Part shown: positions 1-40,612 of the stretch, piece after piece
How the letters are laid out: every line of letters begins with the position of its first letter
Numbering within the stretch: the first letter of the stretch is position 1
From: Candidatus Woesearchaeota archaeon
Lineage (GTDB): Archaea > Nanobdellota > Nanobdellia > SCGC-AAA011-G17 > GW2011-AR17
Assembly (NCBI GenBank): GCA_009691355.1
Contig: SICW01000001.1
Span: 1 to 40,612, forward strand
Length of the DNA stretch: 40,612 nucleotides
Direction of reading: 5' to 3'
The notes under the pieces: generated by a model
What the model saw: only the letters and a program-made list of their open reading frames with translations
Told to the model about the DNA's origin: nothing
Database searches by the model: none
Program-made: the position numbers and the translations under genes

Positions 1-1
1 T

Positions 2-592
2 GGAAATCAAGTTACTGTTGAAGTGGACTGTAATCCGAAGCTCGTTGAATTCTGGCTTGGCATTGGATTATTTGGATGGCTTGTTCCAGAGAGTGACAGT
101 GTTGCTCGTGTAGGTATTGTTTCCTATGATCAGCCAGATAAATATCTCCAAAAACTGGTGGATAGACGATGTCCAAAAGCAAAAGTTCTGAGTAAAGAGC
201 CTGGTGCAATTCCGGTCTATAATCCTAAACAAACATTACAGAAAGATTTTGTGTACCTCATTGGTGATGCTGCAACACAAGTAAAGGCAACTTCCTATGG
301 AGGAATTGTTCATGGGATGAGAGCCGCAGAAGTCCTCTCACGAGATATAAAGCATTACCAAAAAAACTGTAGAAAAGAAATAGGTAAAGATTTGTATTTG
401 AGTTTGCTTATACGGAAAGCAATGGATAGATTCTCTGAAGAGGAATACAATGACCTTGTAGAGATGTTCAACCAAGAAAAATTAAAACGTGTTCTTGAAA
501 CTAAGAGTAGAGACTACCCTACGAAATTTGTTCTTGATCTTCTTTTGGCACAACCACGACTATTAAAATTTGGAACAAAAGTATTATTTTAG
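2..592 (+). CDS. FAD-dependent geranylgeranyl reductase family protein, C-terminal part (5' end outside window)
   Basis: The frame is open from nt 2 (GNQVTVEVDCNPK...), so the GTG at 23 in the ORF track is not the real start. LIGDAATQVKATSYGGIVHGM fits the GDAA...GGG FAD-contact region of archaeal geranylgeranyl reductases. Confidence 0.55.
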   Translation, partial: GNQVTVEVDCNPKLVEFWLGIGLFGWLVPESDSVARVGIVSYDQPDKYLQKLVDRRCPKAKVLSKEPGAIPVYNPKQTLQKDFVYLIGDAATQVKATSYGGIVHGMRAAEVLSRDIKHYQKNCRKEIGKDLYLSLLIRKAMDRFSEEEYNDLVEMFNQEKLKRVLETKSRDYPTKFVLDLLLAQPRLLKFGTKVLF

Positions 593-1651
593 TGGATACT
601 TAAGAATCACACCAATTCCACCAAGACCAATAAGTTTCTTTCCTGCATCGTGTTCTGAAGAAATAATATGAACTTCACCATTACTTCTTTCTACTTCTCT
701 CATCATAGAATCTAATAGAATATACCCCCCAGATTCCCTTTTTTCTCGGAGGTACTCATCACTTACCAGCAAAATTTTGACGGCATGAGCCTCTGCTGCT
801 TCTTTTACTTCTTTGAAACCATAAGCAGAAAGTGAAACCTTCGCAATTTCCTTGAAGAGATCTTCTACAAGCATTGTTTCTCTAACCGTACGATCCTGTT
901 TGAGAACAGTCTTTACCTCATCACGCTTAAGAATCTCTTCTATAGCATTTTTTCCCATAGCGTTACATGTTGCAAGAGTTATTTTTGAAGTGAGAGTATT
1001 ATATGATTTTTTTATTACCTTGAGTAAATTTTCCTTCCAAAAGGCAGGGCTTCCTATAATAATATGAACAACTTCATATCTTTTCGCATACTCCTCTACA
1101 TGCTTGGCAACTTCTTCATAGAATTCTTTTTCTTGTGTATTTGCATATCCCTTCTTTCCTACTTCTCCTTCAAGGTCTGCAAGGATTTTGTAGCCAGAAG
1201 CACTGAGAAGAGCAAAAGTCACTTCATCGCGATCTAAAGCAATAATGAGAATCTTTGTACCTTTATCTTCACAGGCTTCATGAATCTTCTGTAAGAGATA
1301 CTTAGGCCAGGATTTTTTAATGATTTTTATGACTGTCCCTTCCTCTATTTCAATGGTATGATAGGAACTAAGAGGAATATCTTCTGGGCCTTGGGTTATT
1401 TTTCCAGAGATACGTAAACCATTAGAAAACTTCTCAAACTCTATTCTTTCTACCTTAATCTTTAGAAAAACGGGCTTTTTTACAATTTTAGTGTTTTGGC
1501 CACTATCATCACCTAGTTTTATCTTCCTTAGTGTTCTTCCTTCCACTTCATCAGAAGCTTCAATACAATGAGAAAGGTACCAGAGGTCATCCAAGCTATT
1601 GACTTCTACCTTTAGTTCTCCTTTATGCAGATCCTGAAATATAATTTTCAT
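584..1651 (-). CDS. pelA: Pelota (Dom34) mRNA surveillance factor
   Basis: 355 aa. The N-terminus MKII..D...GELKVEVNSLDDLWYLSHCIE..DEVEGRTLRK and the eRF1-like length and architecture are typical of archaeal Pelota. Confidence 0.85.
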   Translation of the reverse strand: MKIIFQDLHKGELKVEVNSLDDLWYLSHCIEASDEVEGRTLRKIKLGDDSGQNTKIVKKPVFLKIKVERIEFEKFSNGLRISGKITQGPEDIPLSSYHTIEIEEGTVIKIIKKSWPKYLLQKIHEACEDKGTKILIIALDRDEVTFALLSASGYKILADLEGEVGKKGYANTQEKEFYEEVAKHVEEYAKRYEVVHIIIGSPAFWKENLLKVIKKSYNTLTSKITLATCNAMGKNAIEEILKRDEVKTVLKQDRTVRETMLVEDLFKEIAKVSLSAYGFKEVKEAAEAHAVKILLVSDEYLREKRESGGYILLDSMMREVERSNGEVHIISSEHDAGKKLIGLGGIGVILKYPLK

Positions 1652-1700
1652 CTCAAAAAAGGGAAAAAGTTTATATATACTTAAACTTATCTCATAGCCT

Positions 1701-2876
1701 ATGACAGGGAGAGGAAAACGAGGGCAAACAGCCGTAGAAGTATCTGTTCTTATATTTCTTATTGCGGTTATTATGGTCGGATATATCGTACTCTTACCTG
1801 AAGAAGATAGAAATGAGCTTTTAGGAAGTAGTTCTGATGGAAGTACTACGGGTAGTAGTGATAGTGGATCTGCAGAAACCTTGCTTTCTGAGTCTCCAGG
1901 AGATGTTCAATCTGAAAAGAGTAGCACCCAAATAAGAGCACTAGAACCTATGAGACTTTATTCTACTACAGAATCTAATACACAAACCTTATCTGCTTCT
2001 CTTACTGTTTCTCGAAATATTATCCAAAATAACTATAAGATTGTGAACTTTGATATTGAAAACTTTGATACCATCGCTGGTTCACAACTTCTGTTTTTAG
2101 TCTCTGATTCTAAGGGAGAAATTACCATTCTTCTCAATGACCACCTTATCTATGAAGGAGAACTTACAAGCAATGCACTTCCTTTGGATCTTCCGGTGAG
2201 TTACCTTCAAGAAACAGGAAATGAACTCAAACTATCTACAAGTCTTACTTGGAATATATTTTCTCCAAACTACTATCTCTTACAAGATGTTCAACTTATT
2301 GAGGATTACACCGTTGCAGATACCACTGCTTCACGAACATTCTCTGTTGAAGACCCTTCCCAAGTTACTGATGCTACATTAACCTACTTTATTACTTGTA
2401 ATTCTGATGATGATGGCATACTAAGTGTTTCTTTGAACTCCCAAGAAGTCTTTAGTGATCAAATTTTCTGTGAGTATTTGAATGAAAGAGAATTGAGTTT
2501 AGATACGGATTACTTAAAGACAAGTAATAGTTTGAAATTTGAAATTAATGAAGGAGACTACAATATTGAAGAAGGGCAAGTTGCAATAAAGACAAGAACA
2601 AAAGACTATCCTAGCTTTACTTTTGATATTGATTCTGATCTTTATGATGAAATTAGTTCTGGAAGTAAAGACGTTTATCTCAAGATGACTTTTGATAATG
2701 CAGATGATGAGAAAGAAGGGACCATCCTCATACAGGAATACTCCTTTAGCTTTAATACAGAGGATAATACCTATGAAAAGAAGATAACGGATTACATTGA
2801 TGATGGAGCAAATACCATTACATTAGAACCTGCATCAGACTTTACTATTGATAATTTGAAAGTGTATGTAGAATAG
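1701..2876 (+). CDS. Secreted or surface protein with class III (type IV pilin-like) signal peptide
   Basis: The N-terminus is MTGRGKRGQTAVEVSVLIFLIAVIMVGYIV: a basic stretch, KRG|Q, Glu at +5, then a hydrophobic helix. A Ser/Thr/Asp-rich mature part follows. A GTTTATATATA box (1669-1679) ends 22 nt upstream of the ATG. Confidence 0.5.
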   Translation: MTGRGKRGQTAVEVSVLIFLIAVIMVGYIVLLPEEDRNELLGSSSDGSTTGSSDSGSAETLLSESPGDVQSEKSSTQIRALEPMRLYSTTESNTQTLSASLTVSRNIIQNNYKIVNFDIENFDTIAGSQLLFLVSDSKGEITILLNDHLIYEGELTSNALPLDLPVSYLQETGNELKLSTSLTWNIFSPNYYLLQDVQLIEDYTVADTTASRTFSVEDPSQVTDATLTYFITCNSDDDGILSVSLNSQEVFSDQIFCEYLNERELSLDTDYLKTSNSLKFEINEGDYNIEEGQVAIKTRTKDYPSFTFDIDSDLYDEISSGSKDVYLKMTFDNADDEKEGTILIQEYSFSFNTEDNTYEKKITDYIDDGANTITLEPASDFTIDNLKVYVE

Positions 2877-3072
2877 AATCTAAATAAATAATATGCTTTG
2901 TTTCCTCTCTTATAATTCTATTTAAACTACTAAAATTGGCAAAATAGGTTCTTAGCGTCCCTTTAGTCTCTTCATCAAATATCGTAGATTACCTTCACCA
3001 GGCTTGGTACACACATTTCCAACTCATCCTTGTAGGTTCATGTATAAAGAAAAAAATTAGAAGTATAAACAG

Positions 3073-3837
3073 TTATCCAAAGTAGTTCGGTTCTGTAGAA
3101 CCCCTTTCTCCAGAGGTATTACTGACGCCCTTGCTTCGAGAAAGAATTTCTTTTTCAATTTCATCAATCTCATCAGAAAGCTTTGCAAGATCAAGTTTTA
3201 AAGTAAATTTACTATTCAGAACATTCAAAGTCTCTTTTGCACCTTTAATTCCCAAGTACGCAGGATGCGCAAAGGTTTGTGCAAGCAAGGCTGCTGCAGG
3301 TATTTTTCTTCGTTGTGCAACCCCTAAAAGAACACCAGTGACACCAATAATTGGGCCAACAACACCATAAATTTTATCACTTGCATAAGGAAAGGTCTTT
3401 ACATACGCTTTGTTTGTACCAGTAATGTAGACTTTGGGTTTTTTTGGAATTTTCTGTAAGCCAATACCACCAAGAGTTATGACTTCTTTTCCGTTATACT
3501 CTAATACAAGGTCCATAACAAAGTTACAAAATTCGTAGCAAGAAGGCTCATCAATAGGCTGAATATCACCTGCTAAAAATAGAAAGTCTTGCTTGTTAAT
3601 CGTTGCATGATACACACTAATCACAGGTAAGTCAATGAGATTTTTTTCGTTAATAAACACAGAATGAGGAAAGTAATGTGAATAAATATTCAAAAACTTT
3701 TTTGCTTTGACGTTCTCAATAAGAAAATCCATCGCTATTTTTCCGACGTTTCCTATACCTGGAAGGCCTTCAATCAGAACAGGGCTCTTTAGGCTGGGTT
3801 TTGCCAAATATTCTACTTCAAATTTTTCTTTTTGCAT
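3073..3837 (-). CDS. PAC2 (proteasome assembly chaperone-like, COG1938) family protein
   Basis: LIEGLPGIGNVGKIAMDFLIE near the N-terminus. The gene follows Nop10, as in many archaea. I prefer the ATG at 3837 over the TTG at 3846 used by the ORF track. Confidence 0.55.
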   Translation of the reverse strand: MQKEKFEVEYLAKPSLKSPVLIEGLPGIGNVGKIAMDFLIENVKAKKFLNIYSHYFPHSVFINEKNLIDLPVISVYHATINKQDFLFLAGDIQPIDEPSCYEFCNFVMDLVLEYNGKEVITLGGIGLQKIPKKPKVYITGTNKAYVKTFPYASDKIYGVVGPIIGVTGVLLGVAQRRKIPAAALLAQTFAHPAYLGIKGAKETLNVLNSKFTLKLDLAKLSDEIDEIEKEILSRSKGVSNTSGERGSTEPNYFG

Positions 3838-3860
3838 TTTAATCAAAAACGAAAGTCAAT

Positions 3861-4028
3861 TTATAAATCTTTGGCATGCTCTTTTTTATATTCACGCCTG
3901 TATACGCCATACTTATCTTCTGGGCTGAATTTTGCAGGACGAGTTGTTACAGGTTTATTTCTACAAGAACAGAGCTCTTTAAGTGTATATTTTTTACATA
4001 CAGAACAGTAGAGAATGGAAAGGCTCAT
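3861..4028 (-). CDS. nop10: H/ACA RNP protein Nop10 (55 aa, absent from ORF track)
   Basis: Hand translation gives MSLSILYCSVCKKYTLKELCSCRNKPVTTRPAKFSPEDKYGVYRREYKKEHAKDL. It has the Cys knuckle plus the P.(K/R)FSP.DKY..YRR signature. Its ATG overlaps the aIF2-alpha stop codon (ATGA). Confidence 0.85.
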   Translation of the reverse strand: MSLSILYCSVCKKYTLKELCSCRNKPVTTRPAKFSPEDKYGVYRREYKKEHAKDL

Positions 4029-4819
4029 TTTTTACGTATAACTTCACCTAAAGCTTTTCTTTTTTTCATCTCTCCAATAATTACTTGGGTGACTTCTTCA
4101 AGCTCATCCTCAGCAGTCTTATATTCATTTGAGGTTACTTCAATACGATAATTTGGAGCTGAAATGTACACCATGTTTACTTGGATTTCATTCTTCTTTG
4201 CAAATTTTTCCCCTTCTTGTAATGCTTCTTTAATGTCTTCAATTCCTTTTTCAGAGAAACTTTGTAAGACAAGGGTTGCGTTTACAATAACTTCAGGAGG
4301 TTTAATTTTATCTTGAACAATAGTTACTAGGAGCTCAACTTCTTTTTCAGGGAAATTTAATTCTGTTATAGCTTCTTTTCCATGAATAGCGATTTCGTTG
4401 AATGCAATACCTAAGAGACCAAAATGATCAATAAGTTTAAAGCCCATCTTTTGATATATCCCATTCAGATCTAATTTGAGTTCTTTTCCAATATATTCTA
4501 GAAGTTTTTCAGATTTTATTTCTTGTTTGTATTCTTCATTCTTTTTCGTTCTTAGAGATAAAGGAACTCTTCGTAAAGAAAGATCAACTTGCCTTCGTTC
4601 TTGATCTACACGAAGGACCTGGCAAACTAATTTCTTGCCTTCTATAACATAATCACGAATATTACGAATCCTTCCTGGAGCAATTTCAGAAATGTGGATC
4701 ATACCTTCTTGATGCTCATACTCATCAAGATCTGCAAAAATGGAATGAAAAAGAATCTTCTTTACTGTACAGAGCACCACACTATTTTCTTCAGGTAGAC
4801 CTTTTTTCTTATAAAACAT
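4025..4819 (-). CDS. eif2a: Translation initiation factor aIF2 alpha subunit
   Basis: The N-terminal S1 domain reads LPEENSVVLCTVKKI...GMIHISEIAPGRIRNIRDYVIEGKKLVCQVLRVD. It sits in the conserved S27e-aIF2a-Nop10 order. Confidence 0.85.
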   Translation of the reverse strand: MFYKKKGLPEENSVVLCTVKKILFHSIFADLDEYEHQEGMIHISEIAPGRIRNIRDYVIEGKKLVCQVLRVDQERRQVDLSLRRVPLSLRTKKNEEYKQEIKSEKLLEYIGKELKLDLNGIYQKMGFKLIDHFGLLGIAFNEIAIHGKEAITELNFPEKEVELLVTIVQDKIKPPEVIVNATLVLQSFSEKGIEDIKEALQEGEKFAKKNEIQVNMVYISAPNYRIEVTSNEYKTAEDELEEVTQVIIGEMKKRKALGEVIRKK

Positions 4820-4852
4820 AGGATAGAAAATAAACTAGGTCTTTAAAAAGGT

Positions 4853-5029
4853 TTACTTGAGAATTTCAAGAGGATGTACTGTAAATTTCGTTTTGCCACC
4901 AGTTGGTGTTCCAAGTACTTCACCGCAAACTAAGCAATGAACTGGGGTTGCTGCTTTTCCAAAAACAACTTGCTCGTTTTTGCACTTGCAACGAATCTTT
5001 ACAAATTTTCCTTTAGGTTCTTGAATCAT
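4853..5029 (-). CDS. rps27e: Ribosomal protein eS27 (58 aa, absent from ORF track)
   Basis: Hand translation gives [58 protein letters not shown], with a C-x-C...C-x2-C zinc ribbon. It lies between L44e and aIF2a. Confidence 0.85.
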
Positions 5030-5031
5030 GT

Positions 5032-5349
5032 TTATACTAACTCCAATTTCTTTGTTCGAATACCGCCACTTTGTACAAGGATTTTATTACAGGTGTTACA
5101 TTTGTATCTAAGGTCAACTTTCTTAGAAATCTTTGCACCTGTTCTCTTAAACTTAGAGATAGCCGGCTTAGAATATTTATTATAATTTCCATATCCTCGA
5201 CGAAGTCCACGACCGCGTAGTCTACTGTTAGACCCACGAGACATGGGATGAGCAGTACTTCTTGTTCGCTTCTTTGCTTCAGAAACTGTCATTTCTGTAT
5301 GTTTTTTACATTTAGGACAGTAATGCTTGATTTTTTTAGGTACTTTCAT
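5032..5349 (-). CDS. rpl44e: Ribosomal protein eL42 (L44e)
   Basis: [22 protein letters not shown]...YKCNTCNK: a four-Cys zinc ribbon in a highly basic protein of typical length. Confidence 0.85.
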
Positions 5350-5953
5350 TTTTTGCTTGCTCGGTGTTTACGAGCATTTCGGCAATCATTTGTGGTAGCT
5401 GTTGATGATCTCCAGCCTTAAATGGGCCATAGACCGTTAAATCAGGTCCCACAAACTCAGGAATGTCTTTCAAGACCTGAATCGATAAGCTATCAGTTTT
5501 CTCTTCTCCTTTTAAATCTTTCGGGTCTATCGGCTGTATCGAAGGCATTCTACTCTGTAGAACAGTATTGAGAAGGCCGTCTCTATAAAGATCCAAGTTG
5601 TCTTTTAAAGTGCTGTATAATGCAAACTCCTCAGGAAGCATTGTAGAGGTATCCTGCGCATTTTTGCTTCTTGAGCAGAAAAGAGCGAACTGAATAATTT
5701 TATTCTCCCTCTTTTCATAGAGTTCTCTTAAAATCTTTAAAACATTCTTTAACTGAGTCTGAGTTTTTTCTACTTCTGTGGAAGCAAATATGCTCTGTTT
5801 CTTTGATTGTGATTCCAGAATAGCAGTCTTTTCTTGGAGGTACTTTACCACATCCTGATAGAATGTTTCATCAATTTTTTGTAGCTCTGTACGATATTTT
5901 TCTCTACGAAGTAGTTCATATAAATTTTCGTAGGTGATGATCACTTCTGCCAT
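5336..5953 (-). CDS. GINS subunit (Gins51-like) replication factor
   Basis: The N-terminus is ITYENLYELLRREK...LQKIDETFYQDV and the C-terminus is VLKDIPEFVGPDLTVYGPFKAGD..LP, matching the archaeal Gins51 pattern. I prefer the ATG at 5953 over the TTG at 5962. Confidence 0.5.
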   Translation of the reverse strand: MAEVIITYENLYELLRREKYRTELQKIDETFYQDVVKYLQEKTAILESQSKKQSIFASTEVEKTQTQLKNVLKILRELYEKRENKIIQFALFCSRSKNAQDTSTMLPEEFALYSTLKDNLDLYRDGLLNTVLQSRMPSIQPIDPKDLKGEEKTDSLSIQVLKDIPEFVGPDLTVYGPFKAGDHQQLPQMIAEMLVNTEQAKNEST

Positions 5954-6016
5954 ATATTGCAAAGGGAGGAGTTTCTTTAAATCAATTTCTATGTTCTGTA
6001 CTGGAATTTGTATGGT

Positions 6017-6367
6017 TTAGATGTAAGAGTTTATTGTAGCTAGGCCACTTGTTTTAGATATTGCAGGGATACCTTTCTCTTTACATGCAAGAATTACACG
6101 ATCGCTTCCTGAAATAGCAAGGAATTTTACTCCTGGTTGAACTCTTACGCGTTCATACACTGTTTCTGCTGGAGTTATGTCTCTTCCTCCATATGTTCCG
6201 AGATTTGGATCCATCACATACAACCCATAGTTCCTTTCATCCATTCTTGCTAACATATCATCGAGTGTTGCAACTGAATGAATTTGCCACCCTTTGTCTT
6301 GTGCAAGCTCTTCTATCGTTTCTCTCCAGCTAAGATCATGCATTGCAATTAACGCTCGGCGTTCCAT
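6017..6367 (-). CDS. Stand-alone CheY-like receiver-fold protein (putative)
   Basis: 116 aa. The layout is beta1 ALIAMHD, beta3 GLYVMDPNLG, beta4 FLAISGS and beta5 ISKTS. This mirrors the acidic pocket, phospho-Asp, Ser/Thr and Lys positions of a receiver domain. No kinase partner is in the window. Confidence 0.35.
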   Translation of the reverse strand: MERRALIAMHDLSWRETIEELAQDKGWQIHSVATLDDMLARMDERNYGLYVMDPNLGTYGGRDITPAETVYERVRVQPGVKFLAISGSDRVILACKEKGIPAISKTSGLATINSYI

Positions 6368-6459
6368 ATTCTTTTTTTTTCACTATTCTTTTATTTAAAA
6401 CTATCGTTTCGTTTTTGGTGATTCGTAACTATTATAACTATTACCTTCTGAAAAAACGT

Positions 6460-6783
6460 ATGAAATATATTTGGATTCTTTTGGCTTTCTTCCTTCTTCT
6501 CTCAGGATGCTCTAGTAGTGCAAATACGAACGCTATCCTTGAGGTACAAACATATACTCTTGAAGAGGTATCCCTTCATAATTCCTCAGAGAGTTGTTAT
6601 ACTGCTATTGATGGAAAAGTCTATGATCTGACTACTTGGATTGCAATACACCCAGGAGGGGATGCTGCGATTTTAAGCCTCTGTGGGATAGATGGCTCAG
6701 AAAAGTTTAATGAGAAACATGGAAATAGTGGTTCTGCAAAGTACGAACTCTCTTTATTCTACATAGGGGAGCTTGCCCCATAA
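6460..6783 (+). CDS. Lipobox-anchored cytochrome b5-like heme/steroid-binding domain protein
   Basis: MKYIWILLAFFLLLSGC carries a lipobox. YTLEEVSLHNSSESCYTAIDGKVYDLTTWIAIHPGG is the cytochrome b5 HPGG motif. The upstream part of ORF 6343.. overlaps the neighbouring gene and is low complexity. Confidence 0.6.
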   Translation: MKYIWILLAFFLLLSGCSSSANTNAILEVQTYTLEEVSLHNSSESCYTAIDGKVYDLTTWIAIHPGGDAAILSLCGIDGSEKFNEKHGNSGSAKYELSLFYIGELAP

Positions 6784-6814
6784 TTTTTTAAAGTTCTTCT
6801 TCTTTTAGAGTACT

Positions 6815-7396
6815 ATGAAATATATGATATACCTCTTTCGCCACGGGCAAACGTATTATAACAAGTCTGGACGCTTTACTGGAGATATTAATTCTCACCT
6901 TACCCCTCAAGGAGTGAAAGATGCAAAGAAAATTGCACAAAAGCTTAAGGGAAATATCGTGGATTATGCTTTTCAGACACGACTTTCACGATCGAAAGAT
7001 ACTTTGAAGTATGTTTTACGTTTTCATCCAGAATGTAAAAAGATCATCAATGATGATCGAATGATTGAGAGGGACTATGGCCTTTTAAAAGGAAAATATC
7101 ATGCACGAATTATTGTACAATATGGGCAAAAACAATTTGATACATGGCACCGTTCTTACGAAACGAGACCACCTGGTGGAGAAAGTATTAAGGATGTAGA
7201 GAAACGAGTAGAGGCTTTTATTAAAGATCTGCTTATCTTTATGAAGAAACATAAAGGAAATGTTGCTATTTCTGCACATGGAAATTCTATGAGACCATTC
7301 CGAAAACATTTTGAACACCTGAGTAGAGAAAAAATGATGCAACTAGAAAATCCTTGGGATGATTATTTTGCATACTCTGTGGAAAATGAAAATTAA
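6815..7396 (+). CDS. Histidine phosphatase (phosphoglycerate mutase-like) family protein
   Basis: It has the LFRHGQTYYN (RHG catalytic motif) and a downstream ISAHGNSMR second-His motif. Confidence 0.7.
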   Translation: MKYMIYLFRHGQTYYNKSGRFTGDINSHLTPQGVKDAKKIAQKLKGNIVDYAFQTRLSRSKDTLKYVLRFHPECKKIINDDRMIERDYGLLKGKYHARIIVQYGQKQFDTWHRSYETRPPGGESIKDVEKRVEAFIKDLLIFMKKHKGNVAISAHGNSMRPFRKHFEHLSREKMMQLENPWDDYFAYSVENEN

Positions 7397-8246
7397 AGAA
7401 TTACCGGAAGATTTTATTGTAGAAGAAGTTATGAATCTTCACTTGGAAGAGGGGCAATACTACTATTATCTTGTTACAAAGAGAAACTGGAATACTCTTG
7501 ACCTTGTTCATGAGATTGCTGAACGTCTTCATGTAAAAGATGTGGGATATGCGGGCATTAAAGATAGAAACGCAGTTACTTCACAGTATATTTCTGTAAA
7601 TAAAAAAATACCTTTTACTTTGAAAGATGTTACATTTACTTTTATTGGAACGGGAAAAGAAAGGATATTTATTGGAGCTTTAGAAGGGAACAGGTTTACT
7701 ATTATTGTACGAGATCTTGACAAAAAATTAAAAGAAGTCAAAGACGTTGTGAATTATTTTGGAGAACAACGTTTTAGCCTCAAGAATGCCCTTATAGGTA
7801 AAATGCTTGTGCAGAAAAAGTTCAAAGAAGCCTGTACTGAACTAGAACTCACTGCTGAGAAGAATGATTATGTTGGAGCATTGAAAAGGATAGGAAAGGA
7901 TACATTGAGATTTTATGTTCATGCATACCAAAGTGAGCTTTGGAATAGACTTGCTGCAAAGAGTAAGAAGAAAGTCATTCCCATTATTGGGTATCTTACA
8001 GAAGGAAAAGACTATGAAAAAATCTTGGAAGAAGAAGAGGTTTGCCAAGAAGATTTCATCATTCGAAGCTTTCCAGATATAGGGGCTGAGGGTGGACAAC
8101 GTGAACGGATAGTTCAAGTAAAGGAGTTTAAGACTCTTTCATTTACTGATGATGAACTTCACCTTGGAAAGAAAAAACAGGTTATCTCTTTCTGTTTAGA
8201 CAAAGGAGCATATGCTACGACTGTTATAGAAGCATTATCTATTTAA
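7386..8246 (+). CDS. truD: tRNA pseudouridine synthase TruD/Pus7 family (short form)
   Basis: It has the ELPEDFIVEE start, GIKDRNAVTSQ (the GxKDxxAxTxQ catalytic Asp motif) and NYFGEQRF. The ATG at 7386 overlaps the upstream stop by 11 nt. At 286 aa it is short for the family. Confidence 0.7.
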   Translation: MKIKELPEDFIVEEVMNLHLEEGQYYYYLVTKRNWNTLDLVHEIAERLHVKDVGYAGIKDRNAVTSQYISVNKKIPFTLKDVTFTFIGTGKERIFIGALEGNRFTIIVRDLDKKLKEVKDVVNYFGEQRFSLKNALIGKMLVQKKFKEACTELELTAEKNDYVGALKRIGKDTLRFYVHAYQSELWNRLAAKSKKKVIPIIGYLTEGKDYEKILEEEEVCQEDFIIRSFPDIGAEGGQRERIVQVKEFKTLSFTDDELHLGKKKQVISFCLDKGAYATTVIEALSI

Positions 8247-8269
8247 ATCTTAAAATTCCTTCCTTAGTT

Positions 8270-8839
8270 ATGACTCAAAAGTTTAGGGTTATCTTTATTC
8301 ATGGCAATGAGACTATACGCTGGTCTTACCTCTGGACCCCTTGGTTAAAAGAAGAACTAGAAAAACTAGGCTTAGATGTTATTTTTGAAACCTTTCCAGA
8401 TTCTATTATGGCAAGGAAAGAGTATTGGCTAGAATTTTTAGGAAAAGATTATTTGAAAGCAGATGAACATACCCTCCTTATTGGGCATTCTTCTGGAGCA
8501 ACTGCTGCAATGAAGTTTGCTGAAGAGAATACGATCTTTGGATCTATTCTTATATCCCCATCTTACACAGATTTAGGTTTAGAATCGGAAAGAGTGAGTG
8601 GTTGGTATGATGATCCTTGGAATTGGGATAAAATAAGAAAGAATCAAAAGTTTATAGGACTGTTCTATTCCAAAAATGATGAAATTATCCCCTTGCAAGA
8701 ATTTTTAGAGATTCAAGAAAAAATCAAACCAGATGAAGTACGAGCCTTTGAGACAAATGGGCATTTTATCAAACAGAGAACCTTTCCTGAAGTTGTAGCC
8801 TCCGTTTCTCAATTATTAGAAGATAAAAATTCAGAATAA
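8270..8839 (+). CDS. Alpha/beta serine hydrolase (YdeN/RBBP9-like)
   Basis: It has a GHSSG nucleophile elbow and a late NGHF His. The size of about 190 aa fits this family. Confidence 0.5.
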   Translation: MTQKFRVIFIHGNETIRWSYLWTPWLKEELEKLGLDVIFETFPDSIMARKEYWLEFLGKDYLKADEHTLLIGHSSGATAAMKFAEENTIFGSILISPSYTDLGLESERVSGWYDDPWNWDKIRKNQKFIGLFYSKNDEIIPLQEFLEIQEKIKPDEVRAFETNGHFIKQRTFPEVVASVSQLLEDKNSE

Positions 8840-8877
8840 AGTAAACTTTAAATAGAGTGTATTCACTTTTAAAAGCT

Positions 8878-10011
8878 ATGTTTAACTTCCTTAAAGATAA
8901 AGTCAAGAATGCTATTTCTTCTATTAGTAGTAAATTCGATAAAGAAGCTGAAGTAGTGGAAACTAAGGAAGAGAAAAATGTCCCTGAAGCAATACAAGAA
9001 GCTAAAGAAATTGTTGAAGAACAAAAAATAGAAGCTAAAGAAGAAAACATTCCTAAGATCGGATCTAGCCATGAAGAAGCTCAGGAAATAGAAAAAATTA
9101 CACCTGTTTACGAAATGCAAACAGTAAAAGAAGAAAAGAAAGGATTTTTTGCAAAAGTTGCTGAGGTTGTTACTACCAAAAAGATTTCTGACTCACAATT
9201 TGACCAACTCTTTTGGGATTTAGAAGTTGAACTTCTTGAGAATAATGTTGCCTTTGAAGTTATAGAGAAGATTAAAACAGATCTTAAAACAAAACTCGTT
9301 GATATGCCTTTGAAAAGAACCCAAGTAGAGAAGATTATTGAAGATAGCCTTAGAGATAGTATATCTGAAATCTTAGAATTTCCAACATTTGACCTTATCC
9401 AGAAAGTACAAGAAAAGAAACCCTATGTTATTGTGTTTATTGGTGTTAACGGTTCTGGAAAAACAACAACTATTGCAAAAGTTGCACATATGCTGAAGAA
9501 AAATAAACTCAGTTCAGTACTCGTTGCTGCAGACACCTTTCGAGCTGCATCTATTCAACAACTAGAAGAACAAGGTAATAGAGTGGGTGTTAAAGTCATT
9601 AAACATGATTACGGATCTGACCCTGCAGCAGTTGCATTTGATGGAGTGAAATATGCACAACAAAAGGGAATTGATGTTGTTTTGATTGATACAGCAGGAA
9701 GGCAACACTCTAACACAAACCTCATGGATGAAATGAAAAAAATCATTCGCATAAGCAAACCAGATCTCAAAATTTATATTGGAGAAATGATTGCAGGAAA
9801 TGATTGTATTGATCAAATTAAAGATTTTGATGCTGCGGTACAGATTGATGGCGTTATCCTTAGTAAAGCAGAAATTGATGAAAAGGGAGGCACAGCACTT
9901 TCTGTTTCCTATGTCACTAAAAAACCCATTTATTTCTTAGGTGTGGGACAAGAACTCAATGACCTCAAATTATTTGATAAAGAAGATCTTCTTAAAAAGA
10001 TATTTTCATAG
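8878..10011 (+). CDS. ftsY: Signal recognition particle receptor FtsY
   Basis: It has GVNGSGKTTTIAK, DTAGR and a K/E-rich N-terminal region. The ATG at 8878 lies 23 nt after a CTTTAAATAG box, so the GTG at 8857 in the ORF track is less likely. Confidence 0.9.
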   Translation: MFNFLKDKVKNAISSISSKFDKEAEVVETKEEKNVPEAIQEAKEIVEEQKIEAKEENIPKIGSSHEEAQEIEKITPVYEMQTVKEEKKGFFAKVAEVVTTKKISDSQFDQLFWDLEVELLENNVAFEVIEKIKTDLKTKLVDMPLKRTQVEKIIEDSLRDSISEILEFPTFDLIQKVQEKKPYVIVFIGVNGSGKTTTIAKVAHMLKKNKLSSVLVAADTFRAASIQQLEEQGNRVGVKVIKHDYGSDPAAVAFDGVKYAQQKGIDVVLIDTAGRQHSNTNLMDEMKKIIRISKPDLKIYIGEMIAGNDCIDQIKDFDAAVQIDGVILSKAEIDEKGGTALSVSYVTKKPIYFLGVGQELNDLKLFDKEDLLKKIFS

Positions 10012-10058
10012 TAATATTTAAATAGTTGTTTTGCATGAAATATTTTAGAGGTGATATT

Positions 10059-10385
10059 ATGGCAGTATCAAAAAAGAAAGATGATGATAGTAAAACATGG
10101 GCATTCCTAGGTGTTTTTCTCACGGTGATTGGATTTATTATTGTCCTTCTCACAAGAAAAGAAGACGAATATGCTATGTATTATGCAAAACATGGACTGA
10201 TTTTGTTTATTGGTTGGGTTGCATTTAGTCTCTTAGGAAGAGTTCCGGTTGTAGGATGGTATTTCTACATTGTTGGTGGTATCGCTCTGTTGATATTATG
10301 GGTTATGGCTTTTATTGGCGCTTTATCCGGAGAGAAAAAAAGGTTTTTGATTCTCACAGATCTTGCTGAGAAAATTAATCTTTAA
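10059..10385 (+). CDS. Small integral membrane protein (3 predicted TM helices)
   Basis: MAVSKKKDDDSKTWAFLGVFLTVIGFIIVLL... is followed by two further hydrophobic spans. A GGTGAT Shine-Dalgarno-like motif sits directly upstream of the ATG at 10059. Confidence 0.5.
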   Translation: MAVSKKKDDDSKTWAFLGVFLTVIGFIIVLLTRKEDEYAMYYAKHGLILFIGWVAFSLLGRVPVVGWYFYIVGGIALLILWVMAFIGALSGEKKRFLILTDLAEKINL

Positions 10386-10414
10386 TTTTTTTTATTATTA
10401 CTTATGGAGTATAC

Positions 10415-10672
10415 ATGAAACAAAAAATCAAAAAAACAAAGAAAAAAGTCAGTCAAAGTATGGCTATAGCGGCTTTACTTTTGAATGTGCTTCTTATGCC
10501 AGGCCTTGGAACAATTATTGCTGGAAGAACATCCGAAGGGCTTTTACAAATTATCCTTCTTGTTGTAGGTATTGCACTGTCCTTCTTCTTGATAGGCATC
10601 CCTATTGTGATTCTGGTCTGGATCTGGGGATTGGTTACTGGTGTTCAGTTAATCAAAGAAGCAGAGCAATAA
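10415..10672 (+). CDS. Small integral membrane protein (2 TM helices)
   Basis: A basic N-terminus is followed by AIAALLLNVLLMPGLGTIIAG and LLVVGIALSFFLIGIPIVILVWIWGLV. I prefer it over the overlapping frame 10363..10680. Confidence 0.5.
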   Translation: MKQKIKKTKKKVSQSMAIAALLLNVLLMPGLGTIIAGRTSEGLLQIILLVVGIALSFFLIGIPIVILVWIWGLVTGVQLIKEAEQ

Positions 10673-10703
10673 GTTTATAATTTCTTATTCTTTTTATTTT
10701 TCT

Positions 10704-11345
10704 ATGAACCCTACCCTTAAAACAGAGCTCATACAACTTGCAAAAAAATATAGTCATGATGATGACCCTTCTCATGATTTTGAACATATACTACGAGTAT
10801 TACGAAATGCAGAAATAATAGCTACAAAAGAAGGAGCAGACCTTGACATTGTTATTCCTGCTGCACTTTTTCATGACCTGGTGAACTATCCGAAGAACCA
10901 TCCTAAAGCAAAATTTTCTTCAGAACTCAGTGCACAAAAAACGGGAAAACTCTTACGAAAACTGAAAAACTATCCCCAGTATAAAATCCCTTCCGTAGAG
11001 CATGCTATATCTTGTTGTTCTTTTAGCAAAAAAGTTGTACCAAATAGCCTAGAAGGTAAAGTGGTACAAGATGCAGACTGGTTAGAAGCAACAGGTGCAA
11101 TTTCTATTATGAGAACTTTTGCTACAACTGGAATAATGAAAAGGCCATTTTATCACCTTGAAGATCATTTTTGTGAGCATAGAGAAGCAGAGCCACTCCA
11201 TTATGCTGTTGATCTTTTCTATGCCCGCCTGCTACGTGTACATGAAAGGCTGAATACGAAAACTGCAAAAGCACTTGCAAAACGAAGAACAGCATTCCTA
11301 CAAACATTTTTAGAAGAACTAAAATTAGAACTTCAAATGAAGTAA
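10704..11345 (+). CDS. HD-domain metal-dependent phosphohydrolase
   Basis: H...HD spacing: HDFEHILRV ... AALFHDL ... QDADWLEA. Confidence 0.7.
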   Translation: MNPTLKTELIQLAKKYSHDDDPSHDFEHILRVLRNAEIIATKEGADLDIVIPAALFHDLVNYPKNHPKAKFSSELSAQKTGKLLRKLKNYPQYKIPSVEHAISCCSFSKKVVPNSLEGKVVQDADWLEATGAISIMRTFATTGIMKRPFYHLEDHFCEHREAEPLHYAVDLFYARLLRVHERLNTKTAKALAKRRTAFLQTFLEELKLELQMK

Positions 11346-11380
11346 TAAGCTTTATTAAGCCTATAAATACCCTCTTTTCC

Positions 11381-12739
11381 ATGGTTTTAGACAAATTAGG
11401 AAGCTCACTTAAGGAGACTTTATCTAAAATTGCAAAGAGTCTTTTTGTGGATGAAAAACTGGTTAATGAGCTTGTAAAGGACATTCAACGAGCACTCCTT
11501 CAATCTGATGTTAATGTAAAACTCGTGTTTGAACTCTCTACCTCCATTAAGAAACGAGCTCTTGATGAAAAAGTTCCCTCTGGTATTTCCCAAAGAGAAT
11601 ACTTGGTTACTATTGTGTATGAAGAACTCACTAAATTTCTTGGTGGAGAGAAGAATGAAATTGTTATTGATAAAACAAAAAAACCATTCAAAATTATGAT
11701 GGTTGGTCTTTTTGGCAATGGAAAAACTACGTCCTGTTCTAAAATCGCAAAGTATTATCAGAAAAGAGGATTTAAAATTGCAACTCTTGGGTTAGATGTA
11801 CACAGACCAGCTGCACCACAACAACTGAAACAACTTTCTGATAAACTGAGTATTCCTTGTTTTATTAATGAAAAAGAAAAGACTGCTTTGAAGATTTATC
11901 GAGAATTTGAAAAAAACTATAGTGAATATGACATTCTTCTTATTGATACAGCTGGGAGAGATGCCCTCTCTGAAGATCTTGTAGAAGAACTTTCTTCTTT
12001 AAACAAGGTTATTCAACCTGATGAAAAACTCTTAGTTATTTCAGGAGACCTTGGCCAAGCTGCACAGAAGCAAGCAGAGAGTTTCCATGCTTCTTGTGGT
12101 GTTACCGGAGTATTCATTACAAAGCTTGATGGAACTGCAAAGGGAGGAGGGGCCCTCAGTGCTTGTGCTGTTACTGGAGCACCTGTGAAGTTTATTGGAG
12201 TTGGAGAAAAAGCGGATGATATTGAAGTGTTTAATCCCAAAGGATTTGTAGGACGACTTCTAGGCATGGGAGATATTGAGGCATTACTTGAAAAAGCACA
12301 TGAAGCCATGAACCCTGAAACAGCTGAAGACCTGGGTAGAAAAATGTTAAAGGGAGATTTTAACTTCTTAGACCTCTATGAACAAATGGAAGCAATGGGA
12401 AAAATGGGACCACTTTCTAAAATTGTAGAAATGATTCCAGGTATGGGTGGCATGAAAATCCCCAAAGAAATGCTTGAGGGACAAGAAGGGAAATTAAAAA
12501 AATGGAAAATTATTATGAGTAGTTGCACAAAAGAAGAACTTGAAGATCCAGAGATTATTTCCCGAGAGAGAATTGATAGAATTGCAAATGGTTCTGGTAC
12601 GAGCGTTGGAGAAGTACGAGAACTATTGAAACAGTACAAGCAAAGCAAAAAAATGATGAAGATGATGAAAGGGATGGATGACCCTGAAAAAATGATGAAA
12701 AAGTTTAAAGGGAAAATGCCCAAAGGATTTGGAATGTAA
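11381..12739 (+). CDS. srp54: Signal recognition particle protein SRP54
   Basis: It has GLFGNGKTTSCSK, DTAGR and a Met-rich C-terminal M domain (MKMMKGMDDPEKMMKKF). Confidence 0.95.
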   Translation: MVLDKLGSSLKETLSKIAKSLFVDEKLVNELVKDIQRALLQSDVNVKLVFELSTSIKKRALDEKVPSGISQREYLVTIVYEELTKFLGGEKNEIVIDKTKKPFKIMMVGLFGNGKTTSCSKIAKYYQKRGFKIATLGLDVHRPAAPQQLKQLSDKLSIPCFINEKEKTALKIYREFEKNYSEYDILLIDTAGRDALSEDLVEELSSLNKVIQPDEKLLVISGDLGQAAQKQAESFHASCGVTGVFITKLDGTAKGGGALSACAVTGAPVKFIGVGEKADDIEVFNPKGFVGRLLGMGDIEALLEKAHEAMNPETAEDLGRKMLKGDFNFLDLYEQMEAMGKMGPLSKIVEMIPGMGGMKIPKEMLEGQEGKLKKWKIIMSSCTKEELEDPEIISRERIDRIANGSGTSVGEVRELLKQYKQSKKMMKMMKGMDDPEKMMKKFKGKMPKGFGM

Positions 12740-12740
12740 G

Positions 12741-13340
12741 GTGAAAATATTTCTTCATGAGGGTGCTGAGGCAAAAATTTATTTCTCTGATGGAACTGTC
12801 ATTAAAGAACGTTTGAGTAAAGATTATAGACATAAAGATCTGGATATGTCTATTCGAAAGAAAAATACCCGAAAAGAAGCAAAACTTTTACAAAAAGCAG
12901 GAGAATATATTCCTGTACCAAAAGTTCTTGGACACTCTGATAAAGAGATGGTTATACAAATGGAGTTTATTGAAGGAAAAAAACTAAGGGATGTTATTGA
13001 ATCTATTGATAGAAAGAATATTTTTACTCGCGTAGGAAGAAAAATTGCAAAACTGCACAACGCAAGTATTATCCATGGGGATTTGACTACGTCAAATATT
13101 CTTATTCATGATAAAGTCTATTTTATTGATTTTGGACTAGGATTTATTTCAACGAAAATAGAGGACAAAGCCGTTGATTTGCATATCATCAAGAAGGCAC
13201 TTGAAAGTAAACATTATACACATGCAGAAGAGTGTTTCACATACCTTTTAGAAGGCTATACAGAAGAAAACAAAGAAACGGAAGCAATTCTCCGACGACT
13301 AGACAAGGTTGAGAAGAGAGGGCATTACAAACAGAAGTAG
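12741..13340 (+). CDS. bud32: Bud32 (Kae1-associated, RIO-type) kinase of the KEOPS complex
   Basis: It has GAEAKIY, IHGDLTTSNIL and FIDFGL, at about 200 aa. The start is ambiguous: TTG at 12729, or GTG at 12741 just after the srp54 stop. Confidence 0.75.
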   Translation: MKIFLHEGAEAKIYFSDGTVIKERLSKDYRHKDLDMSIRKKNTRKEAKLLQKAGEYIPVPKVLGHSDKEMVIQMEFIEGKKLRDVIESIDRKNIFTRVGRKIAKLHNASIIHGDLTTSNILIHDKVYFIDFGLGFISTKIEDKAVDLHIIKKALESKHYTHAEECFTYLLEGYTEENKETEAILRRLDKVEKRGHYKQK

Positions 13341-14072
13341 TTAGATAGGAAAGTCTAATTTTACTTGTTCTTCATAGTTAAACTTTTCATACGTTTCATC
13401 ATAACGTTCTAAACAGTCCGTAATGATATTCTCTACTCTTCTTTCTACTAGAGTTACTCTCTCTCCACCTGTTAAAGGAGAATAATATGTATAGGGGTAG
13501 CTAACACCGAAATCATGGATATATCTTTTTACATTGGATTTAAACGTTCTTTTTTCCCAAAATGTTCCTCCACTTCTTCTGGAGTTATATTCTTTGACTA
13601 ATTCTATTGATTTCCTTAAAAAAGTAGGAAACAATAGATCTTTTCTCAATTTTGTTTCTCCCATTAATTGCATAACTTGAAAGTTAAATATTATGGACTC
13701 AGAAGGAATTTCTACATCTCCAGACCTATTAATATTTTCTTGGACTATAAGTTCTATGCCACTCTCTTTAGCATATCCATCCAGTCCTCTAGAATGTCCA
13801 TAAGAGCTTGAGGAAAACTCCAATGCTAATCCAGAATATAACCATCTTTCTTTTAGAACACAACCTCTTACTATGATGAGAGGAGTTACTTTGCACTGCG
13901 TTAAGCTTCTATATTCTTCGTCTTTTAATTGAAAGCTTTTCCCATCTTGAATACTATACACATCCTCATGGAAGTCGCTTACTCCCCCTTTAGGATTAAA
14001 TTTGCTTAGGTTGAATTTTCTCATCTTCTCTTTATTTAGTAGTAACAGCTTATTGTTAAAAGTATCTGCCAT
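13341..14072 (-). CDS. Hypothetical protein (orphan)
   Basis: It is a long open frame with host-like AT-rich codon usage. The ATG at 14072 lies about 21-25 nt from a TATA-like box in the 39-nt divergent spacer. I recognised no family motif. Confidence 0.5.
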   Translation of the reverse strand: MADTFNNKLLLLNKEKMRKFNLSKFNPKGGVSDFHEDVYSIQDGKSFQLKDEEYRSLTQCKVTPLIIVRGCVLKERWLYSGLALEFSSSSYGHSRGLDGYAKESGIELIVQENINRSGDVEIPSESIIFNFQVMQLMGETKLRKDLLFPTFLRKSIELVKEYNSRRSGGTFWEKRTFKSNVKRYIHDFGVSYPYTYYSPLTGGERVTLVERRVENIITDCLERYDETYEKFNYEEQVKLDFPI

Positions 14073-14123
14073 ATTCTTTGACAAAACGCAATATTTATAT
14101 ATTAAAATAGAGATATATCAATA

Positions 14124-15086
14124 ATGGAGTTAGACACAAGAGATCGAAAATTACTTTATTCCATGGATTTCTCTGCTCGTCAGCCTTTATCACAAATTGC
14201 TCGATCTCTGAGGATTTCAAAACAGGCATTAACATATCGTTTAGAAAGATTAGAGAAGGAAAATATCATTCAAGGATACTATTGTGATATCAACCCTTCA
14301 AAGATAGGTCTTACTATTTATCTTGTTTATTTCAAATTTCACAAACTTTCTCCAGACAAAGAAAAGAATTTTACCTCATTCCTTACAACTAAAGAAGGTG
14401 TTGGGGTGAATGTCTCACTTCAAGGAGAATGGGACTATTGTATTGGAATATGGGCGAAAGATATTTTTCATTTTAAAAGACTTTATAGAGAAACTATGAA
14501 ACATTATGAAACATACGTTAAAGAAAAAAGGATCATGATTGAAACAGACTTTTTCTATTTTAAACCCCAAGCTATCCTTAATCTTAAGGAGAATAAACAA
14601 ATCACTATGGAAGGATCAATGGAAGTTATAGAAATTGATGCTATTGACCAGGAGATTATTAGGTCTCTTTCAAAGAATGCAAGAATTTCACTTGTAGAAC
14701 TTGCTCAAAAAACTCATTTGAGTCCAAATGCTATCAAAGCAAGAATAAAATACTTAGAGAAAGAAAAAATTATCTTAGGTTATAGAGTCATGATTAACTA
14801 CCAAGTCTTAGGATTCTTACACCACAGGATATTTTTACATTTAGAGAATATTACTGAAGACAAAGAAAAGAAGATTATTCATTTTTTAAAAAGTAGGAAA
14901 GAGGTTCTTTCCGTTACTAAAACTATTGGCTTTTGTGAATTAGAATTTAGATCAATAACTTTAGATATTCATGAACACTACAAGCTCCTAGAAGAACTTA
15001 AAACTGCTTTTCCAGATACTATAAAGAGCCATAATTCTGTGATTTATTACAAATTTCACCAAACTCTTAACTATTTTCCTTTTTGA
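14124..15086 (+). CDS. Tandem-duplicated Lrp/AsnC family transcriptional regulator
   Basis: Two HTH-plus-effector halves are present. The first is RDRKLLYSM...ISKQALTYRLERLEKENIIQGY. The second is IDQEIIRSL...LSPNAIKARIKYLEKEKIILGY. Confidence 0.7.
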   Translation: MELDTRDRKLLYSMDFSARQPLSQIARSLRISKQALTYRLERLEKENIIQGYYCDINPSKIGLTIYLVYFKFHKLSPDKEKNFTSFLTTKEGVGVNVSLQGEWDYCIGIWAKDIFHFKRLYRETMKHYETYVKEKRIMIETDFFYFKPQAILNLKENKQITMEGSMEVIEIDAIDQEIIRSLSKNARISLVELAQKTHLSPNAIKARIKYLEKEKIILGYRVMINYQVLGFLHHRIFLHLENITEDKEKKIIHFLKSRKEVLSVTKTIGFCELEFRSITLDIHEHYKLLEELKTAFPDTIKSHNSVIYYKFHQTLNYFPF

Positions 15087-15134
15087 GCTTGACTTCCAAA
15101 ACATTTATTAAGAGACTTTTTCTCCAGACTAGAA

Positions 15135-16811
15135 TTGGCACAGACAACACTTCCAGGGGCAACAACAGGAAAGAAAGAGAGACATATTGCTGAAATCCTT
15201 GCAGAGAAACAACAATCCATTTCTATTTCAGAATTTTTTACAAAGAATAGACATCTCCTTGGCTTTGATAATCCCCGAAAAGCACTTCTTACTACGGTTA
15301 AAGAGATGGTAGATAACTCTTTAGATGCATGCCAGGAAATGAAAGTTCTTCCCGAAATTAAAGTTATTCTTGAAGAAACCAGCCCAGATAAATATAAGGT
15401 AACTGTAGAAGATAATGGGCCAGGAATTGTACGAAAACAAATACCTAATATTTTTGCAAAACTCTTGTATGGAAGCAAGTTCCATAGGCTAAAAATGAGT
15501 AGAGGTCAACAAGGAATTGGAGTCTCTGCATCTGTTCTTTATGGACAACTGACTACAGGAAAACCTGTACGTATTATTTCCAAAATTGGACCAACAGTAA
15601 AATCACATTATTTTGAACTTCATCTGAATACAAAAACAAACGAACCAGAAATTATGAAAGATGAAGAGAGAGAATGGGAAAATAAAGATCATGGAACAAA
15701 AGTACAAATAGAACTAGAAGGGAAATATCAACAAGGGAAATTAAGTGTTGATGAATTCTTACAGCTCACTTCTATTTCTAATCCTGAAGCAACTATTATT
15801 TACAAAGGGCCAAATGCTGAAGCAGTAGAGTTTACACGAGCAAGCAAGGATTTACCTCGAGAAGCAAAAGAAATCCAGCCTCATCCTTATGGAGTAGAAT
15901 TAGGAACACTCATGCGTATGCTTTTGGATACAAAATCTCCAAGCCTCCAAAGTTTTCTTCAGAACGATTTCTGTCGTGTGAGTGCTTCTGTTGCAAAAGA
16001 GATTTGTGACAAATCTGGCCTTGAAGAACGAATGAAACCTTCTTCTATTTCTAGAGATGAAGTGGAGAAAATATTCAATGCTATCAAACAGATAAAAATT
16101 ATGGCCCCGCCAACAGATTGCCTCTCTCCTATTGGAGAAGAACAAATGCTCAAAGGATTGAAAAAAGAAATTAATGCAGAGTTTTATGCTGCAGTTACAC
16201 GAGCACCTGTAGTCTATAGAGGATTTCCATTCCAATTAGAAGTGGCAATTGCCTATGGCGGAGATCTTCCTAAAGATGAATTTGCACGTGTGATCCGATA
16301 TGCAAACCGTGTACCATTGCAACATCAGCCTGGGGCATGTGCACTGACACGATCTATTATTCAAACAGCATGGAAAAACTATGGAATCTCACAATCTAAA
16401 GGAACATTACCTACTGGACCTATTGTTATCATGGTACATATGGCTTCTGTGTGGGTGCCATTTACATCCGAAAGTAAAGAGGCTGTTGCATCATACCCAG
16501 AGATTATCAAAGAAGTTCGATTAGCTATACAAGATGCTGGAAGAAAATTAGCTTCTTACATTCGAAAAAATGTCAGGGCGAAGGAACAGCAAGAGCGAAT
16601 AGGTTTATTTGAGAAGTATATCCCTGAATTAGCTGCATCACTTGCCACACTTACTGGAGAGAAAAAAAGTGAAATTGAAGAAGAGTTACTGAAGATATTA
16701 AAGAAAGAGTTAAAAGGATTACTTGTTGAAGTGAAAGAAGCAGAAAAAGAAGAAATTACCCCTGATGGCGTTGCGTATGGAGAAAAACAGAAGGGGTTAG
16801 ACAATGAGTAA
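15135..16811 (+). CDS. top6B: DNA topoisomerase VI subunit B
   Basis: It has Bergerat-fold motifs KEMVDNSLDA and VEDNGPGI, and ISISEFFTKNRHLLGFD near the N-terminus. Only a TTG (15135) is available upstream of the conserved N-terminus. Confidence 0.9.
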   Translation: MAQTTLPGATTGKKERHIAEILAEKQQSISISEFFTKNRHLLGFDNPRKALLTTVKEMVDNSLDACQEMKVLPEIKVILEETSPDKYKVTVEDNGPGIVRKQIPNIFAKLLYGSKFHRLKMSRGQQGIGVSASVLYGQLTTGKPVRIISKIGPTVKSHYFELHLNTKTNEPEIMKDEEREWENKDHGTKVQIELEGKYQQGKLSVDEFLQLTSISNPEATIIYKGPNAEAVEFTRASKDLPREAKEIQPHPYGVELGTLMRMLLDTKSPSLQSFLQNDFCRVSASVAKEICDKSGLEERMKPSSISRDEVEKIFNAIKQIKIMAPPTDCLSPIGEEQMLKGLKKEINAEFYAAVTRAPVVYRGFPFQLEVAIAYGGDLPKDEFARVIRYANRVPLQHQPGACALTRSIIQTAWKNYGISQSKGTLPTGPIVIMVHMASVWVPFTSESKEAVASYPEIIKEVRLAIQDAGRKLASYIRKNVRAKEQQERIGLFEKYIPELAASLATLTGEKKSEIEEELLKILKKELKGLLVEVKEAEKEEITPDGVAYGEKQKGLDNE

Positions 16812-17889
16812 AGAAGATTCAAAAAATGCATTGAAAGATCTTGGAGCAAAAATTGTGCACCAAGTGAAAAAAGGGAAGAACCCAGAAATGGTGTTTCCTC
16901 TGAGAAATTTAAGTAATATTGTGTATGATAAAAAGTCTAAAACTTTGAAACTAGGGAATAAAACCGGAACGAGAAGTTTCTTTAATGTTGCACACTCGAA
17001 GAAATTTTTGCAGACTGTGGAGGTTGCTTCTGTCATTAAAGATAAACTCTTAGATAGCGGAAAGCATTCTAGTCTGCGAGATGTGTTTTATATGGTTAAA
17101 AAGACTATTCCTGGAACTAAGGTTAATCTTGTTGATGATCAAACAGAGTCGGATAAAGCAATTGAAGATCTTGAAGTCATGACCGGAATCTCTCGAGAAG
17201 AAATGCATGTGAATGCAAATAAGAATGGGAGTGTCGCTGGAAAAGTTATTATTGAAGATAGAGGGGATACCATTGATTGGAGTAAGTTAGGTAGTGGAGG
17301 ATGGTCTATCCCATCAAATGTGGAAGAAATTACATTCAAAAAAGTTGATGCGAAGTATGTCTTGTACATGGAAAAGGCTGCTGTATGGGAAAGGTTAAAT
17401 GAAGATAAATATTGGCAAAAAAATGATGCTATTATTCTTGCATCTCAGGGGCAAACAACACGAGGTATTCGGAGACTGCTTCAAAGGCTTTATGAAGAAT
17501 ATAATCTCCCGATTTATGTCTGTTGTGATGGAGATATATATGGTGCATATATTTACTCTGTGATTAAGTATGGCTCTATTGCCCTTTCTCATGCTTCAGA
17601 AAGACTCACTATTCCTAGTGTAAGGTATATTGGAATTACTATGGATGATATAGAGAAATATGACTTAAAAAAACATTTTATTACTCTTGATGAAAAGGAC
17701 TATGCACGAATTAAACAAGTTTCTGAGTATGAATGGTTTAAAGATAATAAAGACTGGCAGAGACAGTTCAAGATGATGAAAGAGTTTAAAGCAAAAGTAG
17801 AAATTCAGGCTTTAAGTGCGCGAGGAATTAGTTTTATCTCTGAAGAATACTTGCCTAAAAAAATAAAGAATAAAGAATTTTTAGATTAA
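16804..17889 (+). CDS. top6A: DNA topoisomerase VI subunit A (Spo11 homolog)
   Basis: It overlaps top6B by 8 nt. It has the Toprim acidic cluster YVCCDGDIYGAYI and the LRDVFY catalytic-Tyr region. Confidence 0.9.
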   Translation: MSKEDSKNALKDLGAKIVHQVKKGKNPEMVFPLRNLSNIVYDKKSKTLKLGNKTGTRSFFNVAHSKKFLQTVEVASVIKDKLLDSGKHSSLRDVFYMVKKTIPGTKVNLVDDQTESDKAIEDLEVMTGISREEMHVNANKNGSVAGKVIIEDRGDTIDWSKLGSGGWSIPSNVEEITFKKVDAKYVLYMEKAAVWERLNEDKYWQKNDAIILASQGQTTRGIRRLLQRLYEEYNLPIYVCCDGDIYGAYIYSVIKYGSIALSHASERLTIPSVRYIGITMDDIEKYDLKKHFITLDEKDYARIKQVSEYEWFKDNKDWQRQFKMMKEFKAKVEIQALSARGISFISEEYLPKKIKNKEFLD

Positions 17890-20132
17890 GAGTAGATTAT
17901 ATTTCTTGCTTCAGGGGCTTCTCTATTCACTTCTCGAAGATCTTTGTAGATGGTTGAAGTAGATACACCATACACTGCTGCAAGGGATCTTACAAGCTCT
18001 GCTTTAGGCTTTCCTAAACCATATTGCAAAGATCTTTCCCAAACGTCAAACCTTCTGTCTTGCATTTCTCTGTGAAGCATTCCTTCACGTGTATCTGGAA
18101 GAGAATCTGTTTTTAGATCTTGAGCAGTGATTTTTTCATCTAAGCCTTCATTGACAAATCGAATTATTTCTTTTACTGTCATATAGGTTTCTCTATCCCT
18201 TCTCTCTCCCGCTTTCATGTAAAGATCTCGTGCAAGTTCAAGACGCTCTTCTCTTACAACAGAAGGATCAATACTATTAGATGTTGGTTCTCCACTATCT
18301 TGTGTTTGGTTGTACTGACGTGCAACATTGAGAATCACATCTCCCATTAATAATGGGTCTTCTACGAATGGAAGATCTCTTTCTATTTGACGAAGCTCAA
18401 AGTACTCTTGTGTGATTCTTCCTAGGCCGGGAAGTTCTGTACTTTCAAAATTATCGTGCACAATCCTTTCCAAAGATTCTTGTACTTCTTGGGGAAGAGG
18501 AGTTGAAATAAATTCTTTTGGTGCAGCTACAACCAAGGTATCAGCTCTGTAGACTACATTTCTTTTTCCATCTTTCATTCCTTCAGGAGAGAAATCTGCT
18601 CTATGCACAAGAGGAGAAGGATTCTTTTTGTGATCTAAGTTTGCATCAAGAACGTCTCTGGTTAGATCTATGATCGGAGCAACTTTATCCCTGTCTAATG
18701 ACCGAATATGGGTTGTGTTTGCAGATACAACAAGACTAACTTGTTCTGAAGCTAGCCATTGGGCAAGGTCATATAAGGCTTCTCTGTTCCATCCATTTTC
18801 GATCATCGCAGCTATATACTGAGATGTTCCTACACCTGGAAGAACAAATTTTATGCTAAGAGTATCATCAGAAGGATCTGCTCCATCATTAAGATTATAG
18901 GTAAAGATTCTTTCGTCTTCATCTTCTTTTCTTCTTCGACTAGGGAGGATAGCTTCTGCTAAAACGCCTCTTGCTGTATCTTTATCTTTAGGCTCTGCAC
19001 TTTTTACAATAGGACCTTCTACAGGAGCTTGTGCAACTTGTGTTTGTTCTATAGTGAGTTCTAAAGGAACTTCTGCATAAATAACATTTCTTGTTGGATC
19101 TTTTAATCCTTTAAGAGTCAATCTTTCTTTATAGACATCATCAGGATTTTGCTCTGCAATCACTTCTACAAGACCAAGGACTTTACGCAACTCCACTTTT
19201 GTTGCATGAGGCAAATCTCTTTGCGTTGCACGAAGCTTGGACTCTTGCCAACTTAAAGACATAGCTGCAAGATTTTCAAGACTATCATTTTGTGCAATAA
19301 CTGCAGCATAATTTGCAAGGCCAAGACCTTTGATAGGACGGATAGTAAGAGTATTATTTTCATACGTGAATATCTTTTGTGACTTACCAGCTACTGAGAT
19401 GGGTAACTCTGTCATTTCAGGAAGAGGTTCTTCAATATGGACTCTTGTTTCTGGAAGAGGAAGGGGAGATTCAGCTACAATAGGCTCTGGTTTATGAGAA
19501 GCATTATAATTAAGAAAACTGGTTACTACTCCACATCCGATTATAGCTGCTCCTTGTATAGCAAGGCGAGTACCAAGAATTATACCTGTAGGCAAATAAC
19601 TTGGAGATGGAGATCTTTTTGGAACGGATGTAAAAGGAAGAGGAGATTCTTTAACCACTTTAGGCTCTTTTGGAACATAAGGAAGGGGTGCAGCTGGATC
19701 TTCTTCTGCAAGTGCTGGTAAAGGTTCATTATCAGTTGCTCCGCTTGCCCCAGGTAGAACATCTACTCTTCCGGTTGAGCCTACAACAATAGTATCTCTT
19801 TGATATGTTGGGGCATCTTGTACGCGATCAGAGCCACCCAAGGCAAGAAGACCATTATCTACAACTTGAGGTCCATCAGGATCAGTATGCACTTCTCTAG
19901 GATGGACGTGATATACAGCAATTTGCATTGCTCTGCTACCATCACTAGAAGGTACAAGCCTTTTTCCAAGAACAAGGTCTTCTGATTGGAGATGTACTTC
20001 AGCTTTTCCCATTAATAGCTTTATAGCCATGGGAGTCATACCATCTGTTCTTAATTTCTGTTTTAATGCAGGAATATCTCCTCCAGTTCTCATTTGGTGT
20101 ACAACTTCATCTAACACTTTATTATCAGTCAT
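17886..20132 (-). CDS. Large orphan single-pass membrane protein with internal duplication and C-terminal helix-turn-helix
   Basis: 748 aa. A TM helix spans about aa 181-206 (GIILGTRLAIQGAAIIGCGVVTSFL). There are Pro-rich EPLP/SPLP linkers and two homologous modules (aa ~254-357 and ~409-535). The C-terminal LVRSLAAVYGVSTSTIYKDLREV looks like an HTH. Confidence 0.6.
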   Translation of the reverse strand: MTDNKVLDEVVHQMRTGGDIPALKQKLRTDGMTPMAIKLLMGKAEVHLQSEDLVLGKRLVPSSDGSRAMQIAVYHVHPREVHTDPDGPQVVDNGLLALGGSDRVQDAPTYQRDTIVVGSTGRVDVLPGASGATDNEPLPALAEEDPAAPLPYVPKEPKVVKESPLPFTSVPKRSPSPSYLPTGIILGTRLAIQGAAIIGCGVVTSFLNYNASHKPEPIVAESPLPLPETRVHIEEPLPEMTELPISVAGKSQKIFTYENNTLTIRPIKGLGLANYAAVIAQNDSLENLAAMSLSWQESKLRATQRDLPHATKVELRKVLGLVEVIAEQNPDDVYKERLTLKGLKDPTRNVIYAEVPLELTIEQTQVAQAPVEGPIVKSAEPKDKDTARGVLAEAILPSRRRKEDEDERIFTYNLNDGADPSDDTLSIKFVLPGVGTSQYIAAMIENGWNREALYDLAQWLASEQVSLVVSANTTHIRSLDRDKVAPIIDLTRDVLDANLDHKKNPSPLVHRADFSPEGMKDGKRNVVYRADTLVVAAPKEFISTPLPQEVQESLERIVHDNFESTELPGLGRITQEYFELRQIERDLPFVEDPLLMGDVILNVARQYNQTQDSGEPTSNSIDPSVVREERLELARDLYMKAGERRDRETYMTVKEIIRFVNEGLDEKITAQDLKTDSLPDTREGMLHREMQDRRFDVWERSLQYGLGKPKAELVRSLAAVYGVSTSTIYKDLREVNREAPEARNIIYS

Positions 20133-20255
20133 TTTGAATATCCTTTATTTAGGTTATAACTCTGGAGGGACTAATTTTAGTATATAAAGGTTTTGGTTTT
20201 GTTTTTTACAGCTTTTTGTTGCATTTTTTTAGGCCATTTTCTCAGTGAGTAATAG

Positions 20256-20268
20256 AAATATATTTAAA
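20256..20268 (+). promoter_or_regulatory. TATA-like box for tRNA-Asn
   Basis: AAATATATTTAAA ends 26 nt upstream of the mature tRNA 5' end. Confidence 0.4.
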
Positions 20269-20319
20269 GTGTCCAAAACTTTTAGCATTTTACGCCCTGG
20301 TAGCTCAGCGGTGGAGCAC

Positions 20320-20350
20320 TTTTAGAAATATTTGTGTTTCTAGAGCTTAG
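20320..20350 (+). other. tRNA-Asn intron 1 (31 nt, position 27/28, non-canonical)
   Basis: The BHB-like fold has a central helix GAGC(20314-17)/GCTT(20345-48). The 3-nt bulges are AC|T and AG|G. The inner 8-bp helix is TTTAGAAA/TTTCTAGA. Confidence 0.7.
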
Positions 20351-20360
20351 GCGGCTGTTA

Positions 20361-20387
20361 ACTCAGCACAATACTGCTGGACTAGAT
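20361..20387 (+). other. tRNA-Asn intron 2 (27 nt, canonical position 37/38)
   Basis: The bulges are TA|A and AT|A. The central helix CTGT/CTAG pairs at 3 of 4 positions. The inner helix is TCAGCA/TGCTGG. Confidence 0.65.
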
Positions 20388-20604
20388 ACCGCGCGGTCGG
20401 CGGTTCGATCCCGTCCCAGGGCGTATTTTTCTTTTTTTACACATTTCTTCTACAGACCCTATGTATAACTTACCATTAAGAATTGCAAGCCTTTCTACAG
20501 TTGTTGAATGAGAAATGTATTTCTTATACTCTTGCCATAGTTTTGGGTTTTTTATTCTCATTTTGGGATACTTTCTTAGTAATAAAAATAGATTATAAGG
20601 TTGG

Positions 20605-20629
20605 CGCGGGGGCGTGCCGGGTGTCCAAG
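20605..20629 (+). repeat. GC-rich 25-nt element, copy 1
   Basis: CGCGGGGGCGTGCCGGGTGTCCAAG matches copy 2 at 20 of 25 positions. A TTATA sits 7 nt upstream in both copies. Confidence 0.6.
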
Positions 20630-20640
20630 CTTTCAAAAAG

Positions 20641-20650
20641 TTTTATAAAG
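20641..20650 (+). promoter_or_regulatory. TATA-like box for tRNA-Ile
   Basis: TTTTATAAAG ends 26 nt upstream of the mature tRNA 5' end. Confidence 0.4.
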
Positions 20651-20704
20651 CTCCACAAATTTCAAATTCTATAACGGGCCCGTAGCTCAGCCTGGCTGGA
20701 GCAC

Positions 20705-20726
20705 TAGATCCAAAAGATCTGCTCAT
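20705..20726 (+). other. tRNA-Ile intron 1 (22 nt, position 27/28, non-canonical)
   Basis: The central helix GAGC(20699-702)/GCTC(20721-24) is perfect. The bulges are AC|T and AT|T. The inner helix is AGATC/GATCT with loop CAAAA. Confidence 0.7.
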
Positions 20727-20736
20727 TCGACTGATA

Positions 20737-20748
20737 ACAAAGTCAGGT
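20737..20748 (+). other. tRNA-Ile intron 2 (12 nt, canonical position 37/38)
   Basis: The central helix CTGA(20731-34)/TCAG(20743-46) is perfect. The bulges are TA|A and GT|A. The inner loop is minimal. Confidence 0.65.
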
Positions 20749-20795
20749 ATCGAGAGGTCCTGCGTTCAAATCGCAGCGGGCCCATTTATTTTTTC

Positions 20796-22352
20796 TTAGA
20801 AAAACTCTGCATACAACTTATTTACAGTACGACCAATATTATTTTCATTCACCGCAACAGTAATATTACTTGGTACTCGATGTGGACCAAAATATTGCAA
20901 GCCATTTCTGGTCACAGAAAGTGTATCTGGTGAAATCCTTTCTTGAAGATAGCTACACATATTCCTTATCTCTTCAGAAAGACCATGTGCACTCGTCCCT
21001 ATAGAAATTGAATCAATCGTTGTAGAAATTCCCGTGATAGGAGCGCCTACACCAGCAAAACATTTCATCACTTCTTGTGCAACGCCAGACTCACTGTTCA
21101 TTCCAAAACGTTCAATATGATAAATGGTTGTGCTGGGAACACGACCACCAAGGATAGGCCCGTATCTTGCATTTGCTTGTCCATCGAGTACTTGTATAAT
21201 TCTATCCTGCAGAGTTATTGGACCTGTAATGCCTTCTCCCACAATAGAAACAAGTGCTTGCCTTTCATGCGTCGCGCTCATATTATATCTTGCCCCAAGC
21301 ACTGCTTCTATATCTGATGCTGCGGGTTTTTCTAATTCTGATTCTTCAAAGGCAATAGATACACGACCATTCTCTGTTCCAATCATATCAATAGATATTG
21401 CCCTTGTAGAAAAAACCTCAAAAAGATCTTGGAAAAATTGAGGATCATCTTCTCTTTGCAAAGTGTAGAGTACAAAGCCTTTTTTTGCGGCGATCCCCAC
21501 CAAGGGTTGCTCTGTACATATTCTTTCACGTACAATTCTTGTTCCAGGATCCTGAGGATGAAAAAGTGAACGAACTGTAATAGGCACGCCAGCTTTTCTT
21601 GACCAAGACATTGCTTCTTCTTGTAAGACTGTACTTCCTCCATAGGCTAATTCACGAAGTTCACGATATGTAAGAATGCGCATGACTGTTGCAGTAGGGA
21701 CATAGCGTGGGTCTGCTGCACAAATTCCAGATTCTTCTTTTAAGTTGACGTACTCAGATGCACGAAGCGTTGCTGCAAGCACATCTGCTGTGAGATCAGA
21801 ACCTCCACTGGGTAAAACAATGGTTCTCCCTTCTTGACTTCTCCCGTAGAAACCGCCAATGACATAGACGTCATCAGATCCATCAAATGGTGTTCTATGT
21901 ACTCCAATGACTTTCCCACTTCTAGAATTGTTTGTTGTTATAAGTGCATCACGTGCATCCACCCAACGGGAGGCTAGCCCACATATATTGAAATAACGAT
22001 TCACTTGCCATGCTTGTGCATGTTCTCCAAGAAAAAGAATATCATCTTCACTTGTTGATCTTGCAAAGCCTTCATCAAGAATATTCCTCTCAAACTTGAT
22101 ACCCAAAGGAGTAGCTATAGATTCATACATTGCTATAATATTTTCTGCCGTGTCTTCTCCCTTTGCTTTTCTTCGAAGAAGTTCGGTAACACGGTTGTCT
22201 CTTCTCTCTCCTTCACGTGCAGGTGCAGAAACAACAAGAACAACTTTGTTTCCAGCATGGACTTCTTTTCTTACTTCTGCTTCTAGAAGTTGGTATCCTT
22301 GCGCAGAACCAGTAGACATTCCCCCAGACTTGAGAACCTTAATAGGTTTCAT
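20796..22352 (-). CDS. Aspartate kinase-like protein (amino-acid kinase domain plus ACT-type C-terminal region)
   Basis: It has KVLKSGGMS (compare KFGGTS), VVLVVSAP, LPSGGSDLTADVLAATL, GICAADPRYVP and LAYGGSTVLQ. The C-terminal part is about 200 aa with ACT-like repeats. It overlaps lysA by 14 nt. Confidence 0.7.
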   Translation of the reverse strand: MKPIKVLKSGGMSTGSAQGYQLLEAEVRKEVHAGNKVVLVVSAPAREGERRDNRVTELLRRKAKGEDTAENIIAMYESIATPLGIKFERNILDEGFARSTSEDDILFLGEHAQAWQVNRYFNICGLASRWVDARDALITTNNSRSGKVIGVHRTPFDGSDDVYVIGGFYGRSQEGRTIVLPSGGSDLTADVLAATLRASEYVNLKEESGICAADPRYVPTATVMRILTYRELRELAYGGSTVLQEEAMSWSRKAGVPITVRSLFHPQDPGTRIVRERICTEQPLVGIAAKKGFVLYTLQREDDPQFFQDLFEVFSTRAISIDMIGTENGRVSIAFEESELEKPAASDIEAVLGARYNMSATHERQALVSIVGEGITGPITLQDRIIQVLDGQANARYGPILGGRVPSTTIYHIERFGMNSESGVAQEVMKCFAGVGAPITGISTTIDSISIGTSAHGLSEEIRNMCSYLQERISPDTLSVTRNGLQYFGPHRVPSNITVAVNENNIGRTVNKLYAEFF

Positions 22353-23526
22353 TTCTTATGAGATCCTCCGTTGTTTCTCTTTTTCTAATCAGGGAGTATA
22401 ATCCATTTGAGACAAGAATTTCAGCTGCACGTGGTTGTCCATTGTATTGTGAGCCCATGATGAAACCATATGCACCTACAATTTGTATTGCAAGAATGTC
22501 TCCTTCTTTTATTTTTGGCAAGGAACGATCTTTTGCAAAACAATCCGTACTCTCACATATGGGACCAACAACAGTATACTTTTCTGTTTCTGGAAGTGCA
22601 TCATCATTTGCAAGTACAATTGGATGATATGCACCATAGAGCATAGGCCGGATTAAGGTTGTCATTCCTGCATCGACACCAATGAATTTTTCTTTTATAG
22701 TAGTTACCTTTGTAAGGAGTGTTCCTGACTGGGCAACAATATATCTTCCTGGTTCTAGGACTAAAGTTGCAGGAGATTTCTTTACACGTTGTATTCTTTC
22801 TCCAACTGCTTTCAGGTTTAAAGGTTTTTCAAAAGGCTCATAGGGTACACCAATGCCTCCTCCAATATCCATCCACTCAAAAGTGATCCCCACTTTCTTT
22901 TCAATACTTTCCGCAATTGTTTCTATAGTCAATATCAGTTTCTCAAAATAAGCTTCATCTAAAATACAAGAACCAGTCATCATGTGAATACCGAAATGCT
23001 GGACACCCGATTCTTTTGCAAGTTTATAGCATTCTGTAGCCAGTTCTTCCGACATGCCAAACTTTGCATCTTTTCCCCCCACATCAATTTCGGGGAATTT
23101 CCCATTTCCAAAACCAGGATTAATACGGAAGGATATTTTTTTAGGAAGACCTATTTTTTGTAAACGACGAAAAATGGAGATATGATCTAAATTCATGAGA
23201 ATACCGGTGGATAATGCTTTCTTTAAATCTTCATCAGAAGGGTTTGTCGAAGTGAATACTGATCTTTTAAGATCAAAACCCGCTTTCTCTGCAAGTTCTA
23301 GTTCAAAACGATTTGAACAGTCTACACCTAGTCCTTGCTGTGCAATGAGCTTTAGAATGGAGAGGTTGGGATTTGCTTTTATTGCATAACAGATATGTGC
23401 TTGAGGAAATGCTTCTTTGAGATCATTTATTCTTTGGAGAATAATTTGTTTGTCATAGACATAAAGAGGAGTACCAAACTCCTTTGCTAGGGTTACTGCT
23501 GAGATTCCACCAATTTGTCTTTCCAT
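22339..23526 (-). CDS. lysA: Diaminopimelate decarboxylase-type (fold III PLP) decarboxylase
   Basis: It has CYAIKANPN (the PLP lysine), GGGIGVPY, EPGRYIVAQSG and VGPICESTD. Confidence 0.75.
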   Translation of the reverse strand: MERQIGGISAVTLAKEFGTPLYVYDKQIILQRINDLKEAFPQAHICYAIKANPNLSILKLIAQQGLGVDCSNRFELELAEKAGFDLKRSVFTSTNPSDEDLKKALSTGILMNLDHISIFRRLQKIGLPKKISFRINPGFGNGKFPEIDVGGKDAKFGMSEELATECYKLAKESGVQHFGIHMMTGSCILDEAYFEKLILTIETIAESIEKKVGITFEWMDIGGGIGVPYEPFEKPLNLKAVGERIQRVKKSPATLVLEPGRYIVAQSGTLLTKVTTIKEKFIGVDAGMTTLIRPMLYGAYHPIVLANDDALPETEKYTVVGPICESTDCFAKDRSLPKIKEGDILAIQIVGAYGFIMGSQYNGQPRAAEILVSNGLYSLIRKRETTEDLIRNETY

Positions 23527-23561
23527 GACTTCTGAGGGAATAAAATAAGAATTTAAAAAGC

Positions 23562-25589
23562 TTAGCCTATGCGGCAGCCAGGCCTTGCAGTTTTTTCAGG
23601 ACTGAGAATGATGAGTTTTTCATCAGAGTCAGCTGCAAGAAGCATTCCATGACTTTCTACACCCCGAATTACTGCTGGTTGTAAATTCGTAAAGACAGCA
23701 ATTTGTTTTCCTATAAGCTCTTCTGCTTTGTAATGCTGTCGTATTCCTGCTACGATTTGTCTTGCCTTTTCTTCTCCTACGTCTACTTGTAAAATGTAGA
23801 GACGATCTGCATTTGGATGGGGCTCTACTTTCAGAATCTTTCCTACTTTGAATTTCATTTTTTCCCAGTCAGAAAATGGAACGGATGCTTCTGCTTCTGA
23901 TTTTGTGGAAGGCACTGTTTGTTTCTCCTCTTTCTTGAAGTAATTTGTAATTTTTGAAGTTTTCTCTTTTAATTCTTCAATCTTTTGATCTTCTAATTTA
24001 GTAAAAAGAAGTTCTGCCTTGTTTATTTTGTGTTTAGGCTTGAGGGTCTGCTTCGTTAGAGTTTTAAAATCAGATTCTTTACTATTGAGCATTCCTAATA
24101 TTTTCTTTGATGTTGCTGGAAGATATGGCTGTATAATAAGAGCAAGAGTCTTAGAAAGGTTTAAACAAATATACACGACAGTATTTGCGTGCTTCGTATC
24201 TCTCCAGGGTTCATTCTCTTGGAAATATTTATTCCCCATTGTAGATAATTTCATGATCTCATCCATAGCAATACGAAGTTCTACTTTTTCATATGCAGAA
24301 AGAATAACTTTGATTTGTTTGTCTACATCTTTCAAGAATTTGTTATCCTTACTTGTTAAAGAAGGAATTGGGATTTGACTTTCAAAATTTTTGTTTGTAA
24401 ATGTAATTGTTCGATTAATAAAATTCCCGAGATTAGCAACAAGTTCATTATTCACTTTGTCTTGAAAATCAGACCATAAAAATTCTGTATCTCTTGTTTC
24501 TGGAATTAAGTATGCCATATAATATCTCCAGTATTCTGGAGAAAGATCTATCTTTGGGAGATTTTCACAAAAAATGCCACGATTGTTACTTTTCGAAAAT
24601 TTTCCTCGTTCATAATTTAAGTATTGAACACCCACGACATTATATGGAAGGTTGATGTCTTTATGTGCTAACAACAACCCAGGAAAAAATATCGTGTGAA
24701 AAGGAATATTGTCTTTTCCTACAAAATGATATATCTTTGCCTTGGGATCTGTCCAATATTGTTTCCACTTTGTTTTATTCCATTCTTTGGTGCTAGAAAT
24801 GTACCCTAGTGGTGCTTCTGCCCAAACATACCATACAAATTGTTCATACCCTTTTATAGGAACTTGAATTCCCCACTTTAAATTTCTTGTAATGCAACGA
24901 GGTTTTAATCCATCACGAATCCAAGCTAAAGCTAAGTTTTTTACTTGTGGACGCAATTGTTTATTTTTCTCTAACCATTTTTCAATCTTGGAAGAAAGCT
25001 TTTCTAAATCTAAAAATAAGTGGGAGATTTCTTTAAATTCTATTTTATTTGAACCACAAGCTTTACATTTTGCTTTCAGAAGCTTCTCTGGATCTAATAA
25101 AATTCCACAACTTTCACATTGATCTCCTCGAGCATTTTCATATCCACATTTTGGGCAGGTTCCCTCAATATATCTATCTGCAAGTTCTCTTTTACAAGAT
25201 AAACAATGAGGAAGTTTAATTTTTTTTTCAGAGATGTACCCATTTTTGTACACCATTTTTAGAAATTCATTTGCGGTTTCATGATGGATTTTTCTACTTG
25301 ATCTTGAAAAATTATCATAACTTATTTCAAACCATTCATAAATCTCTTTATGAATCTTATAGAAAATGTCACAAAGCTCTTGAGGGCTAACTCCATTTTG
25401 TTGCGCAGCTATTTCACTTGCTGTTCCATGTTCATCAGTTCCTCCAATGAAAATAGTATCATATCCAGCTAAACGACAATACCGTGCAAAAACATCAGCA
25501 GGATAATGAGAACCGACCATATTTCCTAAGTGAGGAACATTGTTTGTATAAGGAAGTGCTGCTGTGATAAGTCTTTTTTCTTTAACCAT
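23562..25589 (-). CDS. metG: Methionyl-tRNA synthetase with C-terminal tRNA-binding (Trbp111/EMAPII-like) domain
   Basis: It has PYTNNVPHLGN, KFSKS, Cys knuckles (CLSCKREL, CPKCG, CESCG) and a C-terminal KVGKILKVEPHPNADRLYILQVDVG. I prefer the ATG at 25589 over the TTG at 25616. Confidence 0.95.
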   Translation of the reverse strand: MVKEKRLITAALPYTNNVPHLGNMVGSHYPADVFARYCRLAGYDTIFIGGTDEHGTASEIAAQQNGVSPQELCDIFYKIHKEIYEWFEISYDNFSRSSRKIHHETANEFLKMVYKNGYISEKKIKLPHCLSCKRELADRYIEGTCPKCGYENARGDQCESCGILLDPEKLLKAKCKACGSNKIEFKEISHLFLDLEKLSSKIEKWLEKNKQLRPQVKNLALAWIRDGLKPRCITRNLKWGIQVPIKGYEQFVWYVWAEAPLGYISSTKEWNKTKWKQYWTDPKAKIYHFVGKDNIPFHTIFFPGLLLAHKDINLPYNVVGVQYLNYERGKFSKSNNRGIFCENLPKIDLSPEYWRYYMAYLIPETRDTEFLWSDFQDKVNNELVANLGNFINRTITFTNKNFESQIPIPSLTSKDNKFLKDVDKQIKVILSAYEKVELRIAMDEIMKLSTMGNKYFQENEPWRDTKHANTVVYICLNLSKTLALIIQPYLPATSKKILGMLNSKESDFKTLTKQTLKPKHKINKAELLFTKLEDQKIEELKEKTSKITNYFKKEEKQTVPSTKSEAEASVPFSDWEKMKFKVGKILKVEPHPNADRLYILQVDVGEEKARQIVAGIRQHYKAEELIGKQIAVFTNLQPAVIRGVESHGMLLAADSDEKLIILSPEKTARPGCRIG

Positions 25590-25841
25590 AAAAATCACTT
25601 TTTGAACGAATACCAAAATAAAAGTTTCTTCGCTTTATATTCTTTATTGCTTGACTTATAGCTTTTTGTTTGTTTTTATGCTTAGAATACTTCTTTAACT
25701 CTTCAAGAAGCTTTAAAAGACAATTCTTTCGAGAGATATTAAGAGGTTAGGTTCTCATCTATGTAAAAGCTTTTTAATTCTTGCTTAGAAAGAGATACTC
25801 TTTTGATAATTCTAAAACCAGGATTTTAGTTATATATCTGA

Positions 25842-25866
25842 CGCGGAGGTCTGCCAGGTGTCCAGG
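25842..25866 (+). repeat. GC-rich 25-nt element, copy 2
   Basis: CGCGGAGGTCTGCCAGGTGTCCAGG abuts the stop codon of the minus-strand gene 25868..26245. A TTATA sits 7 nt upstream, as in copy 1. Confidence 0.6.
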
Positions 25867-25867
25867 G

Positions 25868-26245
25868 TTAAACTCCGAAGTTTTCTTGTAAGAACATAAG
25901 CATATTTTTATTATCTAAAATCTCAAAAAGCATCTTTGCCTGTTGCCCTTTTCCTTGGTTCATACATTCATGTGCACAGGCTTCCATTCTTCTTCGATCT
26001 TGCGAAAATTTATAGAAATATGCTGCATCAGGGAAACGTCCTTGTTTTGCTAACCAATCACCGGAAGCGAGGAGTTCTTCTTTTAAGCCAGCTTTTGCGA
26101 AAGCTTTACCCGATTCTTCAAATAGGGATTCCTTGAATAAAATTGTTCCTGCTTCAAGAAGTGTCTTTTTTCTAATGCTTTCAGGGATTTCTACATTATC
26201 CACACCCTTGGACATAATGAGTTTTGTGATTATTCCATATTCCAT
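25868..26245 (-). CDS. Hypothetical small helical protein
   Basis: 125 aa with an ATG start. The helical-repeat-like sequence reads GKAFAKAGLKEELLASGDWLAKQGRFPDAAYFYKFS. It is divergent from the PLP-enzyme gene. Confidence 0.45.
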   Translation of the reverse strand: MEYGIITKLIMSKGVDNVEIPESIRKKTLLEAGTILFKESLFEESGKAFAKAGLKEELLASGDWLAKQGRFPDAAYFYKFSQDRRRMEACAHECMNQGKGQQAKMLFEILDNKNMLMFLQENFGV

Positions 26246-26285
26246 AGGTTTTCTTTATAATTTGCTCTTAAAAAGGATTATTGCA

Positions 26286-27149
26286 GTGGAAGATACTTTT
26301 AAAAAGACTCTTTTTCTTTTTCTTGCTGTGGAAGACCTAGAAACACTTACAAAGAAAATTGATCAAAAACTACGCACACTTACCAGACATGAGCATGTGC
26401 ACCTTACGGATAGAGGGAACTCTGCAATTTTCCTTGCTATGCATATTGCAAAAAAAATGAATCCCAAAGCAGACATTCTTATTCCAGATCAAGGAGGATG
26501 GTTTTCTTATAAAGGATATCCACAGTTCTTCGGCTTTAATATCGTCGAAGTAAAAACAGACTATGGGATTATTGATTTGAAAGATTTAAAGAGAAAGGCA
26601 AAGACTGGATCTTGTTTCATCTTTAGCTCTTTTGCAGGATATTTTGCTGAACAACCTTTACGAAAAATTAAAACGATTTGCAAGAAAGCAGGTTGCCTTA
26701 TGATTGAAGATGCTTCTGGTGCGATTGGAGATACGAAACTCTGTAATGGAAATTACTCCGATATTATTGTAGGAAGTTTTGGAAAGTGGAAACCTGTAGA
26801 ATGTGGCTATGGTGGATGGATTTCTGTGAAGAGTAAAGAATATTTTGATGTTGCACAGGAAGCTCTCTCCATTACAAAAGTACACCCTCAGTTTTATCGA
26901 GAGATTGGAGAAGCATTAAAAAATAATAAATTCAAAAAATTGCTTGCATTACAGAACACAGTAAAACAGGAACTGAAAGATTTTGAGGTATTACATCGAG
27001 ATTCACGAGGATTAAATGTGGTAGTGAAGTTTGACCCTAGAGTTCTTGCGTACTGTATAGAAAAAAAATACCCTTATGTCCTTTGCCCTAGTTATATTCG
27101 TGTCAATGAAAGGGCTGTTTCTATCGAGTTGAAACGATTGTCCTTCTAG
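26286..27149 (+). CDS. PLP-dependent (fold-type I, aminotransferase-class-like) enzyme, short form
   Basis: It has TDRGNSAIFLAMHIA, ILIPDQGGW, MIEDASGAIGD and GSFGKWKP (a candidate PLP lysine). The start is uncertain: GTG at 26286, 25 nt after a TTTATAAT box, or GTG at 26328. The ORF-track start at 26133 overlaps the divergent gene. Confidence 0.5.
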   Translation: MEDTFKKTLFLFLAVEDLETLTKKIDQKLRTLTRHEHVHLTDRGNSAIFLAMHIAKKMNPKADILIPDQGGWFSYKGYPQFFGFNIVEVKTDYGIIDLKDLKRKAKTGSCFIFSSFAGYFAEQPLRKIKTICKKAGCLMIEDASGAIGDTKLCNGNYSDIIVGSFGKWKPVECGYGGWISVKSKEYFDVAQEALSITKVHPQFYREIGEALKNNKFKKLLALQNTVKQELKDFEVLHRDSRGLNVVVKFDPRVLAYCIEKKYPYVLCPSYIRVNERAVSIELKRLSF

Positions 27150-27158
27150 AGTAGCAAC

Positions 27159-27168
27159 ATTTATATAG
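27159..27168 (+). promoter_or_regulatory. TATA box ATTTATATAG
   Basis: It ends 22 nt upstream of the ATG at 27190, which is leaderless geometry. Confidence 0.45.
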
Positions 27169-27189
27169 TTCCTTTCTTGGTTGATTATA

Positions 27190-27996
27190 ATGAACATCCA
27201 CGTACTCACAGAAAGGAAGGGCTCAAACCCTGGAGGAAAAGTCCACTTAGACTTAGGTCAGAGGAAGGGGGATTATTACTTTAAGTACTGCGTGGGAAAT
27301 AAGTCCGGTGAAGAAAGACTCCTTGCTGAACACCAACCGATATATGAAGCTGCTACCCTTGCTTGGACTGAACATATAGGACTTCACGTACCTACATTTT
27401 TTGTTCTTGTAAGAAACTCCCCCATGACTTTTTCTTATCGAACACCCGTACCGCGTTTAGATGCACAGAAGCCATATTATTTGCTTTCTCAGCTTGTGGA
27501 ATTACCTTGCGAAGTGGATGAGAAAAGACTGAGTGAAATTCTTGCTAAAGAGAAAGTGTATAGAGACTGCCTTGGAATTACGGATGTTTCTGGAAAAAGA
27601 CAAAACTATACCCACATACACAATGAAGCAGAGGATTATGCACTCTATATTGATCTAGGTTGTAGCTTTGTTCATGCGGTTGGAGGATTTATTATAAGAC
27701 GTAAACATAGTGCACCACCTGCAAAACGTGAACGAAAAAGAATGGAAAAAGCTTTGCAAGAACATGCACTTGAGACTCCGAGGGGAGAATTATTACGATT
27801 TTCAGAAGTCTATGAGCTTCTCTTTCAAACACCTATTCCTCTTGTGGATACCCAACGGGGTGTACTACGAAAAGGGACACTAGAATCTTTGTTACATCCA
27901 GATGAACAAGAATGCATCAGAGAAATAGTCTTCACAGAAATATATGAAACTCTTAAGAGACATAAAAAACTACATTCTCCTAAAATTATTTTTTAG
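27190..27996 (+). CDS. Atypical protein-kinase-fold (PI3/4-kinase-like layout) protein, putative
   Basis: The ordered motifs are a Gly-rich loop KGSNPGGKV, Lys in YYFKY, Glu in IYEAATLAW, a hinge-like YLLSQLVE, ITDVSGKRQN (Asp...Asn) and YIDLGCSF (DFG-like). Confidence 0.35.
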   Translation: MNIHVLTERKGSNPGGKVHLDLGQRKGDYYFKYCVGNKSGEERLLAEHQPIYEAATLAWTEHIGLHVPTFFVLVRNSPMTFSYRTPVPRLDAQKPYYLLSQLVELPCEVDEKRLSEILAKEKVYRDCLGITDVSGKRQNYTHIHNEAEDYALYIDLGCSFVHAVGGFIIRRKHSAPPAKRERKRMEKALQEHALETPRGELLRFSEVYELLFQTPIPLVDTQRGVLRKGTLESLLHPDEQECIREIVFTEIYETLKRHKKLHSPKIIF

Positions 27997-28013
27997 ATAT
28001 TTAGTTGAGGAAA

Positions 28014-28023
28014 ATTTATATAG
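28014..28023 (+). promoter_or_regulatory. TATA box ATTTATATAG
   Basis: It ends 24 nt upstream of the ATG at 28047. Confidence 0.45.
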
Positions 28024-28046
28024 CTACAGATTTTCTTAGACGTACA

Positions 28047-28763
28047 ATGAACTTCATCAGAAAAATTGCAGAAGGGAAAAGTGACGAATGGACGAAAAGA
28101 CAATTCACTCGTTATGGTATGGGGACATATGAACAAAAAGCACTTCTTCAAATAAGTAAAGGAAAAAAGGGAGGAAAAATTTCTTCCAGTTTTGAATTTG
28201 CTCCAGACTTTGCGTATGCACTTGCAGAAAGTGTGAAAAATAAAGTACAGGTCACTGGAGGTATTATTACCAAACAAAAGCTTACAGAAGAGGATGCGGG
28301 CTTTCCTTTTGCAGGGATGAAGCAATTTGCTGGTGTGAAAACATATTTGATTGATACTGATCTTACCAAAGCACAGATTCAAGGACTCTTTGGAAAATAT
28401 TCTTCTGGGCTTGTCCTTCTTTCTTTCAAAACAGATATGGGAGAATTAAAAACAAAAGTAAAAAGTCCTAAGTCTACGAAAGCAAAGATTGAGGGAGAAA
28501 ATGCAGAATTACCTAAGGCTGATTTTTGTAGTTTTAAAACAACAGATATGAAAATTCTAGAGGATTATGCATTTGATGTGGCGAAAGATTTTACGAAGGT
28601 GTTTATTATGCATAGTTTTGTTATTGAAAGTTTAGAGATTCCTAAACAATATGAGAAAGACTTTGTACTTGCTCGGCTTCATGCACTCAGAAAGGGAAAA
28701 TTAATAAGGGAGATTCACCTAGGAGAGAAGAAGATTGGCAAAGAATACACACTCTCGGTCTAA
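28047..28763 (+). CDS. Hypothetical protein (orphan)
   Basis: 238 aa from MNFIRKIAEGKSDEW. The ORF-track TTG start at 28005 would include the TATA box. I recognised no family motif. Confidence 0.5.
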   Translation: MNFIRKIAEGKSDEWTKRQFTRYGMGTYEQKALLQISKGKKGGKISSSFEFAPDFAYALAESVKNKVQVTGGIITKQKLTEEDAGFPFAGMKQFAGVKTYLIDTDLTKAQIQGLFGKYSSGLVLLSFKTDMGELKTKVKSPKSTKAKIEGENAELPKADFCSFKTTDMKILEDYAFDVAKDFTKVFIMHSFVIESLEIPKQYEKDFVLARLHALRKGKLIREIHLGEKKIGKEYTLSV

Positions 28764-28773
28764 GAAAGAAGAA

Positions 28774-29019
28774 GTGAAAAAAGAGCACGTTGTTGTACGT
28801 GCAAGTAGAGCTGTGTATTATGTTCTAGGGGCATTCTTTGAAGCTCTGACTAGCGATTTTCCGAGTAATGTACGAAAGAGGTATGCACGACCCCGAGATG
28901 AATATGTTGAGGTTAAAGTTCCTCGAGGGTATAAAGATACGAAAGGTGGACCAGAGTATAAAGACCTCTCTTCTACGAACGAATTCTCTGATTTTGGTGG
29001 TTTGCCTGGTTTTAAGTAG
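28774..29019 (+). CDS. Hypothetical small protein (weak call)
   Basis: The open frame 28735..29019 overlaps the upstream stop. A GTG at 28774 preceded by GAAAGAAGAA is a possible start. It could also be non-coding. Confidence 0.3.
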   Translation: MKKEHVVVRASRAVYYVLGAFFEALTSDFPSNVRKRYARPRDEYVEVKVPRGYKDTKGGPEYKDLSSTNEFSDFGGLPGFK

Positions 29020-29048
29020 CTACTTTTAAGGAGTTACAAAAAGGGAAG

Positions 29049-29058
29049 ATTTATATAG
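29049..29058 (+). promoter_or_regulatory. TATA box ATTTATATAG
   Basis: It ends 22 nt upstream of the ATG at 29080. Confidence 0.45.
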
Positions 29059-29079
29059 TCTTTTTTATGCTTAAATGGT

Positions 29080-29982
29080 ATGGTAAGCTCAAAAGTTGTG
29101 AAATGCCCTGGCCGTTTTAGCCAAACAAGAGAGAAGGTCTTTGAAGCAGTAGATGTTGCTTTAGAAGGAAGAATAAATGTCACTGAACATGACCTCGCAA
29201 CAGTGTGGGATCTCATTTCAGGAGACTTAGCTGGCCTTGATGGGAGAGATCCTTATTATGAGCCAACAGAAGATGTAAGTAGAACTCCTCCCCATGATAA
29301 TTACCTTTCTCTTGTTCCTCTTTTTCCAAGCACTTATACTTTGACACCAGAGATTCGAGAGAAACATGCACTTTCTCGAGGAGTCGATCCACGTATTGCA
29401 ATACAACTAGCGGCTATGGCTAGCTCTGGAAGAAATTTTTTTACAGGGCAATTAGGAAAAGATGCTGCTAAACTTCACGTTGATAAAAATGTTACTCTTT
29501 CAGGATATGTTATTGGATCAAATGTAGGAGTTGGTACATTATCAGATGGTGGACCAGAAGGAGGAGGCACACGATCCGACTCTCCTTATCTTATTGAAAT
29601 TTCTAAAAGAGAAGGAAGAGGGAGAGATGAAAGATTAAACCTGGCAGCAGTTGTAGGTTTCTGGGCTGAAGGAGATACCATGCTTGTTTCCCAAATGCAA
29701 TCTTGTAAAAATGCAACCCTTCCGGAAGGGCCGTACTTTGGATTAACTTGTGTTACTATTGCTGAGCGTGTTGCTCGTGAAATAGGATTTGAAAAAATAG
29801 CACTTTATACTGGAAGAGCGCACCCTTATTTCCTTGAACACCATGAGAGTTGGGCTAGAATGGGACAGCTCTTTGTTTGTATGTGGGATGGCTCAGCAAA
29901 AAAACTAGGATTTGATGGATCTCGAGTTCAAACGAGGACTTATACAAAAACTATTGGAACCGGAATTCGGGAGCGACTTTAG
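29080..29982 (+). CDS. Orphan protein, paralog A (unique N-domain plus GNAT-like C-terminal half)
   Basis: It shares VKC.GRF, DPY, LVPLFPS, TLSGY, G.G.RSDSP.LIEI, EGRG and L.SQ.Q.C.NA.LP with the next gene. The C-terminal pattern is strand, Q..., helix, GF..., HP.F, KK.G. That pattern resembles an acyl-CoA N-acyltransferase fold. Confidence 0.55.
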   Translation: MVSSKVVKCPGRFSQTREKVFEAVDVALEGRINVTEHDLATVWDLISGDLAGLDGRDPYYEPTEDVSRTPPHDNYLSLVPLFPSTYTLTPEIREKHALSRGVDPRIAIQLAAMASSGRNFFTGQLGKDAAKLHVDKNVTLSGYVIGSNVGVGTLSDGGPEGGGTRSDSPYLIEISKREGRGRDERLNLAAVVGFWAEGDTMLVSQMQSCKNATLPEGPYFGLTCVTIAERVAREIGFEKIALYTGRAHPYFLEHHESWARMGQLFVCMWDGSAKKLGFDGSRVQTRTYTKTIGTGIRERL

Positions 29983-30016
29983 AAACGTTTAAAATTAGGA
30001 GATAAAAATCATAACA

Positions 30017-30898
30017 ATGCCAGGCGAAAGAAAATCTGTGAAGTGTGAAGGAAGATTTCCTGAACTGAGAGAATATCTTTTTGGCACGCCAGTAGATATG
30101 GTTCTTGGTGAAAGAAAAACTGTTAGTGCCAAGGATCTTGATGACCTTTGGAGTTTGATTAAAGGAGATATCTACCAACATGATCTTAAAGACCCTTACT
30201 TTATGTCTCACTGTGATCTCGCAAGAAAGCAACCAGAACTACACCCTTATGCTCTTGTTCCCCTTTTTCCTTCTCCGGATTATATTCTTGCAGTACAATT
30301 GGTACAGCTATATACAATGAGCTTAGGTGTTTCATTTACTGTTTCTGAAAAAATGGAGGGAATGGCTCGACTCCCAGAACGGTTTCTTCTTGAAGAACTT
30401 AAACTTGAACCAAGATTAATTGAATTCCCAAATAGGGCTACACTCTCTGGATATGATTTACATACACATTTTGGAATTGGGACTATTAGCCTAGGTGGTG
30501 TAGAGGGATCTGGTATTCGTTCTGATTCACCTCATCTTATTGAGATTTATAGAAAAGAAGGAAGAGGTCAAAGAAATCTTGCTGGAGTTGTAGGTTTCTT
30601 GGTTCAAGATGAGGATATGCTTATCTCCCAAATACAAGCATGTAGAAATGCAGCTTTACCTAGTGGAGTTCCCTTAGGAGTTGGCTCTATTATTACTGCA
30701 GAACATATTGCGAAAACTCTCGGTTTTAAAAGAATGAAAATTTATACTGCTCGAGGTCACCCACATTTCAAAAAAGACCCTAACTCTTGGAGGAGAATGG
30801 GTAAGGAGTTTATAGAAATATTTGATACTTCCGTAAAAAAAATTGGAGGATATAAAGGTGATGGTGAAAAAGATCAAGTTTTTACAAAAACGCTCTAA
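30017..30898 (+). CDS. Orphan protein, paralog B of 29080..29982
   Basis: It is co-linear with paralog A along its full length, at very roughly 40-50% identity by eye in the C-terminal ~150 aa. An AGGAG lies 16 nt upstream of the ATG. Confidence 0.55.
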   Translation: MPGERKSVKCEGRFPELREYLFGTPVDMVLGERKTVSAKDLDDLWSLIKGDIYQHDLKDPYFMSHCDLARKQPELHPYALVPLFPSPDYILAVQLVQLYTMSLGVSFTVSEKMEGMARLPERFLLEELKLEPRLIEFPNRATLSGYDLHTHFGIGTISLGGVEGSGIRSDSPHLIEIYRKEGRGQRNLAGVVGFLVQDEDMLISQIQACRNAALPSGVPLGVGSIITAEHIAKTLGFKRMKIYTARGHPHFKKDPNSWRRMGKEFIEIFDTSVKKIGGYKGDGEKDQVFTKTL

Positions 30899-30899
30899 C

Positions 30900-31112
30900 T
30901 TATTTCACTGCTTCTTTAATATCTACAGCTTTGATTGTTTTTCTTCCCGCATGCTGTGCAAAACGTAAAGACTTCTCACCAATCTTTATCACCTGCTCTT
31001 CAAGATATTCTGCAAGCTTTTCTTTTGCATCATCTGAAACACGCTGCGCACCAGCTTTCTTGAGAAGCTTTTCCATTGCTGAAGCAGAAATAATTGCTTT
31101 TCTTTGGGCCAT
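30900..31112 (-). CDS. Archaeal histone (HMf family)
   Basis: 70 aa. The histone-fold pattern is AQRVSDDAKEKLAEYLEE...AQHAGRKTIKAVDIKEAVK. Confidence 0.85.
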   Translation of the reverse strand: MAQRKAIISASAMEKLLKKAGAQRVSDDAKEKLAEYLEEQVIKIGEKSLRFAQHAGRKTIKAVDIKEAVK

Positions 31113-31196
31113 ATTTTTTTCATAGGAAGAGTATTATTTAAATGTTCCCCCTCGAGAAAGACTAATCTACATACTCTAGCACATACTATTTCGAAA

Positions 31197-31396
31197 CATT
31201 TATAAGGAGACGGATTTTTTCTCGTTACATCAAAATGCTTTCGGAGGATTGCATTTAATACTCTTAACCTATGAGGAGTTCACACCCATGTGTCGAACGA
31301 CAGAACGGATGTTCTGATTCTCAAAAAGGCGAGCGCAGGTTCGACGTCTATAAACCTGCTGTCTGAAAAGACAAGTATTTCGTTACATTTGAAGAA
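31197..31396 (+). promoter_or_regulatory. TATA box plus candidate structured 5' leader (or small RNA) upstream of rpl3
   Basis: A CATTTATAAGG box lies at 31197-31207. Four hairpins follow: AAATGC/GCATTT (31233-31256), CAGAAC-GGAT-GTTCTG (31301-31316), GCAGGTT/AACCTGC (31335-31359) and TGTC/GACA (31360-31373). A TCGTTACAT direct repeat sits at 31222-31230 and 31380-31388. Confidence 0.35.
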
Positions 31397-32365
31397 ATGG
31401 GACACAAACACCACCCACGAAGAGGAAGTTTACAATTTTGGCCACATGCCCGAAGTAGTAAGCATGCTCCAAGAATACGAAGTAAAGTAGAGTCTAGAGA
31501 TAAAAAAATCCTTGGTTTCTTAGGTTATAAAGTTGGAATGACACACCTGCTTATCAAAGAAACAAATACAAACTCTCATAGAAAAAATATGGATATCTTC
31601 ACACCTGTTACTGTTATTGAATGTCCTCCACTAAAAGTGTATTCTATTCGTTATTATGCACAACAAGAAGATGGTGAACTACGTCTGGTTTCTGAAGTCT
31701 TTTCAAAAAAAGTGGATAAAGAACTTACAAGAAAAATACGACCATCCAAGAAGGAAAATGTTGCACCAGCACATTTTGATGCTCTCAAAGTTACAGTCTA
31801 TACACAACCTAAACTTACAGGTATTGGTAAAAAGAAACCTGATATGGTAGAATTCAGCGTTGGTGGAAAAGACTTGCAAGAAAAGTCTGCATTTGCACAA
31901 AGCCTTCTTGATAAAGAAATCAAAATTTCGGATGTATTCAAAGAAACACAATTTGTTGATGCTCATGCTGTTACCAAAGGAAAAGGATTTTCAGGAGTAG
32001 TAAAAAAATTCGGAGTCAAACCTTTACAACACAAAGCAGAAAAGGCACGAAGAAAAGTAGGTACTCTTGGATCTTGGCACCCTAACAAAGTTCTTTACAG
32101 TGTTGCACAGTGTGGAAAGTGGGGATATCACTTACGAACAGAATATAATAAAATGACACTTAAAATTGGAAGTAATCCTAAAGATATTAACCCGAAGGGA
32201 GGATTCGTTCGCTATGGCTTTGTAAAAAATGACTATCTTCTTGTGAAAGGATCTATTGCAGGACCAAACAAAAGACCAATTGCATTCTCTGATGCTATTC
32301 GAATCAAAAAGAAGGCTGTAAGTGGACCTATTGGCTATGTTAGTGTGGAGTCTAAACAACGATGA
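31397..32365 (+). CDS. rpl3: Ribosomal protein uL3
   Basis: The MGHKHHPRRGSLQFWPHARS N-terminus is typical. It is the first gene in the conserved L3-L4-L23-L2-S19-L22-S3 order. Confidence 0.95.
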   Translation: MGHKHHPRRGSLQFWPHARSSKHAPRIRSKVESRDKKILGFLGYKVGMTHLLIKETNTNSHRKNMDIFTPVTVIECPPLKVYSIRYYAQQEDGELRLVSEVFSKKVDKELTRKIRPSKKENVAPAHFDALKVTVYTQPKLTGIGKKKPDMVEFSVGGKDLQEKSAFAQSLLDKEIKISDVFKETQFVDAHAVTKGKGFSGVVKKFGVKPLQHKAEKARRKVGTLGSWHPNKVLYSVAQCGKWGYHLRTEYNKMTLKIGSNPKDINPKGGFVRYGFVKNDYLLVKGSIAGPNKRPIAFSDAIRIKKKAVSGPIGYVSVESKQR

Positions 32366-33186
32366 AATCAGCAGTTATAGGAATGGATGGGAAAAAAGGA
32401 AAAGATGTTTCTCTTCCTATTCAGTTTTCTGAAGACTTTAGGCCTGACTTAATTAAAAAAGCTGTGCTTGCACAACAATCTCATTCTATTCAACCTACAG
32501 GAACAAGTCCTTTAGCAGGACTGCGACAATCTTCTTTTATTACAAAACGAAGAAAGCATTACAAAACAACATATGGGCGAGGACAGTCTCGAACACCAAG
32601 AAAAATTCTCTCTAGAAAGGGAATGAATTTCCATTATGTTGGAGCAGTTGCACCAAACACTGTTGGAGGAAGAGTTTCTCATCCGCCTAAAGCAAGCAAA
32701 ATCTGGGACTTGAAAATGAATGTGCAAGAAAGAAGAAAAGCTATTCGAAGTGCTATTGCAGCAACTATGAATCCAGAGCTTGTAAAAAGAAGAGGGCACA
32801 CCGCAGAATCATTTGTTGTTGAACAAAAAATTGAAGATCTTAAAAAAGCAAAAGATGTGTATGAATTCCTTGCAAAAGCAGGGCTTGAAAAAGAATTAAA
32901 AAGAATTGCTGAAAAGAAAATTAGAGCAGGAATAGGAAAAACGAGAGGAAGACCTTATAGAAAGAAAAAAGGGCCACTCTTTGTTGTTTCTAAAAAATGT
33001 GCTCTTCTTACTGCAGCAAGAAATCTTCAAGGAATTGAAGTGTGTATTGTTAAAAATCTAAATGCAGAACTCCTTGCGCCAGGTACAAATGCTGGAAGAC
33101 TCACTGTATGGTCTGATAAAGCGCTGGATGTTATGGATAAAGAAAAGCTATTCTTTGCTTCTGTGAAGAAGGAGAGTAAAAAATGA
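32362..33186 (+). CDS. rpl4: Ribosomal protein uL4
   Basis: It overlaps rpl3 by ATGA. It has GRGQSRTPR and KTRGRPYRKKKGPL, and the operon position fits. Confidence 0.9.
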   Translation: MKSAVIGMDGKKGKDVSLPIQFSEDFRPDLIKKAVLAQQSHSIQPTGTSPLAGLRQSSFITKRRKHYKTTYGRGQSRTPRKILSRKGMNFHYVGAVAPNTVGGRVSHPPKASKIWDLKMNVQERRKAIRSAIAATMNPELVKRRGHTAESFVVEQKIEDLKKAKDVYEFLAKAGLEKELKRIAEKKIRAGIGKTRGRPYRKKKGPLFVVSKKCALLTAARNLQGIEVCIVKNLNAELLAPGTNAGRLTVWSDKALDVMDKEKLFFASVKKESKK

Positions 33187-33449
33187 GTCTTGATACATTC
33201 TCTATCATTAAACATCCTGTGACTACAGAAAAAAATGTTAAAATCATGCAAAATGAAAATAAATTAGTTTTCATTGTTGATAGAAGAGCAACTAAGCAAG
33301 ATATTAAAAAAGATGCTGAAACTCTTTTCAAAGTAAAAGTTATCAAAGTCACAACACTTATTCTTCCTTCTGGGGAGAAAAAAGCATTTGTCAAGTTAGC
33401 TGCTGAAACACCTGCAATTGATGTTGCAACACAGCTAGGATTACTCTAA
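33183..33449 (+). CDS. rpl23: Ribosomal protein uL23
   Basis: 88 aa with IIKHPVTTEK near the start. The operon position fits. Confidence 0.9.
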   Translation: MSLDTFSIIKHPVTTEKNVKIMQNENKLVFIVDRRATKQDIKKDAETLFKVKVIKVTTLILPSGEKKAFVKLAAETPAIDVATQLGLL

Positions 33450-33450
33450 C

Positions 33451-34176
33451 ATGGGAAAGAATCTGATTACACAACGTCGAGGGAGAGGAACATCTACTTA
33501 CAGGGCTCCAAGTCATAGATACTATGGAGAGATTAAATATCGAGCTTATGATGACGTTGAAAGAAACGCTGTTGTATATGGGACAGTAAAAGATCTCATT
33601 GATTGCCCAGGACATATGGCTCCGTTGGCAGAGATTCAATATGATACCAAAGAAGTCATTCTTATTTCTGCTCCACTGAATATTAAAGTTGGAGATATCG
33701 TTGCTTCAGGAGCTAGTGCACCTGTACAAAATGGAAATGTCCTTCCTTTGAAGAACATCCCTGAAGGAACTGCAATTTACAATCTTGAATGTAGACCTGG
33801 TGATGGTGGAAAGCTTGTTCGAACTGCAGGTGTTTGTGCACGTGTTGTTGGAAGGGTTGGAGAAGGAATCATTGTTAAATTACCATCTAAAAAACAAAAA
33901 ACATTCTTAGGAGAATGTCGAGCTACTATTGGAACTATCGCAGGAGATGGAAGAACTGAAAAACCATTCCTTAAGGCTGGGAAGAGAATGCATGCTATGA
34001 GAGCAAGAAACAAACTTTATCCTCAAACCTCTGGAGTTGCTATGAACGCTGTAGATCACCCCTTTGGATCTGGGCGGGGTAGACACGCAGGTAAGCCTAA
34101 GGCTCCTCCAAGATGGGCTCCAGCTGGAAGGAATGTTGGATTAATTAGGGCGAAGAGAACAGGGAGAAAACGATAA
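33451..34176 (+). CDS. rpl2: Ribosomal protein uL2
   Basis: It has RRGRGTSTYRAPSHR and VDHPFGSGRGRHAGKPK. Confidence 0.95.
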   Translation: MGKNLITQRRGRGTSTYRAPSHRYYGEIKYRAYDDVERNAVVYGTVKDLIDCPGHMAPLAEIQYDTKEVILISAPLNIKVGDIVASGASAPVQNGNVLPLKNIPEGTAIYNLECRPGDGGKLVRTAGVCARVVGRVGEGIIVKLPSKKQKTFLGECRATIGTIAGDGRTEKPFLKAGKRMHAMRARNKLYPQTSGVAMNAVDHPFGSGRGRHAGKPKAPPRWAPAGRNVGLIRAKRTGRKR

Positions 34177-34178
34177 TC

Positions 34179-34577
34179 ATGGCACGAAAAGAATTCACCT
34201 ATCGAGGAAAAACAGTTGATGAAATTAAAGCACTCGACGTGAAAGAGTTTGCAAAACTCGTTCCTGCAAGACAACGAAGAACTCTTGAGCATGGCTTTAA
34301 CGAAATGCAAAAAAGACTCCTTTTGAAAATCAAAAAAGCTAAAGAAGGAAAGTATAAAAAACCCATTAAAACTCATTGTAGAGATATGATTGTTATCCCA
34401 GAAATGCTTGGGCTGCATATTCATGTGCATATGGGAAAATCATACGTACAAATAGAAATATTCCCAGATATGCTTGGGCATTACTTAGGGGAATTCACTC
34501 TTACAAGAAATAGGGTCGCACACTCTGCACCTGGAATTGGAGCAACTAAATCTAGCTCAGCAGCATCGGTTAAATAA
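34179..34577 (+). CDS. rps19: Ribosomal protein uS19
   Basis: It has FTYRGKTVDEIK and GEFTLTRNRVAHSAPGIGATKSS. Confidence 0.9.
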   Translation: MARKEFTYRGKTVDEIKALDVKEFAKLVPARQRRTLEHGFNEMQKRLLLKIKKAKEGKYKKPIKTHCRDMIVIPEMLGLHIHVHMGKSYVQIEIFPDMLGHYLGEFTLTRNRVAHSAPGIGATKSSSAASVK

Positions 34578-34579
34578 AA

Positions 34580-35056
34580 ATGGAAAATAAACAACACATT
34601 GCAACTGCAAAAGGAGAGAACTTAGGTCTCTCACGAAAGTTTTCTATAGAGGTTGCTACATTCATTCGAGGAAAAAGCCTTGCTGATGCGAAGAAGAAAA
34701 TGCAGGATGTTATGACCTTAAAAGTTGCTGTTCCTTTTAGAAAATATCATATGGACTTAGGTCACAAACCTGGGCCAATGGGACCGGGAAGGTTTCCTAC
34801 TAAAGTTGCTAAGGAAATGCTACGACTCTTAAACTCTGCTGAAATGAATGCTCTCAACAAGGGCTTGGATATAGAAAACCTTTATGTTGCACGTGTTGTA
34901 GCGAATAAAGGGAACACACAAATGAAACCTGGAAGATATAGAGGAAGAAGAGCAAAAAGAACACATATCGAAATCACACTTGCTGAAAAGGAAAAAAAGA
35001 AAACTGAAAAGAAAGAAACAGCTAAAACTAGTCCAAAGGAGAAAAAGACCAAATGA
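34580..35056 (+). CDS. rpl22: Ribosomal protein uL22 (with Lys/Glu-rich C-terminal tail)
   Basis: Operon position fits. It has LGLSRKFSIEVATFIRGKSL, and the tail reads EKEKKKTEKKETAKTSPKEKKTK. Confidence 0.9.
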   Translation: MENKQHIATAKGENLGLSRKFSIEVATFIRGKSLADAKKKMQDVMTLKVAVPFRKYHMDLGHKPGPMGPGRFPTKVAKEMLRLLNSAEMNALNKGLDIENLYVARVVANKGNTQMKPGRYRGRRAKRTHIEITLAEKEKKKTEKKETAKTSPKEKKTK

Positions 35057-35820
35057 TAGAGCGAAAATTTGTCGGTGAAAAGATGAGGGAATTTTTGGTT
35101 AATGAATACCTCCATAAAGAATTAGGAGCAGGGAAGTATAGCTCTTTTGAAATTAAAAGGACTCCTCTTGGTGAGAGAATTGTTATTTACACGGCGAGAC
35201 CGGGATTAATTGTTGGTAAAGGTGGAGAGAATATTAAAGAACTTACAAAAGTTTTGAAAAGTAAATTTAAAATGGAAAATCCTCAGATTGAGGTTGCAGA
35301 AATTGAAAATGCAAACCTTGATGCACAGACTATGGCAGAGCAGATTGTAACAACACTAGAACGATTCGGACCAAAGAGATTCAAATCAGTTGGATACAAG
35401 ACCTTGCAAAGAATTATTGATGCTGGTGCTATGGGAGCAGAAATCGCTATTGGTGGAAGAGGACTTCCAGGTGCAAGAGCAAAAACATGGAGATTTTATG
35501 CTGGATATCTTAAGAAATCTGGAGATGTTTCCATGTCATTTGTTATGTACGGGGAATCAACAGCAAACTTAAAATCGGGAAGCATTGGAGTTAAGGTACG
35601 TATCCTTCCTCCAAACACAATTTTACCTGATAAACTGACTCTTATTGACCAAACCGCAATGACTGTCCAAGTAGAAGAAGTTAAACTTGAAGATAAAAAA
35701 GAAACTACTAAAGATGAAACTCCGGTAGCTGAAGATAAAAAAATTAAAAAGAAAGCCGCTGTGAAGAAAAAAGTAGCAAAGAAAAAGGAAGAAGTAAAAG
35801 AAAATGAAGATCAAGAATAA
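35053..35820 (+). CDS. rps3: Ribosomal protein uS3 (with Lys/Glu-rich C-terminal tail)
   Basis: It has the KH motif GLIVGKGGENIKELTKVL. It overlaps rpl22 by ATGA. Confidence 0.95.
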   Translation: MIERKFVGEKMREFLVNEYLHKELGAGKYSSFEIKRTPLGERIVIYTARPGLIVGKGGENIKELTKVLKSKFKMENPQIEVAEIENANLDAQTMAEQIVTTLERFGPKRFKSVGYKTLQRIIDAGAMGAEIAIGGRGLPGARAKTWRFYAGYLKKSGDVSMSFVMYGESTANLKSGSIGVKVRILPPNTILPDKLTLIDQTAMTVQVEEVKLEDKKETTKDETPVAEDKKIKKKAAVKKKVAKKKEEVKENEDQE

Positions 35821-36028
35821 AGAACTGCGAAAAATGACTAAACAAGAGCTGGATAATAAGCTCCTTGAACTTAGAAAGGATCTCATTAAAATTAATGCTC
35901 AAATTGGAGCTGGGACTGTTCCTGAGAATCCAGGGAATGTTAAGAATGTGAAAAAAACTGTTGCTAGGATACTTACTATTATGACCGAAACTAAAAATAA
36001 GGAGGTGCCGAAGAAAACCCATGCGTGA
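35804..36028 (+). CDS. rpl29: Ribosomal protein uL29
   Basis: 74 aa with LRKMTKQELDNKLLELRKDLIKINAQ. Confidence 0.9.
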   Translation: MKIKNKELRKMTKQELDNKLLELRKDLIKINAQIGAGTVPENPGNVKNVKKTVARILTIMTETKNKEVPKKTHA

Positions 36029-36341
36029 AATTTGTCCAAAATGTGGCTTGCCTCAAGAGCTCTGTGTTTGTGAGAGTATCGCAAAAGAAGAGCAGAAAAT
36101 TGAGATTCGCCTCGTTAAAAGAAGATTTGGAAAACTCAGCACGATAATCTCAGGCATTGATGATAAAACGATAAACCTCAAGGAGCTTGCAAAAAAACTT
36201 AAATCCAAGCTTGCTTGTGGGGGTACTACAAAAGAAAAAAACATAGAACTCCAAGGAAATCACCTTGAAATGTCTAAAAAAGTCATTATTGAGGAAGGGT
36301 TTGCCTCTAGCTCTATCACGATCATTAGCGAAATAAGATGA
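36021..36341 (+). CDS. sui1: Translation initiation factor SUI1 (aIF1)
   Basis: It has CPKCGLPQELCVC, IEIRLVKRRFGKLSTIISGID and LACGGTTKEKNIELQGNH. Confidence 0.85.
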   Translation: MREICPKCGLPQELCVCESIAKEEQKIEIRLVKRRFGKLSTIISGIDDKTINLKELAKKLKSKLACGGTTKEKNIELQGNHLEMSKKVIIEEGFASSSITIISEIR

Positions 36342-36598
36342 GATCACCAACAAACATCGTCCGACACGAATTCATCGGTCTTGACGTTGTGGTGGTTGAT
36401 GCAGAAAACAAAACTTTGATTGGTATCAAGGGTGAAATTGTTGATGAAACAAAAAACACCTTTGTTATTGAAACAGAGCATGGAGAAAAAAGCGTGCTAA
36501 AAAAAGGCGCAAGCTTTCAAGTATCTGTGCAGAATCAAGACATCATAATCAAAGGAGATATTTTGGTTGGAAGACCAGAAGATAGGATAAAAAAATGA
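36338..36598 (+). CDS. rnp1: RNase P protein component 1 (Rpp29/Pop4)
   Basis: It has IVRHEFIGLDVVVVDAENKTLIGIKGEIVDETKNTFVIET. It lies between SUI1 and S17, as in many archaea. Confidence 0.8.
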   Translation: MRSPTNIVRHEFIGLDVVVVDAENKTLIGIKGEIVDETKNTFVIETEHGEKSVLKKGASFQVSVQNQDIIIKGDILVGRPEDRIKK

Positions 36599-36930
36599 AA
36601 ACAAAAGCAAAGAAGAACGTCGGAATGGGACTGATTGTACCTAGTAAAAACTGTACTGATAAACACTGCCCATTTCACGGTGACCTCAAACTACATGGAA
36701 GAGTCTTTGAAGGAAAGGTTATTAATAAAAACCTACATAAGACAGTAAATGTAGAATGGGAAAGAATATCTTACCTCTCTAAATTTGAACGTTACTCAAA
36801 AAGTAGATCTCGAGTGAAAGCACACAATCCTGATTGTATTGGTGCTGAAGTTGGAGATCATGCTATGATCGTTGAAACGAGGCCTATTAGTAAAACAAAA
36901 AAATTCGTGGTGGTGAAAGTTAACAAATGA
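36595..36930 (+). CDS. rps17: Ribosomal protein uS17
   Basis: It has CTDKHCPFHGDLKLHGRVFEGKV and VETRPISKTKKFVVV. Confidence 0.9.
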   Translation: MKTKAKKNVGMGLIVPSKNCTDKHCPFHGDLKLHGRVFEGKVINKNLHKTVNVEWERISYLSKFERYSKSRSRVKAHNPDCIGAEVGDHAMIVETRPISKTKKFVVVKVNK

Positions 36931-37328
36931 AAGCACTTACAGGACATAAGGTACGAGCACTTCCAGTAGGAGCCGAAATTCCTACTTGTGATAACTCTGG
37001 GGCAAAAGTTGTTAAGATTATTAGTGTTAAAGGACACAAGACCGTACGAAGAAGAATTGCTTCTGGTGGTGTTGGAGATCTTATCAAAGCATCTGTCATC
37101 AAAGGAAAACCTGAGATGAGAAAACAAGTTGTCTCTGCAATAATTGTTAGGCAGAAAAAAGAATATAAGAGGGCTAATGGAACTCGAATTAAATTTGAAG
37201 ATAATGCGGTTATTGTACTTAAAGATGAGAAAGGTACTCCAAAAGGAACTATTTTTAAAGGAGCTATTGCAAAAGAAGCTGCTGAAAGATGGCCTGGAAT
37301 TTCCAAAGTCTCAAGTATTGTGGTATAA
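36927..37328 (+). CDS. rpl14: Ribosomal protein uL14
   Basis: It has PVGAEIPTCDNSGAKVVKIISVKG. Confidence 0.95.
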   Translation: MKALTGHKVRALPVGAEIPTCDNSGAKVVKIISVKGHKTVRRRIASGGVGDLIKASVIKGKPEMRKQVVSAIIVRQKKEYKRANGTRIKFEDNAVIVLKDEKGTPKGTIFKGAIAKEAAERWPGISKVSSIVV

Positions 37329-37331
37329 AAA

Positions 37332-37730
37332 ATGAAAATTGAATGGTCAAAAAACTGGAATGCGAGTAAGCGCCCAAATAAGCAGAGAAAATTCCGCTTT
37401 AATGCTCCCTTACATGTGCAGCATAGCTTTTTGGGAGCTCATCTTAGTCCTGAACTTAGAAAAAAATATACTCTTCGAAGTTTACCTTTGAGAAAAGGGG
37501 ATAAAGTTAAAATCCTTAGAGGGCAATATAAGAAAAAAACTGGGAAAGTTACTCGAATATTGATGAAAACCCAGAAGGTTTATATTGAGGGAATTGAAAC
37601 ACTCAAAAAAGACGGAAGTAAGGCTTTCGTTCCTTTACAGCCATCTAATGTTATGATTATAGAAATGGAACTCACCGATAAATATAGAAAGGGTATTGTT
37701 GAAAGAAAAAGTCCTAAGGAGAAAAAATAA
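37332..37730 (+). CDS. rpl24: Ribosomal protein uL24
   Basis: It has the KOW motif LRKGDKVKILRGQYKKKTGKV. Confidence 0.9.
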   Translation: MKIEWSKNWNASKRPNKQRKFRFNAPLHVQHSFLGAHLSPELRKKYTLRSLPLRKGDKVKILRGQYKKKTGKVTRILMKTQKVYIEGIETLKKDGSKAFVPLQPSNVMIIEMELTDKYRKGIVERKSPKEKK

Positions 37731-37732
37731 CC

Positions 37733-38422
37733 ATGGTTAAAAATCATTTATCTCGATTGAATGCACCTACGAGTTGGGGAATTAAGAAAAAAGGAATTAA
37801 ATTTCCTACAAGACCAAGTGCAGGAGCACATACACTTAGAGAATCTCTTCCTCTTTCCGTTGTTGTTACAACTCTGTTAAAATATGCCCGAACAAGAAGG
37901 GAAGTTAAGAAAATCCTTAATGAAGGAAAAATCTTTGTCAATGGAAAAGTAAGAAAGGATCTTGGATTTGCTTTAGGGCTTATGGATGTAATCTCGGTAC
38001 CTAGTGTTCATGAAAACTATAGGCTCTTTTATAATACTAAAGGAAAATTCACACTATTAGCTATTAAAGAAGAGGATAAAGATACACGAGTTGTACAAAT
38101 TAAAAATAAAAAAATAATTACCAAAGGGAAGATACAACTCAATCACTCTGATGGAACAAATCTCCTTTTAGATAAAGGGGCTGAATATAAAACTGGAGAT
38201 ACTCTTTATCTCTCCTTCAAAGATGGGAAAATTAAGGAACATCTTTCGTTGAAAAAAGGCGCAAGGGTTTACATCTCTGGTGGAACAAAACAAGGTGTTG
38301 TTGGTACCCTTGAAGAAATGAAAGAAAAGAATATCATTGTTAAAACTGAAAAAGGAAACTTTGAAACAGCAAAGCGTTATGCCTTCGTTATTGGTAAAAT
38401 GCAAACCCTCGAGGAAAAATGA
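37733..38422 (+). CDS. rps4e: Ribosomal protein eS4
   Basis: It has HLSRLNAPTSWGIKKKGIKFPTRPSAGAH. Confidence 0.9.
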   Translation: MVKNHLSRLNAPTSWGIKKKGIKFPTRPSAGAHTLRESLPLSVVVTTLLKYARTRREVKKILNEGKIFVNGKVRKDLGFALGLMDVISVPSVHENYRLFYNTKGKFTLLAIKEEDKDTRVVQIKNKKIITKGKIQLNHSDGTNLLLDKGAEYKTGDTLYLSFKDGKIKEHLSLKKGARVYISGGTKQGVVGTLEEMKEKNIIVKTEKGNFETAKRYAFVIGKMQTLEEK

Positions 38423-38946
38423 ACGTCATGAAACAAATTTCAATAGAGAAAGTTACCCTTAATATTGGGACTGGAAAGCCTGGGCAAGAATTAGAAAAGG
38501 GGAAAATTCTCTTGCAAAAAATTTCGGGATTAAAACCTTCAGAGACGAGAACGCAAAAAAGAATTCCTACTTGGGGTTTGAGACCAAATTTAGTTATCGG
38601 GTGTAAAACTACTCTTAGAGGAGCAAAGGCTAGAGAAATTCTTCTCACGCTCCTTCAAGCAAAGGATAACAAACTTCCTATACGAACATTTGATACTCAT
38701 GGAAACTTTTCCTTTGGAATTAAAGAATACCTAGACATTCCTACATTGAATTATATCCCTGAAGTGGGAATTATCGGACTTGAAGTTGCAGTAAGTCTTC
38801 AAAGAAAAGGATTTCGAATTAAGCGAAGAGGATTAGAAAAGAGAAAAATCCCACAGAGACATGCTATATCTAAAGCAGAAGCAATTGAATTTGCAAGAAA
38901 AGACTTGAAGCTTACTGTTTTTGATAGCAGAGAGGAGGCAGAATAA
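38419..38946 (+). CDS. rpl5: Ribosomal protein uL5
   Basis: It has [11 protein letters not shown] and [12 protein letters not shown]. Confidence 0.9.
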
Positions 38947-39176
38947 TGACAGCAGGCAGTTATAAGAAGGTATTTAAACAACTCAAAAATAAGCCTGTAA
39001 AGCTTAAAAAATTCCTTAAGCATAACGCTCCTAAACCGAGAAAGAACGGTATTAACTCCAAACCTTGTAAAATTTGTGGAAGACTTGGAGCACATATACA
39101 AAAGTATGGTCTTGATGTTTGCAGACAATGCTTTAGAGATAATGCAACAAAACTAGGATTTAAAAAATACTACTAA
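38946..39176 (+). CDS. rps14: Ribosomal protein uS14 (zinc type, N-terminally extended)
   Basis: It has [24 protein letters not shown]. At 76 aa it is somewhat long for the archaeal type. Confidence 0.85.
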
Positions 39177-39177
39177 C

Positions 39178-39570
39178 ATGGCAATGAATGACACTTTGGC
39201 AATGGCTTTGAGCACTATCCTCAATGCTGAAAAGGTTGGTAAACCAACATGTATTGTTCACCCTATTTCCAAAACTGCAAAGGCAGTGCTTGAGATTATG
39301 AAAGCACATCACTTTATTGGTGAGTTCACTGCAGTTGAAGATGGAAAAGGGGGCTTTATAGAGATTACTCTTATTGGTGGCGTAAACAAATGTGGAGCAA
39401 TTAAACCTCGCTTTGCAGCAAAAGTAAATGAGTACGGTAAATTTGAGAAGAGATTCCTCCCTTCTAAGGACTTTGGATTCCTCATTGTCTCTACACCAAA
39501 AGGTATCATGATTCAAAATGAAGCAAAAGAAAAAAATCTTGGAGGAAAGCTCATAGCTTTTGTTTACTAA
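39178..39570 (+). CDS. rps8: Ribosomal protein uS8
   Basis: It has NDTLAMALSTILNAEKVGK and FLIVSTPKGIM. Confidence 0.9.
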   Translation: MAMNDTLAMALSTILNAEKVGKPTCIVHPISKTAKAVLEIMKAHHFIGEFTAVEDGKGGFIEITLIGGVNKCGAIKPRFAAKVNEYGKFEKRFLPSKDFGFLIVSTPKGIMIQNEAKEKNLGGKLIAFVY

Positions 39571-39571
39571 G

Positions 39572-40111
39572 ATGATAGAGGCAAGAAGACTTCGAAAGGA
39601 AATTACTATTCCTACTGGTGTAAATGTAGAAGTAGCTGAATTTATTACTGTTACAAATAAAAATTTCCACGTTAAAAAGAAGCTTACTTACCCCACTCTG
39701 ATTATTACTAAAAACGAAAATAAAATTATTATTGAACCGAAAGTATATACCAAGAGAGAGAAAAAAATTATCAATACATTCAAATCACATCTTTTGAATA
39801 TGATTAAAGGTGTTCAAGAACCATATGAATATAGAGTCAAAATTTGTGCAAGCCACTTCCCTATGACAGTTACGATGGAAGGGAAAAAACTGATTGTGAA
39901 AAACTTTTTAGGCGAAAAAGTTCCTAGAAAAGCAGACATCCTTGAAAATGCAGATGTTAAGATTGAAGGAGATCTTATTACTATTACCTCTCCGGATAAA
40001 GAAACTGCAGGGCAAATTGCAGCAAACTTTGAACAAAGTACAAGAATAACAAATAGAGATCGAAGAGTATTCCAAGATGGATTATGGATCACCAAAAAGA
40101 GTAGGGACTAA
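39572..40111 (+). CDS. rpl6: Ribosomal protein uL6
   Basis: Operon position fits and it shows the two-repeat L6 pattern. The ATG at 39572 directly follows the rps8 stop, so the ORF-track TTG at 39560 is less likely. Confidence 0.85.
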   Translation: MIEARRLRKEITIPTGVNVEVAEFITVTNKNFHVKKKLTYPTLIITKNENKIIIEPKVYTKREKKIINTFKSHLLNMIKGVQEPYEYRVKICASHFPMTVTMEGKKLIVKNFLGEKVPRKADILENADVKIEGDLITITSPDKETAGQIAANFEQSTRITNRDRRVFQDGLWITKKSRD

Positions 40112-40113
40112 AC

Positions 40114-40612
40114 ATGGTAGACGCACGATTACTTCAACAAAGAAAAATTATGAAGAGGAAGAAACCTCGTTTCCTTAGACAAGACGCTACAAGAAATAAG
40201 AGCCTTGAAAAGAAATGGGTTAGACCTAAAGGAATGCACTCTAAGATGAGAATCCATTTAAGAGGCAGAAGGAAATCCCCTTCACCTGGATATTCTTCTC
40301 CTCGTGCAGTTCGTGGACTCACAAGACAAGGGCTTCAGGAAGTATATGTTATTCATGCTAAAAACCTAGAAGGATTTGATCCAAAAACTCAAATTGTTGT
40401 TTTTGGTCAAGTTGGACTTCGAAAAAAAATGGAACTTATCAAAATCTGTTCCGAAAAAAAATATCCTATTTCCCAAATAAAAGACCCTGCAGCTTTTACA
40501 CAAAAAGTTCAAGCTGATCTTATTGCACGAAAATCAAAGAAAAAACAAACAACTGAGCAGAAGAAAAAGAAAGAAGAGAACGTGAAAAAGGCAAAAGATA
40601 ATAAGGAGAGCG
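40114..40612 (+). CDS. rpl32e: Ribosomal protein eL32 (3' end outside window; absent from ORF track)
   Basis: Hand translation gives MVDARLLQQRKIMKRKKPRFLRQDATRNKSLEKKWVRPKGMHSKMRIHLRGRRKSPSPGY... The frame stays open to the window edge and has a Lys-rich tail. Confidence 0.85.
   Translation, partial: MVDARLLQQRKIMKRKKPRFLRQDATRNKSLEKKWVRPKGMHSKMRIHLRGRRKSPSPGYSSPRAVRGLTRQGLQEVYVIHAKNLEGFDPKTQIVVFGQVGLRKKMELIKICSEKKYPISQIKDPAAFTQKVQADLIARKSKKKQTTEQKKKKEENVKKAKDNKES

Follow-up and report, generated by a model that had tools for sequence, protein, structure and literature searches.

A lineage-restricted bitopic membrane protein with duplicated modules and a predicted C-terminal helix-turn-helix domain, encoded beside topoisomerase VI in Woesearchaeota-like DPANN archaea

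DPANN archaea depend on other cells, and almost nothing is known of their surface proteins. The window analysed here, a stretch of 40,612 nucleotides from a Candidatus Woesearchaeota archaeon (GCA_009691355.1, contig SICW01000001.1), contains a gene for a 748-residue protein that combines one transmembrane (TM) helix, two homologous modules and a helix-turn-helix (HTH)-like C-terminus. The locus raises the questions of what such a protein does, on which side of the membrane its HTH lies, and whether the gene belongs to its lineage or was acquired beside a tRNA gene. The analyses presented here identify it as a real, fast-evolving and vertically inherited membrane protein that is restricted to one small family of tiny, symbiotic, Woesearchaeota-like DPANN archaea.

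A small, syntenic and rapidly diverging family

The open reading frame starts with ATG, upstream of which just four codons are open, and its stop overlaps that of top6A in TTAA (positions 17887-17889 read TAA). The placement between top6A and tRNA-Asn was as the original prediction had described it, and the architecture given there was recovered from the ORF listing, the translation and the AF2 model (Table 1). Both neighbouring tRNA genes were missed by ARAGORN in its default setting and by Rfam in gathering mode; intron-aware ARAGORN and Rfam in E-value mode found them, which confirmed the predicted tRNA pair. An intron-less ortholog of tRNA-Asn reads GTT, and orthologs of tRNA-Ile in six loci read GAT.

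Table 1. Coordinates of the 748-residue protein gene, its parts and its neighbours in the window
Feature	Residues	Position (nt)	Strand	Basis and remarks
top6A (topoisomerase VI subunit A)		16804..17889	+	convergent neighbour, overlapping stop
Whole gene	1-748	17886..20132	-	748 aa + stop; ORF listing; single-copy, lineage-restricted bitopic membrane protein
C-terminal tail	741-748	17889..17912	-	family motif from residue 740 onwards: E-[AV]-P-[ED]-[PA]
Predicted tri-helical HTH (RRFDVWERSL / LVRSLAAVYG / STSTIYKDLREV)	681-740	17913..18092	-	AF2
Conserved helical unit	545-680	18093..18500	-	family alignment
Module 2	405-540	18513..18920	-	paralogue of module 1, two insertions; BLASTP, profile
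Charged inter-module linker	365-404	18921..19040	-	pLDDT <40
Module 1	250-364	19041..19385	-	family profile, AF2
Acidic Pro-rich stalk (ESPLPLPE, EEPLPE)	211-249	19386..19502	-	translation; disordered in model
Transmembrane helix, Gly/Ala-rich	181-210	19503..19592	-	Kyte-Doolittle, AF2
Disordered Pro/Asp/Gly-rich region with NEPLP and ESPLPF	52-180	19593..19979	-	AF2
N-terminal three-helix bundle	1-51	19980..20132	-	AF2; predicted cytoplasmic
TATA-like box CTTTATATAC (minus-strand reading)		20180..20189	-	48-57 nt upstream of ATG; putative promoter, sequence reading
tRNA-Asn(GTT), intron-interrupted		20293..20424	+	intron-aware ARAGORN; Rfam tRNA 35.7 bits; divergent from the 748-aa gene
tRNA-Ile(GAT), intron-interrupted		20676..20784	+	intron-aware ARAGORN

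The protein had been called an orphan, which holds against word-indexed databases: searches with the whole protein, the family profile or an ortholog carrying LysM domains returned only the query itself or one to two close relatives. These searches are of little informative value because the index was swamped by low-complexity words, and exhaustive HMMER and genome searches yielded a small family of 19 representatives among 1.84 billion proteins. Comparison of the protein, its relatives and each domain with Pfam, NCBIfam, PHROGs and PADLOC gave nothing beyond sub-threshold HTH matches. When the whole family, the module, the C-terminal region or the N-terminal bundle was used as a profile query against the PDB, just weak HTH matches and designed three-helix miniproteins were obtained. 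Foldseek with the full-length model found no significant match; sigma-factor chains that came up repeatedly (E about 1-5) were dismissed as noise that arises when long helices are aligned.

In its own genome (662 kb, 78% complete), the protein is the sole match to itself. Single-copy orthologs occupy the same slot in nine of ten genomes of the genus, in the order tRNA-Ile/tRNA-Asn, ortholog and convergent top6A, so that synteny is kept on both sides of the gene. The tenth genome lacks the whole locus including top6A, and the locus was therefore simply not assembled there. More divergent positional orthologs lie beside top6A in the genera g4, g10 and g12; the pairing with top6A recurs in four other genera. 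Between genomes, the protein is only 27-38% identical, compared with 69-91% for top6A, top6B and a DAP-decarboxylase-like gene. Confinement to one lineage, divergence several times faster than that of the neighbours, and the exchange between LysM domains and a new domain (see below) are hallmarks of a protein that meets another organism, or the envelope, at an interface.

Domain anatomy

The N-terminal bundle was modelled as helices 2-15, 20-29 and 34-51 (pLDDT 75-88); a PDB profile search with it matched designed three-helix miniproteins only, and long relatives carry it in duplicate. Residues 52-180 have no secondary structure in the model (pLDDT <40) and end in a Lys/Arg-bearing flank that precedes the TM helix. 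Together with the linkers they show the lowest conservation within the protein (12-22% identity), and the inter-module linker aligns in just two of seven relatives. All five Pro-rich linker motifs named in the original prediction occur in the translation.

The internal duplication that had been read from the sequence was verified at three levels. Module 1 aligned with module 2 in BLASTP (25% identity over 125 columns, E = 4e-7), the family profile matched both copies (6e-41, about 1e-41, for module 1 and 3e-36, about 1e-36, for module 2), and a repeat of 54 nt with 70% identity is left at the DNA level (18556-18609 versus 19084-19137). The module has a size of approximately 115 aa, and every full-length family member carries it once or twice. 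When modelled alone, module 1 gave an alpha/beta fold composed of a beta-hairpin, four helices and a closing strand (pLDDT 90, pTM 0.84). These profile and model data identify the module as an autonomous domain. The model had no fold neighbours in the PDB (best match E = 3.5, TM ≤0.27) or in BFVD (best match E = 0.4), and the module is thus predicted to be a novel domain without known structural relative in these two databases. As a compact, confidently modelled unit without structural neighbour, its structure would be worth solving for its own sake. Weak module matches in a 941-aa protein of genome G005, the N-terminus of which reads like a signal peptide, and in a protein of G016, which turned out to be YcaO, were not taken as evidence because matches at this level rest on a short GLKD..NV..VP motif.

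The positional orthologs from the sister genus g12 carry two true LysM domains at the position of the modules, with Pfam scores of 39.2 and 52.8 bits at a cut-off of 20.9. None of 23 module sequences matched LysM (PF01476), even at E values up to 10; Pfam revealed no recognised wall- or glycan-binding domain in the window protein, such a domain being present only in the g12 orthologs, and a search of the 78% complete genome yielded no LysM domain elsewhere. The possibility that the module is a LysM domain with a helical insertion, suggested by a motif pattern and a BFVD match to LysM/BON (E = 6), was rejected after an hhalign comparison of the module profile with the LysM domains of the orthologs (probability 1.4%, 11 columns). 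Functional equivalence of module and LysM domain is accordingly suggested by position and not by homology, which was undetectable. A literature search for LysM together with HTH in Woesearchaeota returned nothing relevant.

The helical unit is the best-conserved part of the protein, with a mean identity of 39%. It contains the motifs EYFELRQIERD, NVARQYN, REERLELARDLY and YMTVKEII..VNEG and the invariant residues Y607, N608, R630, A634, L637, Y638, M651, N661 and G663. Relatives have one to three copies, the unit being repeated in the long forms, and comparison with PDB and Pfam gave no match.

The terminal domain was modelled as helices 682-704, 710-721 and 725-738 (pLDDT 74-90), in which a three-residue turn provides the tight connection between helices 2 and 3 expected for a three-helix HTH. 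PDB profile searches with the C-terminal region retrieved HTH proteins only (SpoIIID 0.008, SETMAR 0.036, Tn3 resolvase 0.14). In Pfam, sub-threshold but consistent matches to HTH families were obtained for 7 of 17 members. Over all searches, the HTH bears signatures of SpoIIID, resolvase HTH_7, HTH_23/28/38, DeoR and HTH_11. No member reached a curated HTH cut-off: the best score of the window protein was 15.5 bits for SpoIIID (cut-off 27), and those of the relatives were 22.4 for HTH_38 (cut-off 27) and 21.0 for HTH_7 (cut-off 23.8). The family motif is G-V-S-x-S-T-I-Y-[KR]-D-L, and in most members the alignments show E-[AV]-P-[ED]-[PA] in the tail that follows directly on the HTH. Model and matches agree with the HTH-like C-terminus claimed originally and argue for an HTH of the DNA-binding type. 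Invariant arginines in the conserved C-terminal region are R630, R682 and R693.

Topology and possible function

Only one segment of the protein is hydrophobic enough to span a membrane (residues ~181-210, Kyte-Doolittle maximum 1.68; next best 1.08). It was modelled as a helix (189-210) and found in all 20 family members, in line with the single TM helix proposed before. Summed over these members, the 15-residue flanks contain 64 Lys and Arg residues on the N-terminal side versus 20 on the C-terminal side. The positive-inside rule favours a cytoplasmic N-terminus in 18 of the 20, with one tie and one reversed case; neither a signal peptide nor a second hydrophobic segment was found in family members. 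In the g12 orthologs, a strongly basic flank is followed by the TM helix, the two LysM domains and the same HTH, and LysM is typically an extracytoplasmic wall-binding domain. Because of the positive-inside counts and the LysM swap, the modules, the helical unit and the HTH are predicted to lie outside the cell, in a protein of single-pass N-in/C-out topology; the Pro-rich stalk and the acidity of the ectodomain (pI about 5) agree with this. Two features disfavour this orientation. The C-terminal region is charged and helical, like that of cytoplasmic nucleic-acid-binding proteins, and the conservation of HTH and helical unit together with the variable N-terminal side would fit a cytoplasmic C-terminus and an exposed N-terminus just as well. 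The original prediction had pointed to a membrane-tethered protein with a DNA-binding-type motif as an unusual combination. Unusual it is, but the cytoplasmic HTH that this wording implied is at odds with the predicted topology. To our knowledge, there is no established precedent for an HTH outside the cell, and if the topology is true, the protein would be a specific candidate for a role in host contact or in the capture of DNA.

The account that we tentatively favour, with slightly less than even confidence, is that of a bitopic envelope tether in N-in/C-out orientation, the ectodomain of which binds a surface polymer. The three-helix domain and the disordered tail would remain in the cytoplasm, the Gly/Ala-rich helix would serve as membrane anchor, and the Pro-rich stalk outside would carry the two new alpha/beta modules followed by the helical unit and the terminal HTH. 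Since the sister genus has LysM domains in their place, the modules are most likely ligand-binding units whose target is a cell-surface polymer, a glycan belonging either to the envelope of the archaeon itself or to a host cell. In that case, the protein would act as an adhesin or tether that links membrane and surface polymer, and its outermost part, the helical unit with the HTH, may bind a further partner, either nucleic acid or protein.

With the opposite orientation (N-out/C-in), the protein would be a membrane-tethered DNA-binding protein, the HTH of which binds the chromosome, either in the role of a one-component regulator or to tether the chromosome to the membrane, and the modules (LysM domains in the sister genus) would be cytoplasmic ligand sensors. 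The DNA-binding-family signatures of the HTH, the conservation pattern and the charged, helical C-terminal region speak for this view, as does the topoisomerase VI neighbourhood kept across genera. However, the convergent arrangement with top6A means that the two genes are not co-transcribed, the positive-inside rule favours N-in/C-out in all but two of the members, and the inverted orientation would put the g12 LysM domains in the cytoplasm. Moreover, the N-terminal side comprises 66-380 residues with a folded domain and no signal peptide, and a long folded segment of this kind is unlikely to be translocated. We consider the inverted orientation unlikely; if it applied, the family would represent a membrane-tethered DNA-binding protein of a new type that is conserved beside topoisomerase VI.

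A special case of the envelope tether is a surface receptor for extracellular or host DNA, in which the outward HTH and helical unit would capture DNA that is then taken up or scavenged for nucleotides, and the modules would keep the protein in the envelope. It shares the topology evidence from charge bias and g12 LysM domains, and is in accordance with the DNA-binding type of the HTH, with the three invariant arginines and with the small genome; small genomes of DPANN archaea suggest a dependence on external nucleotides. Against it, a ComEC-type channel (PF03772) was not found in the 78% complete genome, no partner nuclease or transporter gene lies nearby, the ectodomain as a whole is acidic, and the DNA receptors known so far rely on helix-hairpin-helix or pilin folds instead of an HTH. 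A receptor function is therefore doubtful. Similarly improbable, in our view, is the bolder version in which a new ligand-binding fold has replaced LysM and the HTH is displayed at the tip of a wall-binding stalk, either as receptor for environmental or host DNA or inserted into the host cell across the contact zone. An HTH displayed in this way, if true, would give DPANN archaea with reduced genomes a means of nucleic-acid capture or of interference with a host that has not been described before.

Relation to known systems and origin of the gene

The predicted envelope tether resembles bitopic LysM/SPOR proteins of bacterial envelopes (YneA, DipM, FimV/HubP, FtsN and DamX) in its cytoplasmic N-terminus, as predicted here, single TM helix, Pro-rich linker and tandem outer modules. 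In the g12 orthologs these modules are true LysM domains, whereas the modules of the window protein are new, with neither detectable LysM homology nor a fold neighbour. The window protein also runs on into a helical unit and an HTH, both of which those bacterial proteins lack, and the organism that encodes it is an archaeon. ComEA likewise has an N-terminal anchor and an outward DNA-binding-type domain, outward being a prediction for the window protein; it uses a helix-hairpin-helix, works with ComEC and has neither wall-binding modules nor a cytoplasmic domain. No helix-hairpin-helix family was among the Pfam matches of the window protein and its relatives.

The HTHs of SpoIIID, resolvases (HTH_7) and transposases (HTH_23/28/38) agree with that of the family in helix-turn-helix geometry, and the family motif G-V-S-x-S-T-I-Y-[KR]-D-L resembles them. 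Unlike these simple tri-helical HTHs, the family HTH scores below the cut-offs, follows a TM helix in the same polypeptide and lies, according to the topology prediction, outside the cytoplasm. ToxR/CadC, the archaeal ArnR and RodZ combine an HTH and a single TM helix in one polypeptide, with the HTH N-terminal and cytoplasmic; that of the window protein is C-terminal and predicted to lie outside. The SPEARE proteins of Nanohaloarchaeota (PMC6642349) are also DPANN-specific and membrane-spanning, combine adhesion-type outer parts with a DNA-related domain and, like the family described here, have been proposed to act at the symbiont-host interface. They are much larger (3,000-8,500 aa), carry their DNA-related, restriction-enzyme-like domain in the cytoplasm and have adhesion domains of known types (PMC6642349). 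SPEARE proteins and the window family share no sequence similarity.

The original prediction regarded the position of the gene as typical for acquired DNA. In such an account, a mobile element or virus that integrated beside tRNA-Asn would have brought the gene in as its cargo, a view in accordance with the two adjoining tRNA genes, a mildly raised GC content, a tetranucleotide distance at the 96th percentile in the k-mer check and the lack of homologs in word-indexed searches. This origin is highly improbable and, to the extent of the tools used, refuted: the position beside the tRNA genes is conserved synteny in nine of ten genomes of the genus, with the top6A pairing extending to four other genera; direct repeats in 17500-20900 were only short chance repeats and not att-like; the interval contains no integrase or other mobility gene and no other ORF of substance; and no relative was found on viral contigs or by PHROG and PADLOC. 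Composition is largely host-like; together with the syntenic, single-copy homologs, this largely corresponds to the outcome that the original prediction had named as its refutation. The GC content of the gene is 39.6%, slightly below the 40-48% hand-counted from samples before, and its mild excess is confined to codon positions 1 and 2, thus reflecting amino-acid composition; GC at position 3 is 20.2% versus a genome mean of 25.9%.

A conserved block upstream of the gene was considered as an operator and rejected, as this block belongs to the divergent tRNA gene, for which it is the promoter. The TATA-like box is a putative promoter of the 748-residue protein gene, and orthologous upstream regions show a similar box.

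Locus conservation and distribution of the family

The 748-aa open reading frame noted in the original prediction was confirmed; it starts with ATG, and just four more codons are open 5' of it. Its stop overlaps with that of the convergent top6A, which encodes a topoisomerase VI subunit, in the shared tetranucleotide TTAA, as had been read by eye. The hand-counted GC content of 40–48% turned out to be too high: the value is 39.6%, compared with 36.3% for the genome. The GC3 of the gene (20.2%) was below the genome mean (25.9%), and the small GC surplus sits in codon positions 1 and 2, owing to a protein composition enriched in Pro, Arg, Ala, Val, and Asp and poorer in Lys, Ile, and Phe.

When related genomes were searched in six frames, nine of the ten that belong to the same genus contained an ortholog; in the tenth, top6A is missing as well, and the locus is therefore unassembled. 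In all cases inspected, the ortholog was convergent to top6A, with stops that mostly touch or overlap, and was flanked on its 5' side by a tRNA-Ile/tRNA-Asn pair, followed by aspartokinase-like and diaminopimelate (DAP)-decarboxylase-like genes. The flanking genes share 69–91% identity between genomes of the genus, whereas the window gene shares only 27–38%; thus, the gene evolves fast at a position that is fixed. No att-like repeats were found around the gene, the ORF listing showed no additional gene in its interval, and searches for relatives on viral contigs and for phage- or defence-family matches of the protein gave none. The idea that the gene is acquired DNA in a tRNA-side island is not supported, in view of the fixed synteny, the low GC3, and the lack of att-like repeats and viral relatives.

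Among 1.84 billion representative proteins, an exhaustive HMMER search retrieved 19 at E ≤ 1e-3. The named records of the family are metagenome-assembled genomes that carry the labels Woesearchaeota or Nanoarchaeota, and groundwater is the source of several. In 240 genomes of the order, the profiles for the repeated module and the C-terminal region matched 14 and 16, respectively, of the 36 genomes of the organism's own taxonomic family, and none and one, respectively, of the 204 genomes in 28 other families. With top6A as anchor, more divergent but still recognisable members were found as its convergent neighbour in three further genera (g4, g10, and the sister genus g12), and unrelated genes occupy this slot in the remaining ones. 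The protein family is new.

Domain gain and loss is seen across the members: modules and N-terminal bundles each occur once or twice, and helical units one to three times. A subclade with single-module proteins has a small second gene (173–183 aa) located between the main gene and top6A. It encodes an N-terminal hydrophobic or TM helix and a helical unit without HTH and resembles a partially duplicated copy of the main gene. In genus g15 (genome G024), a 679-aa frame that ends at the contig edge combines the helical unit of the family with several SH3/KOW-like repeats (GDEVxV...G) in place of a module or LysM domain; a Pfam search with this frame gave no match.

Domain architecture

A full-length AlphaFold2 model built on 12 aligned sequences consisted of confident domains with disorder between them. 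The single TM helix anticipated from the sequence was recovered (residues ~181–210 by hydropathy, Kyte–Doolittle maximum of 1.68 versus 1.08 for the next best segment), and all five Pro-rich motifs are present in the translation. The two modules are indeed homologous (BLASTP, 25% identity over 125 columns, E = 4e-7), and a family-wide profile matched both copies (1e-41 and 1e-36). At the DNA level, 70% identity between them persists over 54 nt. Conservation peaks (39% mean identity) in the helical unit of ~135 residues between module 2 and the HTH. This unit is present in one to three copies in longer relatives and gave no match in Pfam or PDB profile searches.

Coordinates of the window gene, its product, and features at related loci
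Feature	Location	Basis or remark
Window gene	17886..20132 (-)	
top6A	16804..17889 (+)	
tRNA-Asn(GTT)	20293-20424	identity read from intron-less orthologs in related genomes
tRNA-Ile(GAT)	20676-20784	identity read from intron-less orthologs in related genomes
Aspartokinase-like gene	20796-22352 (-)	
Three-helix bundle	residues 1-51	AlphaFold2
Disordered	residues 52-180	AlphaFold2
TM helix	residues 189-210	AlphaFold2
Module 1	residues 251-360	AlphaFold2
Module 2	residues 405-540	AlphaFold2
Helical region	residues 570-745	AlphaFold2
HTH helices	residues 682-704, 710-721, 725-738	AlphaFold2
Small second gene	L008:963-1490; L014:3014-3556; L017:5833-6384; L019:2083-2634	loci of related genomes
Frame with SH3/KOW-like repeats	L074:837-2873	genome G024
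1042-aa top6B	L013:8323-11451; L019:3709-6837	loci of related genomes
ORF with LAGLIDADG-like motif	L005:3850-4527	genome G004

Module 1 modelled alone with 15 sequences (pLDDT 90, pTM 0.84) forms a beta-hairpin, four helices, and a closing strand. Foldseek searches with this model retrieved nothing from the PDB (best E = 3.5, TM at most 0.27) or BFVD (best E = 0.4), and module sequence profiles found nothing in the PDB and Pfam; as modelled, the module is without a known fold relative within PDB, BFVD, and Pfam. The g12 protein in the same slot is built alike, with a TM helix behind a soluble N-terminus and a strongly basic flank, and with a helical region and the HTH motif 'YGISNSTIYRDLKRNPL'; two LysM domains (39.2 and 52.8 bits versus a Pfam cut-off of 20.9) stand in place of the modules. 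Profile–profile comparison gave no homology between the modules and these LysM domains (probability 1.4%), which indicates domain replacement rather than a divergent LysM. By analogy, this exchange suggests a LysM-like role for the modules: binding of a surface polymer in the usual compartment of LysM.

The C-terminal HTH held up in both fold and sequence, at a level below every curated threshold. The last three helices of the model have a classic HTH arrangement; matches of the window protein to HTH families were weak (SpoIIID, E = 0.019), and 7 of 17 members gave sub-threshold matches to HTH_11, DeoR, SpoIIID, HTH_23/28, HTH_7, or Mor. When the C-terminal-region profile was compared with the PDB, only HTH proteins were retrieved (SpoIIID, 0.008; SETMAR, 0.036; Tn3 resolvase, 0.14).

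Membrane orientation and proposed role

Over 20 members, the 15-residue flanks preceding the TM helix contain 64 Lys and Arg residues in total and those following it contain 20; the members are related, which makes this a tally and not a statistical test. The bias had the same direction in 18 members, with one tie and one reversal. The N-terminal side of the TM helix comprises 66–380 residues including a folded domain, and neither a signal peptide nor a second hydrophobic segment was found in family members. Together with the LysM-bearing g12 orthologs, these features argue for an N-in/C-out orientation, which would place the stalk, modules, helical unit, and HTH outside the cell. The combination of a membrane protein with an HTH, already regarded as unusual, is sharpened by an HTH that is probably extracytoplasmic.

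From sequence, models, and comparative genomics, on which every functional statement about the family rests, we infer with some reserve, at a little under even chances, that the protein serves as a bitopic tether or adhesin of the envelope. A cytoplasmic handle would be followed by the membrane anchor and a Pro-rich stalk, and beyond these by a pair of ligand-binding modules and a conserved head on the outside. The rapid divergence and domain swapping of the family fit a protein facing another cell or a variable envelope. The main alternative, that the charge rule is misleading and the C-terminal half is cytoplasmic in a membrane-tethered DNA-binding protein, would agree with the stronger conservation seen on the HTH side and with the topoisomerase VI genes as conserved partners; it appears unlikely, and the gene and top6A are convergent and thus not co-transcribed. 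An outward HTH may bind DNA at the cell surface, in a role that would share the idea of an outward DNA-binding domain with ComEA and is more doubtful still; ComEC was not found in the genome (78% complete). It may also be a protein partner that such an HTH binds.

In its proposed mode of working, the tether or adhesin comes closest to bacterial bitopic wall-binding proteins bearing LysM or SPOR domains. It has the idea of a TM helix plus HTH in common with ToxR, ArnR, and RodZ. SPEARE proteins are likewise DPANN membrane proteins that join adhesion to a DNA-related domain, which is cytoplasmic in their case (PMC6642349). The window protein belongs to none of these systems, nor to ComEA; those of their defining features that could be tested were not found in it.

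tRNA genes and other neighbours

The predicted tRNA pair is present, and both genes are interrupted by introns. Neither was found by default ARAGORN or by Rfam at gathering thresholds; intron-aware ARAGORN and Rfam in E-value mode recovered them. Intron number varies in both tRNAs, from none at locus L013 and one short intron at L010 and L011 to heavier interruption in the window. At relaxed thresholds, ARAGORN also reported an intron-containing tRNA-Ala(CGC) at 10225–10380, within ORF 10026–10385; this call is probably false because the ORF is kept as a protein (75% identity in L011).

The aspartokinase-like neighbour is fast-evolving, too (48–54% identity between genomes); in the same genomes, the adjacent DAP-decarboxylase-like gene shares 69–85% and top6A 72–91% identity. 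In some relatives top6B, encoding the other topoisomerase VI subunit, comprises 1042 instead of 558 aa, and at locus L056 (G011:C3) a 925-aa open frame contains top6A as two separate matching pieces, a pattern suggestive of insertions of the intein type in these genes. In genome G004, the stretch from the tRNA genes to the ortholog contains, upstream of the latter, an additional ORF that carries a LAGLIDADG-like motif (LAFLMGLHLGDGN) and looks like a homing-endonuclease gene.

What the first reader, a model, noticed from the sequence alone, without database searches (positions are those of the whole stretch)
27159..30898. Same-strand block of five orphan genes wedged between core genes
All five ORFs are on the + strand with short gaps of 50, 10, 60 and 34 nt: 27190..27996, 28047..28763, 28774..29019, 29080..29982 and 30017..30898. 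They sit between the metG side and the histone / ribosomal operon side, which is otherwise a purely informational neighbourhood.

I cannot place any of the products in a named family. Three of the genes carry the identical 10-nt box ATTTATATAG, 22-24 nt upstream of their ATG. That suggests separately initiated, similarly regulated, leaderless units.

The readable parts are a kinase-like fold and two acyltransferase-like paralogs, with a PLP enzyme immediately upstream. Together they hint at a small-molecule, peptide or aminoacyl modification pathway, or a conflict or host-interaction module. This function is inference only.
Basis: partly seen in the sequence, partly recalled or inferred. Interest (0 to 1): 0.7.

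Follow-up and report, generated by a model that had tools for sequence, protein, structure and literature searches.

The report
Mosaic of accessory enzyme genes
The five unannotated genes are real, but they are not one pathway: a conserved core gene pair of a tiny symbiotic archaeon is surrounded by fast-evolving kinase-like and acetyltransferase-like genes, and the gene families of these belong to a gene set that shares one distinctive promoter element across many related genomes.

Summary
There are five + strand ORFs at the stated coordinates with gaps of 50, 10, 60 and 34 nt, none has a Pfam, NCBIfam, PHROG or PADLOC hit, and ATTTATATAG occurs three times.

The window is a whole Candidatus Woesearchaeota contig. 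The block is a mosaic, not an operon or pathway.
- **ORF2** (238 aa) is a conserved core gene found at the head of the rpl3 operon or nearby (rpl3 detected within 6 kb downstream in 18 of 27 distinct genome loci). Its confident model has no match among solved structures.
- **ORF3** is its small, lineage-restricted partner.
- **ORF4 and ORF5** are old paralogs with a diverged GNAT-like C-terminal half. They sit in a hypervariable slot that in sister genomes holds Fic, nucleotidyltransferase-like or glycosyltransferase genes.
- **ORF1** is a kinase-like insertion. Its family normally lies between gatD and gatE.

The 10-nt box is the generic archaeal TATA box. ORF4, however, carries a 46-nt palindrome, BRE and TATA element (E=4e-10). 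In 923 kb of related loci this element precedes only ORF1-family genes, ORF4-family genes and other modification-enzyme genes, ending 21-23 nt before the ATG.

My best reading is a set of separately transcribed, co-regulated, fast-evolving macromolecule-modifying enzymes. Their targets are inferred, not shown.

The parts
27140..27176 (+). ORF1 promoter: BRE-like GTAGCAACA followed by the TATA box (TTTATATA at 27160-27167). It resembles the histone promoter on the opposite strand and is not an R1 element.
   Evidence: The TATA centre lies 26.5 nt before the ATG. There is a 37-nt, 73% inverted match to 31126-31162. The promoter model R1 matches only the TATA part (5.2 bits, E 1.4). The same TAGAGTAG(T/C)AAC+TATA arrangement occurs in L090.
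27190..27996 (+). ORF1, 268 aa. It belongs to a closed, DPANN-labelled kinase-like family. It is a lineage-specific insertion between the PLP gene and ORF2.
   Evidence: Invariant residues in the family alignment: G11-x-N13-P14-G15 (S12 and G16 nearly invariant), K32, E53, D132...N139, D155-x-G157. The family has 149 representatives and no bridge to any known family. The only recurrent Pfam hint is HipA_2 (5 of 53 members, E>=0.06). ORF1 is absent from all 31 ORF2 loci. The arrangement PLP-ORF1-ORF2 is present in L090.
28014..28023 (+). TATA box of ORF2. It is a generic promoter and is conserved in close relatives.
   Evidence: AAAATTTATATA is conserved about 30 nt before the ORF2 ATG in L006, L007 and L009-L011. 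There is no significant R1 match (E 2.5).
28047..28763 (+). ORF2, 238 aa. A conserved core gene that lies at the head of the rpl3 ribosomal-protein operon or nearby in most related genomes examined. Its predicted fold has no solved counterpart.
   Evidence: 67 homologs at 34-86% identity. 31 genome loci (27 distinct), with rpl3 detected 0.1-5.3 kb downstream on the same strand in 18 of the distinct ones. Model pLDDT 93.2. Best PDB Foldseek match: E 0.13, probability 0.05. An invariant K139-x-P141-x-x-x-K145 lies in the only low-confidence loop.
28774..29019 (+). ORF3, 81 aa. A small basic protein that follows ORF2 only in the Woesearchaeal sub-lineage. It has a conserved C-terminal F-x-G-[LF]-P-G-[FL]-K.
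   Evidence: 12 orthologs were aligned; homolog starts agree with the GTG at 28774. It is present in L006-L018 only. pI 9.4.
29012..29057 (+). R1 element: degenerate left half-site, then TAAGGA-GTTACA, then GGGAAGA (BRE), then TTTATATA. This is the specific promoter element of ORF4.
   Evidence: It is the only significant hit in the window to a model built without the window: 35.5 bits, E 4e-10; the next best hit has E 0.27. Its left end overlaps the ORF3 stop codon.
29080..29982 (+). ORF4, 300 aa: an N-terminal helical domain (about 1-130) plus a Gly-rich beta region and a diverged GNAT-like core (about 130-295).
   Evidence: Model pLDDT 93.8, pTM 0.92. The 50 best PDB matches listed are all acetyltransferases, nearly all named GNAT-family members (probability up to 0.99, E>=0.016, 123-162 alignment columns). 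Most high-probability matches in the viral library BFVD are also acetyltransferases. There are 23 invariant residues across 44 homologs.
29988..29995 (+). TATA-like TTTAAAAT before ORF5, followed by AGGAG at 29997-30001. ORF5 either has its own weak promoter or is read through from ORF4.
   Evidence: From the sequence. The same gatttaaaattaggagataaaaa stretch is conserved in L006. There is no significant R1 match.
30017..30898 (+). ORF5, 293 aa: the fast-evolving paralog of ORF4. Its stop codon lies 1 nt from the stop of the convergent histone gene.
   Evidence: 40% identity to ORF4. Only 49% identity to its L006 ortholog, where rpl3 is 95% and the histone 93%. It keeps the residues that are invariant in the family alignment, which included it.

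Best explanation
The block is a mosaic of two kinds of gene.

**1. A conserved backbone.** The order is metG(-), a 125-aa gene(-), a short DegT-like PLP-fold gene(+), ORF2(+), ORF3(+), then histone(-) and the rpl3 operon(+). ORF2 is a conserved gene of Woesearchaeota and Nanoarchaeia-type genomes with no solved structural relative. It is probably tied to the translation apparatus; that last point is inference from position only.

**2. Accessory genes lodged in two variable slots of that backbone.** ORF1 lies between the PLP gene and ORF2. The ORF4/ORF5 pair lies between ORF3 and the histone.

ORF1 is a small protein with a protein-kinase-like motif set. ORF4 and ORF5 are old paralogs with a diverged GNAT acyltransferase core behind a private helical domain.

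Each unit has its own TATA box about 26-28 nt before its ATG, so the transcripts are probably leaderless.

ORF4, probably together with ORF5, is driven by a 46-nt element: TTGTAAC-N9-GTTACAA, then GAAAGA, then TTTATA. In related genomes this element precedes ORF1-family genes, ORF4-family genes, Fic, AbiEii-like and other nucleotidyltransferase-like genes, eukaryote-type protein kinases, a low-molecular-weight phosphatase and a GT4 glycosyltransferase. It never preceded a ribosomal-protein gene, an aminoacyl-tRNA synthetase gene or a gat gene in the loci searched.

I read the palindrome as the operator of a dimeric transcription factor. On that reading the two families belong to a co-regulated, rapidly turning-over set of enzymes that modify macromolecules by phosphorylation or acylation.

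- **Shown:** gene content, synteny, fold of ORF4, the motifs, and the distribution of the element.
- **Inferred:** operator function, enzymatic activity, and targets. Because the two families repeatedly sit in the gatD|gatE slot and after rps10, I guess that the targets are components of aminoacyl-tRNA synthesis or translation.
For: **Synteny**
- The backbone is conserved in L007-L018, L033 and L034, with and without ORF1 and ORF4/5.
- The ORF3|histone slot holds different genes in different genomes: the ORF4-family pair (window, L006, L007); a 75-aa ORF4-family remnant (L011); weak AbiEii-like genes (L010, L013); Fic at 1e-14 (L014); GT4 at 1e-17 (L015); an NTP_transf_2-like gene plus another (L016); and an unknown gene plus a metallophosphoesterase (L018).
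- The ORF1 family lies directly before gatE in 23 of 37 loci with enough context, with gatD within three genes upstream in about 20.
- The ORF4 family takes the same position in L039, L086 and L088.
- Both families also follow rps10: L087 for the ORF4 family, L089 for the ORF1 family.

**Fast evolution**
- ORF1 is 51% identical in L090, while the flanking PLP gene is 82% and ORF2 85%.
- ORF5 is 49% identical in L006, while rpl3 is 95%.

**Folds and motifs**
- for the GNAT-like core; for the kinase-type motif order.

**Promoter element**
- The model was built without the window. It hits the window once, at the ORF4 promoter, with E 4e-10.
- In 923 kb it gives 48 hits at E<0.01, of which 21 were not in the training set. 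In most, an ATG-initiated ORF begins 21-23 nt after the end of the element.
- The downstream genes were identified.
- Of 1108 genes in the loci, 456 have a TATA-like box at the right distance, but only 31 also have the half-site, and these are concentrated in the ORF1 and ORF4 families and the slot genes.
Against: - No experiment supports any activity.
- The kinase-like call for ORF1 rests on motif order and spacing plus sub-threshold HipA hints. hhalign against E. coli HipA gave 3% probability, and no structure model of ORF1 could be made.
- The GNAT matches are consistent but individually weak (E>=0.004; TM 0.2-0.28 relative to the query). No Pfam acetyltransferase profile is matched.
- In this window ORF1 lacks the element, so co-regulation of ORF1 and ORF4 here is not shown.
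- The strong gatD-ORF1family-gatE synteny could mean a housekeeping partnership rather than accessory status.
- In these small genomes a large share of genes are translation genes, so proximity to them is weak evidence about targets.
- Many loci are related to one another, so counts of loci are not independent events.
Confidence: 0.55

Rival explanations
1. The PLP enzyme, the kinase-like protein, ORF2, ORF3 and the two acyltransferases would form one pathway that makes or modifies a small molecule, a peptide or an aminoacyl compound.
For: All are on the same strand with short gaps. A PLP fold, a kinase-like protein and GNAT-like proteins lie next to each other. The PLP-ORF1-ORF2 order recurs in L090.
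Against: There is no conserved co-occurrence. ORF1 is missing from all 31 ORF2 loci, and ORF4/5 are present in 2 of them besides the window. ORF1-family and ORF4-family genes are adjacent in only one other locus, and there they lie next to gatD and gatE, not next to the PLP gene or ORF2. The units have separate promoters. Evolutionary rates within the block differ widely.
Confidence: 0.05
2. The ORF1 family, and perhaps the ORF4 family, would be dedicated housekeeping partners or regulators of tRNA-dependent amidation (GatDE, GatCAB, non-discriminating AspRS). An example would be a kinase that tunes Gln-tRNA and Asn-tRNA formation. The window copy would then be a displaced paralog.
For: The order gatD-(0 to 2 small genes)-ORF1family-gatE-aspS, with gatB, gatA and gatC nearby, occurs in roughly 20 loci whose ORF1-family proteins are only about 30% identical to one another. 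The ORF4 family sits directly before gatE in L039, L086 and L088. A subgroup of the ORF1 family lies before cysS, and the window copy is two genes from metG.
Against: gatE has its own TATA box immediately after the ORF1-family stop codon in at least 20 loci, so the two are not co-transcribed. The gatD|gatE interval also holds Fic, nucleotidyltransferase-like and membrane-protein genes, so it behaves as a variable slot. ORF1-family genes carry the regulated promoter element, whereas the gat genes do not. The ORF1 family evolves far faster than its neighbours.
Confidence: 0.2
3. The proteins would be detoxifying enzymes for translation-targeting antibiotics or aminoacyl-nucleotide mimics. ORF1 would be an APH-like phosphotransferase and ORF4/5 AAC-like or MccE/RimL-like acetyltransferases.
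For: The best PDB match of ORF4 is an aminoglycoside 6'-acetyltransferase. ORF1 has a Y-x-D-L-G motif like that of aminoglycoside phosphotransferases (the comparison is from my own knowledge). Rapid evolution and patchy distribution fit resistance genes.
Against: The order of Foldseek hits among GNATs at E 0.02-0.1 carries no functional information. Nothing ties the families to small-molecule substrates. The other genes that share the promoter element (Fic, protein kinases, a protein phosphatase, AbiEii-like genes) act on macromolecules.
Confidence: 0.08
4. The 46-nt element would be a recombination or cassette-boundary site rather than a transcription-factor operator. Diverse cargo genes would swap into fixed slots through it, and the cargo genes would have no function in common.
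For: The same element sits at the same backbone position, overlapping the ORF3 stop codon, in front of unrelated cargo genes in L007, L010, L013, L015, L016 and the window. The same cargo families also appear in the gatD|gatE slot.
Against: No second site exists at the 3' end of the cargo: the cargo stop codons lie 0-8 nt from the histone stop codon. No integrase lies next to these slots. The element includes the BRE and TATA at a fixed 21-23 nt from the ATG, as expected of a promoter. The downstream genes share a biochemical theme.
Confidence: 0.12

Closest known systems
GNAT (Gcn5-related N-acetyltransferase) superfamily, including aminoglycoside AAC(6'), RimI, NatD and the GNAT toxins TacT/AtaT
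   Same: The C-terminal ~160 residues of ORF4 are predicted to form a beta-strand, helix, strand, helix, strand arrangement. Foldseek matches this region to acetyltransferases of this superfamily throughout the top of both the PDB and BFVD lists.
   Different: There is no sequence-profile match to any Pfam or NCBIfam acetyltransferase model. The protein has a private ~130-residue N-terminal helical domain with a K-C-x-G-R-F motif. It also has a Gly-rich beta region whose consensus is GIGTxSxGGxxGGGxRSDSP. The loop where acetyl-CoA pyrophosphate is normally bound reads CKNAxxPEGxxFG instead of Q/R-x-x-G-x-G/A. No neighbouring antitoxin gene is present.
HipA / HipT serine-threonine kinase toxins and the wider protein-kinase-like superfamily
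   Same: The order and spacing of invariant residues match protein kinase A closely. ORF1 has G11...G16, then K32 (+21), E53 (+21), D132 (+79), N139 (+7), D155 (+16). Protein kinase A has G50, K72, E91, D166, N171, D184 (the PKA numbering is from my own knowledge). The only recurrent sub-threshold Pfam and PDB hits are HipA_2, HipA_C and HipT, aligned over the E-A-I-T-x-x-L-A-x-x-x-G-L-x-x-P helix. Like HipA, whose target is GltX, the family sits next to aminoacyl-tRNA genes.
   Different: Nothing reaches significance: hhalign probability 3%, Pfam E>=0.06. The spacing from the catalytic Asp to the Asn is 7 rather than 5. There is no HipB-like partner gene. The family keeps a stable chromosomal position over about 30% sequence identity, unlike mobile toxin-antitoxin modules.
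Archaeal upstream operator or activator sites, such as the TrmB-family palindromes (Thermococcales glycolytic motif) and the GvpE UAS upstream of the BRE (PMC2241852, title and abstract as listed)
   Same: It is an inverted repeat placed directly upstream of the BRE and TATA of a defined gene set. One TrmB-family gene (L028, with its ortholog in L027) itself carries the element upstream, and TrmB-like genes lie beside the gatD cluster in L039 and L079.
   Different: The sequence TTGTAAC-N9-GTTACAA and its gene set have not been described in anything I could find. Binding by any factor is untested.
Variable genomic hot spots ('defence islands') that hold Fic/Doc, AbiEii and other toxin-like genes
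   Same: A fixed backbone position is occupied in different genomes by unrelated, fast-evolving genes, including Fic and AbiEii-like nucleotidyltransferase-like genes, with a decayed remnant in L011.
   Different: The slots hold one or two genes, not islands. They lie inside housekeeping clusters of a roughly 1-Mb-class genome. No partner antitoxins were seen, there are no PADLOC hits for the window genes, and no relatives were found on viral contigs.

Membership tests
GNAT acyltransferase superfamily (ORF4, ORF5) | Mixed alpha/beta GNAT core fold | tested here: met
   The model has pLDDT 93.8. The 50 best PDB hits listed are all acetyltransferases, nearly all named GNAT-family members, with probability up to 0.99 and 123-162 alignment columns. 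E-values are only 0.016-0.15. Most high-probability hits in BFVD are also acetyltransferases.
GNAT acyltransferase superfamily (ORF4, ORF5) | Sequence-profile match to an acetyltransferase family model | tested here: not met
   No Pfam or NCBIfam acetyltransferase model was hit by ORF4, ORF5 or any of the 44 family members, even at E<=10.
GNAT acyltransferase superfamily (ORF4, ORF5) | Pyrophosphate-binding Q/R-x-x-G-x-G/A motif in the beta4-alpha3 loop | tested here: inconclusive
   The loop between strand 200-208 and helix 220-235 reads CKNATLPEGPYFG, with invariant P215 and G221. This is a longer and different motif. A glycine at the helix N-terminus is kept.
GNAT acyltransferase superfamily (ORF4, ORF5) | Acyl-CoA-dependent transfer activity | not testable with these tools
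   This needs biochemistry.
Protein-kinase-like superfamily / HipA-like kinases (ORF1) | Ordered Gly-loop, Lys, Glu, catalytic Asp...Asn and metal-binding D-x-G residues | tested here: met
   Invariant G11, N13, P14, G15, K32, E53, D132, N139, D155 and G157 (S12 and G16 nearly invariant) across 53 homologs, with spacing close to that of protein kinase A.
Protein-kinase-like superfamily / HipA-like kinases (ORF1) | Significant profile match to a kinase family | tested here: not met
   Pfam on ORF1 gives nothing. Across the family, HipA_2 is hit by 5 of 53 members with best E 0.062, and HipA_C by 1. The PDB profile search gives HipA_C and HipT at E 0.23. hhalign against E. coli HipA gives 3% probability. 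NCBIfam shows nothing recurrent. A profile search of 1.84 billion representatives found only the closed family.
Protein-kinase-like superfamily / HipA-like kinases (ORF1) | Bilobal kinase fold | not tested
Type II toxin-antitoxin module (HipBA-like or GNAT-RHH-like) | An adjacent small antitoxin gene conserved together with the toxin | tested here: not met
   ORF1-family genes are flanked by gatD, small membrane-protein genes and gatE. ORF4-family genes are flanked by diverse genes. Neighbour clustering found no recurrent small partner with a DNA-binding domain.
Operon or biosynthetic gene cluster of the five genes | Conserved co-occurrence and gene order in other genomes | tested here: not met
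   Only ORF2-ORF3 (12 loci) and the ORF4/5 pair (3 lineages) travel together.
Archaeal BRE/TATA promoter with leaderless transcript | A TTTAWATA box centred about 26-28 nt before the start codon | tested here: met
   This holds for ORF1, ORF2 and ORF4. The same class of box precedes many other genes in the window. Transcription start sites themselves were not measured.
Integron-like gene cassette | A recombination site at the 3' end of each cassette and a nearby integrase | tested here: not met
   The cargo stop codons lie 0-8 nt from the convergent histone stop codon. No flanking repeat was found. No integrase is present in these slots.

The most novel reading that the evidence does not exclude
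The 46-nt palindrome-promoter would define a switchable regulon, specific to Woesearchaeota and Pacearchaeota, of enzymes that covalently modify the translation machinery. The kinase-like ORF1 family would sit between gatD and gatE because it phosphorylates the Glu-tRNA(Gln)/Asp-tRNA(Asn) amidation machinery or an aminoacyl-tRNA synthetase. The GNAT-like ORF4 family would acylate a related target. Together they would give these host-dependent archaea a HipA/TacT-like brake on translation, used for dormancy or conflict and built from previously unrecognised enzyme families. Separately, ORF2 would be a new-fold component of the translation apparatus specific to this clade.
Probability: 0.2. Interest if true: 0.85.

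Novelty: new variant of a known kind. Interest (0 to 1): 0.62.

Why it matters
DPANN archaea have tiny genomes in which a large share of genes has no assigned function. This analysis places three such families.
- One is a closed kinase-like family wedged into the gatD-gatE cluster.
- One is a GNAT-like family with a private N-terminal domain.
- One is a conserved gene near the head of the main ribosomal-protein operon whose confident model matches no solved structure.

It also uncovers a long, conserved promoter element that links the first two families to Fic, nucleotidyltransferase-like, protein-kinase and phosphatase genes across many genomes. To my knowledge no cis-regulatory regulon has been described for these uncultured archaea. 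The element gives a concrete handle: it is a binding site with which to look for the regulator, and it defines a gene list. If the enzymes act on aminoacyl-tRNA synthesis, that would point to a way for these symbionts to control translation.

The practical lesson for the scan is that a tidy same-strand block of unknown genes can be a composite of a core gene and swappable cargo.

Tried and rejected
**Searches that found nothing**
- Pfam, NCBIfam, PHROGs and PADLOC on the five proteins.
- Pfam and NCBIfam on every member of the three family alignments at E<=10. This gave only HipA_2 hints for the ORF1 family.
- Sequence and profile searches of the PDB for ORF1, ORF2 and ORF4: no significant hit.
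- Foldseek of the ORF2 model against the PDB: no credible neighbour. The local EF-G-domain matches have probability <=0.38.
- hhalign of the ORF1 family against E. coli HipA: 3% probability.
- The whole-library profile search with the ORF1 family reached no known family.
- Viral contig scans for the ORF1 and ORF4 families: no relatives.
- tRNA and Rfam scans of the window: nothing.
- Literature searches for GatDE with DPANN, Hp0100, HipA with DPANN, MJ1341, and Woesearchaeota promoters: nothing relevant.

**Ideas rejected**
- General linkage of the ORF1 and ORF4 families. No ORF4-family gene occurs in any of the 46 ORF1-family metagenome loci; the two are adjacent only in L039 and close together only in the window.
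- The palindrome as an RNA hairpin. 81% of positions can pair, but compensatory change is scant and the right half is nearly invariant.
- ORF1-family genes co-transcribed with gatE. gatE has its own TATA box.
- Flanking repeats of a mobile element around the block. The only long inverted match is promoter against promoter.
- Compositional evidence for recent transfer. GC content is uniform.

Full report
**1. Check of the observation**

ATTTATATAG occurs three times in the 40.6-kb window, at 27159, 28014 and 29049. Chance expectation is 0.15. None of the five products matches Pfam, NCBIfam, PHROGs or PADLOC at any meaningful level. ORF4 and ORF5 are paralogs at 40% identity, E 3e-75. GC content is flat across the block. 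The window holds no tRNA gene and no Rfam match.

The window is an entire 40,612-bp contig of a Candidatus Woesearchaeota genome assembled from a metagenome; ORF4 carries the locus tag EXS74_00175. The rest of the contig is informational: aRF1, PAC2, aIF2-alpha, topoisomerase VI A and B, an aspartokinase-like gene, an Orn/DAP decarboxylase, MetRS, and the rpl3 operon.

**2. All five are real genes with homologs, but from separate families**

- The ORF4/5 family has 45 clusters, all unannotated; every source name that is given is archaeal (Woesearchaeota, Nanoarchaeota, 'archaeon') apart from one record labelled 'bacterium'.
- The ORF2 family has 67 hits at 34-86% identity.
- The ORF1 family has 67 hits in the word-indexed search. 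A profile search of 1.84 billion representatives found 149, almost all full-length ones of 260-310 residues, with nothing beyond the family.
- ORF3 has 12 orthologs in the loci fetched.

**3. Synteny shows a mosaic**

I fetched 31 genome loci (27 distinct) that encode an ORF2 relative and mapped all the window's genes onto them.

In close and intermediate relatives (L007-L018, L033, L034) the order is: metG(-), a 125-aa gene(-), a 273-aa DegT-like PLP-fold gene(+), ORF2(+), ORF3(+), a variable interval, histone(-), then rpl3-rpl4-rpl23-rpl2. In more distant Nanoarchaeia, and in one Iainarchaeum-labelled genome, ORF2 is usually still on the same strand a short way upstream of rpl3, but without the PLP gene, ORF3 or the histone. 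Overall rpl3 was detected 0.1-5.3 kb downstream of ORF2 in 18 of the 27 distinct loci; several of the remaining loci are short or end near ORF2. ORF2 is thus a conserved core gene.

ORF1 is absent from all 31 loci. The ORF4/5 pair is present only in the lineages of L006/L008 and L007/L012. L011 keeps a 75-residue N-terminal remnant.

The interval between ORF3 and the histone holds other genes elsewhere:
- a weak AbiEii-like nucleotidyltransferase-like gene in L010 and L013;
- Fic (E 1e-14) in L014;
- a GT4 glycosyltransferase (1e-17, which also matches the 'GT4-conflict' model at 5e-9) in L015;
- an NTP_transf_2-like gene plus a second gene in L016;
- an unknown gene plus a metallophosphoesterase in L018.

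The five-gene unit therefore does not exist outside this genome.

One short contig, L090, repeats the PLP-ORF1-ORF2 arrangement. There ORF1 is 51% identical, while the PLP gene is 82% and ORF2 85%. In L006 the identities are rpl3 95%, histone 93%, ORF2 86%, ORF3 85%, ORF4 76% and ORF5 49%. ORF1 and ORF5 evolve much faster than the backbone.

**4. What the proteins look like**

*ORF4.* With a 44-sequence alignment the model has pLDDT 93.8 and pTM 0.92. It has a helical N-terminal domain of about 130 residues, a Gly-rich beta region, and then a strand-helix-strand-helix-strand core. The 50 best PDB hits listed by Foldseek are all acetyltransferases, nearly all named GNAT-family members: AAC(6')-Ii, YhbS, NatD, PatZ, RimI, GCN5 and HAT1. 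Probabilities reach 0.99 over 123-162 alignment columns, but E-values are only 0.016 and worse. In the viral library most high-probability hits are again acetyltransferases. No sequence profile of any acetyltransferase family is matched. I accept a GNAT-like core at the level of fold, and leave cofactor and substrate open.

The tandem pair is old. In the distant locus L001, one copy is closer to ORF5 (49%) and the other to ORF4 (51%), in the opposite order. Single-copy genes in other genomes are closer to ORF4.

*ORF2.* The model has pLDDT 93.2. It has no credible PDB neighbour: the best hit has E 0.13 and probability 0.05, and short local matches to EF-G domains have probability <=0.38. The one low-confidence loop contains the invariant K139-x-P141-x-x-x-K145.

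Across 53 homologs the invariant residues are G11, N13, P14, G15 (with S12 and G16 nearly invariant), K32, E53, D132, N139, and D155-L-G157. Their order and spacing are those of the protein-kinase Gly-loop, Lys, alphaC-Glu, catalytic loop and DFG motif. The comparison with protein kinase A numbering is from my own knowledge.

The only recurrent weak database signal is HipA. HipA_2 is hit by 5 of 53 members (best E 0.062) and HipA_C by one. HipA_C and HipT are the top two hits of the PDB profile search at E 0.23. All align over one helix. hhalign against E. coli HipA gave 3% probability. Membership of the HipA family is not established. 'Kinase-like' is a reasoned inference.

**5. Where the ORF1 and ORF4 families usually live**

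I fetched 46 metagenome loci that encode ORF1 relatives and clustered their neighbours.

In 23 of the 37 loci with enough context, the gene directly downstream on the same strand is gatE, and in about 20 gatD lies one to three genes upstream. aspS follows, and gatB, gatA and a gatC-sized gene are nearby. A subgroup lies before cysS. In L089 the family member follows tuf-rps10.

The ORF4 family was seen in eight distinct contexts. In three of them it sits directly before gatE:
- L039: gatD, ORF4-family gene, ORF1-family gene, gatE;
- L086;
- L088.

In L087 it follows tuf-rps10. Elsewhere it lies beside rpl15e (L003), between Cdc6 and a SET-domain gene (L001), or among unknown genes (L005).

The two unrelated families therefore alternate in the same few slots. 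The gatD|gatE interval is itself variable. It also holds a Fic gene from the same cluster as the one in the L014 slot, nucleotidyltransferase-like genes, and small membrane-protein genes. gatE has its own ATTTAATAAA box immediately after the ORF1-family stop codon in at least 20 loci, so the two genes are not one transcript.

**6. The promoter box and the longer element**

TTTAWATA boxes 22-31 nt before start codons occur at aRF1, the 391-aa gene, the histone, the gene at 14124 and others. The spacing before ORF1, ORF2 and ORF4 places the box centre 26.5-28.5 nt before the ATG. This fits leaderless transcripts and is conserved in relatives.

When I aligned upstream regions of ORF1-family and ORF4-family genes from many genomes, a much longer conserved element appeared: TTGTAAC-N9-(AGG)GGTTACA-N3-5-GAAAGR-TTTAWAWA.

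A crude count over 1108 genes in about 1 Mb gave these figures:
- 456 genes have a TATA-like box at the right distance.
- Only 31 also have the half-site.
- These are concentrated in the ORF1 family (13), the ORF4 family (4) and the slot genes.

I then aligned 27 sites, deliberately excluding the window, and built a sequence-only model, R1. With filters off, the window has a single significant hit, 29012-29057 on the + strand, at 35.5 bits and E 4e-10. That is the ORF4 promoter. The next best hit has E 0.27. The promoters of ORF1, ORF2 and ORF5 match only the TATA part.

Over 81 loci (923 kb) there are 48 hits at E<0.01, of which 21 were not in the training set. In most of them the first ATG-initiated ORF of at least 45 residues begins 21-23 nt after the end of the element. 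The downstream genes are:
- ORF1 family (23);
- ORF4 family (7);
- Fic (L079);
- AbiEii-like or related nucleotidyltransferase-like genes (L010, L013, L043, L065, L084);
- an NTP_transf_2-like gene (L016);
- GT4 (L015);
- eukaryote-type protein kinases (L089 with Pfam E 4e-20; its close homolog in L041);
- a low-molecular-weight phosphotyrosine phosphatase (L070, 6e-18);
- a TrmB-family regulator, where the ATG lies about 50 nt beyond the element (L028; its ortholog in L027 has a weaker hit at E 0.015);
- several small unknown genes.

No ribosomal-protein, aminoacyl-tRNA synthetase or gat gene is among them.

The two half-sites are complementary in 81% of positions, with little compensatory change and a nearly invariant right half. 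That fits a protein-binding DNA palindrome better than an RNA stem.

In the ORF3|histone slot, the left end of the element overlaps the ORF3 stop codon whatever the cargo gene is. The cargo's stop codon abuts the histone stop codon. There is therefore no second site of the kind a cassette system would need.

**7. Interpretation**

The best-supported account is this. ORF2 and ORF3 are backbone genes. ORF1 and ORF4/5 are accessory, fast-evolving enzymes of kinase-like and GNAT-like type. They occupy variable slots inside housekeeping clusters. Their families, together with other enzymes that covalently modify macromolecules, share a conserved operator-like promoter element across genomes.

That these enzymes act on translation components is an inference. 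It rests on the recurrent gatD|gatE, rps10, cysS and rpl3-operon positions, and on the analogy with HipA (target GltX), GNAT toxins (target aminoacyl-tRNA), Doc/Fic and AbiEii/MenT (target tRNA). Those analogies come from established knowledge of those families, not from tests made here.

Against a classical toxin-antitoxin reading: there are no partner genes, no PADLOC hits and no viral relatives. The position of the ORF1 family is also stable over deep divergence.

The main rival is that the ORF1 family is a true partner of the amidotransferase machinery.

**8. Novelty**

I found no literature on these families or on the element. The enzymes are new, very divergent variants of known fold classes. 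The ORF2 model has no solved counterpart. The promoter-defined gene set in DPANN archaea appears to be undescribed.

Limits of the work:
- Many loci are phylogenetically related.
- Gene calls in the loci are my own simple ORF calls.
- E-values from the shortened model calibration are rough.
- No activity, transcript or binding has been measured.

Noticed in passing
window 25868..26245 (-) and 26328..27149 (+); L007, L009-L018, L033, L034, L090: A 125-aa gene with no family match and a short (273-aa) DegT/DnrJ-like PLP-fold gene form a divergent pair next to metG. The pair is conserved across many Woesearchaeal genomes. Precomputed Pfam annotation also lists a weak hit to MJ1341_C. The best PDB relative is a Kdo8N transaminase, at only E 4e-5. 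The long TTG-start ORF at 26133 overlaps the 125-aa gene, so the real start is probably the GTG at 26328, which gives the 273-residue length of the homologs.
   Followed up: partly
L049, L051, L053, L055-L059, L061, L065-L068, L070, L072, L077, L082 (interval between the ORF1-family stop codon and gatE): gatE is preceded by a conserved ATTTAATAAA box placed directly after the stop codon of the upstream ORF1-family gene, about 25-30 nt before the gatE ATG. gatE therefore appears to be leaderless and separately transcribed in these genomes.
   Followed up: partly
L011 11024..11251: A 75-residue N-terminal remnant of an ORF4-family gene (HMM E 1e-21) sits in the ORF3|histone slot and is followed by short unrelated ORFs. 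This looks like a decayed copy and is direct evidence of turnover in the slot.
   Followed up: partly
window 27140-27176 (+) and 31126-31162 (-): The ORF1 promoter and the histone promoter are 73% identical over 37 nt (GTCYTTCTMGAG...SAACA-TTTAWATA). They face each other across the whole block. This is probably a second shared promoter type rather than the ends of a mobile element.
   Followed up: no
L028 about 5721-6615 (-), L027 about 607-1498 (-); L039 2058-2777; L079 818-1558: A TrmB-family regulator gene carries the R1 element upstream, with its ATG about 50 nt beyond the element instead of about 22 nt. This would fit autoregulation. TrmB-like genes also lie next to the gatD cluster in L039 and L079. 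These are candidate binders of the palindrome.
   Followed up: partly
window 17886..20132 (-), 1701..2876 (+), 13341..14072 (-): Three more sizeable ORFs (748, 391 and 243 aa) have no Pfam match at E<=0.001. Relatives of the 748-aa ORF cluster with it (cluster c40) in several related loci.
   Followed up: no
window 1652-1700: Only 49 nt separate the divergent aRF1 gene (-) and the 391-aa gene (+). The interval holds one palindromic TTTATATATA stretch that could serve as a TATA box in both directions.
   Followed up: no
L007 / L012 (GCA_030697685.1, contig JAUYPF010000048.1): The record is labelled 'bacterium', but it carries an archaeal histone, archaeal-type ribosomal proteins (S4e, L26/L24e-type order), SUI1 and RNase P p29 in the same order as the window. 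The taxonomic label is evidently wrong.
   Followed up: no
window 28459-28500 (ORF2 residues about 138-151): The only low-confidence loop of the ORF2 model (K-V-K-S-P-K-S-x-K) contains invariant Lys and Pro residues. An invariant motif in a disordered, Lys/Ser-rich loop suggests a binding or modification site.
   Followed up: no

Follow-up and report, generated by a model that had tools for sequence, protein, structure and literature searches.

A pair of adjacent paralogues with a predicted divergent GNAT core in a Woesearchaeota genome

Introduction

The genomes of DPANN archaea are very small and much of their gene content lacks an assignment; divergent families with the GNAT fold are common. 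MshD, N-myristoyltransferase (NMT) and FemX contain two GNAT modules, one of which is degenerate; the TacT/AtaT/KacT toxins are about 160-180 aa in length and are paired with a small antitoxin of the RHH or DUF1778 type; and GNAT-fold enzymes with tRNA or acyl-carrier protein (ACP) donors lack the CoA loop. HAT1-type histone acetyltransferases (2p0w and 9mjg; about 320 aa) have an N-terminal domain and a GNAT core, and are similar in size to the proteins described here.

Here we analyse two adjacent genes, A and B, in a 40,612-nucleotide stretch of a Candidatus Woesearchaeota archaeon genome (the whole stretch is referred to as the window). Our best explanation, which we hold tentatively and as a little short of an even bet, is that A and B are old DPANN paralogues that combine a divergent GNAT acyltransferase core with a family-specific N-terminal region, and that A, the slower-evolving copy, is the catalytic candidate.

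Two adjacent paralogues

The first-pass annotation had described neighbouring, co-linear paralogues of 300 and 293 aa, and both open reading frames are present as described (Table 1). BLASTP aligns A and B from residue 5 to residue 292, with 117 of 291 positions identical (40%), 61% positives and 6 gap positions (E = 3e-75), which is far beyond chance. The 12 shared blocks that the annotation listed are all visible in this alignment: VKC(P/E)GRF, DL..W.LI.GD, DPY(Y/F), LVPLFPS, TLSGY, G(V/I)GT..S.GG.EG.G.RSDSP.LIEI, EGRG, A.VVGF, ML(V/I)SQ(M/I)Q.C.NA.LP, GF...YT.R.HP.F, SW.RMG and KK(L/I)G.

The GC samples that had been counted by hand as 50% and 43% were reproduced on recounting (0.500 at 29521-29580 in A; 0.433 at 30481-30540 in B), and the higher GC content of A extends to the whole genes (41.7% versus 37.9%; window, 36.3%). 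This gap lies at codon position 2 (A, 46.5%; B, 38.1%) and not at position 3 (A, 22.3%; B, 21.4%), and thus stems from the amino acids encoded, not from a foreign source. A foreign origin read from GC content is rejected, as GC3 does not differ between the two genes and is low, in line with the genome.

Each gene is preceded by a TATA-like box. Eight window genes, the histone gene among them, have an octamer of the same class that starts 29 to 32 nt ahead of the ATG, a spacing that is compatible with leaderless archaeal transcripts and with a putative promoter role. The presence of its own box suggests that B could be transcribed independently of A.

Table 1. Positions of the two genes and of their putative or predicted elements in the window
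Feature	Coordinates	Strand	Remarks
TATA-like box TTTATATA	29050..29057	+	Starts 30 nt before the ATG of A; read from the sequence
Paralogue A	29080..29982	+	Open reading frame of 300 aa; slower-evolving copy
A, family-specific N-terminal region	29080..29469	+	Residues 1-130; five predicted helices and conserved loops
A, loop K8-C9-x-G11-R12-F13	29101-29118	+	Conserved
A, predicted GNAT-like core	29470..29955	+	Residues about 131-292; secondary-structure order, Foldseek, hhalign register and invariant columns
A, Gly-rich hairpin R165-S-D-S-P169	29572-29586	+	Within the GNAT-like core
A, strand 4, Q205-M-Q207	29692-29700	+	Within the GNAT-like core
A, long loop CKNATLPEGPYFG		+	Between strand 4 and helix 3; followed by helix 3 and strand 5
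A, H248-P249	29821-29826	+	After strand 5
A, helix 4, W-D270-G-S-A-K-K-L-G-F	29884-29913	+	Followed by strand 6
TATA-like box TTTAAAAT	29988..29995	+	Starts 29 nt before the ATG of B; in the 34-nt spacer between A and B
Paralogue B	30017..30898	+	Open reading frame of 293 aa; faster-evolving, discordant copy; architecture as in A

Predicted fold

A and B are each predicted to form one compact globule. The AF2 model of full-length A (pLDDT 93.8, pTM 0.92) has strands at residues 170-178, 185-197 and 200-208, a helix at 220-235, a strand at 239-243, a helix at 255-275 and a strand at 287-291, which reproduces the GNAT order of strand 2, strand 3, strand 4, helix 3, strand 5, helix 4 and strand 6. 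This order is shared with superfamily members such as YhbS (4rs2), NatD/Naa40 (4u9w), AAC(6')-Ii (5e96), the GNAT domain of PatZ (9it0) and RimI (2cnm). When the model was compared with the PDB using Foldseek, all 50 matches listed were GNAT acetyltransferases (348 more ranked lower), with probabilities of up to 0.99 over about 125-160 aligned columns, weak E-values (0.016-0.15) and target-normalised TM-scores of 0.3-0.5 for single-domain targets. HAT1 structures gave the longest alignments (161-162 columns), but with probabilities of 0.54-0.66 and an rmsd of more than 10 Å; MshD, NMT and Fem structures were absent among the matches listed. Most of the confident named matches in a viral-library fold search were also GNAT or acetyltransferase proteins, with weak E-values (0.004-0.005). 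The annotation had read the C-terminal half as acyltransferase-like and had proposed a comparison with GNAT structures; the model, the Foldseek matches and the profile register described below back that reading, with weak fold E-values, and a divergent GNAT (acyl-CoA N-acyltransferase-like) core is predicted at residues about 131-292.

The pair differs from GNATs in that neither protein has a GNAT HMM match and in its architecture upstream of strand 2. In the A model, the interval from strand 1 (residues 143-149) to strand 2 (residues 170-178) has no GNAT helices 1 and 2 and holds only the short strands (154-156 and 163-165) of a Gly-rich double hairpin (GxGTxSxGGxxGGGxRSDSP), which is preceded by helices at residues 90-99 and 104-124. 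The pair also adds a conserved N-terminal region of about 130 aa, which the annotation could not recognise. Searches agree: the region has no match in Pfam, NCBIfam or PDB sequences and, modelled alone, no fold match (best E = 4.4); unlike the size and layout of the full protein, it does not recall HAT1, as it matches no HAT1 N-domain. Further conserved loops of this region in A are D54..D57-P-Y59 and L78-V-P80-L-F. Modelled alone, the region reaches a pLDDT of 69, with residues 1-14 and 52-68 below 50, and the same residues exceed 90 in the full-length model; the loops KCxGRF, DxxDPYF and LVPLF are confident only within the latter. The helical N-terminal region is predicted to cover the GNAT core.

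Cofactor loop and conserved residues

We made a canonical GNAT profile out of 20 PF00583 proteins encoded by related genomes. Against it, hhalign sets residues about 187-249 of A in register with strand 3, strand 4, motif A, helix 3 and strand 5 (P = 0.017 with alignment A1; P = 0.0037 with 112 family C-domains). The canonical Q/RxxGxG/A loop (motif A) between strand 4 and helix 3 was not found in the A/B family, for which the consensus at this position is Q207-S-C-K-N-A-x-x-P-E-G-x-x-F-G221. The profile alignment needs an insertion of 3 residues in the loop and leaves G221 as the one residue in line with the canonical motif, at its last Gly; distant relatives have Q-G-x-K-x-A here. As the canonical motif A is absent, CoA binding by A and B stays putative and, by the same sequence test, the family is filed as GNAT-fold-like and not as a member of the canonical GNAT family. 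GNAT motif B (aromatic-x-K/R-x-G-F) closes helix 4 and leads into strand 6. A global hhalign alignment sets W269-D-G-S-A-K-K-L-G-F278 (YDxSAKKLGF) over fY..klGF, which we read as motif B, but with low column confidence, so that the KKLGF end of helix 4 may resemble this motif.

Across 44 sequences, 23 residues are invariant and about 35 are near-invariant (mean column identity 45%). The cluster includes Q205, Q207, P215, G221, H248, P249, D270, S272 and K275 together with the N-terminal loops; outside the B type, at least 95% of members keep D270, S272 and K275. If the favoured acyltransferase explanation holds, the core would transfer an acyl group from a CoA-type donor at the split between strands 4 and 5, where the longer, remodelled phosphate loop from Q207 to G221 would take the role of Q/RxxGxG/A. 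The likely catalytic residue would be His248, which follows strand 5, or else the strand-4 QxQ pair, and the N-terminal region and the RSDSP hairpin would form the acceptor pocket. This chemistry is an inference.

It is unlikely, yet with an appreciable chance, that the proteins are instead GNAT-fold enzymes that act without acyl-CoA, drawing on an aminoacyl-tRNA or acyl-carrier donor (as do FemX, L/F-transferase, LuxI and N-acyl-amino-acid synthases) or catalysing another reaction. The loop that replaces Q/RxxGxG/A is strongly conserved, with Lys210, Asn211, Pro215 and Gly221, and enzymes of the fold that use tRNA or ACP likewise lack the CoA loop; the motif-B-like KKLGF is kept, however, and the 50 PDB fold matches listed are all GNATs of the acetyl-CoA type, with no FemX or other Fem, L/F-transferase (LFT) or LuxI structure among them. 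The large basic, aromatic and conserved N-terminal region (K8, R12, R17, R68, W43 and Y59) could hold a bulky donor, but no linkage to tRNA synthetase or ACP genes was found across the contexts examined. A wider chemistry would have precedent, as PMC8072286 extends the GNAT repertoire beyond acetylation to succinylation, condensation, decarboxylation and methylcarbamoylation.

Family size and range

A and B match no family in Pfam at E ≤ 1. NCBIfam returned nothing for A and only a spurious YtfQ match for B (10.7 bits, E = 0.18), PADLOC and PHROGs returned no match for either, and neither matched PDB sequences in single-sequence or profile searches. Other matches in the sequence-library searches were also at chance level (a baseplate protein, E = 0.037; TcmI, E = 0.92). 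Six-frame translation of the genome searched with PF00583 yielded five other GNAT genes, and neither A nor B. The annotation had considered that the family might be a described DUF; no such match emerged, and a literature search found nothing on the family. The Gly-rich loop of the family matches Calx-beta repeat ends in two giant proteins, but this is a short motif, and we treated the match as convergence.

The family comprises 78 clusters at E ≤ 1e-3 among 1.84 billion (1.84e9) representatives. Close homologues (45 and 14 in two sets) are all annotated as hypothetical, and the 45 homologues of A are each about 290-317 aa in length, except for one 183-aa fragment. Source names are archaeal (Woesearchaeota, Nanoarchaeota or 'archaeon') save for one 'bacterium' label, on a contig that bears archaeal histone and ribosomal genes. 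We rate the family as uncatalogued, with a predicted divergent GNAT fold, and as named almost only from DPANN archaea. Of 400 other genomes of the phylum, 7 were found to carry it; of 15 in the same GTDB family, none. As most members are single genes, the family's basic unit is probably a lone protein or a homodimer. Distant relatives of 200 aa retain QxQGxKxA, the His and YDxSAKxxGY. These 200-aa relatives are TM-anchored, and their gene context is a single 2.6-kb contig, which is uninformative.

History of the pair

Phylogenetic analysis places A and B in old sister clades (support of 100/98 for the A-type clade, 98/93 for the B-type clade and 95/77 for the joint group), and the closest relatives retain both genes side by side; this tree rules out a recent duplication. 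L039 and L040 carry the pair in the same slot, indicating vertical inheritance within the closest relatives. Between the window and L040, A is 76% identical, B 48% and the flanking genes 95%, and dN is 0.15 for A, 0.48 for B and 0.03 for rpL3. By these comparisons and the tree, the phylogenetic signal of window B disagrees with that of A and of the flanking genes, and the best explanation is that B was replaced or strongly accelerated in the window genome. B-type orthologues vary at D270, S272 and K275, and conservation of the helix-4 motif is lost among them. Window B itself retains these three residues, as well as all 23 of the family-invariant ones, so that the label 'degenerate' for B rests on its orthologues. 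As the slower copy, A would be the better candidate for the catalytic protein in this lineage, and B, from the lineage with the relaxed helix-4 motif, would be a candidate partner or specificity-variant subunit. The annotation had noted that duplicated, diverged enzymes often form heterodimers or catalyse successive steps.

We consider it improbable that the GNAT fold serves here as a non-catalytic sensor, scaffold or regulator, in which the N-terminal region fills or gates what was once the active site, with A and B as a binding pair. The invariant and near-invariant residues include polar Q205, Q207, R165, D167, H248 and D270, a set that is more like an active site than a scaffold, and the dN/dS ratios, about 0.16 (A) and 0.35 (B) at a dS close to saturation, stay well under 1. 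Such a role would nevertheless fit the absence of the canonical cofactor motif, the N-terminal loops that, by model confidence, appear to need the core to fold, the helix-4 variation in the B lineage and the fast evolution of both genes relative to their flanks.

Genomic context

The pair adjoins the histone gene in a variable slot, which in G029 holds a 254-aa protein that we read as bearing a Fic-type motif, in G270 an orphan set headed by a 153-aa protein read as nucleotidyltransferase-like, and which is empty in G134. The best explanation is that A and B are accessory cargo of this slot and not core genes. All-versus-all BLAST of 10 contexts found no neighbours common to the family, and Pfam assigned 28 flanking proteins to unrelated housekeeping genes; no conserved neighbours that would indicate a substrate were found across the family contexts examined.

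Several neighbouring genes were considered as parts of a system and rejected. Those of 271, 252 and 94 aa upstream are ruled out by conservation without the pair or by separate insertion: the 252-aa gene is kept in G029, G270 and G134 and the 94-aa gene in G029 and G270, all of which lack A and B, and the 271-aa gene was inserted separately. A nucleotidyltransferase protein with a length of about 600 aa adjoins family members in L037 and L075 (42% identical), but this link is ruled out by its presence in 10 of 10 genomes tested, usually on another contig. The histone neighbour recalls HAT1, as do the SET-domain gene and Orc1/Cdc6 that adjoin the family in L002. Unlike the HAT1 setting, the window histone is a tail-less 70-aa fold and histone adjacency is confined to one sublineage; with SET/Orc1 neighbours in L002 and neither elsewhere, the chromatin link is weakened.

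It is hardly probable, although compatible with any of the chemistries above, that the genes are cargo of a mobile or variable pool with a role in conflict (defence, toxin-like modification of a target in a host or virus, or symbiont-host interaction), with B as a swappable specificity cassette. The patchy range, the discordance of window B and the Fic-type and nucleotidyltransferase-like proteins found in the slot elsewhere are in keeping with such a role, as are the contexts of P0006/P0027 and P0085, which hold an integrase and VapBC (and, in P0085, also a DNA methylase). Against these stand 7 of 11 full-length family contexts that are plain housekeeping (ribosomal proteins, MutS, GatB, RNase P and PEPCK), vertical inheritance in the same slot within the closest relatives and the lack of any PADLOC or PHROGs match, antitoxin-like small partner, signal peptide or TM segment. 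The proteins also differ from the TacT/AtaT/KacT toxins in their length of about 300 aa and in having a paralogue as neighbour, and no small conserved partner gene was found across the family contexts examined.

Implications

Returning to the explanation that we favour, of old paralogues with a divergent acyltransferase core, a more specific version is a long shot: a DPANN-specific two-subunit acyl-transfer enzyme in which a conserved, catalytic A is retargeted by a fast-evolving, recombinationally swappable and partly degenerate B, and in which the N-terminal region builds a new pocket, for acceptor or donor, onto a GNAT scaffold that lacks the classical CoA loop. MshD, NMT and FemX offer an analogy for the idea of two diverged modules that act together, given the relaxed helix-4 motif of the B-type lineage; unlike in those proteins, the modules here are separate genes with their own TATA-like boxes, and most family members are single-copy. 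If the two-subunit reading were true, the pair would represent a cassette-style specificity system for conflict with hosts or viruses, or one directed at neighbouring chromatin proteins.

As it stands, the finding overturns nothing and opens no long-standing question. It ties an orphan DPANN family, by way of a structural model, to a known enzyme scaffold, the GNAT fold, and what is new in the family is the remodelled cofactor loop, the Gly-rich RSDSP hairpin and an N-terminal region of ~130 aa that is without a structural relative. The history of A and B, an old pair in a hot-spot slot with one copy relaxed or replaced and a promoter-like box before each gene, may interest those who study the accessory genes of episymbiotic archaea.

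An uncatalogued family of paralogs

The neighbouring proteins A and B (see table), encoded on the same strand with a spacing of 34 nt, are 40% identical over 291 co-linear residues (BLASTP, E = 3 × 10−75), and their alignment contains every shared motif block listed in the first-pass annotation, which had described them as co-linear tandem paralogs. Neither protein has a match at E ≤ 1 in Pfam, PADLOC or PHROGs; in NCBIfam, A has none and B only a spurious match to YtfQ (10.7 bits, E = 0.18). Sequence and profile searches of the PDB with A and B gave chance-level rows only (E ≥ 0.037). Among 5.8 billion proteins, a word-indexed search recovered 45 relatives for A and 14 for B, nearly all of 289–319 aa and every one unnamed or labelled 'hypothetical'; when the family profile was run with HMMER against all of 1.84 billion representatives, no more than 78 clusters were matched at E ≤ 1 × 10−3. 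The family is new and uncatalogued, and the fold of which it is a variant is very common.

Source names of the homologues point to Woesearchaeota/Nanoarchaeota-type DPANN archaea. The family occurs in 7 of 400 other sampled genomes of the same phylum, in none of the 15 among them from the same GTDB family, and was not found in two same-genus genomes that are 94–100% complete (the assembly studied here: 662 kb, 56 contigs, 78% complete). Across 44 sequences (mean column identity 45%), 23 residues (numbered as in A) are invariant: W43, Y59, P71 and P80 in the N-terminal part; Y143, G150, G152, G157, G158, G163, R165, D167, P169, L188, G193 and F194; and Q205, Q207, P215, G221, A232, P249 and D270. 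Another 35 or so positions are nearly invariant, including K8, C9, G11, R12, F13, R17, H248, H254, S272 and K275.

Distant members are of two types, neither with a Pfam match: proteins of 350–425 aa that have C(x)GRF, DPYF and (L/M/I)(V/I)PF motifs and a long insert, and proteins of ~200 aa that comprise the back part only, with the motif order (D/S)(A/S)P(Y/F), G..GF, L.V.Q.QG.K.A, AE..A, His, YD.SAK..GY; several of the latter have an apparent N-terminal hydrophobic segment. A 200-aa metagenomic fragment, P0109, has the family N-terminal motif block (RRVKCEGRFHDLRQYLYG...DLWDCL) preceded by 126 aa in which a kinase-like Gly loop and Lys (IGSGTGRIVYDIDGQKVLKLAK) occur; gene fusion, mis-calling of the gene or chimeric assembly could each account for it.

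A predicted GNAT-like core with an unusual cofactor loop

AlphaFold2, given the 44-sequence alignment, predicts A as a single globule (mean pLDDT 93.8, pTM 0.92) that starts with five helices (residues 14–124) and continues with strands at 133–135, 143–149, 154–156, 163–165, 170–178 and 185–197, then strand 200–208, helix 220–235, strand 239–243, helices 249–253 and 255–275, and strand 287–291. From residue 170 the order is that of GNATs: strands 2, 3 and 4, helix 3, strand 5, helix 4 and strand 6. The best 50 Foldseek matches in the PDB are all GNAT acetyltransferases, among them AAC(6')-Ii, YhbS, NatD, PatZ, SpeG, RimI, HAT1 and Gcn5, with probabilities up to 0.99 over ~125–160 columns, weak E-values (from 0.016 upward) and target-normalised TM-scores of 0.3–0.5 for single-domain targets. 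High-probability named matches in the viral library are mostly GNAT or acetyltransferase, interleaved with several low-probability rows of very high rmsd. As an independent test from sequence, the family was compared by hhalign with a canonical GNAT profile made from 20 PF00583 proteins from related genomes. The sole local alignment matches the family's segment from strand 3 through strand 4, the loop and helix 3 to strand 5 with its GNAT equivalent (P = 0.017 with the family alignment; P = 0.0037 with a 112-sequence C-domain alignment), and the global alignment sets YDxSAKKLGF over fY..klGF of the GNAT profile, which we read as motif B. Together, these results support a GNAT-like core at the fold level, in line with the C-terminal resemblance first proposed.

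The family departs from canonical GNATs in several respects. Its cofactor loop is atypical: in place of the acetyl-CoA loop Q/RxxGxG/A stands Q207-S-C-K-N-A-x-x-P-E-G-x-x-F-G221, which in the profile alignment is 3 residues longer and matches the canonical loop by G221 alone, at its last glycine. Unlike GNATs, the family lacks helices 1 and 2 between strands 1 and 2, and a Gly-rich double hairpin, GxGTxSxGGxxGGGxRSDSP, fills that position. None of the GNAT HMMs detects A or B, and PF00583, searched against the genome in six frames, picks up five other GNAT genes and neither of these two. On these grounds, we regard this as a GNAT-fold family and not a canonical GNAT member. We infer that it would use acyl-CoA; a GNAT-fold enzyme whose donor is not CoA, or whose chemistry is different, is a less probable reading.

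The Gly-rich loop GVGTLSDGGPEGGGTRSDSP (A residues 145–174; window 29512–29601) resembles repeat ends (GIGTIRDDGTGAGGTDDDTP) in two giant proteins, P0099 (3231 aa) and P0111 (4975 aa), matched at E = 7 × 10−16 and 3 × 10−5 via 9–10 repeats that we read as Calx-beta-type. Convergence on a short motif is the probable cause of the likeness; a metal-binding loop in common is conceivable.

The N-terminal region, which had gone unrecognized over ~130 aa, has no sequence or structural relative for residues 1–130. Modelled by itself from 10 sequences, its pLDDT falls to 69, to which the shallower alignment may contribute, and Foldseek finds no match for this model (best E = 4.4, probability 0.07). The two most conserved segments, 1–14 (VKCxGRF) and 52–68 (DxxDPYF...D..R), have pLDDT < 50 alone versus > 90 in the full-length model. 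Since confidence in these loops is lost without the core, we infer that they pack against it and contribute to its pocket, so that the region would not form an independent domain.

History of the pair

Maximum-likelihood phylogeny (42 rows, LG+C20; a quick 76-row tree is similar) groups A with homologues P0002–P0005 and P0007 (support 100/98) and places B, separately, with P0122–P0125 and P0027 (98/93); both clades and P0006 form one group within the family (95/77). The duplication is therefore old and internal to the family. Two closer relatives, GCA_030697685.1 and GCA_023245755.1, have the A-then-B pair in the same slot (235/237-aa gene, 82/94-aa gene, A, B, histone, rpL3). A B-type and basal-type pair in reversed order lies on a 517-kb contig, two other genomes (G190 and G382) have tandem pairs of divergent members, and a single copy is seen in 7 of the 11 contexts of full-length members that were examined.

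Between the window and GCA_023245755.1, identity declines from rpL3 (95%; dN 0.03), histone (93%; 0.04) and the 252-aa gene (87%; 0.08) to A (76%; 0.15) and B (48%; 0.48), whereas the two relatives differ from one another equally in A (59%) and B (60%). The window pairs with GCA_023245755.1 in the A clade. In the B clade, P0125, which represents the B cluster of GCA_023245755.1 (80% identical to that genome's B), pairs with the GCA_030697685.1 copy instead, and the nearest sequence to window B is P0122, an orphan metagenome sequence (65%). B is thus discordant in rate and tree, which points to replacement by a divergent allele or strong acceleration. B-type proteins retain the N-terminal motifs, the hairpin, the strand 4 glutamines Q205 and Q207, and H248-P249; their lineage varies at D270 (H/N in two), S272 (T/A in five) and K275 (S/I/V in five), with S208 and F220 changed, and window B itself retains D270, S272 and K275.

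The GC contents originally reported for short samples of A and B (0.50 and 0.43) are correct, and whole-gene values are 41.7% and 37.9%. The gap lies at codon position 2 (46.5% versus 38.1%) and GC3 is alike and low (22.3% versus 21.4%), so this is a composition effect and does not indicate foreign DNA.

Genomic setting

The window is archaeal, encoding topoisomerase VI A/B, SRP54 and MetRS. A TATA-like octamer begins 30 nt before the ATG of A and 29 nt before that of B, so that each probably has a separate leaderless transcript, as judged from sequence. The octamer, TTTAWAWW, lies 29–32 nt ahead of the start codon in eight window genes, a sign that leaderless transcription may be common across this genome.

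Coordinates of the paralogs, neighbouring genes and compared loci
Feature	Position	Strand	Remarks
271-aa orphan ORF	27181-27996	+	second, independent insertion
252-aa gene	28005-28763	+	no family match
94-aa gene	28735-29019	+	no family match
Paralog A	29080-29982	+	ORF, 300 aa
Paralog B	30017-30898	+	ORF, 293 aa
Archaeal histone gene	30900-31112	-	Pfam search
Ribosomal protein operon headed by rpL3/rpL4	from 31397		Pfam on syntenic loci
ATGs with octamer	1701, 6367(-), 10704, 14124, 23526(-), 29080, 30017, 31112(-)		last, histone gene
Slot compared	window 29019-30900; L029 11318-12146; L030 9038-11695; L031 about 1900-2130		
~600-620-aa NTP_transf_2/Pol-beta protein	L037 3040-4896; L075 2990-4795; G000:C34:9770-11578		

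Between the 94-aa gene and the histone gene lies a variable slot, a hot spot of accessory gene content. In other genomes it holds a 254-aa protein with a ..FGDGNKRTAR motif, read as Fic-type (G029), or four orphan ORFs, the first (153 aa) read as nucleotidyltransferase-like (G270), or is empty (G134). The 271-aa ORF has no match in Pfam, NCBIfam, PADLOC or PHROGs; in G029 and GCA_030697685.1 no such ORF separates the DegT-like gene from the 252-aa gene. In relatives, the 252-aa and 94-aa genes remain syntenic beside the DegT-like gene (40–87% identity and, where detected, 49–56%); the 94-aa gene was not detected in G134, and its product has ...SDFGGLPGFK at its C terminus in all three relatives whose sequence was read.

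Elsewhere, family members are surrounded by unrelated housekeeping genes, and no conserved neighbour was found across contexts. Family members in L037 and L075 adjoin the gene for a ~600-aa nucleotidyltransferase protein, but a link was rejected, as this gene is universal and usually elsewhere: all 10 DPANN genomes tested encode this ~600–620-aa protein, with its NTP_transf_2/Pol-beta domain at residues about 176–227, each with a ~270–320-aa paralog. Two contexts lie near an integrase and VapBC, one of them also with a DNA methylase. The latter is the context of the distant 385-aa member P0085 (L072-L074), an apparent integrated element present on 25 contigs from many samples, in which integrase, N6/N4 DNA methylase and VapBC occur with NUDIX, an SLT lytic transglycosylase and numerous small ORFs.

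Proposed function

A role as conflict or mobile cargo, which is compatible with any of the chemistries considered, is improbable, and a non-catalytic binder is equally so. The best-supported reading, which we hold tentatively, is an accessory acyl-transferase-like family on a remodelled GNAT scaffold, in which the N-terminal region and the RSDSP hairpin (R165–P169) would shape the substrate pocket and H248 and/or Q205/Q207 are candidate catalytic residues. In this reading, A is the copy that was conserved, and B, relaxed or replaced, would be a partner or a variant.
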